This document shows positions 1-64,000 of a stretch of DNA of 64,000 nt, in pieces (the first letter of the stretch is position 1; the number at the start of each line of letters is the position of its first letter). The notes under the pieces are model-generated. The model did no database searches. It had not been told where the DNA came from and saw nothing but the letters and a program-made list of their open reading frames with translations. Source of the DNA: Fistulifera solaris (taxonomy: Eukaryota); contig AP026127.1 of NCBI GenBank assembly GCA_030295235.1, forward strand, positions 124,001-188,000, written 5' to 3'. The translations under genes and the position numbers were made by a program.

Positions 1-930
1 TTGTGAATAAATAAATAGATAAAGAGCCAAGTGTTTCTTAGTTGCAAGCAATGCGTAAACAACTTTGTGTTTTATTTCAAAGAGAGGCTGATTTTTGTCC
101 GACTAAGAGTTTTCGCTTAGAACCACAAGTCCATTCGGGAAAAATGTCTTCCGCGTTCATCAACGCGAATCTATGTTTACTTTTTATCTTTAAGCGACGG
201 TTTGATTGCGCAGCGAATGAAATTGCGATCTCTGGCTAAATTCAATACTGATTTGCTTCGCAAAAATGGATTGTCGAAATGGTCTCTGATATATCCGGTG
301 ACCCGGTCCTTGGTTAAACTACTTCTATTCTTCCATTGACTTTTGTTTTCCAACCGATCCTACAATGACCGTCAGTATAAACTTACATATCATCCATAAG
401 GCTTAATAACGCTTTCCTTACTGATTTGGTTTGTAAGCACATTTTTAAGTAACGAAATACAAAAGCGCCCATTAAGTCGATTCTTTAAACGAAACAAAAT
501 TCATTTTTATTTTAGCTTGCAATCTTTATGATACCAGTGGCATGCTGCTGAGTCGGTTTTGAAGTCAGAATAAATGAGACGATTCCTTCTGGACTGTTAT
601 ATTATTGATAGCTTATAAAGGATAAACCTCAAGAAAAAAAAAATAACCAGGAATTGACGAAACTTAAAAAGGAGCCGAATGGATTGGGCTGATTATCTCA
701 ATTTGTAGAGACGAAGCTTTATGGGTCTTAGTTGCCACTTTGTTGGAAAATTATTATTTAAAAGCAACATGCGTCGAATCAGCTTGACCTCCGTCTTGGT
801 TTTGTCAAAAGAGCCGACGTATAGCTAAATGCTTTGCCGTCTTGAAAGCTGTGATTTCCACGACCGTGCAAATCTAATGTGAACTTGATCGTATACTAAC
901 CTTTCTTGTTGTTGCGACAATCGGAGCATC

Positions 931-1048
931 TGAAAGGCGGTGCGTGGAATTACTGCAAAGCTACCTTAGAAAACAAAAAGGAGCAATGGAATGTGAATGG
1001 CGGTGCATGGAGTTAAAGCTAACTTAGAAAACGAAAAGAGCAATGGAA
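931..1048. repeat. Imperfect ~60-bp tandem duplication
   Basis: tgaa(a/t)ggcggtgc(g/a)tgga...aaagcta(c/a)cttagaaaac(a/g)aaaa..gagcaatggaa occurs twice in tandem. Confidence 0.7.
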
Positions 1049-1962
1049 AACTAAGTCGAATATTTGACTTTGAAAAGGAACGAGAGATCTGATCGTCGAA
1101 GCGTGGCAAAGCTTTGGTTATTTAAACATTGCTTGTCACTTTTCCATTTGGTTTAGGGTTTGACTTTATCGGCAAAATCCATTAGCGATGCCACTCAATA
1201 GAATCTAAAGGACAGTGGTTAATTTTTTAAGGTTAAATGTTAGTTTCGGAAGCGGTAAACTTAAGTTACTGGATAAACTCTTTAGGTGCTTATGCGCTAG
1301 GAAAGTTTTCAATCGTTAGCATGCGACTATGATCCTACTGTACAGCTGTTGTTGTCATCGCGCCTGGTGATACTGCCATAGTCAACGTGCAGGTTGTTGT
1401 CTACGCTTTCTTCGCGCCCTTTGATTTTTAAGCAGTCTCCTCACGCAAGCTTCAGTCAGCTTCGTCTCTAAGGGTCAAATACGAAACACGAACTTTCCTA
1501 TTAGAAATTACCCTAAGGAACTTCGCATGGAGCAGGTGCCTTTTTTTTTGAGGTGGCGCTTGGTGTACTAAGAACCCCCTGTGGGCGAAAAGTTTGGCGT
1601 CGTCTAACAGCTTGTGTAGGGGAGGATCGCCTCTTCTGGTGCTTGTTGATCAGGCCTTCTTCCGATTGAAATAATTCCGAGTTCCCGGTGATGAACACAT
1701 GCCTGCAATAGGTAAGGTGTGCGAACGGGATGTGACTACTATGTAACGATTGATTATTTACTTAAAAACTGGGTACGATGCGCTTGAGTGAGAAACGAGC
1801 TAGGATGGTTATGAGTCAATTGATAAATCCCGTGCTAGGTTTTTACTTCAACTCATGTCGAAGTCCACACACACAGTGAATATAATAAGTTTAGTTCAAC
1901 AAAACGGCGCGATACATGCCTGAAATAAAAGTTGCGTTTCTATGCACTCGTTCTCTTATATC

Positions 1963-2595
1963 TTACTTATTCGTTCTATTTTCCATCGATCGTTCCGCTA
2001 AAATGCCACTAAACGACATGGGGCGACGATGGGTCACTTGCGACGTACTCCGGAGACGCATCGGTTTGATAGGAAAACAATCCCGTCGCAGATGCAACCT
2101 TTGGCTCGTCGCACTGCACGAATGAGCCCGAACCACCAATCGGGGTCGGGATAGCGAAGGGAGGCGTCGCGGAGCCGTCGTAGGATTGATTAGCTCGCGG
2201 TTGGGTGTATTCCATCGTTCTTCTTTGTCGTAATCTCCGACCGAGGAAACGTGACTACTAATATCGCTGGCAGTAATATCATCCCCTTCTTCTAAAGTAC
2301 TCTGATTTCTCGGAGAGCAAACAATGTTCGTCATCGGAGCGGCTCCCACATGCGTTGAAGAAGCGGAGGAGTAATCATCGTCTTGTGAATTTTCGTCCTC
2401 CGGTAAACTGAAGCAATCATTGCTATTGAAGAAGCTATCATCACTGTAGTTCCTTAGCGGAAGACGTGGTGAAAGGGAGTGTTTCCGTCGCAAAGTGTCA
2501 CACGGTAAGGCGACGGGGCTGCCGCTGTTGCGGCGATTCGGCATGGTCTTGGCAATCGCCAGGCGACCGTATTCGTCGCAATCTTGTTGTTGCAT
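1963..2595 (-). CDS. Hypothetical low-complexity protein (Ser/Asp-rich, RW...PxxPxR motif)
   Basis: Open frame 1963-2727; likely ATG at 2595 (MQQQDCDEY); motifs ERWN and PIKPMRLRS. Confidence 0.5.
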   Translation of the reverse strand: MQQQDCDEYGRLAIAKTMPNRRNSGSPVALPCDTLRRKHSLSPRLPLRNYSDDSFFNSNDCFSLPEDENSQDDDYSSASSTHVGAAPMTNIVCSPRNQSTLEEGDDITASDISSHVSSVGDYDKEERWNTPNRELINPTTAPRRLPSLSRPRLVVRAHSCSATSQRLHLRRDCFPIKPMRLRSTSQVTHRRPMSFSGILAERSMENRTNK

Positions 2596-2956
2596 GCTTA
2601 TTATAGGCTCAAATGCGTTGAAGATGTCTAGAATGAATGTGAAATGGTTTATGCAAAGTAGGTAAGAAAGGATTATGTCAAACGAGAATTGTAGCGTCAG
2701 CAAAAAACGCAAGAGCGCAGCGAGCAATAAAAAGCGCGATACCTGGTAAGGCCGAAAACACGCAATTGGGAATCGGGAACCGGGAACGTGCGACGTGGGA
2801 GACGCGCGCTCGTGCAGCGCAGGTTAGGTGCAGCGTGATAAGCGTAGAGGCGGATGACTTACCGGTACTTAAAAACATTAGAGCATCATTGACTGGGTAC
2901 CGATGCGATTGAGAAAGACGAAATGAATGTTACACGCGAAGAGTTGTTTTGTTGCA

Positions 2957-3002
2957 TTGCATCTGATCACATCCACCATCTGGTGGATGTGATGAGATGC
3001 AA
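2957..3002. repeat. Near-perfect 46-nt palindrome/hairpin
   Basis: ttgcatctgatcacatccacca-tc-tggtggatgtgatgagatgcaa: 22-bp arms with one mismatch. Confidence 0.8.
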
Positions 3003-3921
3003 GTTTCTTCGTCAATAAGGTCGCGTTCTACTAGTACCGTTCCAAGTGTCAATTTTTTGCTTTAGTGTTCGAAGGTGCGCGAGGTCAGAACAACAACTTG
3101 CGCCCGTGCTGCATTCAGCGGGTGTAAAAAGGATCCTACACTCTTGATCAACTGCAAATGGTGCCTCCGATTTATTCACCGAAATTGCTGTGAGACTCAT
3201 CTCTCTGCGAAAACATAATCTACCATTGAACCGCAGTTTCCTCTGCACAAAACACTGCTACTTGATGCGGCAGAAAATACGAACAAATCGTAAGTACATG
3301 TGGAAGTTTGACGGGAAACACGACAAGGAGGACCCCAATACATCCGAAGTCATGTCACTTCGCTTGCTGACAACGCCCGGGTAATTACAATCGCTACCGT
3401 AGAGTTTGATGGAATGCACCGCATTCGAATGTCACGAGAGATTGCGAAATACATCAATGCTTCGAGTGTAGTCCGCAAAAGACAACTGCCGAGGTCAAGG
3501 AGAGGATTGATTTGATTGAGGAACAAATGCATCGAGCCAATCTCTCGAGATGGAATAACCGAGAGAGATTCAGAAACTCGGATCCGAAAGTCTTTCTTGA
3601 AGAAATGACAAAGATTTGCGAGCACTACTGAAGCCTTCATTCAAATATATGACAATCGCATCTGTCCCCTTCCAACGGTCACGTCAGCTACCGTCTTTGG
3701 CACAAAATGGTGAATGCTGTGACTTTTAAGCGACAAGACACAAATGAGTTCGCTGGTAGTGTGTCGAGAGCGTCGTGGGATGCTGTCGATCGGCACTTTG
3801 CAGGAGTCGTCGAGGAGGTTAGCTAGTTTGAACTGTTCAAAAAAATTAAATAAATAAACTATATTGTAATGTACAAAACATGTAAACTCGCAGTCAATCG
3901 AATCAAAAGTAATCGCATGAC

Positions 3922-6900
3922 TCAGAGGAAATAAAGTGTGTTGGCATATCTTTCGGCGCTAATCGAACCGCCATGATCCGGCATATTTCCCGCCAACTCG
4001 GCTAACTTGTGCGCGTACTGCGTTGGTGCAGGAAGCTTGACGGGACCGGCCCAATTGGCGTAGTTGTGACACGACGACCAAGTAAGGGAGGGAATATCGA
4101 CTTGAGCAAGTCCTGCATCGCGGTGCACGGTAATAAAGCGCACGGGCTTTGGGGTGCTAAACGGCGGAGCTCTTCCATTGATGTAAAAGGTGTGGTGTCG
4201 CAAACCTTGGAAGCCTTCCACCAATGTCCCACTAGGAGAGCCGAATGGCTGCTGTCCCTCCATCGCAAAAAAACTTAGTTGCGATTCGTTTCTGGCAGAC
4301 GGCGTAAGCAAGAGGGACCGAATTTTCAATCTTTTGGTTCCTACGACTGCATCTGCACCGAGTCCTTTTCGAATACCTTTCATTTCGTCTATTGCGTCCG
4401 TAGCGAATGCACCCTCTCCGATTCCATCGCGCCAAATTACGCATGATTTAGGTTTCTCGTGAAGAAGCTTCAGTGCGGCTTTTACTGTTTGTTCCAAGCA
4501 CTCATTCAATTGATATTCTTGGCCCGGTTCTTGAACGAACGTCTTCGTGTACGTCAAAATGTCATTTTCTTTTCGAACAATCTGTACAACTATCGCAGCA
4601 ACAGACGCTTTCCCGACTTTTTCTTTAGTGATAGGATTGAACACACGGGGGGCGTGATAGACATCTATCGCCAACAAGCACAGAAGGTAAAGGAAGCTCT
4701 TTTGGGATTGAAACCCACCAGATACGTCGCCAACCTTTTCCAAAATTTGCCGAGCCACTCCTTGCAAGATGATGTTTGATCGCTTCATGTCACGCGGTTC
4801 ATCATGACGATACGTATTGAAATTCACAAACTAAGAAGGAAAGAGAGCGAAGAAGTGAGCAAGGGATCGAAAAGCAATATACGACGTCTCCTCTTACCTG
4901 AGATATGTAACCGTTCTGAGCTAATATCATCTTCACGACGGGATAATCAGGGTCCATAGAACCACGGGGTTTTGTAAAATCGAGAATAAATACGTTGGCA
5001 GGAACTTTACCAGAAAAATGCTTTTGGACAGCTCCATGATGACTTTTGTTCGCGTCTGGAACAGCGTGTTACGTAAGAAACTACATTATCATTAAAGATT
5101 CGGTGCACTTAGTTCAACACAGACTTACCCACTTTCACCACCTCGTGAGGCTTATTGCCCAAAACGAAACTTTGCATTGTGCCCGTTCACAAGGTCGCGA
5201 ATTCGATCGTACGTGTCCTTGTACCCGCCGCCTCTTCGATCAAAAATGCGCTGCACACCAAAACGACATTCAAAGTCGTTGCTTGAGACGTATTGACATT
5301 GAATTTTGCTTTGCTCAACACCGGTGCCCAATTATCTGCTTTCTCTTTCGGAACTGAAACACCAGCAGCAATAATCGAAGGGACAGGCATGACTTTGCAA
5401 GTGGCATTGATCGGCGATTGCAATGCAATACCCAAGGCGGGCAAAAGACCACCGGCACCGCTGAGTTGTCTGTGCTCCGGGAATTAGATACTCGCGGACA
5501 ACATCAATTGCTTTGTTTCTTTCTTGGGGATTGAAACCAGCAATCATCGGAAGTTTTTCTTTCACTTCGGGGTCCAGTTCATTCCCAGTCACAAGCTCAG
5601 CGGGTAAGAAAATTTTACTCTTGTTTCCGACCTTCGACAACCATGGGCTTCGCACTGGGATATTTCAATTTCATTTTCTTGCGAGTTGCAAAGTATTGCG
5701 TATGAGACGTCTGCGTCCCCGGAATCATTAAGGAGTCTGGACTATGATCGAACAGCAGATCGACAACAGGGTAGCACTTCTTGTCATACGTGGTAATAAC
5801 GGTCTCACCTATCCATGTGCGCTTTGCATTATCCATGTCGGCCTTGGATAAATTACCCTTGGAAGGCGAATAATTGCCTTTGTAAAGGGGCGTCTAGCAG
5901 CGTCGCGGTGCGAATCAGTTTGGCACGAAGATCAATCGTCAAAGTAAGACGAGCCACAGCACTTTTCGTGTTCGACTGTCGCATCAGGTTAAAGTTGCAT
6001 CGGTAGGCTTTGAAGATCTTGACACCCAACGACTGACCATTACGATCCGTTGGCTCGGTAAACGACTGTGGGTCGATAAATTCACGTCCCCATCGAGCCA
6101 TGCGTTCGCGTAAAGCACCTTCCAACGCCACGTTCGCAAACATTTCGAATTCCGCAACTGATGCCGGTTTAGTCACAGAAGTCTCGTCGGAATAGACCGG
6201 TTGATGTCCCTTTGTCGACTTTGCAAAAGTAAAAGCATGAAGTTAGTTTGACTAGCATATGCGCAGGCGCATATACTACAAAACAATGAAACATACCAGT
6301 GCTGCAAAAGCGACTGCTCATCCCGAAAAGCTTGCGTACAATCCGCGACATCGCAAGTCCGCCAACACGACATGTTCTTCGGCAGGATTCCACGCGACCG
6401 ACAATTCTTTTGGGGCCGACAGTTTTTGCATGTGCACAATGCGCATGACATCTCCGTTCGTGGTGGATCCATCACACAAGGTAAGCGGCAATTGATCAGG
6501 TGTCGATAATCCAGGAATGTCACGACCCGACATGAATGTCAAATTTTGAAAAAAGACTACGCAGGAACGGTACACGTGAGAAAGTTTTCGCTTGTTTTAA
6601 TTTCTCTTTCGTTTTACGTACCCACTCGCTTCAAATCTTCAATTTGCTGCGGTGACAGCTGCCGAGCCATAAACAGATCCCAAAACCCTGTTTGAAAGAG
6701 TTGAAAGCGTCGAGTACGTCCATCAATCAATTTGTTATTCTTATCGCGACATTCGAGACTAAACATCCAAAAGGAAAAGCTGGGAGAGACTTGAGCTGTA
6801 ATAAAAGAATGTGCGAAAGTAAGACACGATATTCTCAAAAAGTGCAGAGCGATCAAACTATTCCTCTTCAATACTCATACCTGATAGTATATTCGTGCGA

Positions 6901-7209
6901 CCACGAAGTCAATTGAGAGAAATCCGGTCCTCGGCCTCGACCTTCACGTCCACCGCGGCCTCCTCCTCCTCGAAAATCTCTACCACCGCCACCGCCACCG
7001 CCACCGCCTCGACTACTATCACCACCTCTTCCTCGACCTCCGCCTCGATTACCGTCACCACCACGTCCGCGTCCTCGATCGCTGTTTATGGGGGAAAACG
7101 AATGAGACAATCGTTCTCAGCGCAGCTCACAAGCCCTAGCGAAGAAAAGCGTACCCTCTGCCAGAAGAGCCGCGACTTTCAGCGTCCTCCCTCGACCACC
7201 GCGATGCAT
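3922..7209 (-). CDS. AGO: Argonaute/PIWI-family protein (RGG N-terminus, N domain with C2H2 finger, PAZ, MID, PIWI)
   Basis: ATG 7209 (MHRGGRG). GT-AG introns at 7082-7154, 6796-6880, 6557-6621, 6219-6296, 5056-5128, 4831-4897. PAZ-like VITTYDKKCY and IFLPAEL; MID YPVVK..SQ|FV and QILEK; PIWI (G)IDVYH, WRDGIGEG, NWAGPVKLPAPTQYAHKLA; C-terminal LYFL*. Several single-base frameshifts, probably assembly indels. Confidence 0.95.
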
Positions 7210-7859
7210 GTTTCTTATCAGCTAGTTAATAATGAGACAAATGTTAATTATGTTAAAAGGAATCAGGCATAGACATAGAAACGTGAATATTTGAGCAAAA
7301 GATTTTTTCTGTTTATTAGGTTATTGCGCTGCTGCGTTTCAAGTTTCAATCGTGTCCCGCTTTCCACGGTTTGTACAGTTCTAGACTATACTGTACCACC
7401 CAAAATATTCAACAGCCAATCAGAAGCCGTACCTGGTAGGCGGTACCACTGCGAAAAATTCATCCGCCAATCAAATGCATCGGAGCGATCGCTGATGCGA
7501 GCCGTGTTCGCTGCTGTTCGCGATGAAAAACGGGGAGACAATAAAACTCGAACAAGAGGATGTAGGAAAGGAGAAAGTGATACTTATGCGCAAGTACTTG
7601 TTTTCGCCGCGTAAGAAATGCGAGAAAATCGGAGGCGAACATGAATGAAGCGAAAGAAATGGATCGCAATCCATTTTGAGCCTGTTCTTTGAGTGCATTT
7701 TTGAGTGATTTCTCTTCCCTGTTCTGCTGAGAAGAATCATTCTTTGCAAGCGGAAGACTTGCATTTCCTCTTTGACTCTGCTTTTTCGTTGACAGATCTA
7801 CTTGACTGAAATCCACAACAATCTGTCGCCAGGCAACGCATCGAAGCGAAACGCCAATC
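7210..7859. promoter_or_regulatory. Putative bidirectional promoter between Argonaute and Dicer
   Basis: About 650 bp between divergent start codons (7209 minus, ~7860 plus); promoter activity is inferred from geometry only. Confidence 0.5.
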
Positions 7860-10800
7860 ATGAGTCGTTCTCATTCCTCTTTGCACGAGGATGTTCGACA
7901 ATTCCTCTTTGAAACGTCGGTGACGCCGGAAGACGTGGCGCAAGTTCAAGGAATTGTCGAAGGCAATTACACAAAGTGTTGCGCATTATGAGCGAGAAAA
8001 TCGAACGTCGTTCCGCTGATCCTGTCGTCGTCTGTCCATAAGAAGACCAAACACACGACCCTCAATGACGCGGAACGCGATCAGTTGATGGATTCTCTGG
8101 CGAAAACGACACACGATCCACGTTCCTATCAGCGCATTTTGTTCGAACGTGCCAAACACGAAAATATTATTGTTCATTTGGGGACCGGAACCGGTAAAAC
8201 GTGGATTGCACTATTGTTATTGCAGCATTATGTCGAACAACAACGACCCATGGTCTTTTTGGTGCCCAGTGTCGCCTTGGCGGTTCAACAACATGCCGTG
8301 TTGAGTGTGCATTTGGAGCAGGTGCAGTTGGCGTGCGCGTATCACGTTGCACCGTGTGGCGGAAGAAACTTCGAGCAAAGTCTTGGTCGCGACCCACGGG
8401 GCGATATTTGGATTTGTTGCGACATTATCCCGATCAATATTCACTCGGGCAAGTCAGTTTAATGATCTTGGATGAATGTCATCATTGTATTGGGAATTCT
8501 CCGTGCTTGACGATTTTGCGAGACTACTATCATACGTTACCACAGAATCAGAGGCCGCGTGTTGGGTTTGACCGCCTCGCCCTTAATTGCCGTCAAAGTC
8601 AATCATACCGAAGAACAATTGACGCAATTGTTGACGCAACTAGAAGTTCAAATGGATGCCAAGATTGTTGCACCGCCGGCCGATGATGAAGATAGTCGTT
8701 ATCACGAACAGGAATGTTCCGAGCATTGCATCCCGTACCGTATGGATAGTGGTGTGTCGACTAGTCCGTTGCCACGGATTCCTGCGAACAGTTTGCATCC
8801 GGCGCGTCTCAAAGAATTCAAGCAATTGGAACAGCTAGAACTCGATCTGGGGCCTTTGCCAGTGATCTGGTATTGTCGATCACTGCAGTTGAAGCGGAAT
8901 CAGTATCAAAACGAAAAACGAGAACAATTTCAAGCGGGCGCAACAATATTTGGAGCGTGTGGCGGCGTGTCGTGAAAACGCATGGGACCAGTCACAAATT
9001 ACAATGCCTCGAACAATTGTTGGAGCAAGAATTGTCGCGGAAGAAACATGCCGTGGGGGTCGTCTTTGTGCAGCGTCGGATCACGGCTTGTGCTTTGGAT
9101 CAGTCCTTTCAGCATCGGAATCATCAACAAAAGAAGAACGACTTGCAGCAAGTCCGCCATGACAAATTCAATGGTCAATTTGCGGATGCGGAAGACGACA
9201 ACATGAGCTGGGAGGGGCTATCACCGCATCAGCCATTGATTCGGTGTTGCAGTATGATTCGAAAGAGCACGGGAAGCCAAATGTTTCGTGCCGGTGCCAA
9301 GCTTTCGCAAGAGGAAATGAATCAACAGAGCGCAGCTAATGGAAGAAGAAGAAAACAACATTCGAAAGACGTTAGATGGATTGCGAAAAGGAACGTTCAA
9401 TGTCCTAGTAGCCACTTCCGTGGTGGAAGAAGGTGTTGACCTTCAAGCCTGTTCGTTTGTAATTGCGTTTGATGCTTTAACGACAATTAAAAGCTACATC
9501 CAAATGAAAGGACGGGCCCGACAAAAGAGCCAAATTTTACTTTTTTGAAAACGATCACGTCGCTGGTTTGAATCACGAAAGACGCAAGCCGCCTGGAGAA
9601 GCGCATTGAGAATGCTGTGGCAAACGAAAGTAGAAAGCAAGAGGAGAATTATCGCGGCAGTTCGTCTGGTCTGGCATTTCTCGATGTGACGCCAAAATCA
9701 AGAGCTAAGCACTGAAGAGCTTTTTGTTCTGCGCAATGGAAGTTACACGGCGGAACTAGGTGCTGTCTTTTTGAATTCGGCCAAATCCTTGTTGTATCGC
9801 TTTGCATTGAGCCAGCCCATCGATTGGGTGACCCGATCATCGAAACGTTCCTTGCAATCTTACTTACCCTTCTTGACGAGCAGTGCAACCAGCTCACACT
9901 ACCCGCTTACTGTGGAGCTGGAAATGGTTTGCGATCCATCTCGCTTCCCGAAACGACTCTCGTTATGCCGAAAAAAGATAAGCAAAGATGCTAGCGCTGA
10001 TCGCGTGCGTTCGATTGCATAAGAATGGGTTATTGTCTCGGCGATTGTTGCCCTTCTCAAGATCCGAACTCCGCCAGAAGATATTATCTTTCGTCAAGCC
10101 AAGGCCAAATCAGAATGATGTGGCAACTAGACCGACAATCTTTTCATTTCCGTCTTTGACTGACAAAACGACTTGCTACATTAATATACTTTGTATGGAA
10201 GGGGAGAGAATGGAAGAAAACGCGCAAGTCGTTTGGCAATTTTGGTAAATCTTTGGCCTTAGTTTGCTTCGAACCGTTACTGGAACCTAAAGAGATGTCT
10301 GTCATGCATCATGACCATCCTCAGTTTGGTCGATTGGCCTGTTCTATGAAAAAAAGCCGCCCGATTCAGTGCACTAAAAGCCAGATCGCGCTTCTTCGTG
10401 AATTTTTCGTAGTTCTTTTCAACGCTCGCTGGAAGAAACGGACTAAGGATGGTGTCTTCAAACTCCAGCGAATCGAACGAATCAATGATAACTCCTTCCT
10501 ATGTGCTGGGCTGCATAGATGATCAGCACAACCTGGACTGGATGTACATGCAAAAGATCGTTGACGAAAGCAAGCGTAATGCTGCTGAGTTGAAAGCTGC
10601 GGCCCAGCAAGTGTCGAAGGGGCAGCCCTTTGTCCGTCCTCGGCTCTGGATTCCGGATCATGATCCGATGAGCGTTTTGTAGTGTATGGCGGCGGGTTTC
10701 AGAAAGATAGTGAAAAAGTTGATGACAAAAATGAATCGATTTTCTGTCAATACTGCTGGCAACTTCCCATCACTATCTTGCATAAAGATGGCAGCTCATG

Positions 10801-12463
10801 CGAGGCAGCGACCACGCAGAAGCTTTTGAGTCCAGCATTCCCATCTGCCCTTTTTTGAAAGGACGAATGCTCCCAAAATCTATATTCCATGAAGCCCCTC
10901 TGGCAGGCGCGCAGTGTATTTCGAGGCTTTGCTGTTACCGCAGTCGTTGTACTTCCCTCGAGCGAATACAAACAACGCGAGCATTTGTTGAGCATTGTCG
11001 CAAGCACATTCCCATTTTGGCCCAATGTCTCGAAGAAAACAGTACAGATGCGGAGATCGCTACTCTTCTGACAGCCGCTAGTTGTGCAGGCGAAGATAAT
11101 TATGAACGCTGGGAATGGTTTGGCGATGCAGTCTTACAGTTGGTAATGACCGACGTTTGTTTCCGATCACCACATCTCCGACCCTGGATGCGCGGCTTTC
11201 ACGAAGGAGATCTGGATGTGATTCGGTCCGCATTGTGTTGCAACGATCGTTTGGAAGAAGCTTGCCTCATGCTGTCCATCGATCGATTCCTCTTCACCTC
11301 CGAGCTTGCTCGTGGTCAATGGACCCCGCGCGTCATGAAGTTGGTGTTCAGTGAAAGTACAAGCTCGAAAAGTAGCAGTAAAGCACCCCGAGGCAAGATT
11401 CTGGCCGATGTGATAGAGGCTATACTCGGTTTGGTGTATATGCGTTGCGGTGGCTATCCAGCCGCCCGTCCGGCCGATGAGCTGGGCTTGACGATAGAAT
11501 GGGATCCTTCCATATCGTACACTGAAGCCATGAATGGAAGCCGCTCCCCTCCTGCATCGTTGGAACAGACTATATCTCAGGGGACTGGTTATATTGCGTT
11601 TACGCGCCCGGCTTTACTGCTCGGGCGTTCACCCATCCCACTTGTTTGGACGTTCATGTCGCTGCCTCACGAACGTTTAGAATGGATCGGTGATGCTGTC
11701 TTGGCGTTGGCTGCCCGGTTGTGGATATTTGATCAGTACAGCGACAAGGAGGATGGCATGTCGGTCGGACGCATGGTGACTTTCGAAAAGCAGTTTGTTT
11801 GCAATTCGACTTTGGCATTTTTGGCCTGTCGAATGGGATGGCACCGTCACTTCACGTCATCACGATGCTACCTTACCAGGTCGTATCGAAGCGTATTGGG
11901 CCAGTGTGAGCCGAGAGAGTCGCGGCATTTGGAGCACACAGCCTCCCAAAGCGTTGGCGGATGCCGTGGAAGCCGTGTTAGGAGCCGTCTTTGTCGACGG
12001 AGGATGTGCGGCCGGAGTGCAAGCGGCGCACGAACTACTGCGTCCTTTTCTTGAAACAGTCATTGGGAACGAGGATCAGATCCGTCACCCGCAACAAGAG
12101 TTGTTGGAATTGTTGGGAGATATGGCAAAGATATCGGTAAAGTTGCGTGATGCAGATGAAGACGAGGACGATAATGGGCAAGACACATTTGGTCTGACTG
12201 CGGTTGCTACTATTTCACTATGGGGAGTCCCTGTTTTGACGTGCGTCGCCGACCATCCGCCCCGCTGCGACACATCGAGCTTGTGCTTTGCTATTGTCGA
12301 TTCTGGAAAAGGACAGTTCTTGGATGCAACAGTTGCAAGCGATTCGAAACAAACAGATTGGGTTGCCGAAGAAACAAGTGACAGAATCTTTAAAACGTCA
12401 GAAACAGTAATTGATGTACATAAAGACTTCTATAGTCCTATTGAAAGTTTCATTCCATCTTAG
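7860..12463 (+). CDS. DCR: Dicer (DExH helicase, helicase-C, DUF283/dimerisation domain, platform/PAZ-like region, RNase IIIa, RNase IIIb, possible dsRBD)
   Basis: PRSYQ, HLGTGTGKT, LVPSVALAVQQ, LDECHH, LGLTASP, VVFVQRR, VLVATSVVEEGVDLQAC, SYIQMKGRAR; SAKSLLYRF and ALIACVRLHKNGLL (DUF283); NYERWEWFGDAVL...LADVIEAILG; HERLEWIGDAVL...LADAVEAVLGAVFVDGG. Start inferred at atcATG 7860; many frameshifts; exact ends uncertain. Confidence 0.93.
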
Positions 12464-12857
12464 AATAGACTCTTGTTGGAGACCAAGCAGCTCGTCGCTT
12501 TAGTTTGGTTCACAACGATGATGTATTCCATTATCAACATCAACAGCGGTCAGAGGTCTGTAAGCTACTTATGGAACCATATAATAGATCGGACCGGTAC
12601 ACATTATTTTTACTTTGCCTTTGTCTCTCACGCCATTGCATCGAAAATCGAAAGCAAATAATAAACATACTTCTTCTGTTTCTATAGGATGTTGTTTATT
12701 CCTTCCTAATGGTATCATATTTAGATCTTCAATCATATTGAAAAGAGACAATGATTCATTTCCCGTTTGCTGTATAGGAGGCCTGATGATTGCTGTTACT
12801 TTGTAAAGATCCCCAGGCAGTCATCGTCCACTCTACCCGGCCGATAACCGTGAAATC

Positions 12858-14156
12858 ATGACATCACGGCTTTCTTTGTATGTTCTCTGTTTCATGATTT
12901 CCATCCTGTGCTATGAATTGATGGCTCGGAATCGTGTTGTTCCTTCAAATACTCCGGAATCTACCATGACGACGAAGAAAACAGAATCGTTTCAGGAAAT
13001 CTCGAAAGAAGAATTGAACAATTATAATTCCCCGCAGGATCTCAATCCAAATTTAACAAATGACGACGCCCTCGACATTGTGTATCGACAAGAGAATATG
13101 GTGAAGTTCTTGTATCATGCGCTGCGAAAAGGAAATGTGCTTTGTCGTGACATGAAACATCGTCGAAATGAATCATCTCTCGTAGCGTATCGCTTCGAAT
13201 TAAAATGCGCCGATATGTACGAACATCAACACATGGGAACCGGGAATATTCTACAAACATTGTATGGCGTCCGACTCGCGGCACGAGCCATGGGGAACAT
13301 TCACGTCCAAATGTGTTGCCTTGATGCCCGAGAGCAGCAATCCGCCTTGGTGTTGCCATGGATCATGGGAAACTTTCCGCCGACGAGACATACAGATACC
13401 GGAGGTGCCGGATGCTGTTTGTAAGTCACTAATGTATGCGCCTATTCATTGGCTGATAGAAGAAGAGATTCAATACGAGCTACGACGCATGGCCATTGCT
13501 TTGGTTGGTATTCCCTATCCAACACATCCTGCATCTGATTTTTGTGTTGTCGGCCGATCGAGAAACAGCATTGCAAGTGCCCATGCCGACCGTACCATTG
13601 CTCTCCAATGTGGAAGTAGACGATGTTGCAATTCATTTCCGTTGTGGTGATATTATCGAAAAACGACCTCATCCCGATTACGGATATGCGCGCTTTTCTT
13701 TCTTGCTCCGATACATATCGGCGGAAGCGCGATCGATTGGGATTGTGACACAACCCTTTCAAGGACAGAATCGAGGTATCGACGGTACTACACATACGCG
13801 ATGTTCGATTTTGGTCGGGCCTTGCAGCAGTATTTGCAAGGGCACTTCCCTCGGGCAACCGTCCATATTCGAAACTTCGCCGAATGAGACCATTGCTTTG
13901 TCGTTTGCCCGATTCATTCTGGGCGAATCAAAGTGTGGCGGGTGATTCCACATTTGTGACATTGCCCTTTTGGCTTCCTTTGGCAGTTCGTGATTTGGCC
14001 AGGCCCCAATTTATGATGGACGATGCGTTGAAACAGTATGGTAGTGCGCAGTTTATCGAATCTGACGACAAAATGACGTCCGTGCGATTGTTCAAGCTGT
14101 GGAATGAAATTGATGGTCAACAGCAAATATTAGATTGGTTTATGGGCATTGAGTGA
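12858..14156 (+). CDS. Type II membrane protein, putative fucosyltransferase-like (GT11-type motifs)
   Basis: N-terminal TM anchor, then GTGNIL, VAIHFRCGD (HxRxGD) and DSTF motifs across frameshifted ORFs 12858-13424, 13264-13650, 13496-13945, 13884-14156. Confidence 0.55.
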
Positions 14157-15810
14157 TCTTTCAATACGGCTGAGTCATATCTTTTGGAGAATTATTTGGG
14201 GAGTGACTCAAGACACATTGACCTGTCAAAGAAAAAGTTTGTTTCTCGTATTTTTAATTCATTTGGGTTACAAATTTGAGAGATCATGACAATTGAGCAA
14301 CTGTAATCCTAACGATCTTGCGGGTTCTTTGGTGAGTGTTAATATAATATCTCCTTGTTGACCACGAAGGATGATCGTTCAAATAAGGTACGCGGCGCCT
14401 TCATGCTTGCATCAGTCTCCAATTGCAAATTGCATGGCCAAGATAGGAATAGACCCAAGACTAAAACGGGAACTACCAGTACGACTCTCACGTGCAGTAT
14501 CGACTTAATGAGAAACGGTTCTTTTGCTAAATTGTAGCCTTCACCGCAGTGGTTATTCGTACGAGCATCAATAGGGAATGGCTTTAGCTGCAAAAATGTT
14601 TTGGAGGTGGACAGTTGTGAGAAGATGCCGTCGTGCTGTCTGCCGTCAACGAAGCAGCGATCGACAGAAAACCATCCATCGCCTTTCTAGACGCTGCCGC
14701 CCCCCGAGGCTCATTTGTGTGGATGTCTACCATCGCTTTGATTGGTCCTTATTCACCAGATGCAGAGTTACGGATCCGATTATTTGGCTAACGCAATCAC
14801 AAACATTTAATAGGGAGTATATTTTTAAAACAAACTTTTAACTTATCGAATTATGGATGATGATATATAGCACAGCAAAGGCGACAGCAAGTGACATCAA
14901 AGATCATGCATTCAAAAGAACTTGTTGCACAACCCAAACGGCGACAATTGGATGTGAATACGAATAGCGGAAGAGTTGTACCAAGTACGTGAATTCAGAT
15001 CGACGTACTCAGCGGGTGGCGAAACGAGGACCAAACGTGGGTGAGCTAAGAGAGTTCCCAGCAACAGAAGAGGAACGAGGCCGAAACGAAGCTGGGACTG
15101 CATGTTCTTCCTCCAGCACATTCTCTACGCAATACAAACTGCGCTCGAAATGGCAGCACCTTACCAGTACTCTCGTAGCGAAATCGTCTCTCTCGCAATT
15201 CAGCCTCGAGTCAGTGCTTCAAATGATCGAAGCGACGAAACTGTGTCAGTCAATTGTAAGCTCAGCATCAGACTGACCTAGTTAATCGACTCTTATCTCT
15301 CTCTAGAGAGGGGAGCCCGCGCATGTCATCGTTCCCAACATGAGGCAGAGATGATTTTCAAGAAAATGAAAGAATAAGCCGTGCACCTCAAAACCTCAGA
15401 AGACGCCGTGTGACATCGTATCCTACTCTGTAGAACGAGTATCCGATACCGGATAACTGACGTGGGTTTGCGTTTGCGTCGTTTTGCACAATTTTCGGTT
15501 CCGTATTCCGTTCCACGACCAAAGACACTGGAAGAAACTGTACTGCAGCAAATAGTCGTTCCCTTGGATTTCCTAAGTAAGTTTGGCTCGGTATTGTTAC
15601 TTAGTGGCGAGGTCCATCAAATTTTCATTTTCTAGCCAGTGACTTAAGCGAAATAACTCATCAAAAGTATTTTAGCTACAAGTAGCGTTACCAGGTACAC
15701 TCGTTGTGACTCTGCCACGCTGGCAAGCCCGCCTTGTTCAACGTCATTGTATCTTTGGCTTGCGGCGGACCTCGCACCTCGCGTGTCCGCAATCTCTCGG
15801 AAGCATCGAG

Positions 15811-16298
15811 CATGAGTAAATGGTAAACCCTGGGGTGAAGACAAGTCTGTCCTCGCCCGTCTCTAGTGGCACCTGTTTTTCAACGTTTGACCGTCGTCAG
15901 AGTCTTTCGCGCTGCTCAAAAAAATATTGCAGCGAAACTTCACGGTGTAACATCACGGCATAATGCTGATCTTAGTTTGGTTACCTTAATTTCAAAGTAT
16001 GGTCCTGCCATTAGCCGACGACGCAAATCGTTCCAAAATAAATAATTAAGTCATTTTGCTGCGACGGCTAATGGCAGGACCATACTTTGAAAATGGTGTT
16101 GGCATGCAAAGTTCGATCATTTCGTCGTGATAATTACACGGTGAAAATTTTTCACGGCTCGATTTTCGACGAATGTCGCACCTGACAAAATTCAAAATGG
16201 GGGACACCAATGCTGACATGCGCACAAGCACGGTGTATCACGTAAAAAACGGTTGAGAACAGACACATCTTCACCCCAGGGTTTACCATTTACTCATG
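15811..16298. mobile_element. Foldback MITE (~490 bp), possibly hAT-related
   Basis: Perfect 31-bp TIR catgagtaaatggtaaaccctggggtgaaga / tcttcaccccagggtttaccatttactcatg; flanking direct repeat catcgag (15804-15810, 16299-16305; gcatcgag if 8 bp); a second internal inverted pair at ~15991-16017 / ~16064-16090. Confidence 0.85.
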
Positions 16299-16445
16299 CA
16301 TCGAGAACGAAACATTCGCAAAAGTCCAAAGCCATCGAGCCGCAAAGCACGCGACGTGCAGGAGGATGTTGAGAACCTTTCTCAACAAACCAGCTTTTTG
16401 ACAATCGATGTTACAATTGACAATAGTGCACATAAAACAAACAGC

Positions 16446-16951
16446 ATGAATGCAACAAACGATCTGTGTTGGCTACGACGGAAAACGTCGACCGATTTCA
16501 AACGACAACGCACGCATACGGAAGAGACCGTCTCGGAGCAACAAGAAGAAGATGAATTATTATACCAAGAAGTCGCGCTGACCCTTAGCAGCACTTCACT
16601 ACACACTAATACCGTAACAGGCAACAACAAGAAGTCCGTCTCGTTTTGTTCTACCGTCTCGGTCTATCATCATCCATTAATCTCGGTGACCATCCCGCTG
16701 TGCGGAATGGCGTTCCCTTAATGCTCGACTGGACGGCAATTTATATCGAAGAGCGATCCCTGCGCGAAAAGAAGTCTTCCAAACAGAAGTTGGTACCCGC
16801 CTTGTCTATGTATGTCCGAGAAGTCTTGGCTCAACAAGGGGGTGCCACGAAAGACGATTTGCGGGCGGCGCGTGAACAAGTTCGTGCCATTCAACAATCC
16901 AGGCAACAATCGATGGCTTACCGGAAATGGTGGCCGTTTGGACCGAGATGA
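16446..16951 (+). CDS. Small protein of the '[KR]xVxF...LGD[HN]PxVxxGxPxxLDW' family
   Basis: KKSVSFCSTVSVYHH, then a frameshift to LGDHPAVRNGVPLMLDW; paralogues at 60119-60538 and 61764-62183. Confidence 0.7.
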
Positions 16952-18280
16952 CACGGCTGTGAATAATATTATGCTTGTGAGAGATTACGAATGGACGTTT
17001 TGGAAACAAGGAGCCAAAGTAAGACAATCGTTCATTATTGGAGCTACGCTATGATGACTATACAACAGGTTAATATTGTTAGTTTAGGTTATACATCGAA
17101 TCTTTTTTTTGCTTTTGTCGTTTTTACCAAGCACTGTTCTTGTACAAACACACAAGAAGATAGGAACAGTTGAAATTTATGTGAAAGTCTAGTAACCAGC
17201 ACACAAGTGAGAAATAACGGATAGGAAAAAGTATAACCGGCTTACTGGAATTATGTCTCAACAAACAAATTACGCTGTTAATTCGGATTGGCTGTTACGT
17301 TACGAAGAAGCTATGAGCTTTTGATCCTGATCAAGGCGGAGAATTGCCTTAAAAGAGTCAGGTTTGTTGTTTCAGCACATGTCGTAACGAACTGTAACAA
17401 GCTTCTGATTGAATAAGTCGTCACTCTAGCAATGGATTCCTGCTGGTTCAATTGTGGCCTAACTACGACTACTGTACGTTAGCCCTTTTTGCTCAAAGTG
17501 ATCTTGCCGTTCTTCGCGGTCTCTGGCGACGACAGACTGAAGCAAACCGTAGGCTTTTGCTTACATTCTACGACCTCTTTTTCATGCAGGTGGTGATGAT
17601 AGAGGTTAGTAGAGCTTTACACCTAATAAAGAGAGTTAGAGAGAGAAGGGGGAAGAAAGAGCATAGAACTCAATTTTAACAGCACCCTAGCTAGATCATG
17701 AGAAGAGAGAGGAGAGACGCTTGAGAATCCCAGATCCCACTTCACTGTGTAGAGTAAAGTACCATCGGAACAGGATCCAGACCTAAAGCCCGTAGTCCAA
17801 CGCTTCTCTGGCATAGAAATTGGCCAAACGTAGACGTTATAATTACTGATCCCCGCACAGTTCTCCATCTTATGGATGAATAGTCCCTTTCCCTTTCGGA
17901 GTTTTATTGTCGACTTGTCGATGTCACTGGCAATTTTTTTACTTTTTGGACCACACACAAAAGATTTGCGTGGCTGCAGCAAACACCGCAGGCAGAATTC
18001 TAAGAATAGATTTCGGTCATTCGCTATTGACTATAACATCACGTGTACGGAGGTTTAAGCGGGTGAATAAAGATGAACAGTTTCGTCGTAGTGTCTTCTA
18101 CTGAGTTAGTCGTAGATCAAAAAGTTCACTCCGCGGACAATATCATAGTACTCTTTTGCTCAAAGCCGAAAACGAGACAATGACTGCGTTGTGTAGCTCA
18201 CTGGGAGGCTTTTTACCCATCGACACCTCTTCACCTCATAAAATTTTATTTATTTTACCCATTCACCACCAAACACCAAC

Positions 18281-20719
18281 ATGAAATTGTCGTTTGGCGT
18301 GTTCCTTTATCCGCTCTGGCACCTTCGGCCATCCATGCTTTGAAGGAATGCGATGAAGATAGCACGATCCCCCTGTGCATTGCCGAAAACGGCTCTTGTC
18401 TCGATAACAAGGACGGATGTTGTGATGGCTTAGCGTGCTTCGGATACAACTTCTTCAAAAAGTGCCAGCCGCCTCCTTCCTGTCTCCCTGAATGGTATGA
18501 TTGCAGTTCTGGAATGGGATGCTGTGATGATCTTGTCTGTGCCGAAACGGCCACTGGAAACGCTGAATGCCAAGTCCAAACCGTCGATACTCGCCTCTTT
18601 GATCCGGGTAATTCCGTTACGGAACCCACCTTGCCTCCTACCAAAGCCGATGAACCCGATAACATGATCACTTTGGGCAAATCGAACCTCGAATTCGCTG
18701 GAAGTTGGGGTGACCCGTAAGTGCCGAAAAAAATTGTCATTGCTATTCATCTCTTGCTTCATTCCCTCACAATATTGAATACACAGACACGTCCAAACTT
18801 ATGATGGTCTCGGTTTCGATTGCCAAGCCGGTGGTGAATTCATTTTGATGAAATCCGCTGTCACTCGCCGTCAAATTCAAGCCCGATTCCGCTTCTTGCC
18901 CGGTGTTTCCGGACCCGGTTGGGCCTGGTCCAGTATCAAGGGTATTGTCATGCAAGACGAAGGCCCTGTTCCCAAAGTTGAGATCAGTTTCCCCTTCAAG
19001 GATACCACCTTTACTGGAAACAGCAACACAGTCGATTACGGATGCAAAATGCTCTTCTTCGTTGACGGTGTCAAGCGTGAAGTCGCGGACGGAACTGGTT
19101 CCGATGATGTTGTTCTCGAATTCTCCGGAAGCCGCATCAACATTGTGTACCCCGCCACCGGTTTCAAGGTTGAGGCGAACGTGCATTATGCCGACAATGG
19201 ATGCTTCTTTGACATGTACGGATGGGTTCCCGATGTCGATACTTTCCGCGGATTGTGGGGTGACGCCGATGGCAACCCCATGAATGACTGGATGGATCGT
19301 GACGGCAAGCCCCTACCGGTTCCTGCCGATATCAACGCGCGCCTGCGTCAAGATGGTTACGAATACTGTGTCAAAAACTGGTGCATCAACGAACACGAAT
19401 CGCTCTTCACGTTCACCGAGGGAGTTGATTACCAAGACGACATTCGCCACTGCGAGCTCCCCTTCGGCAACACGCTCGATCAGTTCCTCAAGGATGTCAG
19501 CCCGGAGATCAAGAAAGCCTGTAACGATGAAATCACCTGCATCATCGACACCGCCCTCATCGGCATTCAACAAGCGACTGCCTCCAACGATGGCCGTGCG
19601 GCGGCTGCTACCACCGCCACATGCAACAACGAGTTCGGTATGTGCACTACCGACGCCAACTGCTGTGCTGGCTTCCAGTGCTACTCGGTTGGCTTCACGC
19701 ACCAATGTCTGGCCCAAAAGCCAGCTTGCTTTGACGAATGGAACCTCTGTCAAAGCGAGGCCGACTGCTGCAACGGCATGTCCTGTATCTCAGAAAGTGA
19801 CGGCCCAAAGCAATGCCGCGTCGTCGAAAAGTGCTACCCTGAATTCCGAACGTGCGAAATGTCGGACGATTGCTGCGACAGTTTGGAATGCAAGGACATG
19901 GGTGGCGGTAACAAACAGTGTCGCGCCATCCCTAAATGCGTCCCCGAACACGAAACTTGCGCTTTGGGTGAATGCTGTGAAGGTACCAAGTGCTTCCAAA
20001 ATCAGTACACCGGTATGAGCACCTGCAAGAGCACGGCGGTCTGCCAGAACCAAGGACAGCAGTGCAGTGAAGACTTTGCCTGCTGCGGTGGATTGACGTG
20101 TGTTGACGACAACGGCATCAAGACGTGCATGGACTTGCCGACGTGTGCGGCGACATGGCAAAGCTGTAAATTTGTCGGTTGCTGCCAAGACCAAGTTCCT
20201 CAAGCGTGTGTGGTCACCAACGGCAACAGCCAGTGCCAACCGACGTGTGCGGCCAACGGTGGACAGTGCAGTGCCGATCGCAAGTGCTGCAACGGCGGTT
20301 ACACGTGCCAAAATGGTACGTGCCAACCCGAAGCGACGTGCGGATTGGCCTACCAGAGCTGTGCTTCCAGCAATAAGTGCTGCGACAATACCTTCTCGTG
20401 CGAAGCCGATGGCGTCTGCCGTCCCTCGTTTGGCAACAACTACGGCATGTGCGGTATGCTCGGCTGTTCCGATCCTAAATTTGCCTGCGAGGCGGCCACG
20501 AAGACGTGCAAACCGGCCTGTGGTGGCGACTATCAACAATGTGGAGCGAAAGACAACTGTTGTGCCAACAGTGGTTTTGAATGCCGCAACGGCCAGTGCC
20601 AACCGAAGCAACTAGCGTGCGGTGGTAACTGGCAGCCCTGCACGGTCGCCAATGGCTGCTGCAATGCCGGTTACAAATGCAAACAGAACGGTGCCGCGAT
20701 GCAGTGTGTGACATGGTAA
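18281..20719 (+). CDS. Secreted protein with a GDPH/VWD-type domain and ~13 six-cysteine (C-x6-C-x4/6-CC-C-C) knottin-like repeats
   Basis: Signal peptide from ATG 18281 (one frameshift); intron 18717-18786 joins WGDP|HVQTYDGLGFDCQAGGEF; GLWGDADGNPMND; 2 N-terminal and ~11 C-terminal CC-containing repeats. Confidence 0.85.
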
Positions 20720-23286
20720 AACAAAGAGTGAACAGGGGTGTTCATTTGTTGCGACAGAAAGACAAACGCTTGCCAATCAATTCATAGTCTTATTTCATGG
20801 GAGTATTTTCAAAATCGTTATTAATAAAGAGTAATAATAAGAAACACAATCATTCAACAACTTTGTTCTTGATGCGTCTTTTTGTTTTTATTTTGGGTCG
20901 AAAAGATGAACTAATGTCTAATGTCATCGCGATTATGACGTGTCATTCGTTATTCGTCCTTCAGTCATAAGTCATAAGGCATCAACATAATGATGTGTTT
21001 CGTTCAAAGCCCATCGCAATAAAGCATCCAAGCCAAGACTCTAGAGAAAATTGTTCAAGCTACGATGTTAAATGGAAGGTTGTTATGCTCATGATATTGC
21101 TGCTTATGAAAGGAAGTAACTCTTTTCAAAATGGAATACGCGAGCGAAGACGGAGCAACAATATCTTCCGTTCATTGCTTTCTGAACAGTATGCTCAAGC
21201 GGCTTGGGCGAGGAAAGTGAATGGCCGGGGACAGGAGAATTTGAAATATTTATTTCATTGCAGTAATGAATCACCAAATTTCTTCTTTGCGCCTTGCATT
21301 GCAAAGACGAGCGTCCCACGACTTCATCGTGGATCGATAGGTTCTAAGAAACACAACGTCCTCTCACGTTTGAACAATTCATTGGTAGACGCGAAAAAGT
21401 AACGACTGCGGGGTTCAGTTCTAGGCTTACTCTTGGGGGATACATCGTAGCTTGCACCACGCAGCACACAGCAAGGTTGGCTTTCTCCTCTCTCTAACTT
21501 CCGACTAAAAACGCCCAAGAAAGAGTCTCGGTGAAACAGTCTTGGGACTTGAGATGAAGTTGTAAATCGGCAAGAGGCAAACGCATGAACAAGAGACGAA
21601 CGACCAAGACGTAACGAGAAGCCCGACTCCAGACGTCGTTGTAAATTGTGATAAGCCTGCTTGGGACGTCACCTAATGTTCGGTGTTCTGGGTTCTGGGC
21701 TTCGGCCATGAGGTAGGGTACTTCAGGAATTTGGTTGGCTCGTACAAATTCTACATACGCAAAATCGAGTACCGCGTACGTACACCACGTACAAATTATA
21801 CGGGCCACGAAATCGAATCACTAAGGAGCACGTGCAAATTTAGAAGCGCAACTATGATTACATAAAGATTAGATATCATTTCGATTTAACAGAAAATTAG
21901 TCTAGTAACTTGTTTGGAGCCTCCCAAGGATCTCAAAATACCTAAGGCCAAGTATTTACGCTACTCACTTGTAGTACGTAGAATCTAGGCAAGCTCAATG
22001 CCGAATTTGCCACTCGAAACCGCTTTGAAAGAGTTCCCCCGGCGTAAATTGGTTGCTTGTTTCGCTTACAAGGCATGTAGGTAATCCCTTTGTCAAAATA
22101 TTTGCAAATTGTTTCTACTGCTGCCCTTGGATCCCGCTCATTAAAATACACCGCTACATCCAAGAATGACCGAGTTCAAAAAGCATGTTACTGAGCACCC
22201 TGTAATCTTGTCACGCCAATTCACTTTGTGTAGGTTACTGATTGCATGAGTTGCACGGTTGAAAGAAGCCCTGTGTCTGCACTGTAGATTGCATGAACTT
22301 TCACGACATGGCTGGAAAGGTAACAGGTAACAGACACTGCACCCTATCTTATCACTCCGGGACGAGGTGAACTCTCAGGCATCATTCAGAATCACCACTG
22401 TCGCATCCTTAGCCAAAGCTGAGGTATACGAAACGGATCGTCAACAAGGAACTTCGTTAACACTCGCGACACTCGACAGATCGTTGTTGAAAAGCACGGT
22501 AAAGACGCCATTTCCATCAGCACGATCGACACAATGGCCATCATACCGGCAGTGGATTGTCAAGAATATCCTTTGAATTCACGTATTATAACACTGATGC
22601 TAATATTCCCATGCCCTCTCCAGCTCCATCATTGATCATCGATGGTTCGGCTTTGACGGCCGCCATTTCTTATTTCGATCGACATGTTCCTCGGAATAGA
22701 ATTGACCGCTAGCACCGCCTCTCTACATTCAGAATTGATGAAAAAAGCTGGGTTTATTGCTAAGAAAGAGAGTTTGCCATCTTTGTATATTGTAAGATGA
22801 AGATCTGAAGCATCATGCTGAAAGCATTGTGAAACTTCGAGCCAGAACTCGTCAACGGCAAGAAAAAATGACGACGGTACATATTCTACACAAACCTACT
22901 TGCAGAGATATGTACTGAGTTTCTACGAGCCAACCAAGTTTCGTGAAGTACCCTACTCACTCATTGGCATTTGGCACTTGGCATTTGGCATAGGGCAGTT
23001 GTTATTCCTTGCTTCTTCCGAAGTTGAATCCTGTGTAAACAGTAGAGAAGCGAGTTTTTGTCGTTGACTGTTTTTGACGACTTAAGTACAATCTGTGCCT
23101 TTGTTTCTTGTTTCGCCTTTCCTAATGACCCAAAACCCAAACCATCAAAATTAATTATGACCGACAAGAAAATAATCGCTCGTCAACGAAACAGTCACAC
23201 AAAATCCGTTCTCCCCCCATCCTCATCCTCCGCATACCTTGATTGCTCTCTGTCTCTCCCAATACTCCACGAAAAAATAATTCAAA

Positions 23287-24053
23287 ATGAAGTTTGCGTT
23301 TCCATCGTTCCTTCTTTTCGTATCGATTGCCCCCACACAAGCCGGGCCCTTGTGCGACGGACTCATGAGCCAAGCCATCACCGCCATCGATCCTCCTTTC
23401 CCCTTCGAATGCGAATGCGGTCTTCGTCTCCTTCGTCGTCCCCGCTTCGATTGCGCCACCGAAGTATGTATCAGTGATGTCGATGGATTGTTCGGTGGTC
23501 TTCTGCCTGTGGAGTTGCCCATCATTTACGCAGAATCGACTTGCTTGAACCCGACGTTCAAAGGACGTTTCCCCAAACGAGCCAACGGAAACGTGGAGAT
23601 TGGTGGCTGCACTGGACAAGCCCTCATGGTCGTTGATGCCGAACAGCTTGTCGATGCCATCGATAGTTCCGGCCAATATGACGCGGCCGATGTTGATCTA
23701 CCCCCTAAGTTGGATTTCAACATTCCCAACTCGTGTTTGGACGTGACCAGCAGCAGTCGTCCAAGTCTCCGGGACCGTACGATCAGTGTCAGTGGATGTT
23801 CCGCATCGATTGGCGGAGAATCCTGTCCCTGCACGCCCTGCGGGGTGGCACGGGCGTTGAAATTGGCGCCGAATGTGTCACGAAACTCTTCAACAAAATG
23901 ATTCCTGAGTCCTTGTCGACCAATGAGAATCAGGAGATTAAGGATGCCTTTACTTTTACAGCGTCCGATCCCATCTGCGTAAGCACGGAGAACCTCCGCA
24001 CCGGACGCGGTGTGGTGGACGTCATGTTGAAGCCTTACTTGACTCAATTGTAG
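23287..24053 (+). CDS. Secreted cysteine-rich hypothetical protein
   Basis: Signal peptide MKFAFPSFLLFVSIAPTQA; CEC and CSASIGGESCPCTPC; continues by frameshift into 23733-24053. Confidence 0.7.
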
Positions 24054-24807
24054 GCATCGTTTTAGAAATTGGGGATTTCACGGAAGATCATTATGATATG
24101 CAAAAGTAAAAATACATAATTTCATAGCTGTTTTAAAAATAGTTTTCGGCCACTCCGTAGGAGCGAAATGTGATGCTATTATTTTGAAAAACAAATTGGC
24201 AGCATCCTTCATCGACGCAGTGCATACTCGCCTGGAACGGTTAGCAAAAGACAATTTATGAATGCAACTACCCAAGGATTTGAGAAAAATGGGGTCCTCC
24301 GACACCTTGGAAGTCGACACCTAGCTAGCACGAAAACGAGCATCGTACTGGTAAGGAACTACGGAGTAGCAAAGACCGTGTTAGCGTTCGGGACTGGGCT
24401 TAAGACAATCCCGGTTGGGCGAAAGTACAATCTACCCGGAAAGCGAAGCCGAAGAACAATTATGCGCTGGCACCAGCAAATTTTCCTCGTAGTTAATAGA
24501 AAGCGCTTTTTCATTGGTTCCTGCTTTACAGCAATGCTCATACTCATTGTTGGTTTTTTCTTTTTTCTTTCTTCGTCCGGCAGACTATGTTGAAGTTGCA
24601 ATTGCAAAAATTGCAAAGCGGACATCCACCATCCACCATCCACCATCCATTCTTTTGTAGGCGAGAATTGCCCCTCTGGCGCGAGATGAAAATGGTTTCT
24701 CCGACTCCCTCGCAAAACATCACCAACGCGCCAACAATTTCTCCGATTGCATTCCAACGTTCGACGAACCCTTTTCAAAAGATCATTATTTCGATAATAA
24801 TTTCCAC

Positions 24808-25200
24808 ATGCCAATGCAACGATATACGACGTTGTTGCAACAACTGGCGCGAAAACAACAACGACAAACCCAAAGATCGCTGTCGTTGCCGACGTCTTCC
24901 ACTCATCAGTGCTACTTTACGTACTGGAGTCTTTTGGGAGCGTGTGCCGGATGGAGCATGACCGCGTCGTCCGAGTCTCCACCTTCGTTAGCCATGACAC
25001 AAGATGCCGTCCTCTATTCGACAGTCTGGGCCATTGCTTCGCTGGGTGTGACGCGCAATTTATCGTTGATGGCTTGTCACTTGTCCAATGTCGGTGCCGT
25101 CCTGTATCATTATTTGGATACCCACGCGGAGCGCTTTCAAATGAAATCGTATCACACAGACGATTGGCAATGTCACGGGGAACGCACCGAGTCCTCTTAA
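24808..25200 (+). CDS. Divergent mitochondrial pyruvate carrier (MPC)-like protein, copy 1
   Basis: Basic/hydroxylated presequence; YWSLLGACAGW...MTQDAVLYS...TRNLSLMACHLSNVGA resembles the MPC1 consensus MT.AL..YS...PRN..L.ACH..N. Confidence 0.6.
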   Translation: MPMQRYTTLLQQLARKQQRQTQRSLSLPTSSTHQCYFTYWSLLGACAGWSMTASSESPPSLAMTQDAVLYSTVWAIASLGVTRNLSLMACHLSNVGAVLYHYLDTHAERFQMKSYHTDDWQCHGERTESS

Positions 25201-25604
25201 AAAGAGAACACACGATTCTCACTCGGTAGAATAGTAGAAACGCATAACGAATATCAACTTACAGATACAGCTTGAATTTCCAACAGAAACACGTCATTTG
25301 CTACATAGTTGAACGACTTAATCTGATGTGTTGAACTATCATAATACGGCTGACTGTCCGAGAGCTGGTGTTGCTGGATCGAAGTTTCTCCTACCGTTTC
25401 GTAGTGTTCACAAGTCAATGAAAGGAGGTGCCCTTCCTACTTCGTAACAAAGAAGGCCCGCTGAGAGAAATCATTCATACATCAAATACTAGCTACAAAT
25501 ACAAAGTAGAATATATCACTGTGCAAACACGGAGTTCTAATAAAAGTTCGAACGAACTCTACCCCACAAGAGAAATAACTACCACATATAGAACGTCCAA
25601 GAAT

Positions 25605-27528
25605 TTAGGCCGCCACTTCTTCTTCATCCTCGTCCTTGATCTTGTCCGTCTCGCCGTGTTCTTCATCGTCATCCGGAAGACCCGTATGTTCCATCAAGGC
25701 CGTCACCTTGGCCTTGAGGAATTCCATATCATCCGGGAGATCCTTCATGGTAAGACGGACGCGTTCGCGACGTTCAAAGCACGTATTGAGAGTCTGCTTG
25801 CCGTCTTTGAAACGCCACCAGTACGCCAAGTAACCCAAGGACAAGATGAGAACCACCACCAAGAGCGATCCGAGCACCGTCAGTCCCTTGCTACCGTCCG
25901 AAAAGAGGAAAGAGATACCCAAACAAATCGCAGGAAGGATAACAAACATGACGAAAATGTACAAGAACGGGAATCCACGCCACTGACGGGTGGCTTTTCC
26001 GAGCTTGACGAGCGGCGTGAATGGGCATCGCGCGCATAAAGGGGATTGGGTAAAAGATGGCAATACCGGTAATGTTAAAGAACAAGTGGCACATGGCGAC
26101 TTGCAAGGACTCGGTTCCTTCCGTGACCATGGAAGCCAACAAAGCCGTGACGGTAGTACCAATGTTGGATCCCAACGTCAAGGGGTACATTTGGTTCAAA
26201 TGAATCGCACCAATTCCCACGAGAGGGGTCAAGGCGGAAGTGACGACGGACGAGGACTGAACCAAGATGGTCAAACCGCAACCCACGGCAATCGCCACGT
26301 ATCCATTGACATTGGTGGCCTTGTGCACGACACGGGTCGACAAGCCGAGCAACATGCGCTGCAAGACATTCACCAAAGCCAACAAGCAGGTAAAGAGAAT
26401 GACAATGGAGATGAAGAAAACAACTCCACCAGAGACCTTGTCGTCCTTGGCAGTGGCATTGGGCTGGAAGAAGGAGGGGCAGGTGTTCTTGTCGCTGTTG
26501 CACGAAATGAGACCAACTTGCTTGCACTTGGAGGCGGTGGGTTCTCCTGGCTCGCAAAGAACGGGATAAAAGCCATCACCGTCGTCACAAGAGCCGGTTC
26601 CCTTGGCCACGGCAGTAATCAACTTGCTGTTGGACTTGATGATGCGTTCTCCGAGCGGTGCAACGAACTTCTTGACGGGTCCTTCCCAAGTTTCACCATC
26701 CGACGTCGAGGCATTCTTGACCATGGCTCCCGTCAAGTGACGAAGATAACCGGTTGCAATCTCGAGGGGGAAAAGGACGCACACGGTCATGTAGTTGAAC
26801 ATATCGTGCACGGTGGCACCGGCAAAGGCGCGTTCCAACTGATCCGCATCTCCCAATTGACCCAAAGACACCAACGTGTTTGTGACGGTAGTACCAATGT
26901 TGGCTCCCATGACCATGTAAATCGCTTGACGAACCGAAATGGCCGAACCGACGAGCGAGACAATGATGGAAGTGGTGGTCGAAGACGACTGCAACAAGAC
27001 CGTCGACAAGATACCCACCATGAGACCAGCGACGGGGTTAGTTTCGTCACCAAACAAGGCACCGGCGGTGCAGCCCGTCATGACCTTGGCGCTGGTGCCC
27101 ATCAATTCGAGACCAAAGAGGAAGAAATAGAGGAAGAAGCAGACGACGAGGAATCCTCCAAACGCGTAGCCCCATTCCGTAGGCGAGCGTACGCAGCAAG
27201 CTTGAAAGACTTCACCCCAGGTGGCATCGGCCGGTTCTTCGTCCGCGTTGAAATCATCATCACCAAAGTGAATCGATCCAGTAGGACGATCCTTGCGCGA
27301 GGTGATGGGCTTCTTGGGTTTGTTATCTTCGTCCGACTGTGTTGTGAAGAATGGGGATGTGAGAGCGAGGAGCGAGCGCAAAAAATAAGCAACAGAGAGA
27401 AGAAGCGAAAGATAGTGTATTTATCAAGAAATAACCGTTTTCGAATAAAAGAAGCAATACGCTGATGGAAAGCCCGCGCTGAAGAAGCAAGAACATTAGC
27501 CACGAGAGCAGATACAATCACTTACCAT
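25605..27528 (-). CDS. Sodium-dependent phosphate cotransporter (SLC34/NptA family), copy 1
   Basis: QSSSTTTS, GANIGT, RAFAGATVHDMFN, QSSSV, LGSNIGTT motifs; ATG 27528 followed by intron 27337-27525; one frameshift near 26010. Confidence 0.93.
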
Positions 27529-27719
27529 TGCAAATAGAAAGAGTTTTCAACAGAGACTGACCTGAAGGAATGCAAAAAAAACGTTTTCAGATCCAAATTG
27601 TGTTTTTGACACGATCTTGATGAAAAGAAAGGAGTTGGTGGAGCTGGAGCCCATTTGGTTGGCATCTCGTACATCTCCTACAGATAGAATCTTGTCAACG
27701 AATCAACAAGATTCGTGTT

Positions 27720-27737
27720 GCGAGCTCCGAGACTTCT
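27720..27737. promoter_or_regulatory. 18-bp motif conserved upstream of both SLC34 copies
   Basis: GCGAGCTCCGAGACTTCT is identical at 27720-27737 and 33081-33098, about 200 bp upstream of each ATG. Confidence 0.5.
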
Positions 27738-28014
27738 CAAAAAGAAAGTTTCTGCGTCAACAAGATCATCAAAAAACAGTTTTTGAAGGAGTGATGCTTT
27801 TTGTGTGTGATTGTCTTTGGATTTTTGGATCCTTCATGGTCGCCAACGAAAAGCATTTTCGTTTGCGTGGGTGCGGAAAGTGGTGGAGAAGAAGCATCGC
27901 GCGGTGCGCGCGATTATTACCAGGTACCAGGTACCAGGTACACCGCGGTTTAGGCGCGGATTTGCGCGAACAATGGATCATGCGAGTCCCGTAGGAGCAG
28001 TCAAGAGTCAAGAA

Positions 28015-28058
28015 GTTACCGGTTACCGGTTACTGGTACCGGTACCGGTACCGGTACT
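28015..28058. repeat. (GGTACC/GGTTACC)n microsatellite
   Basis: Tandem ggtacc-like units; similar tracts at ~27918-27942 and ~29682-29714. Confidence 0.8.
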
Positions 28059-28128
28059 GTATAATGAGCCAGTCGATCCGGATCCGGATCCTAGCGAGGC
28101 GTAGAAAGACGCACTTGTAGAAGTGGTA

Positions 28129-29645
28129 CAGCTGTTTGCTCCTGGTCACCGACCTATGTAAAATACGTAAAAAATGTACCACGCAGTACAAAGTCTACGT
28201 CCTATTTTCACGTAGAAGCTAAGTCCTCTTCACGAAAGCCAGTAATTCAACTCAAAAACTTTTTTTAAGACTAAAAAATCAATGATAACGACTTTAATCA
28301 TCTTTGGAAGAGATGTCCTGTCGTCATTTCTGCAGAAATGTCACCCTCCTTATGGAAAAAATGATCGGTAAACTATTTACTGGCATTCCCGAGTCAGTCA
28401 CGCATCACGGCAACTAGCGCCTGACAGACCATCGCAGTCGAGACGCTCATTGTTCCGCGCATAAAGATCTCGCTTTTCTTTCGGCTTTCGGCAACCTACT
28501 CATGGCCATTCTTTTCATGTTGCAGAGCTTAAAGCCAACGTTATAAAAAGTAAGTTGTAAGTACATGTAACTATTTCTTTGATGTTGAGGCGATGCAGCG
28601 CTTTTTAATCTGTTTCATCCTCTGATTCGCTCTCGGACGAAAAATCAGGAAGTACGAAATCGTCCATATCGTCGTACTCCATAATGTTGTCTTCGTCACT
28701 TTCGTCTTCATCCTCGAATTCGTGCTCCGCTTTCTGTGGTAGTTGTTTCTTCTTTGAAAGGAAATTATTGTCTGTTGTTGTTTTCACCACCATCTCAATG
28801 AAGCCTGCATCAAAGTCCAGCGCACAGCGGTGCGTCTTAAACTTTTCATGAGTCGTTCAATTTCAAGGTGCGAGATGGTGACTATTTTCTTTCCTTTAAG
28901 CTTTGCTTTCTCTCGTTTTGCTTTGTAACGCTCTTGTACTAACAAACGATTGATACCCAATTCTTGAAAGGGTATAACGCCATCATCGCTGTCACTGCCG
29001 TCATCTTGTAAAGATGAATTCTGCTCCAATTGTTCACGGCGGTTGTAGGTATCGAAGCGTGAATTATTGTTTTTGACACCATGTAAAACCAGATAACGCG
29101 CTGGTTGTTTGTGTTTTCTCCGAATGGACACTTCATGTATTGACGAAATCGAAAAATACCTTTGTCGTTGTCCATGTTATCACAATAATAGAAAGTCTTT
29201 GAAATGGCTTTATTTAGCAATGCTCGTGTCAATTTTGTTGAACCAAGCTCTCTTTGAAGTGAGGGGTGATGATCTCTCAATATCCGAAAGAAATATTCGT
29301 CGCAGATCCATTTGTCTTGATAGTCCGCAAACGCATCAGTGCAGACAAATTTGTGCCAACTTTCAGCGACAATTTTGAGAACCGACATGTTGCAGGTCAG
29401 GCACGATATATATACCAATCGACGCCGATTAAAAAAAAAGAAACAATATATGTTTAGATCGTGCCTGACTAAAGTAGGCACGATGTATTATTAGCAATGT
29501 AATGATAGGATCGGCGTTGTCGAAAATAACACGAAATTTATCTCGATGGAAAGAGGGCGGAGGAGTTTTTGAACCGGCACTCAAATCCGTTGTGGTAGGT
29601 TTCTACAGAGCTTACATGGGTTCTGGGCCATCATGCAAACAGCTG
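28129..29645. mobile_element. TA-flanked TIR DNA element (Tc1/mariner-like ends), probably non-autonomous
   Basis: TA|CAGCTGTTTGC...GCAAACAGCTG|TA; the inverted similarity continues imperfectly for ~55 bp (atgtaa and taccac blocks); 1517 bp. Confidence 0.65.
28605..29388 (-). CDS. Orphan ORF inside the TIR element (frameshifted, acidic C-terminus)
   Basis: ORFs 28939-29481 (ATG 29388, MSVLKIVAESW), 28784-29131 and 28605-28793 overlap in series; no DDE motif recognised. Confidence 0.5.
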
Positions 29646-30285
29646 TACTGGTACTTGTATACTGTAAATGCACGGGAAGCTGTACTGGTACTGGTACCGG
29701 TACCGGTACCGGTAGTAGTCCGCGTCTGTCTGCAGTCTGCCTGTCGCTTTCAACCGGATCGACGTCCAGACGAGGTTCGAACGAAAAAGCTAGAGTAGCT
29801 AGGAAGAGGAAGATTACTTTCTCGAAGTGTGAAAGTAGCACTCAGCTACTCATTACTAGAAAATTGAAACAAAAGTGAATTTTATCTTTCACTATAATTT
29901 ACAACTTCTACTTGTATTTCTATGTCGTTTGTAGCTGCAGCAAGTTCGAAATTCGATTTCCGAACATCCTAGATGTTCATTCGCTCTCGCAGGATAGTCA
30001 TTTTGCAAATCATCAAGTTTTTGATACATGTGATTTCGTCTCCTACAAATCACTCAAATAATATCCGTGCTCCTTGTATGTACTTAGTCGCTCATCGTCG
30101 AGCCAGGAAAGACCCACGATCGTAGGAGAGCTGTCGCCGGGGCCCTCCGTCTGCCGGTCGGGTGTCTTGCACAAGTGTGTCTTTTTTCTCCGCGCACAAT
30201 CAGCAAGTTTCTCCAAATGCTTTCTTTACTGTGGTACCGTCGTACCTATTCCGTGCTCCGTTTCTTGGCTGAGTCGATCGATCAA

Positions 30286-30720
30286 CTATACAATTTTCTC
30301 CTTACTGGGTCGGTTAAGTAGAGAGTGTTCGTCTTGATGTTTCGTTTGCCGTATTTCTTCTCGACATTGCCAGTCGGTTGTATGGTAACGTTGTAATAGC
30401 GGCGTCGACGGCAAAGGATTGATAGCAGACCCGACAATGGCCATTACATTCAAAAGGTGACAGCGAAACAGCCAAGCGGAATTCCAAGAAAATAAAGCAA
30501 AGATAGAACTAAAGAGAGCAATGTCTTGCGTCATTTGGAGAGAGGATGATGAATGACTATCGTGTGGATACAGCGTCGATAAGGTCACCGACCAGCCGGC
30601 ACACGCCGCGAGACCGCTCCAGTACATGGCAAAGGGATCGCGGGATGGCGTCGATGGCGTCGAAAAGGTTCGTTTGCTGCAGAGTTTTGGTTGTAAGAGT
30701 CGCGTGTATCGAAATATCAT
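30286..30720 (-). CDS. Divergent MPC-like protein, copy 2
   Basis: Paralogue of 24808-25200: YWSGLAACAGW, MTQDIALFSS, LFRCHLLNV, YHTTDWQC; mitochondrial-type presequence MIFRYTRLLQPKLCSKRTFS. Confidence 0.6.
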   Translation of the reverse strand: MIFRYTRLLQPKLCSKRTFSTPSTPSRDPFAMYWSGLAACAGWSVTLSTLYPHDSHSSSSLQMTQDIALFSSIFALFSWNSAWLFRCHLLNVMAIVGSAINPLPSTPLLQRYHTTDWQCREEIRQTKHQDEHSLLNRPSKEKIV

Positions 30721-31051
30721 TTTGTTATTGGAAGGTATTGAAGGCTACACCTGGTGCTTCACAAAACAATAACAAAGCAAACTTTGCTCTTCATCATCGA
30801 CGGTTATATTATGTATGTGCGTCTCGCTAATCGTGATGTCATCGTGTCCGCGCGCAGGCCGGAAGTCATTACAGGGCGCGGTGGCGCGCGACACGACTTG
30901 AAGCGCCAAACGCCAAACACGACCGAAATCCCCTGACCCCTATGGAAGGTCCAAAGATTGAAACTAGGACTTCGTCGTAAGAAATCTGTCAATCAATCAT
31001 CTAATCATGCAAAATAACAAGCTTAGTACTATCAATACAATGAGCTTCCTA

Positions 31052-32864
31052 TCATCTTTCATCATCGGCACTCGCTTCATCATCCTCACTGTCCGGCAGA
31101 CGCGTATGTTCGATCAGCAAGGCAATCTTGGCCTTGATGTACTCCATATCCTTGGGGAGATTTTGCAACGTCAACCTAACGCGTTCGCGTCGTTCAAAAC
31201 GATCGCTACAATACCGTTTTCCGCCCTGGAAACTCCACCAGTAAAAACCATACGCACAGCTGATCACCATGATTGCTACCGAAAAGGAACCCAGAACAGT
31301 GAGCCCCATACTGCCGCTGGAGAACAAAAGGAGAGACCGAACGAAGTTATCGGGAACAAAAAGAACATGAAACCAATGTACACAAAGGGAAAGCCCCGCC
31401 ATTGCCGCGTGGCTTTTCCGAGCTGACGAGCGGCCTGTAGAGGAAAGGCCCGCATGAAAGGAATAGGATAGAAAATAGCAATTCCAATCAGATTGAACAA
31501 CAAGTGACACAAGGCAACTTGAATGGATTCGGTTCCTTCCGTGACCATGGCCGCCAATAGTGCCGTAATGGTGGATCCAATATTGGCGCCCAGCGTCAAC
31601 GGGTACATGTGATTCAACTTGATTACACCAATGCCCACCAGCGGAGTTAAGGTCGAAGTCACGACCGAAGAGGATTGTACCAGCAGTGTCAGACCACAGC
31701 CAAGAGCCATATTGACATAGCCATTTAGATTGGTAGCTTTGTGAACAATACGGGTCGATGATCCCATCAGCATACGCTGCAAGATATTCAAGAGCGCAAA
31801 TAGGCAAAAGAAGAGCATGACCACGGCCAGTGTAAAAACGACTCCTCCCGAGATTTTGTCTTCTTTAACGGTCGCATTTGGTTGAAAGAACGACGGACAG
31901 GTATTTCGTTCCCGATCGCAGGCAATCAAACCAACTTGAAGACATTTATTATAAGAAGGCTCCCCCGGCTCGCAGAGAATGGGATAAAAGCCATCGCCCT
32001 CTTCACACGAGCCTTCTCCATGCGCAACCGCCGTCAACAACTCCTTGTTGGCCCGAATGATACGATCCCCCAACGGCGCCACAAATTTCCGAATCGGTCC
32101 TTCCCACAATCCTCCGTCGGTCGTAAACGTATGCTGCACCATGAGTCCGGTCAATCGCCGCAAATATCCGGTCGCAATTTCGAGCGGAAACAAGACAGCG
32201 ACGGTCATCATATTGAACATATCGTGCACCGTCGCCCCGGCAAACGCCCGTTCCAGTTGATCCGCATCACCCAATTGCCCCAACGACACAATCGTATTGG
32301 TGACCGTCGTCCCAATATTCGCTCCCATGACCATATAGATGGCTTGCCGCACCGAGATCGCCGAGCCCGCCAACGATACCACAATGCTGGTGGTGGTCGA
32401 AGAGGACTGCAACAAGACAGTAGACATCAAGCCCACGGTCAATCCGGCCACCGGATTCGTTTCATCCCCAAATAAAGCACCGGCCGTGCAACCCGTCATG
32501 ACTTTGGCACCGGACCCCATCAATTCGAGGCCAAAGAGAAAGAAATACATAAAAAACAGGACACCACACAAGCCTGCGGCAGCGCGCATCCACTCTTGCG
32601 ACGTCCGGACACAGCACGCTTCCAAGACTTCACCCCATGTCGCGTCTTCGTACTCATCATCATCATCGTCATCATCCGCGTACGGTAACGAGTGATGCAA
32701 GGACGAATGCAAGTGGTCTTCTCGAATGGGTTTGTGTGTGTCACTTTCCGTGTCGGACTACCAGGATCGAACGGCAGGAATACATGAGAACGAAGAAAGT
32801 AAAGATGCCATACAACACAGAAATACAAGAAAAACACAAGAATAGTCACTGAGAAACTTACCAT
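31052..32864 (-). CDS. Sodium-dependent phosphate cotransporter (SLC34/NptA family), copy 2
   Basis: Same motifs as copy 1; ATG 32864 followed by intron 32758-32861; frameshift near 31320. Confidence 0.93.
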
Positions 32865-33870
32865 ACTGGTAGTTATCAACACGAGAAACGAGTCGTCAAG
32901 GAGACAAAGAAATGGCGTCGCAATGCACGGAACCGTCGGGCTTTCAGAGAATAACGTTTGTTGCGTGAAGAAAAAGAGTCTAACTTTGCAAAAGTGTTGC
33001 TTGTCTTCATAAGCAACAAGGAATACAGAAGGTCTAGAAAGAAAATGAATGCTACGTTATTTAGCAACAACAACGAGGTCGCGAGCTCCGAGACTTCTGA
33101 AATTGCGACACGAGGACCTCGCGTTGTGGAAAATGTCGCGCTCTTCTTCGTGGCGTTGACGTGATGGGAAATGGGACCTTGATTTTCCCATCCGTCCCGT
33201 TACCTGTACTGTTTTTTTATTAAGCATAAAAGCAGCGCTACGACAATTTTGTGTACTTAATAAGTCGTTAATTGTACTATGGGATATCGTACATCGTACA
33301 GACTTTCTAGTGCTGACGTGTATGTGCGACGTGCGACGCCTAAATAAGACTACGCAGCGAGGGATTTATTATTTGAAATGAAGCTGCAAATGAAGGATCA
33401 TCTTCTTTTGATTCCAGAACGCCCTGTCTTTACAAATATTTCCATACCAGGAAAGCACATCCAACGGGCATCATGGTGTTGCTTCAAGTGGAGGCTAAAA
33501 TGGTTGAGAAGGCATTCGTTGCAATAGCTGTTCGTGTGTTTACAAAGTAGAGAAAAGAATAATTAGGTGGTGTAGCAATAGCAGCGAGGAACAGAAGCAG
33601 GGTTACAGATAAGGTAATATTGAATGATTGTTTTGATTTCGTGCTTTAATGCGACAAAGAGTCATGCGATGCGCGATACTCATGATGTTGTAAGTCACGT
33701 GAGCTCGTGACCTAAACGTATACGTTTTTCAAATGACTCACTCGTCATCGCGACACGCCATTGAAATGAATCCGATGAGCCCCATTTCGAAAGCACAAAA
33801 CAGGCTAAAATAGCGAGAAAGTCTCCCAATTAATTTCAGCAAGAATAACAACACAATCAACAAAAGAAGA

Positions 33871-34494
33871 ATGCTTCGATTTACGACACTCAATCTGCTG
33901 CTAGCATTCACTGCCGCGTGGTCAACAACAACTCGTCGTGAAGCCCTGCACCACATGACAGCAGCCGTCATCGCTACTTCCGCAGCTCCCGCATTCGCAC
34001 TACCGACGGAAGAAACGCCCCGTGTCGTTACTCGCATGGGTGGATTGTTGGAACCTTACCAAGATGGTCCTCGCGGTTTTCGTTTGCTCGCACCGTCCGG
34101 ATGGAACAAATTCGATGGCGAAGTCGGTGCTTACGACGTGAAATGGCAAGATTTGGTCGATCCGCTCGAACAAATCAAGCTCAGTAGTACACCGGTCAAA
34201 TCGAGTATCGAAAGTGTCGCCGCTTTGGGCACTTTGGAGGAATTAGGACCCAAATTGGCCGCTAAACGCAACCAAGCGACGCTCGTACAAGCCAGTGAAC
34301 GCCTGACCGACGGTATCTTGTTTTATACCTTCGAATTTGCCCTTCCGGATCAAACGCATCAAATGCTGTTGTTGACTATCCACAAGAGTAAATTGTGGAG
34401 TTTGGATGCGAATGCGCGCAATGAAGCCCGTTGGAAGAAACGATCGGAATTGTATGCCAATGTCGTCGGCAGTTTCATGCCCAAATTGACGTGA
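33871..34494 (+). CDS. PsbP-domain thylakoid lumen protein
   Basis: Signal peptide ending AFTAA|W, twin-Arg RREAL and PAFA cleavage site; PsbP-like PSGW, LGTLEELG, YTFEF and C-terminal VVGSF. Confidence 0.85.
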   Translation: MLRFTTLNLLLAFTAAWSTTTRREALHHMTAAVIATSAAPAFALPTEETPRVVTRMGGLLEPYQDGPRGFRLLAPSGWNKFDGEVGAYDVKWQDLVDPLEQIKLSSTPVKSSIESVAALGTLEELGPKLAAKRNQATLVQASERLTDGILFYTFEFALPDQTHQMLLLTIHKSKLWSLDANARNEARWKKRSELYANVVGSFMPKLT

Positions 34495-34888
34495 GGGATG
34501 AACTACAAAATTAAGTGAGAAATTGACTACGAAATACAAAACAATAATCCTATTAGTTAGATACCGAGCACGCATTTGAGGAACGGAAGAATGGTTCTTG
34601 CGCGCTTTCCAGTTTGTGAAATCGGTTTGTGGTTATATATTTCGTGTTTTGTCTTGTACAAGTTCAATTTTCTTTCATTGATCTGGTTTGCAGCAAATAT
34701 GATCTATTGTCTTCTGAAAATTTGATTCAAATTTGTAATGTTCAGGTTATAAGTATATACATGCATACATTGATTTTTTCGGCAATAAAGCTTATGCAAC
34801 AGAAATAGTACAGCCAATGCAACCGAACAAGAGAAACATGCATCCGCCTCTCTCCTTTCGATAAAAATGGAACTTCTGTCACCCGAGG

Positions 34889-35356
34889 TCATACCATACA
34901 CAGCGAGGCGCCGTGCAATTCATCACATACCATCGTGACATCCATAAATTCGTCATTCGTCATGGCGAATGTTCGACGATGATGTTGTCTGTGGGGATGT
35001 TGGGCACGGTGGACCAACTCGTTCCAATCCGTTGCAGACGTGCGTCGATGAGTCTTGACGACAGGTTCGCGTTGTTCCGCGTCTTCGTGGTCTTCGGTAG
35101 GCGGCAATTCTTCCTTGGAGTCATCCTCTTTCATGGTGCTATCGTGTCGCTCATCTTCTTTACAATTTTCGCCTTTGGGTTCTGGTTCTATTGATTTGTT
35201 GTTATTGTGTGCGGTGCGTCGATGATAAATGTTTTGAACGATCGTCTTGAGTGTCAACGAAGAGGATGACGAGGAGTCACTTGCTGTCGGGGAAACCACC
35301 GGTACGCTTGAATGACTATTTTGTCGCTTGCGACGAGAAGGGAATTTGTAAATCAT
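34889..35356 (-). CDS. Hypothetical protein with repeated HRRT motifs
   Basis: Uninterrupted ORF; YHRRT, THRRT, HHRRT. Confidence 0.5.
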   Translation of the reverse strand: MIYKFPSRRKRQNSHSSVPVVSPTASDSSSSSSLTLKTIVQNIYHRRTAHNNNKSIEPEPKGENCKEDERHDSTMKEDDSKEELPPTEDHEDAEQREPVVKTHRRTSATDWNELVHRAQHPHRQHHRRTFAMTNDEFMDVTMVCDELHGASLCMV

Positions 35357-36047
35357 GACTTGAGCAGGGTCGATTGATTTTAGCAGCAATAGAGTCACCA
35401 GTCTTTCGGTTTGGTTCGTTGGATAGTTTGATTTGAATTATGAAAGAATTGAGGTGTCAATGTTGCGTGAGAGAACCGCTTGATGCCACAATAAAAGCAC
35501 GGCTTTGATTTCGTTCCGCGGAGAGGATCTTGTTTCGTTTTATTTGTTTTGTTTGTTTGAATTATAAATTCATCTTTATCTCCTAATTGTGATGTGATGT
35601 TTTTGTCGTTGTTTTTGTTCCGTTGTGATCGCAAAACACCCACAGGACGCGGAGTCGATCAAACGTTTCTTCAACGAACCGCTCGAATTTCGACCTATTG
35701 ACTATCAAGTTAAAGTACTCGACTACGTGGAATCTGCGATCAGTATCCTTGCAACTGTAGAAACGGAGTACCACTCTTATTTCGCGTTCGGAAATTTGGG
35801 ATCACAACGGAAGTGTCAGTCTGTCCTTCTCTTCACTCACTTGTGACTTGTGACGCTATCTTGTTTCCGTACGACTGGACCCGATTATTTTCGAACAGTC
35901 GAGATCTTTCGAGAGAAAAGGACGCCATCCAAAAGAAGATCGATTGACGTTGCCGGCCTTCTCTGAGTTTCAACTCATCATTTGTTCTGAGCTTCTCTTT
36001 CACGCATACCATGCATCACTTTCGTTGCTTAGAGATGCACATACGAA

Positions 36048-36443
36048 ATGAAAGAAACAAAAAGGATCATGGATCATTCAACCAACAACAACTCTTCGCG
36101 AAGATCCCAACACCCGACGCGAAAACGAGGATGGAAACAAACATTTCAATCTGTGTTTTCATGTTGTCGACCTCATGACCATATAGCGGACAATTCATCT
36201 TCTTCGACAAAAAGTATAAAGGGAGAACCACTAATATCTCCGCCACCTCTGATCGTCGACGACGAGGACATGATGATTACTCCCTCAGATATTATATTAG
36301 AAGCCGATCGGAATGAATCGCACTTGTCGTTGATGGGGCTACGGAGTCCGCCGCCGGTTCTTACGACCATACCGGAAAACATTTCAACGACGAAAGCAAG
36401 TCACTCCGATGTTGTAGCGGCACAATCAAAAGCAGTGTTTTAG
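36048..36443 (+). CDS. Hypothetical protein
   Basis: 131-aa ORF with low-complexity composition; FSCC and LTTIPE motifs. Confidence 0.45.
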   Translation: MKETKRIMDHSTNNNSSRRSQHPTRKRGWKQTFQSVFSCCRPHDHIADNSSSSTKSIKGEPLISPPPLIVDDEDMMITPSDIILEADRNESHLSLMGLRSPPPVLTTIPENISTTKASHSDVVAAQSKAVF

Positions 36444-36790
36444 GGAATTGTTGGACGAAATGATACAACATGAGTCATTACGAATTCAAAAAGCACTTCG
36501 ATTTGTTCTAGACTTTTGAAGGAGCTGAAAGGAAAAGCGTCTTTAACATACGACTTGAGTGAATGAGAAAAAGATGAAGCCTTGTCACTCGAGAGCAATC
36601 AAATGCGCCTTGGAAGAGCCTTTTAAGTAACGGATGGCGTAAAATAAGCCCAAATTGTGTGGCCTTTTACTCACGAATAAAGCCTTTTACGTTCAAAATT
36701 GCTCTTCATCTTCATCGTCCAATTCTTTCCTTCCTTTACATCATCGCGATTACTTTTGAATGGACGATATTTGTTGACTTATCTAGTAGT

Positions 36791-38394
36791 ATGTCGACTA
36801 GAATGATTCAACCACGTATCTTTGTTCCATTGTACGACCCTGTGTACTTACAAGACATGACGGAAACGCAACGTTTGGCGATACGGAATGCAGCGTTGCG
36901 ATTTCGAAAGTATGCCACCACCAGCGTCGTAGTGGGTTGGAATCCCGAATGTTGCATGCTGTTACATCCCCGACGTGCGTGTACGGCAAACTCACAACAC
37001 CATCACGAGTATACCTCCCATTTGATGTTGCAGTTCACCGATGTGCGACAGACGACAACCATTTCAGTGTTAGGATCGTCACACGCGGCTGTAGGACGAC
37101 TCGCAACTTGGCTGTGGAGTGGACCCACGAAGCCTTCGCATGTACACATTTATGGATTGATGTTCGATTTTTCCATCCTTTCTACAGATTCGTTGCGTAA
37201 CCTGGCCCATTGTTCCAGTGTTCGGTTCACGAATTGCACCATGACGGCTGAACAGACGGCTCTCGTGGCTTCTTTGTTGGAAAACGACAAAACCATTGCA
37301 TTTTCGGACTGCAAATTTGCCGATGGTGGTTCCGCGTTTCTGGATGCGTTGTCCAGTCGTGACAATAGTGGCGGTAGATTGGAAATTGTTCCGCGCCAGG
37401 AATCAATGCGTGTTGAACTACTGGACAAGCCATCTTTATTGCGACTGTTTCAACAAGACTTCTTCCTGGAATGCCTCAAAGTAACCTCCCATTTATTCCG
37501 CACCCACCCAAATATGCTGCTGATGCCATTTTCCGCGAAAACTAAAATGGAGTACACCCTGTACCACGCCGATGAAGCTGCCTGGCAACAGCATACGAAC
37601 GGTACCGACGGCCTCCATATTCGTCCAAGCGACTTTCATTTGATCGTACACGATGCCCAGCAACCCGAACTAACGCATTCTGAGCATGCGAATGCGACAG
37701 CAACGGATATGGTGTTACCGCAACTGTTCTTTCGCGCGTGTCGTCACTCGAAACATCTTAAAAATTGGGATTCTCGTATCATCGTTCCGGTGGCTCGACT
37801 CCTGTGCCTCTGCCACAAGACATTCAAACCAGTCTCTGTCAAGCTTTGGATGCGAACGATGGTATTCAAGAATTGACGTTGGATTGTGGTTGCACGTATG
37901 ACTGGAAAGCGGAAACAAAGGGCCCAAGTCTGATGAATGTCTTGGCCACACATCGCGGACTCCGTACACTCACATTGGTGGTCCATCAAAAGTCCGACCC
38001 TACGCTGGTGACTCACTTATTCTCTCTGTTGCAGCTGAATCGACATTTCGAAGTCCGCTTTCATAAGAGTTCCGACAGTGGCTTCACGCCACTGGTATGG
38101 GAACATCAACTCCGATCCATTCTCGTATTCAATCGCTTTTATCGATCCACGTTGGCGTTGTGTCAATGGGATCCATATCGATTCCATGTGTGGTGTGCCG
38201 GAATTCGGCGACTCCAGCAAAAGAATCACTATCGTGTCTACCATTTGGTGCAGTGTGAGGATCAACCGACTGCCTCGAATCATCAATCCATCCGGAAGAT
38301 GGCTTTATTCTTGCAGCATCACACGGATCTTTTGTGTCTTTTGGTCAATGAAGTGATACAAGATCAATCTACCGACACGCATAACATTGAGTGA
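36791..38394 (+). CDS. RNI/LRR-like hypothetical protein of an expanded diatom family
   Basis: FSDCKFADGGSAFLDAL..R...GRL, ALDANDGIQELTL, LATHRGLRTLTL, FNRFY; one frameshift near 37770; related to 62316-63555. Confidence 0.65.
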
Positions 38395-38847
38395 CTTTCA
38401 GCCGTGTCGTGCTCCGAAGCAGGTTGGGATAGAATAATCGATAATGCTCGTTGAGCGAAGGAAACTGTGAAGTTTGCTTCCATTTATTCGCTTATGAGTC
38501 AATCAGTAGCATTTTGTTTTAGCGATGTCGACCAGTATTGTTAGATACCAACCGAATTCATCGCATCGAACTGTGCGCCTTCCCTGGTAGCAGACATTAA
38601 ACGGCGAAAACAAACCAAACTTTGAGATGGGCTGTTCGGAATTGCTCGAGACGGACGACAGGCCAGTTTACTTGTTTGTCGTTTGTCGTTCCGTCGTTCC
38701 GGTCCACAGTCCACCCTCCACACATTTCGCATACAGTAACGTAATTCTAAGGCTGTGTTTTGGGCGAACAGTTTGCGTTATAGAGATTATAGAGGTATTC
38801 CACTACATTAAGTACTTGGTTGATGTCATTCGTCATCCGTAATCCGT

Positions 38848-38915
38848 TTATCGTCATCGTCATCGTCATCGGTCATCGGTCATCTTCGATGCGATGAGCT
38901 TCGAGCTTCGAGCTC
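38848..38915. repeat. Simple repeats (TCATCG)n and (GAGCTTC)n
   Basis: Direct inspection. Confidence 0.7.
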
Positions 38916-39030
38916 GTAATTCATTCGTAAATCGTTAGCCATCGTACGGTATGGAGAGCGGAGTATGTTTTGTGTTTTTGTGTTTTGTGTCTCGTGCTTT
39001 GTAAGAAGGACTACAATTCGAGGTAATATG

Positions 39031-39241
39031 TGCGTAAACCTACGATGAAGAAAAGGGTTCACAGAGATTTTATGATTACAAGACTACGGGTTGATAGAAA
39101 AGGAATGAAGAGGCCGACCAGTGAGAGGTCGGGAAGGAACATAGACGAGGTCTAGAGCCGAAGGAACAAGGACCTTAGGTGACGCGTCACTTGAGTACCG
39201 ATTGGTGTCTGATAGGACATGACGCGCTGGAGGGTAACGCA
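39031..39241 (-). repeat. 3' LTR of the Gypsy element
   Basis: Identical by eye to 43995-44205. Confidence 0.97.
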
Positions 39242-39316
39242 TACTGCCTCCAAGGTTCATGACCGAGAGGAAAGAAATGAAAAAAGGGAGAGGAACCTTT
39301 AGAATAGGAGAAAACC

Positions 39317-42300
39317 TCACCGATGATAGGGCTTGAGTTGGCGGATGTTAAGCCGTTCAAGAGTGTGCGCATCGCGCCCGAAAGGTAACTGTACCATTCG
39401 TATGAACAGATTCAATCCGATAAGGACCAATAGCTCGCGTAGCTAGCTTTTTGGGATTGTAGACTAGTTTTAAAACTTCGTCACCAACATGGTAGTCGTG
39501 AGGCAAAGCGTTTGCGATTAGCAGCGTTGAGACGCTCGCATCAACGAGCTGTTGCCGATTTTGCTGAATCGTGATCCAGTCGGCAATCACGGGTAGATCT
39601 AAGATCATATCGCGGCCGAAAACTAAAGAACCCGGAGTTGCTTTAAGTCCGCTATGAAGCGAGGCGCGAATAGCGAAAACACAGTTTGCCAGCGCAGTGT
39701 CAACCATTTTGGTTGCAGTAGACATACTGTCAATTGGGTGGAGAGTTTCCAATGTACGGAGAGTGTTTCCGACAGTTTGATGCATTCGTTCACAGATGGC
39801 GTTTTGCAGTTGGAGTTTTTGGACCTGCTGGTGCACGTCTGATTCGGTGACGATTGAGTAATGACTGGAAACCAATACCAAGAAATTCGCCGCCTTGGTC
39901 GTATGTACAACGCAAGGGCTTAGGATAACGAGAAAGCCACGTATTCTCAAAATGCATGGCGACATGTTCCGATTGTTTATTGTCGATGCGAACGAGTTCG
40001 ACAAGGTTTGTGACCGGATCGATCATTGTAAGTGCTGAAAATGTTGTTGTTTGACCACCTATTGTAAGTTCCCATGGACCGATAAGGTCAACATGGACTT
40101 CACGCCAGGGGTGAGCGGAAACTTCGGCTGGCGAGATGGCCGAAAACCACGAAGCGGTTGTTTGTTTCGTTGACAATTGTCGCACTTTGAAACCAAATCC
40201 TCAATCTTTGTTCGAAGATCAGGGTTGTAAAGATGGAGTCGCATGGTGTCAAAAAGACGCTGATTGACCGAGATGGCCGAGAGCGGTGTGATACCAAAGG
40301 ACGGCTTGGTGAAGAAGCTCGTCGGGAAGATAAATTTTCCAAGGTTTATTTTTCTTCGGAAGAAAACAAGTAAGATACAAGTCGGGTGCGAGCAGCTGAT
40401 CCGCAAAATGCTCGGGATGTTTCTCACGAAGGGCTTTCAATCGGGTGTCCCGGCGATTGAGCCTCGCCGAATTGTGTTGTAGTCGAAAGTACAAACGGGG
40501 CCGATTTGAAATCGGGTAAATTGACGAAGCAATCAAGAAGATCGTCATCGTCGATGGCCATGGAATAAAATGAAGTAGTTGCTGCCTCCTTGCAAGAAGC
40601 AGGGGATCCTTTGAGTGATTCATCAAAATCAAGACGCTGAAAGAGCGTTGGCAAGTTCGTTTTCACTGCCTTTGACGTAAGAAAGTTTTACCGTAGTCTT
40701 CGAGAAAAAAGACGCCAACGAGCGATTCGTTGAGTAGTTAATGTAGTTAAAACATTATTAGAATGATCGGTGTAAACATGAATGTTCTGACATCCGTAAA
40801 GCATAGTACGAAACTCTTTGAGAGTCTCTCACGATTGAAAGAAGTTCTTTCTCACCGACGGTGTAGTTACGCCATACCGAAGTTTAACTTTTTAGAAAAG
40901 TAAGCGACAGGGGCGCCTTCCTGAAAAATAGCGGCACCCATTTGCTTATCGGACGCATCGGTGTAGATGTGGAAAGGTTTGTTATGATCGGGATACCGAA
41001 GGAAAGCATCTTGTGCAAGTAGCGCTTTGATTTGATCGAAAGCGGCAACCATTTCCTTGGTCCATTTGACTTTTCCGGTCCCGCCGGAGACGGCCGTAAG
41101 AGGGGCTAAAATGTGAGACCGGCGAGGGTACATATCACGATAGAAATTGATTGCTCCAAGGAAAGAGCGGAGTTGTGTGTGAGTTACCGGCTGTTTGATC
41201 GCCAAAAGGCGTCGATCTTTTGCGCCAAGGTTTTAATCCCTTGGGAGTAAGCCAATGGCCAAGCCAGTCTGTCTCTTGGACACCCCACTCGCATTTGGAG
41301 GGGTTGACGGTGAAATTGTTGTCCTGTAAAATCGTGAGGACTTTGTCTAAAGACGCGAGATGGTCTTCCCAAGAGGAAGAAAAAACACCCACGTCGTCGA
41401 TGTAACAATTGACTTCGTCGAGGGCTCGGAAAAGCGTTTCCATGACTTCCTGAGCAATGTCTGGCGCTTGCGACACTCCCATAGGGAGTCGGTTATAACG
41501 GTAATTCCGAAAGGTGTCGTGATGACGCATAGGTCTTTACTGGCTTCGCCGAGTTCGAAGGTGTAATAGTGCATAGAAACGTCGATTTTCGACATAAAGG
41601 CATAGCCGATGCGGCGAGATAGGACCTCGGAGATCTTTGGAAGATGATAAACACGTCGTTTTATCACCTTGTTGAGTTGCCGAAAATCTGAGATCCATCG
41701 GACTCGTCCATCTTTTTTCGGAATAATGAAGGACGGCGCGAGCCAACGGGAGGCACCGCATGGAGTGAGGACACCGAGTTTGACAAGAAACTCGAGCTCT
41801 GATTTAAAAGTTGGCGCATGGGTTCGAGAAACCGCATACGGTCGACAACTAAAAGGTTTGGCGTTTGGATCGATCTCAAGAGAGAACTTTTTCTTGGCAT
41901 AACAACCGAGCTTCCCAGAGAAAAGTTTTTTGTATTTTTTGAAAAGCTCGGCGAGCTGAAGTTGTTGAGTGGCACTGAGGTGCTTCTGATTTCTTGCAAC
42001 AACGAAAGGATCGACTTCTTCGTATTTAGACGGGAGAATATCCTTGGATTTATATCCGAGTTCGTGAGCAAGTTCTTCAGCGATCTGCGAACGGATTGTC
42101 CGATTCCGATGCAAAGCTAGCCGAGAAGGCTGTTGGATGAAAATAATTCGGGGGATGATACGGAATCATGTATTCGTGCCATTGAACAGTCATGGTAGAC
42201 GATTGGATGTCGATTCCAAGTGTTGTTAAAACATCATTTCCGATAATAACATCGTAAAGAGAATCATTATTGTTATAGACCATAGCTGTATGGGCCCGCT

Positions 42301-43964
42301 CACTCGGAGTGAACTAGTGAACTCGGGAAACATGATTTCCTCGAGCATGACTTCATGGCGATGAACTCCGACACCATGAATGCCGAGAACCTTTGTGCCC
42401 GGCACCGTGGTGCACTGGGTCTTCTTTGGAAGAGCGCGACGATTAATCATCGTGCGATCGGATCCGCTATCGAATAGCACGCGAAGAGGTTTATCATTCG
42501 CTTTTTTCTGAATTAGTTTGCACGACATAACAGTAGTTGGACGAACACGTTCGTTAACAAATTGAAGACTATTATTTGGTTTAAGATTAATGTCTGTTTC
42601 TCCTGAAAGGAAATGCAAATCACAGAGAGCCGTAAAACAGTTCGGAACTCCCTCCTCATTTGGCTCCGGATTCGGAAACATCTGATTCACAGAAGAAAAA
42701 GAAATGAGGCCGCATTCGGCGGAAAAAGCGTGAGATGCTGACAAGTAATCTGTTGTACCAAACACGTCAGTTGTGAACATACCAGTAAGGTCGTCAATGT
42801 CAAAGACATCATCCATGTTGAACTTGGCGGCCGTGTCGTCAAGATTCATGGCGGAGTACGCGTCGTTAATTGCCGCTGACTTTTCCATCGTCCTCGGGGG
42901 CAATAGTTTCGGTGACAAGCGTTTCCGCTTCCGATGTCCGTGTCCATTGTCTCTGCCACGTGAGTAGCGGTAGAGTTTTTACCGGACCAAGCGACCTTCA
43001 ACTTGGAGGTCACATTTTGGAACAAGCCTTTTGCTTTGTTGGGATTCATGTTGCATTGGAACCACTTGTGGCCCTCCTTGCCGGCTTGCTTCGGGTGAAG
43101 CTCGCAATCGAGTTTCGGGTCCTGTTTGTGGTCCCAAGCGTAGCTATTCTGGATAGCACGTTCGATTTGCGCATGGGACATGCGGGGTGGTATTTGTGTT
43201 TCGCCGCGAGAATCCTTTTGGGCGGGCGATGTCCGGAGCCCGATGAATTTTTCTGGCCGTTGCCGGACGGTTTTGCGGTCGCCTGAGCGTTGTTGTTCGC
43301 GGTTTTGGCCTGTGCAAGGCGCTGGAGAGTCGACATATAGTTTTTGATCTCAATGGTGGAAAAATCCGTGAGCGCCGTGGTGCCCTTAAAAGCGATCCAG
43401 CGATCGCGCCAAGCCGGGGGCATGGAGTTGAAGAAAGCGGTTTTGAAAGCCAGCTTCATCGAGGGCTTTGTGAGGCCCGGAAATACGCTCGATGCGTTGG
43501 TTTGCTTGCATTAAAAGCAGGTAGAAGTTGTCGACGGGGTACCCGTTCGTTGGAAACTCCGGGTTACGGACTTCCTCGACCAAGCGGGCTTGGTGTGTGT
43601 CCTGGAAAAATTCCTTGACGTAAAGTCGGACGACTTCGTCAAAAAATTGTTTCGACTTGTTGAAGTTGTTCTGAGTGAGAACCTGGGTTTCAACGCTCTG
43701 ATAAGCAGATGAGTAAGTGTTGCTGTCGAGCGTGCGCCCGAAAACGATCCAGCAGCTCTTAATGAACTGGTCGCCGGTGTCCACACTGTTGCGGATGCCG
43801 TTGAAAACACGGTCGAGGTGCGACATGAAATCGCTGAAGCTGTGTACGTCCTGAGACAAATACGGGAAGGCAAACTCGTAGTTCACTCTTCCAAGTGACC
43901 ACTTGATGTTTCTGGTCGGAAGCGGGCGGGCTTCCGGGTTAAACATTTTGAAGTCAATCTTCAT
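39317..43964 (-). CDS. Gag-Pol polyprotein (frameshifted)
   Basis: Gag from ATG 43964 with CELH..H.W..C knuckle; protease LFDSGS; RT RWISDFRQLN, RLPMG, YIDD; RNase H YTDASD; integrase HVDLIGPW, YDQGGEF, CERMHQ; ends KPYHR* at 39317. Confidence 0.92.
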
Positions 43965-43994
43965 GGTTGGTGTTTGGGGAGAACAAGATCTTGA

Positions 43995-44205
43995 TGCGTA
44001 AACCTACGATGAAGAAAAGGGTTCACAGAGATTTTATGATTACAAGACTACGGGTTGATAGAAAAGGAATGAAGAGGCCGACCAGTGAGAGGTCGGGAAG
44101 GAACATAGACGAGGTCTAGAGCCGAAGGAACAAGGACCTTAGGTGACGCGTCACTTGAGTACCGATTGGTGTCTGATAGGACATGACGCGCTGGAGGGTA
44201 ACGCA
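43995..44205 (-). repeat. 5' LTR of the Gypsy element
   Basis: Identical by eye to 39031-39241. Confidence 0.97.
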
Positions 44206-44268
44206 ATATGGACTATGGACGATAGACGATAGACGATAGTGAATAAAAGAAAGGAACGAGGACGATGC

Positions 44269-45480
44269 GCTACCACACATGGCTCAAACCGTCCCACTTG
44301 GCTTATTGTTTATTCATGGGAGTTCTCGATGGGAGTTCATCTTTGAACTCCCACGACTGGTGGGAGTCCTTTCTTGGACTCCCACGACCGGTGGGAATCC
44401 TTTCCCGGAACTCCCACGACTGGTGGGAGTCCTTTATCAAAACTCTCTCGAACCTTTTACATTTCATAGAATAATCCAAATAGGCTCACAATTTCATTCT
44501 CAAGCTTTTCCTCACCGTAGGGCAAGGCATAGTGATCACTCGTCGATTTTTTGTTCAACCATGAACACAGCCCTTTACAACAATAGTCTCTCGAAGACAA
44601 CAACAGTCTCTCGCAGACACAACTTACTCTCTCGAAGGCAAACAGCGCTCTCGCGCAGGCAAGCCGTCTTTTGATGACAAACAATGGTCTTTTGAAGACA
44701 AAATTCGTCCTTCCGCATTGACGTACCATCAGTCTTTTCGACTGCCATTCCCCCACAGCGGACACACCGAACGACCCGTTCGACATCAGCTTTCAGCTTG
44801 AAAGCATGTTATTATCATTCACACGAACCGCGCCTGTTCATACCTTTCATTTGCTGTTTATTCAGCCCGTTAACATCGCAACGTCGCTTCAAAGCGCAAC
44901 ACGACGGTCTCCGTCTACCCAAATCTAATGATGGATCTAGTATCTAAATCGTAGAAACAAGCTTTCATAAGCGTACTTATGTATTTATTACAAGGAAACG
45001 CAAGTCTTCTCGACTCGGCTTTCGAAGCCACACCGAATTTTCTTTTGAATCGTACCCATTTGGGTCGGGCGACACCCTAGCTCATTAGCATGAATGCAAC
45101 CCCTTTCGTTCTTTCGAAAAACAATTAAATGTTTCTATACAACCAATTCCTCAAGAAGGAGAATAAATGAACATGTTTTTCATTCGAATCAGAGAGGCAG
45201 CATCGTCTCTCGTTCACGCAACAAAAGTTGCTACCGAATAGCGAATGTCGCACTCAGTGCTGCTGGTGTCGACATGGCTCAACCAATCAGAATTCATTTC
45301 TCCTTTTTAAATCCCTGGATAACTCTGTTATTCATCAATCCATCGACCACGTGTCTGTTTCAGTTCTTTTTCGAACGCTCGTCCTCACGGACTCGATGAC
45401 ATTCATTTCGTCAAAACGCCGAAAATTCGATTATTTCGTTTTCGTGCTGACTTCGACACTCGTGTCAACCGCACGCGCAA
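44269..45480 (+). repeat. Left arm of ~1.2-kb inverted repeat
   Basis: Reverse complement of 48561-49782 with scattered substitutions and homopolymer differences; mirrored ORFs 44457-44786(-) and 49262-49594(+) are nearly identical. Confidence 0.97.
44345..44435. repeat. Three tandem 31-32-bp units, each an 8-bp-stem hairpin
   Basis: actcccac-gac(t/c)g-gtggga(g/a)t starting at 44347, 44378 and 44410; mirrored at ~49616-49706. Confidence 0.9.
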
Positions 45481-47099
45481 CGCGCACTATAATTTTGAAT
45501 TTTGAATTCAATAATTGCCCTCCGTTTAAACCAATCAGAATGGTCAATGCGTCGAGGCAGTACAGGCAACGCCTACTTAAGCTTTTATATTTGCTTTTAT
45601 GTACCTGTCCGGTACCCAATCACCTAGATCTTTGATCTACTCGAGAGCAAACTAAATTGCCTTTCTACATCAATACTGCATGTGGTACTCAAGAATTCTC
45701 GAAATTCAACTGTATAGACAATACTAGTTGTTCTTCAACTTTGATCTTCACATTAATTCCTCCGGAATTGAGTTTTACTCTACGGTACATTGTACACAGG
45801 CACGGACACGCGACATTCGATGTCGCCTCGTCGCCGCCGCTTTTTTTTCTTTCAACTTACTTCATTGCAAGTTTCGCTCATCTCTCCGAGCCGATGATTC
45901 TTTCATCAGTCGCATCACCCTTGTGAACAACCAGCCTTAAGGCAACTTTAAAAGCAAGATCCGCTTGCATACTTCAGTTGCACTGCAACAGACGCGATAG
46001 ATATCGCCACAGAGGCAGGACCTCGCACAACATGTTTACGATGTTTTATTTTGCGATATACTCGGTCATCAATATCGATCAATCGTTCATCCTGGAACTC
46101 ATTCCAGCAAAAAGCCAGTCGTACGCCGACCTTATTGCGGTTTTCGCAACGGTTTACAGAAAGCCAACTGCATGTCAAACTTGACCCCTTGTCGCCGCGC
46201 GAGCGACCTATGATGGGCACCATCATTTACCCCACAAAACGAAGCTCAGCTTCCCATACTCTCTGATCTTAGAGAACAAAATAACGTTATTAAACAAACG
46301 TTTATCCTATTCCGCGCTTGAATAATATTATCTTAGCGATGCGCTACGAATTTTTTCTAACGATCAAGTCATCTCGAATACTCGTTTCACCTTCGAGCCA
46401 ACGAAGCAAACCCTTGGCGATTATCGCCATAACCTTAACAAGGGTCACATCAAAGATTCCTTAACTTGCTCAAGAAGCAATGGGAGATCTCTTCCGCCAC
46501 CTCTACGAGGTACCTTTAGCGTAAAAATGCAAAACTTTCCAATTCTTGGAACTGTCATTATACTTGACAAAAAATCTATAATTCAACATAGCACAGTGCA
46601 TTCGCACGCGCTCCCTTGTGAGCTCTAAGGCAAAACCGCATCGTCGGCCAATCCTTCGGACCTTGACTAATAGGTTTTCTTTTCTTTAAAAAAAAAAAAA
46701 AAAAAAGACCATAGCCACTCACGAGATACTCGATATCCCAAACCTTACAGAACTTCGTTCATTCAACAAACTATCTACTCGATAGTACGTAAGGAGCACC
46801 CTAGCTTCTATTAAAGTCGATTCAATCAACCAATCCATCAAACAATCGCGATAAAGCAAATCTTGCGCAACACGCACTTCCGCCAAATGCATGGCGACAT
46901 GAAGGCAATTCACTTGCTGTTTATCACAAGCTCACTGCAGCTTACCAAAATTACACTACGCGTGTCAATTATATTTATTAAAATATTTTTAACCCTTCTG
47001 GTCCCCATGCTAATCATGACCATAACTTTACTCGGCTAAGGTTACACACTGAAAATTCAGCCACCCAGCGCAAGTCGCTGCATCCTCCGATTCGAGGAC

Positions 47100-48560
47100 G
47101 TCCGAGTACTACTCTACGACATTATTGCCGACGCATCAACGCCGGCCAGACTTCGCGTAAGTCGTCTAAATCCGGTTCCGGCGCAGATTGCCCTGCGCAA
47201 AGACACAAAAACAATCCATGGTACCCGACATAATCGATCGGCTCGATCATTTTGTCACCCTACCGCCTTCTAGGAGGTGCAGTTCGATTCTCGCTTATCG
47301 AACACCCCGCCAAGCCAACCTGAGGGACGCCCAGTGTACACTTCAACGCGGTCTACAGTCTGGTGAGCCAAAATGGCCCAGATATCAACAACTTTTGCTC
47401 GCTCAAACTCACTTCAATGATCAACGCCCCGCACATCAATGCACCAATATTTTATTGTTTATTGCTTCCAGCAATCTTGATCATCTGTCACGACAGAAAC
47501 ACTCTCAAACGCAAACATTGCAATACAAACGATCAGTCGTTGCTCGCGACACACACAACTCCATACGAGTCCTTAGAGACCGAAACCGAACTCTTCATCC
47601 CGAAGATTTATACTCCATTAACAATTATTTTGTTGGCCTTCGGCCTTTGTTTTCGTTTCACGAAAAATACCAATTGCATACCTTGCAAACCTACGAGCAC
47701 CGCTCTGCATAATTCATTTCCTCCAACAAAGCTTCAATAGCAATGGAGGTCATCTTCCTCGCGAAGTAGCCGCAGGTGATAGAGCACGTCCACTCTGGAC
47801 CTCATTTTTTCATCGACCTTCGGTCGTCCTTTTGTTATCAACAAACCTTTCATCGCGCGCCGATGCACACCCTCAGATCCCAGTCACGCACCTGACTGTA
47901 GAGTCCAGTACAATCTGACTCTCCTGTATCACGTCATACACACCGACAAGAGGAGGAGTAACTTATGACTTACAACTTACGACAACAGTACTGAGCTTAC
48001 CGGCAACTGTTTTCAAAATCTACTTTCCAACTGTCCCATAACGACATCAATGGTCGTTGGTCGTTCCACGACTGTAAAAACCCCAAGGGAAATTCACTCT
48101 GTGAATGTATGCACCAAGTAGTGGGCAACACACTGCGACTATGACGCTACTTGCCACCGCAACTGGAAGTACTTCTGGTAAAGACATGGTAGATACGGCT
48201 CTATCAAACCTTATGTACGCCTTTCGAGCGTCTCTACAAAGTGGGCTTAAACCCACACCAGATTCTTTGGTCTATGAAAGAGGCCGTCGCTGACTGGATT
48301 TATATCCAACACCATTGTCAATGCTTTTTGACAAACCGGCTTATCACTTATCAAGCCAACAGACAACGTTTCTCCTACGACTTGGTCTACCAAGTCGGAG
48401 ATCAAGTTCTCAAACTAAGTCGATAATCCGACTAAATTACAGCCCTGCGCACACGGACCATTTACCATAGTCCCAGTCCACACGAATGGTACAATCAGCA
48501 TTCGCCGTAATGCCTTTACAACAGAACGCATCTCTACACGACGCGTCAAAACCCTTCCGC
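47100..48560 (+). pseudogene. Decayed Gypsy pol remnant (protease C-terminal region + integrase; RT/RNase H not detected)
   Basis: Colinear motifs matching the neighbouring element: LYDIIA, HPTAF, GHLPREV, HVH.DLI, DPVTHL, CECMHQVVGNTLR, MVDTALSNLMYAFRASLQSGLKPTP, YQVGDQVLKL, GPF, HTNGT, RRVKPF. Confidence 0.85.
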
Positions 48561-49782
48561 TTGCGCGTGCGGTTGACACGAGTGTCGAAGTCAGCACGAA
48601 AACGAAATAATCGAATTTTCGGCGTTTTACGAAATGAATGTCATCGAGTCCGTGAGGACGAGCGTTCGAAAAAGAACTGAAACAGACACGTGGTCGATGG
48701 ATTGATGAATAACAGAGTTATCCAGGGATTTAAAAAAAGAGAAATGAATTCTGATTGGTTGAGCCATGTCGACACCAGCAGCACTGAGTGCGACATTCGC
48801 TATTCGGTAGCAACTTTTGTTGCGTGAACGAGAGACGATGCTGCCTCTCTGATTCGAATGAAAAACATGTTCATTTATTCTCCTTCTTGAGGAGTTGGTT
48901 GTATAGAAACATTTAATTGTTTTTCGAAAGAACGAAAGGGGGTTGCATTCATGCTAATGAGCGAGAATGTCGCCCGACCCAAATGGGTACGATTCAAAAA
49001 AAAAAAATTTCGGTGTGGCTTCGAGAGCCGAGTCGAGAAGACTTGCGTTTCATTGTAATAAATACATAATCACGCTTATAAAGGTTGTTTTTCTATGATT
49101 AAGATGCTAGATCTATCATTAGATTTGGGTAGACGGAGACCGTCGTGTTGCGCTTTTGAAGCGACGTTGCGATGTTAACGGGCTGAATAAACAGCAAATG
49201 AAAGGTATGAACAGGCGCGGTTCGTGTGAATGATAATAACATGCTTTCAAGCTGAAAGCTGATGTCGAACGGGTCGTTCGGTGTGTCCGCTGTGGGGGAA
49301 TGGCAGTCGAAAAGACTGATGGTACGTCAATGCGGAAGGACGAATTTTGTCTTCAAAAGACCATTGTTTGTCATCAAAAGACGGCTTGCCTGCGCGAGAG
49401 CGCTGTTTGCCTTCGAGAGAGTAAGTTGTGTCTGCGAGAGACTGTTGTTGTCTTCGAGAGACTATTGTTGTAAAGGGCTGTGTTCATGGTTGAACAAAAA
49501 AAAATCGACGAGTGATCACTATGCCTTGCCCTACGATGAGGAAAAGCTTGAGAATGAAATTGTGAGCCTATTTGGATTATTCTATGAAATGTAAAAGGTT
49601 CGAGAGAGTTTTGATAAAGGACTCCCACCAGTCGTGGGAGTTCCGGGAAAGGATTCCCACCGGTCGTGGGAGTCCAAGAAAGGACTCCCACCAGTCGTGG
49701 GAGTTCAAAGATGAACTCCCATCGAGAACTCCCATGAATAAACAATAAGCCAAGTGGGAAGGTTTGAGCCATGTGTGGTAGC
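48561..49782 (-). repeat. Right arm of ~1.2-kb inverted repeat
   Basis: Reverse complement of 44269-45480. Confidence 0.97.
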
Positions 49783-52492
49783 AGACGAAGAACAAGAACT
49801 TCAACCTTGAAACTCTCATTCTTCATTTTTCACCTTTGACTGTACAATTTCTATCTTGGAAATTTCGCCATCGAACCTCACCGAAGAACATCGGAACATA
49901 CCACGTATTCTTCAATAGTGACAAAAACACCGAAGACAAACCGCACTATTGCCCTACTCTCTATATAAATCGTTCCAGCTACGGAGAAGCCGAAAGGGAG
50001 TCACCGAAAACCGAAAATCCACCACCTTTTTCTCCGTTCTCGCAAGCTTACTCCATCGATCCATCGATGCCACCTCTTACTTCCTTTCATAAAATAAAAT
50101 AATCCGCTTCCCGTTTGATTACACTTCCCGAATAACGAAAATATGCCAGCATCGTTGCCCCAAGCGGCTACCCCGAAAAAGTTCGAATGAATTTGGACAT
50201 GAACCAAATTGTTTACTTCTCCACGCCACCGTTAAATTCAGATCGGTGGCAAACGGAAACGAGCCAAAACAATCGAATAAATGCGTTCAATTGCAGGTGG
50301 TCGGAAAGGAGAATACCTTTCGTCGAAGTAGCTGCGAAATAGGAGCCATTTCAATTGTAAATAGTGCGATCTAATGTTAAAACATAATTCATCTACAATC
50401 ACTATTCGCCTGAGGTATAGGGAAGCATTTGATTGTCCACCGTTCATGCAGCCAACTAGGCGCTTTATAGGCCTGACGTTCGAGAGTGCCTAAAACTGAT
50501 TGCGACTATTGCACGGGCAAGCTTTTTCATCCAAACGAATTTATCGTTGCGAATTTTGAAATCTGCCATGCTTCAACCATGGCGTAGACGCAGCTTTCGG
50601 GTCATTACCTCGAATTAGAGCGCTAACACAATTTTCTCACTTTTCGGCTACTCTTTCATACCACAATCGCATAATTAATGTAGAGAGGCTTGGACCCAGC
50701 AACCACAACGGATTTAAAGAATGAATGGAACACTCGAAATTCCATGGAGCTCGTGATTGCTTGGATCCCCCTTTCTGCACACTTAGAAGCATCTATTCAC
50801 TGCGGAACTGGCAGTAAAATAAGAGCAAGAATCAGTGTTATGTCAATATTGATAGAAAGTTCCACGACGACTCCTCATCACTTACTGGTGGAGATTACTG
50901 TACGTTACTCGTTGCGAGAGATTAATAATAAAGTCTTCCTCGTCAAATGTGGTTTGCGTTTGGTTAAAAGTGTGATTTGGGCGAGAGCTTGAAACTTTTT
51001 ACAACTGAGGTACAGGCGGGAGATACCGTGCTATCAATAGTTTAAACATCCAACTTTGGCTGGTATGCTCGAGGCTAGAAGCTGCTTCCAATGATGAGCT
51101 AATAAATAAGAACCAGCTTTGTCCATGGGCGTATCCTCTTTCGTCGTCGCAGCTCGTGATTGTGGCGAGTTTCGATTGTTGACGCAGCTGGATTTCGCGT
51201 TACTGACGGAATACAAACCTTAGGGTAAGACGCGTTAGCAGTTGACTTTGTACATCTCCGATGCGCCATGGCGTCGATCGCAAATTGCGGTAGGATAGTC
51301 TGGTATAGGATGATTCTTACTCTCAAAAAAATCTGGCATTTTGAGTATCTCTTTCCATACTGACATTTTTAAATTCAGTTTAGTGAATTCCAATAGTGTT
51401 TTGAAACTGCTGATATGGGAACATTGTCAAATCCGATCGATTCTGACACTCACTCACTTTTATCAACTGTTTCTCAGCTTTCGTTTGGAACCACTGGATC
51501 GACGATACAATTAAAGGATTCGGGCGGTCTAACGGCATCGTCGATGGGAAGATTGGCGCTCTTGTTGCATCCTGAAGGCCATCGTAGAACCCATTCCGCC
51601 TTTCAAAAATACGTGTAATGAGGAACGATTTGTTGTTAGCACTCAAAGTATAATATCGAATGTATGAATTTATCGTCGTCGTCGCTCCTTTTGTCGTTGA
51701 AGGCCAAAGCTAACCGGGCGAGCGAAAATGAAGTTGAAAATGGCTAAAAATAATGTCAACGGTACTCAGAAAGTCTACTCAATGACCTACTTTCACTTTT
51801 GCTCGTTCCGTCCTAACCGAAAAAGTGCTCAAATCTGACCATTGGACAGAAAACAGACTGAAAAACGCGCCAGCCAGACTTCCCCCTTCACAACGTGTCC
51901 GCAACAACCCATTGAAATGCAACAAAAACGGATGAAAACCACACCTTTCAAATCAACAGTGATTTGTATTTCCATAAAATGTACCTTTCCTTGTAGCTAA
52001 TGCTCTCCCGGTCACAATGGTGCAAGAATTGTAGAGGATGAGGCGCACTAGTTACGTCAAAAGTCATAAGGGTCAAGGATACTGATACTTTCTTTTCGTC
52101 CACCCCTCGGCCTCGTCCACGTCACGGTGGTCGTCGCCACGTTGCCACAAAAAATGTGAGATGTGAGCCTAATTGAAGGTGGAAAGATCGCCTCACTGGA
52201 AACGCTACTGGTATCGCAAATGCGCAAGGCGCAAAGCCTACGTCCTACGTGGTCCGTAACAGTCGGAACCTGACTACTAAATCTATCTCATTCTTCCATT
52301 CTCCAAAGAAAAACATGAGGAGGAGTCATTTTTTCGTTATTAGTACTGCACAAAAATTCCGATAATTATTCGGGGGCAATTGCACAGGGGCGAAATGCGA
52401 AGCCTGTAAAATTATGGGACTATTGAGTCTTGAGATTTGAGATGTGCCGTCTGCGACCATTATTTCTTTCCTTTCTCATTTCGCAGCGTTCG

Positions 52493-52885
52493 ATGGAGAG
52501 CCAGCCTGCCACTGCTGCACTGCAAGCATTGCTTGAAAGCCTTTCAACACCCAAGGAACGTGCGGGGAGGACGCCATTCTGTCTCGTTGATTTCCCCCGC
52601 ATTGAATGGCACTTTGACGATGTATCAAGAGAGCACATGGAACTACTTCGATCGGAGACGAACTTACTTCGATTACTGCCCGTCGAAGAATCCGTGGCGC
52701 TGCCGGATCAAACCACGTTGGTGGCAAGTGCGTTTACGCTTTATAAGAACACCGCCGCTGTCGATTCATCGGCACTTCTACATCTTATTCGTTACCAATT
52801 GCGCGTTTCGTCGCAATTGACACTTGGCGAGAAACGCGAAATTGTATCGGCGCATGATAAACGGTGGTGCGACAAGACCACTTGA
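52493..52885 (+). CDS. Hypothetical protein with FPxIEW motif
   Basis: LVDFPRIEWHFDD; motif shared with 53670-53933. Confidence 0.5.
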   Translation: MESQPATAALQALLESLSTPKERAGRTPFCLVDFPRIEWHFDDVSREHMELLRSETNLLRLLPVEESVALPDQTTLVASAFTLYKNTAAVDSSALLHLIRYQLRVSSQLTLGEKREIVSAHDKRWCDKTT

Positions 52886-53200
52886 TTTGATGACACAAAG
52901 TAGGACACATTCTCTATGTCGTTCAATCGATCGGCAGCGTCGAAGTCGCATACGTTTGCGAGGCATTGTACCAGTAGTAAAGCACCCTCATCAATATTGA
53001 ACCACTTTTATTATTAACTCCTTAGCAGCCTGGCCCAAAGGACCACATACCACATCCTGTTGAATGAAACTAAAAAAGAACTTTCGCCCCTTCATAGTTT
53101 CGCCTTAATTAGTTGTTAGCACGTTGTTAGTCAATTATTCAACATATCTCTAGCTGTTTTCTCGCATGTTCCAAGTTTCATTCACTTAAACCTTAGACTA

Positions 53201-53244
53201 GTAGTTCGTAGTTCGTAGTTCGTAGTTCGTAGTTCGTAGTTCGT
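53201..53244. repeat. (GTAGTTC)6 microsatellite
   Basis: Direct inspection. Confidence 0.9.
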
Positions 53245-53669
53245 CTCAAAATTTGACTAAAAACATGCCTTCGTGGCCGGAAGCTCGAGTTTCTTCCGTA
53301 TACATCTTCATCTGGCCGAACTGACTGAAAGCTCAACGCTCAACGCTCAAAGCTGATTTCCGGAAATTTGAAATTTGCGGTGTTCGTCCGATCGATGATA
53401 GAGGAGAGTAGGACTCACTGTTCTTCACTAATGTTCGCTCTTCCAATACTGTGCGTAGTACAAACCGAACACCGAACACAAAACTTGTTGTGTACTGGTA
53501 CTGTAGAGACATCCAACGACGGAGGATCTGGCGAAAGAATGCTGCCCTGCCATTCCCTGGAACCCGGAACTGTTTCGTTTGCATGATCAAATCCTCCATC
53601 GTTTTTTATAACATGAAACACGGTGAACTGTTTGCTTTCAAATAACCACAGTTATCACATTCAACAACC

Positions 53670-53933
53670 ATGAATTACCGTCACACTACCATGGAATGGT
53701 CTCGACCGTCGGTCACGTGCCCTCTCGCAGAGGACCTGGCACAACGAAACGAAACATCGTTTCCCGAATTCCCACTCATTGAATGGAAATTCGATGATGA
53801 TGAAGAAGAAAACAAGGTTCTACAAACTGTTTTGTTTCCCCGGAGTACCCATCGACGGCTACTGGTCCGATCGAAACCCTTTGTCACCCATTTATCCCTT
53901 GCGGGACGACACAAATCCGTCCTTCGCTTTTAA
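53670..53933 (+). CDS. Small hypothetical protein with FPxIEW and LVRSK motifs
   Basis: caaccATG start; FPEFPLIEWKFDDDEE; RRLLVRSK. Confidence 0.55.
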   Translation: MNYRHTTMEWSRPSVTCPLAEDLAQRNETSFPEFPLIEWKFDDDEEENKVLQTVLFPRSTHRRLLVRSKPFVTHLSLAGRHKSVLRF

Positions 53934-54403
53934 CGAAAGAGAACACAAAAGTGGAGAACCGTCGCGAATATCTACTGTGCGGGTTCTGGGTAAAGTGGGA
54001 GCTTCGCCGTCATCCATTTGTTAAAAGTGTCGTCCTGAGAGTCGCCGACTCGATGATTCGACAGAAGCTTTGTTTCACTTATCGGGACAAGATATCTCCC
54101 CTTTCTGAACCCTTCTATTGAATCTCGAAAGCAGAATTCATCCTATTTACAAAATCATTCATTTTTTATACTTCGTATAAAAATACTCCGTAATTGTTAT
54201 TTATTCAAACGAATAATTCTACGTCATGCTCGTGATCCAGTTCGTGATTGTTTAGATCCAGCGTTCGGCACGACTCAATGTTCACTCTTGTCGCACTTAT
54301 TTTGTTGCAACGCATCTCTTCTATTTTACTCTTCTCTTTCATCCTTTATCTTATGTATCACTTTCGATTCCTCCTTCTACACACATATGTATAACGCAAA
54401 AAA

Positions 54404-55011
54404 ATGGGCAACAAAATCAGTTTAGAAGAAGAAATGATCAATATGCGGATTGTCGCAAAACAAATGCAACGGTCCGCCCAAAAATGTCAAAAGAACGAAA
54501 AAGCCGCCATCGAAAAACTCAAAAAAGCCATTGCGGCCGGTTTGAGTGAAAATGCTCGTATTTATGGACAAGATGCGATCCGGGAAAGAATCAAGCTCTC
54601 AATCATCTGCGCATGGCGAGTCGTCTCGAGGCGTGTTGCAGTCGCATTGAAACGGCCGTTCGAATGAATCAAGTTACGAGCAGTATGAAAGGAGTCGTCA
54701 AAGGCATGGATAAGAGTATTCAATCGATGAATATTGAGCAACTCACGGCGACAATGGACAAATTTGAACAACAGTTCGAAGATCTGGATGTCAAGGCGGG
54801 TTATATGGAAGGTACCATGAACGCGACGACCGCGACATCGACACCGGCGGAACAAGTCGATGAATTGATCAGTGCGGTGGCAGATGCAAATAACCTAGAA
54901 TTGGGAGAAGCGTTTACGGAAGCGGGACCGATTGGGAAGAAGAAAGTACCCCAAGAGAAAGTGGGGGATACGAGTGATTTGGAAGCTCGTCTGGCGAGCT
55001 TGCGGAATTGA
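54404..55011 (+). CDS. CHMP1: ESCRT-III subunit CHMP1/Did2/Vps46 (Snf7 family)
   Basis: ARIYGQDAIR, MASRLEA..SRIETAVRMNQVT, MDKFEQQFEDLDV, MIM1-type C-terminus DLEARLASLR; one frameshift near 54590. Confidence 0.92.
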
Positions 55012-55117
55012 GAAGAGCAAGTCAACCGCTTATTCGATACTATCAAGTCACGATGATAACGTTTACTTGTTTATTCCTGTGCCTTTTAATACTTATTATA
55101 TTAACCTATCATTTGAT

Positions 55118-57427
55118 TTAGTTGTATTGAGAAATTCCCTGTGGAACAGTCGAATGCATGATTTGACTTTGTGAAAGGGTTGATCCTCCGCCCGAATGCA
55201 AAGATGCTTGTGGCTGCGCATACTGCTGTTGCAAAGGCTGCTGCTGCTGCGTCTGCTGCTGTTGGGCATACTGCGGCTGCTGTGCATACGACTCAACATA
55301 ACCAGGATAGTGTTGATCGAATTGGGTCAAGGTGGCTTCCCAAATCGCCGCTCGTTCCGCGGCAGCTTCTTTGAAACTGGCGGCAATGATTTTTAGACTA
55401 GCCGACCAGTCGCGACGACGATCGACTGCAATCCGACTCACTTCCGACAACAAACGACGACCAATTTCGTCTGCTTCTTGGCCGGCGGGATAGCCGTATG
55501 CACCGGCATAACCAGACATCATACTTTTGCGTTCTTTTGAACGACGTTGTAATGCGGCTCGACGATCACTGAACGCCAACCGTTCATTCCGACACAATTT
55601 GTATTGCTGTGAATACGAGGCACAGGCGGCCGACAGTTCCAACGAAAGTCGCTTCGAGCGACGACCACTTCGCAGTAAGGCACCGGCCACGATCTCCATG
55701 CCTTCACTGCTACCATCGGACGGTTTCAACCAGCGACCCATTTCCATACCCGCCGTTCCGCACAATTCCGAATGCTCTTGAACCAACGACAAAGCCCCTT
55801 CGAGTTTGGGAACGGCTTGTAGTACCGCACCCATCCGAATACTTTCCATCGAGTACAAACCCAACAATTCGGCGTTGTCTTCACTGTCCGTTTCGGGTGT
55901 CCATTGCTCGGCAGTTTTCACAGCGGCTTCCACACCGGCATTTGCTAACCGTGTAATGGCATTGCTACTGACTTCGGGCCAAGCCGTGCCCAATTCGTCT
56001 TGCAACGACAAAAAGAAACGGAGTGTTCCTGATTGGGAAGCCATGGGATGTTGTACGAGTTTTTGCAAATACACTTGGAGTTCGTTAGCACGTTGAATGG
56101 CGAATTCTTGCGATTGTTGTGCCGACGCTTCTTCAATCGCGCGGGTCGCGTGTTTGTCCGGTCTGTAGAAAAAAAACGAACACAAAACATGAGTCTCCGG
56201 AACTTCTTTCACCGGTTCATACACTCACAAGACACAAACTCACCGCGGGGGCAGAATACATCCTGGACAATCTTGTCTTAACCGATCTTCCAAGGCCACC
56301 ACATCCCGAAAACGACGTCTCACGACCCACACATGCGGTGGAACCTGCGTCGCAATTTGGTACGACCAAAACGGCGTCGATTTGACAAAAAGGCTTCCTT
56401 TTCCTGTCAATAGTAAAGGTTGATCCACCGTGACCGTCCCGTAGTGCGTCGGCGCCGCCGGAACAGGATACGACCGCATTTGGGGCGGCAATCCTTGTTG
56501 TGGATGAATGTTGTGCATCCCCGCCATGGGATTGCCCAAGGGTGGTCCATACGAATTCGTGGCAGGCGGATGGGGTGGTCCGTACGAGGCGTTTTGATTC
56601 ATGGTAGTAGTAGAAGAAGAGGCATGATTCATCGTCATGTGCTGTTGTTGCGGAGGATGATTCATCGAAGGATGATTCATCATCAAGTGTGGTTGTTGTG
56701 AAGGATGATTGATCATCATGTGATTGGGATTCGGATGCGGCTGATACGACGACGCGGGACGCAGCATCATGGACTGATTCATCATTTGGTTATTCATATT
56801 CGGTTGAGACGGCGGCATCATCATAGATTGACTCATCAGCTGATTGGATGTCTGTTGCTGCGGTTGTGCATTCATCGGATAGCTCGGTTGCTGCGGAGGC
56901 ATTCCCATGGTCGACATGCCCGATTGTTGCGGTAATGGAGGCATGGTTGGCTGTTGCTGTTGTTGCACTGGCATTCCCTGTTGCGTCATGCGCGGAGGCG
57001 TTGCATATACGGGATGTTGCTGCTGCGGATACGCTGGTTGTTGCTGTGTCATAACAAAGGGATACGCTTCTCCATCTCCTAACGAAACACTTTCCATCAA
57101 TTGTTGATTCATTTGTTGTTGCTGATTGAGCTGTTGTTGTTGCTGCAATTCGGCTTGCTGTCGAGCCGCCTCCTCTTGCTGCTGCTGTCGAGCGGCTTCT
57201 TCTTGCTGTTGCTGAACGCGTTTCTGTTCTTCTTCTTGTTGTTGCTGTGCATCGACGGCATCAAACAAACCATCTCCCGCCGAAACATCTCCCAACAATC
57301 CCGATTGCATCAATTTCGAGGTTGTCGGATTTGTCGATGTCGTGTGATTAGCAGCAGCGGGTTCCTGGAGAAACAAATCGCTGCCGCCCGTCAAGGACGG
57401 TAACAAATCGTTCGTTGCGTGACTCAT
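55118..57427 (-). CDS. PX-domain sorting nexin (Vps5-like) with Gln/Pro/Met-rich N-terminus
   Basis: VRRRFRDVVALEDRL...PGCILPPR|PDK, QRANELQVYL..LVQHP, LRFFL; intron 56163-56243; coiled-coil C-terminal half. Confidence 0.88.
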
Positions 57428-58112
57428 TTCGTCTTTCACAATAGAAGATATCGAAGCTCGTAAATAAAGGCTTTCGATGACGCCTCAACACGATTGAAAC
57501 AAAAAGAGTCCGAGAAACAAAAATCCTGTTTTGAAATAGCTCTTCGCGTTTGGTGCTTTTTCACTCGTTCTCTCTTTTCTAGACGGATTTTCTGAGTTAC
57601 GTTGTTGAAAACGAATAAGGGAAAAAGAAGCAGCACTTCAATAACAATAGCGCAGTCATCCTCCTCATGGTCGAAGATGCGACATGCGACGGAGTGACCG
57701 TGGAGAAAGAAAAAGATCGTTCCCGTGTACCGTTCGACAGACAGACACAAATTAGCGGCAGACGGACGAACTGTGATTCCGGCCACTCGCTATATTATAC
57801 GTTTCGTTTGGGTTGGCAATAAAACCGATCCGTTCGATCTAGCGCAGGCTTTCTTCCTAGCTAAAGAGGATCGATTTCAAGTACAGCTTAGGTATCTAGA
57901 CGAACGCTCTTAACATAAAATCCTTTGCATGCGAAACAGAAAAGGGTCTTGAGAGCTCTTTCGGCGGTAAGTGTGTGCAGGAATAAGAATTGTTTTAAAC
58001 TGCTATCTTTAGAACCGTTCGTAAACGTCAAGAACAGAATAAGTTGTTACTTATAAGTATATTTATATTAATAATAGCGATAGCGCTTTAGCACAGGATA
58101 CAAAAGATACGT

Positions 58113-58544
58113 TCAAAATTCACAACTCGCACAATGATTTGTGATCAACAAGGCCTGCTCCAACAATCGTGCGGTATCTCGGCCAGGTTCGAAGGAATTC
58201 ATGCGGCGCACGGGTTTCTTGGGTGGTGAACTGTCGTATACGCAACGGGGTTGCGGGGCCATCAGTCCTTGTGGACAATTCGTATCCCAGCGGTTGGTAT
58301 AATGGGGACGCGACGTTGTTTTTAAGTCCAGCCACGAGTGATTCAAATGCAGTGGCTGTTGTTGATGTTGTGACTGTTGTAAATCACTGCAACTCGAACT
58401 CCTCCGTTGTTTCCATGCATCTCGATTCCGACGTCGTCGAACGGGAGGAACCGACAAGGTTTCACTACGAGCGGGTAAACGGGCATTGTCATTCACTATT
58501 TGCACCGAATCGAAGGATCGGTGATCGAGGAGTAATGATATCAT
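58113..58544 (-). CDS. Hypothetical protein (IVxDNA / RW / PxKPxR motifs)
   Basis: VQIVNDNAR, NRWDT, PPKKPVRR. Confidence 0.6.
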   Translation of the reverse strand: MISLLLDHRSFDSVQIVNDNARLPARSETLSVPPVRRRRNRDAWKQRRSSSCSDLQQSQHQQQPLHLNHSWLDLKTTSRPHYTNRWDTNCPQGLMAPQPRCVYDSSPPKKPVRRMNSFEPGRDTARLLEQALLITNHCASCEF

Positions 58545-60118
58545 TGTCGCGAAAAGAATAAATGATAAGCAGAATTCGAATACTTTTCAAAATAAATGTC
58601 AAATGAGGAGATGGCAAAGGTGTCAAACACAACCGATGAGAATTATGGACCATCCAACATCCAACACGGCGAGAGGATCATCAAGGAAAATGGCTTCGAC
58701 CAAAGCAACGCCCAGTCGAGCCGGCCGGTGTTTTCATCGTACTTAATTAACCACATTCGGAAAGACCAGGCTTCGTTTCTAATCTTGGAACGAAGTGTTC
58801 GGGTTCAACCATATAGTAGTTTAGTACCGGCAGCGTCAGTTTCAACACAGAAACGAGAATGCCGTCGGATAATGTTGGATTTAACCCCATTTTAGTCCCC
58901 GCTTTGAATGTCTCAAAAGGTGAATACCGAACAACTGTGACGACGTGACGACAAGTGCATCCGAATGTACTATAAGCTTCATTGAGGTATCGCTGGAACT
59001 TTTTCTGTCAAAGAAACTTAAAGTGCTCGTAGTAGGCGCGAAATGACTCAGTGTTCTTTTGGTGAAGTGTCATTAAGAATATAAAAAAGAACAAAGGATG
59101 GCCAGAACGTTTAACGTTTCAGAATGTTTCCCAACGAATATTTAAAGACTACTTACTACATTACAACGAAATTCCGCTGTTTTTCTCTATGCGGTCATTC
59201 GAATTTCAGATGCGGTTTTGTGTTTTGTCGTACGTCGTTTTTCAGCAGTTCTGACACCTTCAAACTTCAAAATGCGAAGCTCAAAGAAGCTCAATGGCCC
59301 CATTCTAAATAGTCTTGGAAGTAGTGAAAACTTCATGGGAAAATCGCAATAATTTAGTGAGTAAAAAACATTTGGTCCAATGTTCTCTCGCCAGCTGATC
59401 CCTTTTCCCGCCTTTTTTCGGAAGGTGTGTCAGTTTCGTGTGTGTCGTTATCTGTGGAAGGTGTGTGTCTCAGTGGGAATTTTAAATTTCAAAAGCATCG
59501 TTGCCCCTTTGCGTCGCCATCTGTTTTTCGTTCGGGCGCAACGAAGGAATAGCCTTGTGATTGAGATTGATAACCTCTGTATACCGATGTTATCGCCGTT
59601 ATCTTCGTTCATTGAGATTCCTTGCTCCTTGCTTATGAAAGGAGAAACATAGACCGTTGATCTGAGAGGGTGATGAATAATGAATAATGAACCATCATCG
59701 TGTTGGTCTTATTTCTTTTGTGGCTGTCATGAACCATAAGAACCAACGAAAAGTAGTGGCCCACTATTTCCTTCGAACAAGTTTGACAGCTGTGCAGCGC
59801 AACGTCGCCCGCTTGTTAGCGTAGGTGATCACAAAACCAAGGTGAATACAGCAATATCGATTACTCCTTGACGAAATACTTCTTTGGCCAAGAAAATTCG
59901 ATTTTTTGCGTAGAGATAATTGTCGAGCTATACAACGTTGCGAAAAGCTGATTGTAACGATTGTGAAATCAAGGCGCTGCTTTGAAGCCTACGAAGACAC
60001 AAAATTGTTAGCAGTACTTTTGGTCGGTTCCGTGGTGAAAGAGCTACATACATCAGTGCTTGAATTTAAATGGATAACCCGCCTTATTGGTATTAGTGAG
60101 ATGATGACAAAACTTAAG

Positions 60119-60538
60119 TTACTCGTCCATCGACTGCGAACGTTTAACAAAATAACTACACCAAAATCCGCATCGTGAATCGGGATTGCACAGTTCTCGT
60201 GACAGTTGTATTTGTTGAATCTCTTTGCACGTCCGTAGCAAAGATATATTTGAAGCACCCTGTTCACGCGCCATGGCCTCTCGTTCGTCCGCGCAGAGAA
60301 CTGTGGCTGGTCCTTCCCTCCGGCGATGTGTTTCAAAATAATCAACATCCCACGTTTCCGAAAACTCTACTTCCCAGTCCAACGTGACTGGTACTCCTTC
60401 ACTGACTGCCGGATTGTCTCCTAGTATCATTTTATGTTCATGGACGCGGACGACCGAAAACTGGACACTCCGTTCGTCTTCCTGGATAGTTTTCGTGCCT
60501 CGGAAGGGCCAACAATGATGTATCATCGTCGTGATCAT
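60119..60538 (-). CDS. Small protein of the '[KR]xVxF...LGD[HN]PxV' family
   Basis: RSVQFSVVRVHEHKMILGDNPAVSEGVPVTLDW. Confidence 0.75.
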   Translation of the reverse strand: MITTMIHHCWPFRGTKTIQEDERSVQFSVVRVHEHKMILGDNPAVSEGVPVTLDWEVEFSETWDVDYFETHRRREGPATVLCADEREAMAREQGASNISLLRTCKEIQQIQLSRELCNPDSRCGFWCSYFVKRSQSMDE

Positions 60539-61763
60539 AGTGAGCAATGAGTTATTGAAACAAAAGACGATTTTGTGGCAATGTTTGTTTGCTAAATTTG
60601 TGACTGCTTTTGGTAGCTCTGAGCTTCGTCGATAGGTGTGTTCTTTGTCGAGAAGAACGGCACCCGATTGCGATTTTATGTAGGCTTAAAGTGTAGAAAT
60701 GAAACGCATTAGGACTCCTTATCCATTTTCATTGCTGAAATGAGAACATCTATTTTCGGCTCATGACACACGATAATGAACACGCCCCTTCTTACACAAA
60801 AAGGATCACGATGCGTTTTTTTTATTTTGAAAACTCATGAATTTGGTGCGGCGTTGTCGGTCGTGCAGCTGTGCTCAAAGCTCCTCCGATGCTGCTTGTT
60901 CCTCCTCCAGGAAACGGCGAACGACTCTGTACGCCTATGGAACTATTCGTGACTGATTCCAATATCTAGAGAATATTGGCGACTTTCAATCATTTCTTCG
61001 CTTGATAAGGAAGTCCGATAGGTATCTAATAGGTTGATCGTTTCGATGGACTGACTGTCAACTGTGACTTTTTCCTCATCAAACTACAGACACGGTCCAA
61101 AATATCAGGCCGAGACCTCGAAACCTCGACAGTCTTTATAGCAGATAATTTGTTGAAACTAATTCTGCATCGCTCCGAATAGATAGGATGTGATCTTGCT
61201 AAGGAATGCATTCAAAAATTGTTGTTTGGATTTTACTTTATTTTTTTGGAGTGTTGTAAATGTGCAAAAACAGTGCGGCCAAGGCAGCCTGGGACATAGT
61301 ACTGAAAAGAGGACAGTTCTCAGTCAGTGAGTATTGAGTATGCCTTGATCTTGAAATGGCTCGAAGCGGTTCTCGATTCTACATAAATGATCATACTCAT
61401 GGTCGTGAGGCGATTTCCAGAAATCAGCGTCTCTCGATATTTTGCCTTAGGTTCACGTTTGGCGCAGAACTGGCGGTTATTGATACGGTAATGAAGCATC
61501 TAAGTAGTTTGAAATCCGTGAATTTCAGTTTTAGTACTTACAACCATTAAGAGTTAGTATACCTTACTCTTGATAGTCGGTATCAGGGCAATAGTAGAGA
61601 AAAATTCCCCGTTGCCTTCCCATCGGATTATTTGCGCACACCGAAAACAACACATGGATACCTTGTACATTATTTTTTCTCGTCTTGACGAGAAGCAGCT
61701 CGGAGGAGGAAAGCAGAAAGGGACGATGGAACCTTTTGCAGCATATGGTGGTCATTTCATAGA

Positions 61764-62183
61764 ATGGAAAGCAAGGGGCCGCCGCAAACCGCCATGATGC
61801 CCGGAAAACGCAAAGTCGCATTTTCACCGACCGTCGAAATACACCATCACAAACTGATTCTAGGAGATCACCCTTCGGTGTCAGAAGGCATTCCCCTCAC
61901 ACTCGACTGGAGTGTCGAATACAGTGAAGCCATTGATTTAGATGCGCACGAAAGTCGGTGTCGGAATGGTCTCCCGTTGTTCGAGTCGTCGGAACGAGAG
62001 GAAATGGCCCGTCATCATGGGGCGAGCGATCAGTGTTTACTGGAAACGCGCAAAGAGCTATCGCTCATACAAACATCACGGCGCCTCTCGGAACTCGACC
62101 AGCCGTGGGGACTGTGGGGATCCATGAGTGATTCGTCGCATTGCTACCAACAACAGCGATGTGGCATTTTGCTCACTTTATGA
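61764..62183 (+). CDS. Small protein of the '[KR]xVxF...LGD[HN]PxV' family
   Basis: KRKVAFSPTVEIHHHKLILGDHPSVSEGIPLTLDW; divergently oriented paralogue of 60119-60538. Confidence 0.75.
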   Translation: MESKGPPQTAMMPGKRKVAFSPTVEIHHHKLILGDHPSVSEGIPLTLDWSVEYSEAIDLDAHESRCRNGLPLFESSEREEMARHHGASDQCLLETRKELSLIQTSRRLSELDQPWGLWGSMSDSSHCYQQQRCGILLTL

Positions 62184-62315
62184 TGACTCAATTCTTTTTC
62201 TTCATGCAACAGCCTTTCATATTACTGCTGTGACTACCACACAGCTAATAAAAATAAATATAGACTTATTAAGTTAACTTATGTGGCGTTTCTCCATGTT
62301 CATGATCTTCCGTTA

Positions 62316-63555
62316 TTAATCTTCGGATTCCAGCGATTCACATAGAGTATCCGTATGCTCTGATAGCAAAACCGCAGTGCGTTGAAAATCATGGGCCGCT
62401 TGTTGATTCCAAAGCTTGAATATCAGAGAGGGTCGCGACGCCCTTTCCGCCTGTTTGAAAAGGAAAGAACAAAGGAACAATCGATTGAACGAATACAGAC
62501 GTCGGATCAACATGCCATCGTCGGCGATCAATTGATCATTTAGATTTTTGACTCTTATCATCTTATTCTTTTCAATAAGCGTTGGAGCCACAGGTAATTA
62601 GGATCGACCTGTGTCGGGTACGTGTCAAGCTTGATCGTTGCCGGGCGTTGGCGGTCTTCCACTGCAGCAAAAATAGCCTCGATGTTGGAAGCCCACTGTA
62701 CCGCATTGAGCAATTCCAGAGTGTCTAAACTTTTATTTGTGGCCATAGCTCTGATGAGCGGCTTTGCCATGTCATCAGCGACTGTCTCCTCCGTCGTTTC
62801 GAAGTTCCATCGTAACTTTCTTAGGTGTTCGGATTTGGCCACCTGGTCGAAAAAGGAAGTTATGAACTGCATGGGATGACTGCTGCTCAAATCTTCCACG
62901 TTGGCGCAAAGATTAGTTGCTACAATATCAACCGACGAGATATCCACGTCGAAACCTTCGTCCGCCTGCACGCCAAACGTAAGATGTTCCACCGGCCCTG
63001 CTAAAGCAAGAGGGATCAGATCTCTGGATAAATTAATTGCCAAGCGTAACTTCATCGAAACGATTCAGATGCAAACAAAGACGTCGCAGGAATCCCTCTT
63101 CAACGCAGTCCAATGTCAAGGAGCCAAACATTGACTGGCGTCTCTCAATAAGATTGCAAAATTCAACACCGCCATCATGAAAGGAAACCCTCCTTAACGC
63201 CAAGGGAATAAGTGTAAACAAAAATTTGTTGCACCCATCAATCAAGCTTTCAAGGCGACATATCCCAATTGTAGATCGGATTACTACCAAAAACCTTTTC
63301 AAGCAACTCGACAGCACCGGGAACTCGCTGAAAGCATCGAACACAGTCCCAAACCGTTCTATATATATCCGAAGGATGTTCGTGAATGATTTTTATGGGT
63401 GGTGGCTGATCGATGATGGGTCTCGGACGAATAAGCGCCGGAAGCATGGAGGGATTCTTCCAGTGAATCGTACCCAGCCTACGCTGAATGAGATGTCGAT
63501 CAGCTTCAACGTTGTAGCCGGGACGAACGAGCATTTCCTGAAGGTTGAATTGCAC
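62316..63555 (-). CDS. RNI/LRR-like hypothetical protein (frameshifted)
   Basis: FHDGGVEF..LIERRQ..FGSLTL, AMATNKSLDTLEL, FNRLF; same family as 36791-38394. Confidence 0.55.
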
Positions 63556-64000
63556 TTCTTGAATTCGATGCCTCGTAACAGAGCTTCATGAGCCGCTACA
63601 ATCCGCTGTTTGATAATGACAAGGGCTACCAAGAAAGGTCGTTCAATCTTGCACAAATCAGCATCCGACATGTTTTGAAATAGCTCCGAGTAGCGACCAG
63701 CGGGGTCTCGAGGATAGATCCACTCGCCTTCTCTCGTGTTGGCGCTGTTAGCATACATTTGTTCAAGAGCCAAAATGACATCTTCGTCCAGCTCTACCCA
63801 GTATCGAATGAACGACAACGCATCATCATCTCGATTCACGCACAGCAGAAAGAACGGAGCCCGCAAAACACGCTCCCAGGTAATCATTGGCCCCCAATCG
63901 GAGATTTTCCAAAATGTAAAAGACGGCCTTTTCCCAGACTTCCTTGACTTCACTTTTCGTGCGCGGCCTCCTAATACCCATCCGCCAAGTCGTAGCTTGC
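63393..64000 (-). CDS. Hypothetical protein, 5' end possibly beyond the window; may be fused to 62316-63555
   Basis: 186-aa ORF 63393-63953 with PFFLLCVNRDDDALSFIRYW and LVALVIIK motifs. Confidence 0.45.
   Translation of the reverse strand, partial: KLRLGGWVLGGRARKVKSRKSGKRPSFTFWKISDWGPMITWERVLRAPFFLLCVNRDDDALSFIRYWVELDEDVILALEQMYANSANTREGEWIYPRDPAGRYSELFQNMSDADLCKIERPFLVALVIIKQRIVAAHEALLRGIEFKKCNSTFRKCSFVPATTLKLIDISFSVGWVRFTGRIPPCFRRLFVRDPSSISHHP

Follow-up and report, generated by a model that had tools for sequence, protein, structure and literature searches.

A stretch of 64,000 nucleotides from the diatom Fistulifera solaris, referred to here as the window, contains, back to back and divergent, genes for a PIWI-like Argonaute (minus strand) and a helicase-type Dicer (plus strand; Table 1). 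A Pfam search of stop-to-stop open reading frames placed PAZ and Piwi domains on the minus strand; its plus-strand matches were DEAD/ResIII, Helicase_C and two Ribonuclease_3 stretches. The coding sequences were located through exact matches of two public proteins to the window: P0106 (GAX24459.1, ‘aubergine’), with 923 of its 941 residues mapping exactly from 7209 down to 3925, and P0088 (GAX24458.1, ‘endoribonuclease Dicer’), with 1463 of 1502 mapping from 7860 to 12407. The exons agree with these two F. solaris entries. Domains and mapping together bear out the identities that the first-pass annotation gave to both genes, and the mapped start codons, at 7209 for the Argonaute and 7860 for the Dicer, confirm its divergent orientation and refine its gap of about 650 bp to exactly 650 bp. 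Its end of the locus, 12463, has to be corrected: the Dicer coding sequence stops at 12407, and the later position was given because a frame opened by an indel had been followed. The window was also said to lack an RdRP, and of the 87 ORFs outside the locus that reach 120 aa, not one matches an RdRP family, a negative weakened by the many indels that break frames.

Table 1. Features of the Argonaute-Dicer locus, in window coordinates
Feature	Position	Strand	Remarks
PIWI-like Argonaute CDS	3925..7209	-	stop codon 3922-3924; seven exons, six introns
Argonaute exons, approximate	7209-7154, 7080-6904, 6793-6623, 6557-6299, 6212-5130, 5056-4898, 4830-3925	-	
Arginine/glycine-rich (RGG) N-terminal exon	6904..7080	-	translation of ORF 6868-7116, 100% identical to P0106 residues 19-77
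C2H2-like zinc-finger insert (CxxC...H.....H), N-terminal region	6165..6368	-	spans intron 6213-6298
PAZ domain	5560..5839	-	Pfam PF02170, P0106 residues 350-443, E=1e-10
Piwi domain	3985..4948	-	Pfam PF02171, P0106 residues 623-921, E=5e-37; includes intron 4831-4897
Spacer between start codons	7210..7859	.	650 bp; bridged by contigs from X1 and X2
CCAAT-box repeat copy 1	7403..7427	+	direct repeat D2
Palindrome TACCTGGTA	7430..7438	.	sits between the two CCAAT repeats
CCAAT-box repeat copy 2	7454..7478	+	direct repeat D2
Helicase-type Dicer CDS	7860..12407	+	stop codon 12408-12410; intronless
DExD/H helicase core (DEAD/ResIII)	8115..8582	+	Pfam, P0088 residues 87-242; motifs GTGTGKT, DECHH
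Helicase C-terminal domain	9354..9518	+	Pfam PF00271, P0088 residues 499-553
RNase IIIa domain	11104..11451	+	Pfam PF00636, stretch 107-222 of ORF 10786-12054
RNase IIIb domain	11671..12004	+	Pfam PF00636, P0088 residues 1258-1368

Misassembly had been named as a risk to the observation, and the evidence speaks against it. Two contigs from separate studies, one in run X1 (covering 6299-8277) and one in X2 (6195-7913), span the junction and differ from the window by only 4 to 5 letters; X2, from a wetland metagenome of another study, is the independent witness, since X1 may come from the window's own sample. In the public annotation, GAX24458.1 and GAX24459.1 are consecutive on one 149,689-bp contig, their homeologues GAX18424.1 and GAX18425.1 share one of 268,757 bp, and another NCBI contig of 18,665 bp holds fragments of both genes. 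Errors are clearly frequent in the window, where the two genes together show 34 frame hops, but in view of these contigs an assembly artefact is extremely improbable.

The same 34 frame-breaking single-base indels relative to the public proteins, 11 in the Argonaute and 23 in the Dicer coding sequence, could instead be taken as real, making this copy a decaying pair of pseudogenes. Between the hops, however, the translation is letter-perfect over the residues counted above, which fits sequencing error and not decay. In addition, the X1 and X2 contigs, at full depth, lack eight one-base extra letters that lie within the genes, four per gene; they are 8 of the 12 indel entries listed, with 54 further entries beyond these. 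Because the read-derived contigs lack these eight letters, we read the frameshifts as assembly errors, and a decaying gene pair is hardly credible. A nanopore-only assembly of F. solaris without short-read polishing has been described (preprint 10.1101/2021.11.10.468027). As a practical point, the window sequence cannot be translated naively at this locus.

The start of the Argonaute is backed by orthologues: MHRGGRG also opens the homeologue, and a similar arginine/glycine-rich stretch begins other diatom Argonautes. Six gaps of 65-110 nt in the P0106 mapping are read as introns, and contigs from two further runs, X3 and X4 (90-95% alike), skip exactly the predicted 77-nt intron, whose site is given for them as 6213-6297 in the window. 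These contigs, whose kind is guessed to be RNA, reach the Argonaute only and are uninformative on the spacer and the Dicer; on that guess, the Argonaute, or at least its homeologue, is expressed and spliced. In X1, likewise, no homeologue contig at 90% or more covers the spacer, a gap that carries no weight as evidence. Both the PAZ and the Piwi match pass the curated cut-offs, and both domains recur in all 12 diatom relatives. The zinc-finger insert gives a sub-threshold zf-C2H2_2 match (P0106 residues 200-241) that is present in 4 of the 12, and its H228 is nearly invariant in the diatom Argonaute alignment.

Four residues, D695 (GVDVxH), E744, D774 (RDG) and H913 (AHKLA), are invariant in 12/12 diatom Argonautes, and by their motifs we take them to be the Asp-Glu-Asp-His slicing tetrad. 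Three of them align with the matching motifs of the solved Piwi 9iiy, and the predicted protein keeps a DEDH-type catalytic set. Among solved structures the top 11 distinct relatives are all PIWI-clade proteins, with E values from 1.5e-28 (9iiy) to 6e-19, while human Ago2 follows at E=1.2e-10. Judged by these alignments, the protein called Argonaute resembles PIWI-clade more than AGO-clade proteins. PMC2724275 assigns diatom Argonautes to a separate clade, far from both the classic AGO and the classic PIWI group.

The Dicer start is likewise backed by orthologues, with HEDVRQFLFETSV directly after the methionine in three Dicers. The best solved relative is Arabidopsis DCL1 (7eld, E=7e-64), to which the helicase core aligns; the helicase region also matches Dicer, RIG-I and LGP2 helicases. 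Motifs of RNase IIIa (ERWEWFGDAVL, ADVIEAILG) and RNase IIIb (ERLEWIGDAVL, ADAVEAVLG) align to DCL1 as well, so that both domains show ExxExxGD and DxxE with acidic residues in line with those of the Arabidopsis enzyme. The predicted Dicer is full-length, with two RNase III domains that are catalytically complete. DUF283 (PF03368) appears at its expected place (672-735) in all five aligned diatom Dicers, below the curated cut-off (best E=1.9e-4), and no PAZ or dsrm match was found by Pfam at E<=1 in any of the five. No domain is assigned to some 300 residues that separate DUF283 from RNase IIIa, nor to about 100 past RNase IIIb. The only long gap in the P0088 mapping, 45 nt at 10123-10167, was considered as an intron and rejected, since the same DNA is absent from an X2 contig; it is a strain indel. 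The public model GAX24458.1 appears fused to the next gene.

Since the two genes diverge across 650 bp, the spacer must carry both core promoters and both 5′ UTRs. Nothing else was thought to lie between them, and this holds: the spacer has no Pfam match above cut-off, no Rfam match (none at E<=1 over 6800-8200) and no tRNA (none over 3000-13500). Four ORFs within or overlapping it give no Pfam match above the curated cut-off, the single MukB hit (E=0.07) falling far below. The distance between the start codons fits the usual description of a bidirectional promoter, whose divergent genes have start sites within about 1 kb of each other. In mammals such promoters typically contain CCAAT boxes, and here a CCAAT-box direct repeat (25 nt, 80% identical, 51 nt from start to start) flanks the palindrome symmetrically. 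Its pattern, ATTCANCNGCCAATCA, which was derived after the repeat was seen, has 2 matches in 64 kb against 0.03 expected. The palindrome agrees with reported F. solaris promoter motifs: CCWGGTA and ACCTGGTA are enriched in promoters of one subgenome (PMC5935921, Table S4), and CCWGGTA has 17 matches in the window against 5.8 expected, a count reached in 0 of 100 shuffles. The CCAAT-TACCTGGTA-CCAAT cluster at 7403-7478 is the best candidate for a shared control element.

The first-pass annotation went further and proposed a shared bidirectional promoter and a possibly co-regulated defence module. Read in this way, the locus would be a selected, co-regulated RNA-silencing module, in which a bidirectional promoter would drive both genes in fixed proportion and selection would keep them linked, so that the enzymes would be passed on and regulated as a unit. 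Divergent orientation, the short spacer and the CCAAT cluster around a palindromic promoter motif all speak for such a module. The motifs, however, were picked out post hoc, and GCCAATCA taken by itself shows no enrichment: it has 4 matches where 2.84 are expected, and at least 4 occur in 37 of 100 shuffles. It is plausible that the two genes share some control elements, though we would place it somewhat short of probable.

Conservation offers the module a further argument, which on inspection is neutral. In the second subgenome, too, the two genes are annotated on one contig with successive accession numbers, from which alone the orientation of the homeologous pair is inferred; the Dicers are 87% and the Argonautes 95% identical. 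As the genes are neighbours there as well, the linkage predates the divergence of the two parental lineages. Retention in both subgenomes is nevertheless the default expectation for almost any neighbours in close parents, and so says nothing about selection. Documented conservation stays within one genus. The only data point outside Fistulifera reads as negative for linkage, the Chaetoceros tenuissimus Dicer (GFH46084.1) and Argonaute (GFH61989.1) being some 16,000 accession numbers apart (PMC8613185).

Searches for further linked pairs found none within their reach. Five long (at least 60 kb) contigs of other diatoms carry a helicase-type Dicer, and none could be size-matched to the 87 Argonaute hits listed; this comparison is indirect and runs between incomplete hit lists, from which Seminavis Argonautes, for example, are absent, and its one match was the F. 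solaris 268,757-bp contig. In a metagenome scan with generic helicase patterns, tblastn detected an Argonaute in 0 of 79 loci. Those with diatom-like Dicers (L001, L002, L004, L005, L006 and L026) are too short to bear on linkage, having less than 600 nt upstream. Scans of genome contigs and viral contigs with an Argonaute alignment found no relative, and the words Dicer, aubergine and argonaute do not occur in the readable supplement of the homoeolog-expression paper.

For eukaryotes at large the arrangement is not new. In Chlamydomonas reinhardtii, DCL1 (Cre02.g141000) and AGO1 (Cre02.g141050) are adjacent and divergent, in print since 2008 (Casas-Mollano 2008, Genetics, as quoted in PMC10226591), and PMC10226591 also reports that C. 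incerta and C. schloesseri conserve the layout. What stands of the novelty first proposed for the pair concerns diatoms, for which no description was found in the literature covered on Dicer/Argonaute linkage or diatom RNAi, a coverage that stops short of the comparative study of Grypioti 2024 (New Phytol). The F. solaris pair has the Chlamydomonas-type layout: a Dicer-like and an Argonaute gene are immediate, diverging neighbours in a unicellular alga, the arrangement is reported for close relatives in Chlamydomonas while consecutive accessions point to it in both subgenomes of F. solaris, and in each case a link in function is suspected rather than proven. In Chlamydomonas, AGO1-bound small RNAs longer than 26 nt are independent of DCL1 (PMC10226591), and the adjacency is not matched there by a demonstrated joint DCL1/AGO1 pathway. 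The F. solaris genes differ in that the Argonaute partner is PIWI-like, the lineage is stramenopile and the Dicer has a full helicase. Because green algae are stated in the same text to have no PIWI proteins, the diatom pairing most likely arose independently. An independent recurrence, reported as conserved in two sister species of C. reinhardtii, can be counted in favour of a selected module, yet with conservation of the diatom pair documented within one genus and C. tenuissimus unlinked, we consider such a module rather unlikely.

Other systems are instructive for their differences. In the Asgard archaeon ‘Ca. Harpocratesius repetitus’, the HrAgo1 locus (rnc - hrAgo1 - helicase; PMC11217426) also sets RNase III, helicase and a PIWI-like Argonaute side by side, and HrAgo1 itself is a detectable relative of the F. 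solaris Argonaute (PDB 8r3z, E=2.4e-13). There the genes form a prokaryotic, operon-like cluster in which RNase III and helicase are encoded separately, whereas F. solaris has two eukaryotic units on opposite strands, and nothing suggests that the diatom linkage was inherited from such an arrangement. Phaeodactylum tricornutum and Thalassiosira pseudonana possess the same diatom Argonaute family, but the P. tricornutum Dicer (Pt2_48138) is a short form that combines a dsRBD with two RNase III domains and lacks a helicase, and in T. pseudonana helicase-dsRBD and RNase III lie in separate genes (PMC2724275). No Dicer-Argonaute linkage is reported for either species in the main text of that paper. 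The fungal PRA1-ZRT1 pair likewise consists of two adjacent, divergent genes of one process; its arrangement is recorded on both sides of the split between two fungal phyla (PMC11185503), while the diatom pair is documented within one genus.

A bolder conjecture would join these threads. Head-to-head Dicer-Argonaute linkage may have evolved at least twice in unicellular algae, once with an AGO-type partner in Chlamydomonas and once with a PIWI-like one in Fistulifera, with a shared bidirectional promoter at the CCAAT-TACCTGGTA-CCAAT cluster keeping the enzymes in step, as a eukaryotic counterpart of the Asgard RNase III-Argonaute-helicase clusters. Taken as a whole, we hold this to be distinctly unlikely.

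The reading that we prefer, and that is probably correct, is simpler: these are intact, functional-looking genes and true head-to-head neighbours. We see in them an ordinary divergent pair of a compact genome, one that arose independently of the Chlamydomonas pair as a second case of that type. With a gene number that we take to be about 10,000 per subgenome, the chance of two named genes adjoining is about 2 in 10,000, a figure for a pair chosen after the fact. By homology, the Dicer, with its DExD/H helicase, weak DUF283 match and two RNase III domains, would cut double-stranded RNA into small RNAs. The Argonaute, with an RGG-rich N-terminus, C2H2-like finger, PAZ and a Piwi domain bearing the DEDH-type set, would load small RNAs and slice complementary RNA. 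Silencing works in F. solaris: antisense knock-down has been reported there (PMC8536745).

Functionally related genes rarely adjoin in eukaryotes. The spacer is a compact, testable promoter fragment, and F. solaris, an oil-rich diatom, has the locus twice in each cell, in diverged copies. Given these copies, the reported knock-down and Cas9 editing in F. solaris, the subject of PMC13276009, the idea of co-control is cheap to test. Should the pair prove restricted to Fistulifera and not co-expressed, it would be a curiosity. A second independent Dicer-Argonaute pair, on the other hand, would hint that joint control of the silencing enzymes is advantageous in single-celled algae.

The Argonaute and Dicer genes lie on opposite strands with their start codons back to back. 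Pfam searches of the ORFs (stop to stop, 3.9-12.5 kb) placed PAZ and Piwi on the minus strand; the plus strand has two Ribonuclease_3 matches, DEAD/ResIII and Helicase_C, together with a weak match to Dicer_dimer. The Piwi ORF had 87 homologue matches, headed by Fistulifera solaris 'aubergine', and the RNase III ORF had 13, headed by 'endoribonuclease Dicer'. Two public contigs carry such a pair: one of 149,689 bp has the 941-aa Argonaute GAX24459.1 with the Dicer GAX24458.1, and one of 268,757 bp has GAX18425.1 with GAX18424.1. The diatom is a hybrid (allodiploid), and the two contigs hold its homeologous copies of the locus. The window carries the GAX24459.1/GAX24458.1 copy, not the other homeologue, as determined by tblastn and exact mapping. 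Exact protein mapping also bears out the 650-bp gap between start codons reported in the first-pass annotation, with the spacer at 7210-7859. GAX24458.1 is 1989 aa long, and its residues 1544-1989 map to 12816-14153 (+); the 1502-aa Dicer form (P0088) ends at 12407, where a stop codon follows, and the longer model looks like a fusion running into the downstream gene. ORFs in this region 3' of Dicer had no Pfam match.

Features of the locus and its surroundings (nucleotide positions in the window unless residues are given)
Feature	Position	Strand	Remarks
Argonaute CDS	7209 down to 3925	minus	923/941 residues exact; six introns, 65-110 nt
Dicer CDS	7860-12407	plus	1463/1502 P0088 residues exact; no introns
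CCAAT-box direct repeat, copy 1	7403-7427		25 nt, 80% identical to copy 2
CCAAT-box direct repeat, copy 2	7454-7478		25 nt, 80% identical to copy 1
Palindrome TACCTGGTA	7430-7438		flanked by the two CCAAT repeats
PAZ	Argonaute residues 350-443		Pfam
Piwi	Argonaute residues 623-921		Pfam
Na+/Pi cotransporter genes	25894-27420 and 31279-32757	both minus	about 5 kb apart
Ty3/gypsy-type retrotransposon remnant	about 39360-41540	minus	reverse transcriptase, RNase H, integrase in consecutive broken frames

The adjacency is real and not a misassembly, as the junction is bridged by contigs from two public sequencing runs. The X1 contig (1972 nt) spans 6299-8277 and differs from the window by 5 letters, and the X2 contig (1710 nt), from a wetland metagenome in a different study, spans 6195-7913 and differs by 4. 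X1 could derive from the very sample that gave the window, so that the independent witness is X2. Another NCBI contig, of 18,665 bp, carries fragments of both genes.

Exact mapping of the public proteins reveals 34 jumps of reading frame (Argonaute CDS 11, Dicer CDS 23); each is of one or two bases, and identity between jumps is perfect. True gene damage was considered as an explanation and rejected: X1 and X2 both lack, at full depth, eight extra letters that the window has in the two genes (4267, 5462, 5628, 5887, 8343, 8404, 8936 and 8975), being eight of the 12 indel rows listed out of 66 in all. On this basis we attribute the frameshifts to assembly errors and regard the genes as intact. 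A preprint (10.1101/2021.11.10.468027) describes a nanopore-only F. solaris assembly with nanopolish as the sole polishing. Judged against read-derived contigs and public proteins, single-base indels occur about every 150-250 bases across 3500-13000, a density that probably holds for the whole window, and ORF-based readings of the window are unreliable. A 45-nt stretch of Dicer (10123-10167), present in the window and X1, was also evaluated as an intron; it is missing from the X2 metagenome DNA contig as well as from P0088, and is instead an in-frame, 15-codon strain difference.

The spacer was said to be empty, and nothing detectable lies in it: it has no Rfam match, no tRNA by ARAGORN, and four ORFs, none with a Pfam match above the curated cut-off. 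Both CCAAT-box repeats sit near its middle, and their pattern, which was defined post hoc, matches twice in the 64 kb, both times here, against 0.03 matches expected. GCCAATCA by itself is not enriched in the window. CCWGGTA matches 17 times against 5.8 expected, about three-fold, a count reached in none of 100 shuffles, and it fits motifs for which strong enrichment is reported among the promoters of a single subgenome of F. solaris (PMC5935921, Table S4). As a control element shared by both genes, the CCAAT-palindrome cluster is no more than a candidate, if a reasonable one. The palindrome TACCWGGTA also occurs at 27918-27940, 2740-2748 and 15689-15697; among these occurrences are three copies in tandem, some 0.5 kb upstream of a gene for a Na/Pi cotransporter.

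The evidence for expression consists of contigs only; none of the runs is recorded as RNA, and those guessed to be RNA are X3 and X4. Contigs in these two are 90-95% alike to the window, and therefore derive from the homeologue; they skip 6213-6297, with six letters in its place. The skip matches the predicted 77-nt intron exactly and, on the guess that X3 and X4 are RNA, shows both transcription and splicing of the Argonaute homeologue. Antisense knock-down is reported to work in F. solaris (PMC8536745).

In the Argonaute, D695, E744, D774 and H913 are invariant across 12 aligned diatom Argonautes, and in a sequence search of solved structures three of the four line up with catalytic motifs in a Piwi of known structure. 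The closest solved relatives are 11 distinct PIWI-clade sequences (E from 1.5e-28 to 6e-19), followed by Asgard HrAgo1 (2.4e-13) and human Ago2 (1.2e-10). Since the best matches belong to the PIWI clade, 'PIWI-like' would be a better label for this protein than 'AGO'. Its N-terminal region holds a zinc-finger-like insert, CxxC-x12-H-x5-H (residues 200-241 of the 941-aa protein; 6165-6368, minus strand), that is conserved in diatom Argonautes, with sub-threshold C2H2 matches in 4 of the 12 and one weak match to zf-C2H2_jaz, a dsRNA-binding family. We know of no discussion of this insert. Nitzschia inconspicua has three Piwi-domain genes with accessions eight apart on one chromosome (KAG7361404.1, KAG7361412.1 and KAG7361420.1), which suggests a locally triplicated segment. 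Other diatom Argonautes are KAG7355808.1 of N. inconspicua, GKY93658.1 (MPSEU_000333200) of Mayamaea pseudoterrestris, one of Nitzschia sp. Nitz4 at scaffold129:31071-34237, and 47611 of Phaeodactylum tricornutum, whose Dicer is 48138.

The Dicer comprises a DExD/H helicase, Helicase_C and two RNase III domains, both of which match Arabidopsis DCL1 (7eld, E=7e-64) at the acidic residues. Its DUF283 match is sub-threshold and present in 5 of 5 relatives, and Pfam found neither PAZ nor dsRBD. A profile search listed 131 relatives, among them full-length helicase Dicers from Seminavis, Epithemia and Amphora and many other diatom proteins of about 1300 aa with the helicase and no RNase III. The helicase-type Dicer of Seminavis robusta is Sro263_g102230 (CAB9506327.1; reverse strand, 25366-31719 of an 83,277-bp contig), that of Epithemia clementina ACA910_021553 (KAL7572338.1) and that of Amphora coffeaeformis gene 9 of scaffold12214. 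The proteins with no RNase III agree with the split or short Dicer forms of Thalassiosira and Phaeodactylum described in PMC2724275. To judge from these proteins, diatom lineages seem to have undergone repeated splitting or fusion of the Dicer gene.

The neighbouring genes are unrelated: two Na/Pi cotransporters, which look like a tandem duplication, PsbP, Snf7, a PX-domain protein and a Ty3/gypsy element. As the first-pass annotation had stated, no RdRP is visible: the window's 87 remaining ORFs of 120 aa or more include no match to an RdRP family.

The Argonaute and Dicer accessions are consecutive in both F. solaris subgenomes. Neighbours are expected to remain so in closely related parents, and retention in two subgenomes thus shows age, not selection. 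The only published Dicer/Argonaute accession pair, from Chaetoceros tenuissimus (PMC8613185), is far apart. A metagenome scan gave 79 loci, none with an Argonaute by tblastn; its diatom-like Dicer loci are short, with less than 600 nt upstream, and this count has no bearing on linkage. Comparison of the Argonaute and Dicer match lists gave no second contig-length coincidence among the matches listed, and a scan with the Argonaute alignment gave no relative in prokaryote and viral contig collections. The first-pass annotation knew of no description of the pair in diatoms, and none appears in the literature searched, which includes neither Grypioti 2024, the most relevant comparative paper, nor the supplements of De Riso 2009. 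The initial observation is confirmed, and its interpretation is partly supported.

An adjacent, divergent Dicer-like/Argonaute layout was already in print in 2008 for Chlamydomonas DCL1/AGO1, as given in PMC10226591, which also states that PIWI proteins are absent from green algae. The Chlamydomonas partner is AGO1, whereas that of the diatom would be PIWI-like, and on these grounds the two pairings look independent in origin. The same paper reports that long small RNAs bound to Chlamydomonas AGO1 do not need DCL1; adjacency is no proof of a joint pathway. The diatom pair adds to a layout that, on this source, was already known from Chlamydomonas, and its significance is modest.

Follow-up and report, generated by a model that had tools for sequence, protein, structure and literature searches.

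Non-autonomous derivatives of LTR retrotransposons, such as LARD and TRIM elements, have direct LTRs, replicate through RNA and use proteins supplied in trans. Among DNA transposons, Ginger1 and Ginger2 combine terminal inverted repeats, TG...CA-type ends and a short target duplication with a link to Gypsy-type integrases; compared with the locus described below, the inverted repeats of Ginger elements are much shorter, their integrase-type transposase is intact, and they lack a reverse transcriptase (RT). Precise LTR-type ends together with a 5-bp target duplication are the signature of a retroviral-type integrase.

The Ty3/Gypsy elements of diatoms are described as the GyDi groups (Maumus et al. 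2009, PMC2806351). Inverted LTRs are reported in several other settings. Autointegration (‘suicide’) products, inversion and deletion circles, are described for Ty1, for Arabidopsis SISYPHUS and for retroviruses (PMC7197481, which cites Garfinkel et al. 2006). For DIRS-1, inverse LTRs are described together with a tyrosine recombinase in place of a DDE integrase (PMC3950715), and a single copy with inverted LTRs is reported for a foamy-like ERV of the guppy (PMC5210030).

The unit considered here, found in a contig of Fistulifera solaris, shares features with each of several of these systems. Its LTRs with TG...CA ends, short terminal inverted repeat and 5-bp target duplication are those of a Ty3/Gypsy element, as is a pol remnant colinear with a neighbouring element of PR-RT-RH-IN order; however, the LTRs are inverted rather than direct, one and the same LTR end stands at either terminus, and there is no gag, recognizable primer-binding site, polypurine tract or open pol frame. 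Long LTRs around a non-coding interior, with reliance on proteins in trans, are reminiscent of LARD and TRIM elements, but the unit cannot regenerate through the standard strand transfers. Terminal inverted repeats, the type of ends, the short target duplication and the link to a Gypsy integrase are shared with Ginger elements; on the other hand, the arms of the unit are whole LTRs, its interior holds an RT remnant and only a C-terminal remnant of an integrase, and a single copy is known. As in the autointegration circles (PMC7197481), an LTR end of the unit meets an internal site at a precise joint, with inverted LTRs around part of the interior; unlike these dead-end extrachromosomal forms, it is chromosomal and linear, with two LTR ends and a target duplication. 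The guppy ERV is also a retroelement copy with an inverted LTR, but its description includes neither junctions nor a duplication, an empty site or a mechanism.

Architecture of the inverted-LTR unit

The unit occupies positions 44266-49783 (∼5.5 kb) of the window, that is, of the whole 64-kb stretch of contig AP026127.1 that was analysed, and consists of two complete 1.2-kb LTR units, inverted with respect to each other, around an interior of 3.1 kb. The left arm (44266-45479) reads TGCGCTACC...CGCACGCGCA, with TGCGC at 44266 and GCGCA at 45479, these ends forming a 5-bp inverted repeat. The right arm (48562-49783), delimited by repeat search, blastn and MAFFT, is an LTR unit that faces the other way and is the reverse complement of the left one. 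The initial annotation had described TG...CA ends, inverted, highly similar arms and an LTR-like left arm; the blastn and MAFFT alignments agree with this description, each arm being a complete LTR-like unit. When the unit was compared with the window by blastn, 44269-45480 and 49782-48561 were 97.47% identical over 1224 columns; the repeat search of the window resolved the inverted repeat into eight gapless inverted blocks, and the MAFFT alignment of arm against arm contained 20 substitutions and 12 gap columns among 1223 columns.

In the MAFFT alignment the similarity of the arms stops, at the inner ends, exactly at the LTR end, bar one extra shared base. Thus, no fewer than three of the four LTR boundaries are exact ends next to unrelated DNA. 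Both outer termini of the unit are the same LTR end. The outer end of the right arm is 2 nt shorter than that of the left (GGTAGCA versus GGTAGCGCA), a loss unexpected from a clean integrase joint and as such a point against the aberrant-cDNA origin discussed below.

Within the window, blastn with the unit found only the unit itself and a 28-nt direct repeat inside the left arm (44345-44372 and 44408-44435), with no further copy of the arm, direct or otherwise. That no normal direct-LTR source copy of this LTR family was found in the window is a further point against an aberrant-cDNA origin. No TGG-type primer-binding site follows either inner end of the arms, and no polypurine tract could be recognized, the 15 nt before the right arm being 33% purine versus 60% in the neighbouring Gypsy element. 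A search for complementarity of the self-priming type between leader and arm (≥9 nt) gave none, and ARAGORN predicted no tRNA gene in the 64-kb window. The plus strand of the left arm has CCAAT at 45283 with TTTAAA after it at 45306, which argues for one LTR polarity; on the plus strand of the right arm, TATAAA (49077) and two AATAAA motifs (49186 and 49737) argue for the opposite one. Judged from such motifs, the orientation of the LTRs relative to pol is ambiguous.

A Gypsy element with PR-RT-RH-IN order lies 60 bp from the unit. Its pol is broken, yet a domain search still matched RT, RNase H, integrase and protease, and it is flanked by a 5-bp duplication of its own, ATATG (39026-39030 and 44206-44210). 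The start of its LTR, TGCGTTACC in its own sense, matches the outer end of the unit, TGCGCTACC, at eight of nine bases, in accordance with the one-base difference noted initially. The shared terminus, together with the 5-bp duplication of the neighbour, indicates that a related integrase specificity is present in the genome.

The interior (45480-48561, plus strand) is a decayed pol remnant with stops in all frames; gag is absent, as is most of the protease region. A tblastn search with the read-through pol of the neighbour revealed an RT-like remnant at 46037-46297 on the plus strand (30.5% identity over 95 aa, E = 8.3e-5). A remnant of the integrase C-terminus, spread across three frames of the same strand at 48076-48505, was detected as well (tblastn E = 7e-10); at the nucleotide level this region was 60.5% identical to the neighbour over 458 nt (blastn E = 2e-22). 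Weak colinear matches connect neighbour nucleotides 1840, 2060, 2521 and 3334 with window positions 45834, 46037, 46450 and 47119, the last match in the series being that of 4191-4530 with 48091-48505. Of the PR-RT-RH-IN order, the interior shows only such weak matches to the RT and the integrase C-terminus of the neighbour. In six interior frames read through stops there was no Pfam family apart from one DUF at E = 0.08, and thus neither rve nor another integrase family nor a tyrosine-recombinase family; the 21 interior ORF fragments gave sub-threshold chance domain matches only. The proposed derivation of the interior from Gypsy pol is therefore upheld only in part, by weak colinear similarity to the RT and the integrase C-terminus of the neighbour and not by any Pfam family. 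The unit had also been called non-autonomous, and an interior full of stops with no detectable domain bears this out.

Empty site, age and the divergent patch

Copies of GACGA flank the unit at 44261-44265 and 49784-49788, as read from the sequence and from an empty-site joint. The latter is in a contig of a wetland metagenome, X1 (record 8; 5305 nt, depth 10.9), where 44260 is joined to 49784 and 5523 nt are skipped; the joint has a single GACGA, five letters that fit either side. Past the joint the contig continues for 1217 nt of right flank, with five other letters and three gaps in comparison with the window. The loose end of the contig before 44205 agrees letter for letter with window positions 38995-39024; this haplotype is thus also free of the neighbouring Gypsy element and is a real pre-insertion allele. 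A 44260-49784 joint with a single GACGA means that the inverted unit went in whole and that 5 bp were duplicated. The initial annotation had proposed, as a check, to look for an empty allele with GACGA present once, and this one X1 contig carries it; together with the flanks, it supports the initial claim of one insertion with precise LTR-type ends and a 5-bp duplication. The insertion is polymorphic, and the empty site persists in a related strain.

The architecture of the filled allele is known from the window’s own assembly alone. Among the metagenome pieces listed, none spans the filled-allele junctions (n = 4), but most of the arms are uncovered in these pieces, which makes the count uninformative. 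Four metagenome runs, from two studies, contain 6-12% of the sampled words, too little for an assignment of habitat or strain, and X2-X4 may derive from the source sample of the window itself.

Outside one patch the arms differ in 4 of 1071 columns (0.37%), which is close to the divergence between the flank haplotypes of the window and X1 (five differences in 1217 nt); therefore, the insertion is young. With young arms, and with an interior that matches no Pfam domain as opposed to the detectable pol of the neighbour, the interior should have decayed before the insertion. The remaining 16 of the 20 arm substitutions fall within 152 columns (44933-45079, with the right-arm counterpart at about 48965-49115), where divergence reaches about 10.5%; none of 20 000 permutations reached 16 substitutions within any 160 columns. 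LTRs made from the same cDNA are expected to be identical at the start; hence the patch requires either two different templates or gene conversion at a later time, by a diverged copy that was not seen. It counts against the aberrant-cDNA origin discussed below.

Origin of the unit and rival explanations

We lean towards one insertion, mediated by an integrase, of an aberrant product of reverse transcription, with an LTR end joined internally, from an already non-coding Gypsy-like lineage. One such cDNA, inserted a single time, would be enough to explain what was seen, the divergent patch apart. The source would be an element of such a lineage with the coding capacity of its interior already gone, and its RNA would have been reverse-transcribed in trans. 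The cDNA would then have been rearranged, one LTR end becoming joined to a site within the element, possibly by integrase-catalysed autointegration, by fold-back or by joint capture of two cDNA pieces. Such a joint would yield linear DNA with the same LTR end, inverted, at both termini. A Gypsy-type integrase requires short terminal sequences only, and could have inserted the rearranged DNA into the chromosome with its usual 5-bp staggered cut. We infer that an integrase made the joints and that the insertion event happened once, and the particular route to the rearranged cDNA is proposed in the same sense. Autointegration is documented to yield, among the DNA of virus-like particles of plant and yeast elements, molecules in which one LTR lies beside a truncated or inverted stretch of the element (PMC7197481). 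The route as a whole is a construction assembled from known reactions; full-text searches outside subscription journals turned up passing mentions and the DIRS and autointegration literature, but no account of a Gypsy insertion in a chromosome with inverted LTRs and a target duplication, which is a point against this origin.

The initial annotation had instead suggested a mobile non-autonomous inverted-repeat element, moved in trans by a Gypsy-type integrase, and possibly an intermediate between a retrotransposon and a Ginger-like DNA transposon. We consider this unlikely. Insertion as a unit, with a 5-bp duplication and an empty site, would fit such an element, as would termini resembling those of the resident Gypsy; an interior decayed far more than the arms is expected if only the ends matter. 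Metagenome contigs do contain diverged interior pieces, with 15 differences in 187 nt (X2, record 13), 6 in 104 nt and 4 in 150 nt (X1, records 5 and 6), so the interior is present in more than one version somewhere, and one X1 contig has the arm outer end with a different flank (a loose end before 44262). However, the diverged pieces could equally be direct-LTR relatives, and a second copy of the unit, inverted or direct, was found neither in the 64-kb window nor in the metagenome searches. An exact-pattern scan of JGI metagenome contigs returned 0 loci for a 22-mer at the arm outer end and 0 for one at the inner end; a 154-aa ORF across the inner boundary of the left arm had no homologue in a protein collection covering 84-270 residues only. 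As for propagation of the LARD kind, the non-coding interior is there, and of further copies the metagenome contigs listed show only short diverged pieces. The neighbour’s pol is itself broken, and no intact integrase was found here. Furthermore, an LTR-promoted transcript with inverted LTRs cannot carry the terminal redundancy needed for reverse transcription, so further movement would have to be as DNA; we know of no retroviral-type integrase that excises integrated DNA. With no second copy found and no recognizable integrase domain in the interior, the idea of a mobile intermediate is not supported.

About as improbable is an ordinary direct-LTR insertion with a GACGA duplication, one LTR of which was later inverted in place through microhomology at TGCGC/GCGCA, the gag region having been lost separately or absent beforehand. 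Such an inversion would leave the ends apparently intact, and the outer boundaries and the duplication would survive, so the empty site is compatible with it. The LTR ends do form the 5-bp inverted repeat, the 2-nt loss of the right arm falls within that microhomology, as at an imprecise breakpoint, and the divergent patch reflects some post-insertion exchange at the locus or a mixed origin. Nevertheless, two switches at exactly these two 5-mers would be required, along with a second event removing about 1.5 kb of gag and protease from an LTR boundary, and a direct-LTR allele was not seen. An assembly artefact, either a fold-back chimeric read or a mis-joined LTR, is very improbable, even with the window’s own assembly as the sole backing for the filled allele: the arms are not identical and have 3.1 kb of unique DNA between them, which is unlike a fold-back chimera, and an independent empty-site joint exactly at the outer ends of the arms, with a 5-bp overlap, is not expected from a mis-oriented LTR. 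We give hardly any weight to a DIRS-like tyrosine-recombinase retroelement, whose natural structure includes inverted terminal repeats, like the long ones seen here around an RT-bearing interior. It is already contradicted by the target duplication and by a DDE-integrase C-terminal remnant at the end of the interior, like that of the neighbouring Gypsy; also, the six frames had no tyrosine-recombinase family, and blastn within the window found no internal region matching the arm termini.

Two further scenarios were considered and rejected. Two independent insertions in opposite orientation, followed by deletion, are countered by the single-GACGA empty site and the precise ends. As to recombination between nested copies, homologous exchange never alters LTR orientation, and an end lying exactly at the duplication is not what a deletion would produce.

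Significance of the insertion

The unit is an ordinary element in a rare and aberrant form; a new kind or class of transposon is not demonstrated by it. As a lone locus it is a curiosity, though a well-documented one. It represents a natural, polymorphic chromosomal integration with the same LTR end at both ends and the pre-insertion allele preserved. Read-through of the arms could plausibly give dsRNA for Dicer; were the unit a mobile element after all, moved as DNA by a Gypsy-type integrase acting on two identical ends, it would be a living intermediate on the route from LTR retrotransposons to integrase-bearing DNA transposons such as Ginger, and the RNAi genes present in the genome would also be supplied by its convergent arms. 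If more copies existed, they would bear on the evolution of integrase-type DNA transposons from retrotransposons. The insertion suggests that a rearranged cDNA of the ‘suicide’ type can sometimes escape its dead end and enter the germ line of a unicellular alga. In that case, long inverted repeats, which are sources of hairpin RNA and fragile sites, could arise from retroelements in a single step.

Structure of the inverted unit and its empty site

The inverted-LTR unit (44266-49783; 5518 bp) entered its site as a whole, creating a 5-bp target duplication, as evidenced by an empty allele in a metagenome contig. Four metagenome runs from two studies carried small parts of the region and were compared with it over 43000-51000; the empty-site evidence is one contig of one run, X1. 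In this contig (5305 nt, depth 10.9) position 44260 is joined straight to 49784, with five letters fitting either side; the 5523 nt skipped are the unit plus one GACGA, so the allele with a single GACGA anticipated in the initial annotation was found. The right flank follows the window for 1217 nt with 5 substitutions and 3 indels. On the left side, 56 nt of window sequence are followed by a loose end identical to 38995-39024; the contig thus also lacks the neighbouring Gypsy-type element and keeps one ATATG. With both insertions absent from the same contig, a chance paralogue is an unlikely source of the empty site, and a spurious joint is ruled out since assembly from 31-letter words cannot create it.

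GACGA is present on both flanks of the unit. A (GACGATA)x3 microsatellite at 44218-44238 lies just left of the target site, making GACGA locally common; the duplication argument would be weaker for this reason, but the empty allele was found. The arms (left, 44266-45479; right, 48562-49783) are reverse complements with 97.5% identity over 1224 columns (44269-45480 versus 49782-48561), and eight of nine bases at their outer end match the start of the neighbour's LTR; highly similar inverted arms between GACGA flanks, with an outer end one base off the adjacent Gypsy LTR end, had both been correctly recognized in the initial annotation. Both arms are complete LTR-like units (left arm TGCGCTACC...CGCACGCGCA), and arm-to-arm similarity stops precisely at the inner ends, save one additional shared base; thus, the unit has one and the same LTR end at both outer termini, with the opposite LTR end at both inner termini. 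On its outer side the right arm ends in GGTAGCA, 2 nt shorter than the left arm's GGTAGCGCA.

Close to the outer end, amid a series of short GGGAGT...ACTCCC palindromes, there is an exact 28-nt direct repeat (44345-44372 and 44408-44435, spacing 63 nt), mirrored in the right arm and resembling U3 enhancer-like repeats. Read outward (44266-44275, 49774-49783), the last 9-10 nt of the arms may resemble the sequence complementary to a eukaryotic initiator tRNA-Met at its 3′-end; a complement of a tRNA 3′-end is how a primer-binding site looks. No tRNA gene was found in the window. If the resemblance is real, the arms would be LTR-plus-primer-site units, like plus-strand strong-stop DNA. In another X1 contig, the arm outer end and the preceding 4 nt, ACGA (window 44262 onward), follow a flank that differs from the one here; a further copy, a related family of LTRs or a target preference in common could account for this.

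Interior, age and source of the unit

The 3.1-kb interior (45480-48561) has stop codons in all frames, and no Pfam family was detected in any of the six frames read through stops. It shows a chain of weak, colinear, plus-strand matches to the neighbour's pol. The RT region is matched at 46037-46297 with E 8e-5, and the integrase C-terminus at 48076-48505 with E 7e-10 in tblastn and 60% identity over 458 nt in blastn; three others, at 45834, 46450 and 47119, are marginal. The earlier reading of a Gypsy pol-derived interior named the right type of element, but it greatly understated the decay of the remnant. Colinearity with the neighbour's pol indicates that ∼1.5 kb at the start of a complete element, comprising leader, gag and most of protease, is absent. 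Diverged versions of interior pieces, 89-97% identical, occur on metagenome contigs, so the interior has relatives.

Outside one patch, the arms differ in 4 of 1071 columns (0.37%), close to the haplotype difference in the flank (5 in 1217); by this measure the insertion is young. There would have been too little time to erase domain signals, and the neighbour's broken pol is still easily recognized; judged from these comparisons, the interior must have been non-coding before insertion. The source is a non-autonomous lineage served in trans. The other 16 of the 20 arm substitutions fall within 152 columns (window 44933-45079; ∼10.5% divergence), a clustering reached in none of 20 000 permutations; such a patch implies either that a diverged copy, not seen here, acted as gene-conversion donor or that the arms came from two templates. 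No purine-rich tract precedes the right arm, and a pol-end motif abuts it; together with the similarity of the outer end to the neighbour's U3 start, this favours the left arm as the LTR in normal orientation relative to pol. The promoter motifs and poly(A)-like motifs point both ways as to LTR polarity.

Possible routes to inverted LTRs

An ordinary insertion is not easily converted into the inverted form, since homologous recombination never changes repeat orientation, and deletions between nested copies, which we considered and rejected, would leave no precise LTR end against the duplication. We lean, with some reservation, towards an aberrant cDNA, the simplest account and one built from known reactions: in the course of reverse transcription or afterwards, an LTR end would have been joined to a site within the element's own DNA, and the product then integrated. 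Such a fold-back product might have been filled in and the duplicated segment that lay between direct LTRs then lost; alternatively, one integrase complex could have captured the ends of two cDNA pieces, followed by end joining. Either variant would yield a linear molecule whose two termini carry the same LTR end; the choice between them is a matter of inference. Integrases in vitro need the terminal bases alone and accept two like ends. At every joint the LTR strand ending in CA meets foreign DNA, as integrase chemistry requires. PMC7197481 describes autointegration, in which integrase joins an LTR end internally and inversion products have part of the interior enclosed by inverted LTRs.

A clean integrase joint does not predict that the right outer end should lack 2 nt; this loss falls in the 5-bp terminal inverted repeat, as might be the case if one LTR had been inverted in situ through microhomology, a route we consider quite improbable. 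The architecture of the filled allele comes from the window assembly alone; a fold-back assembly chimera is nevertheless unlikely given unequal arms, a unique 3.1-kb centre and an empty-site joint that fits exactly. The initial annotation had proposed a mobile element with inverted repeats, possibly in transition from a retrotransposon to a Ginger-like DNA transposon. This proposal fared poorly and seems improbable to us: it would require repeated movement in inverted form, while no second copy was found in the window, in metagenome contigs (by exact pattern) or in the protein collection (with one ORF), no integrase domain is recognizable in the interior, and replication through RNA is impossible, there being no LTR-driven transcript with terminal redundancy. 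No retroviral-type integrase is known to us to excise integrated DNA. DIRS-like elements are known retroelements with inverted terminal repeats, as seen here in the arms; a DIRS-like element was excluded by the integrase remnant, the target duplication, and the lack of a recombinase family and of an internal complementary region.

Genomic setting and significance

Gene-rich eukaryotic DNA extends across the window, with long unbroken ORFs that encode Piwi, RNase III, Na/Pi-cotransporter (two ORFs), PsbP and PX domains. An atlas search with the PsbP ORF gives a tentative lead to diatoms. The Na/Pi-cotransporter ORFs (25894-27420 and 31279-32757, both minus) are 5.4 kb apart with DNA identity of 71-73%; the pair is an old tandem gene duplication. 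The segment 39031-49783 consists of two insertions spaced by 60 bp. The Gypsy-type neighbour (39031-44205, minus strand) has two identical 211-bp LTRs and a target duplication, ATATG (39026-39030 and 44206-44210); its pol is frameshifted, yet protease, RT, RNase H and integrase are recognizable. The X1 contig lacks it as well, so the intergenic stretch contains two insertions that are young and polymorphic. As its pol is frameshifted although the LTRs are identical, the neighbour, too, was probably copied in trans.

Intramolecular integration is treated in the older retrovirus literature. In the full-text literature searched, which includes few subscription journals, there was no description of a chromosomal Gypsy-type insertion with inverted LTRs, target duplication and empty site; the nearest mention is a single sentence that notes an ‘inverted LTR’ in an endogenous retrovirus of the guppy (PMC5210030). 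The unit is not a new class of element; it would represent a natural same-end/same-end integration and a one-step origin for a 1.2-kb inverted repeat. A Piwi-domain ORF (3925-4830, minus) lies ∼6 kb from an ORF with two RNase III domains (10786-12051, plus), 32-40 kb from the inverted repeat; the two look like Argonaute-like and Dicer-like genes, close neighbours. RNAi parts thus present in the genome could act on hairpin RNA made from the arms.
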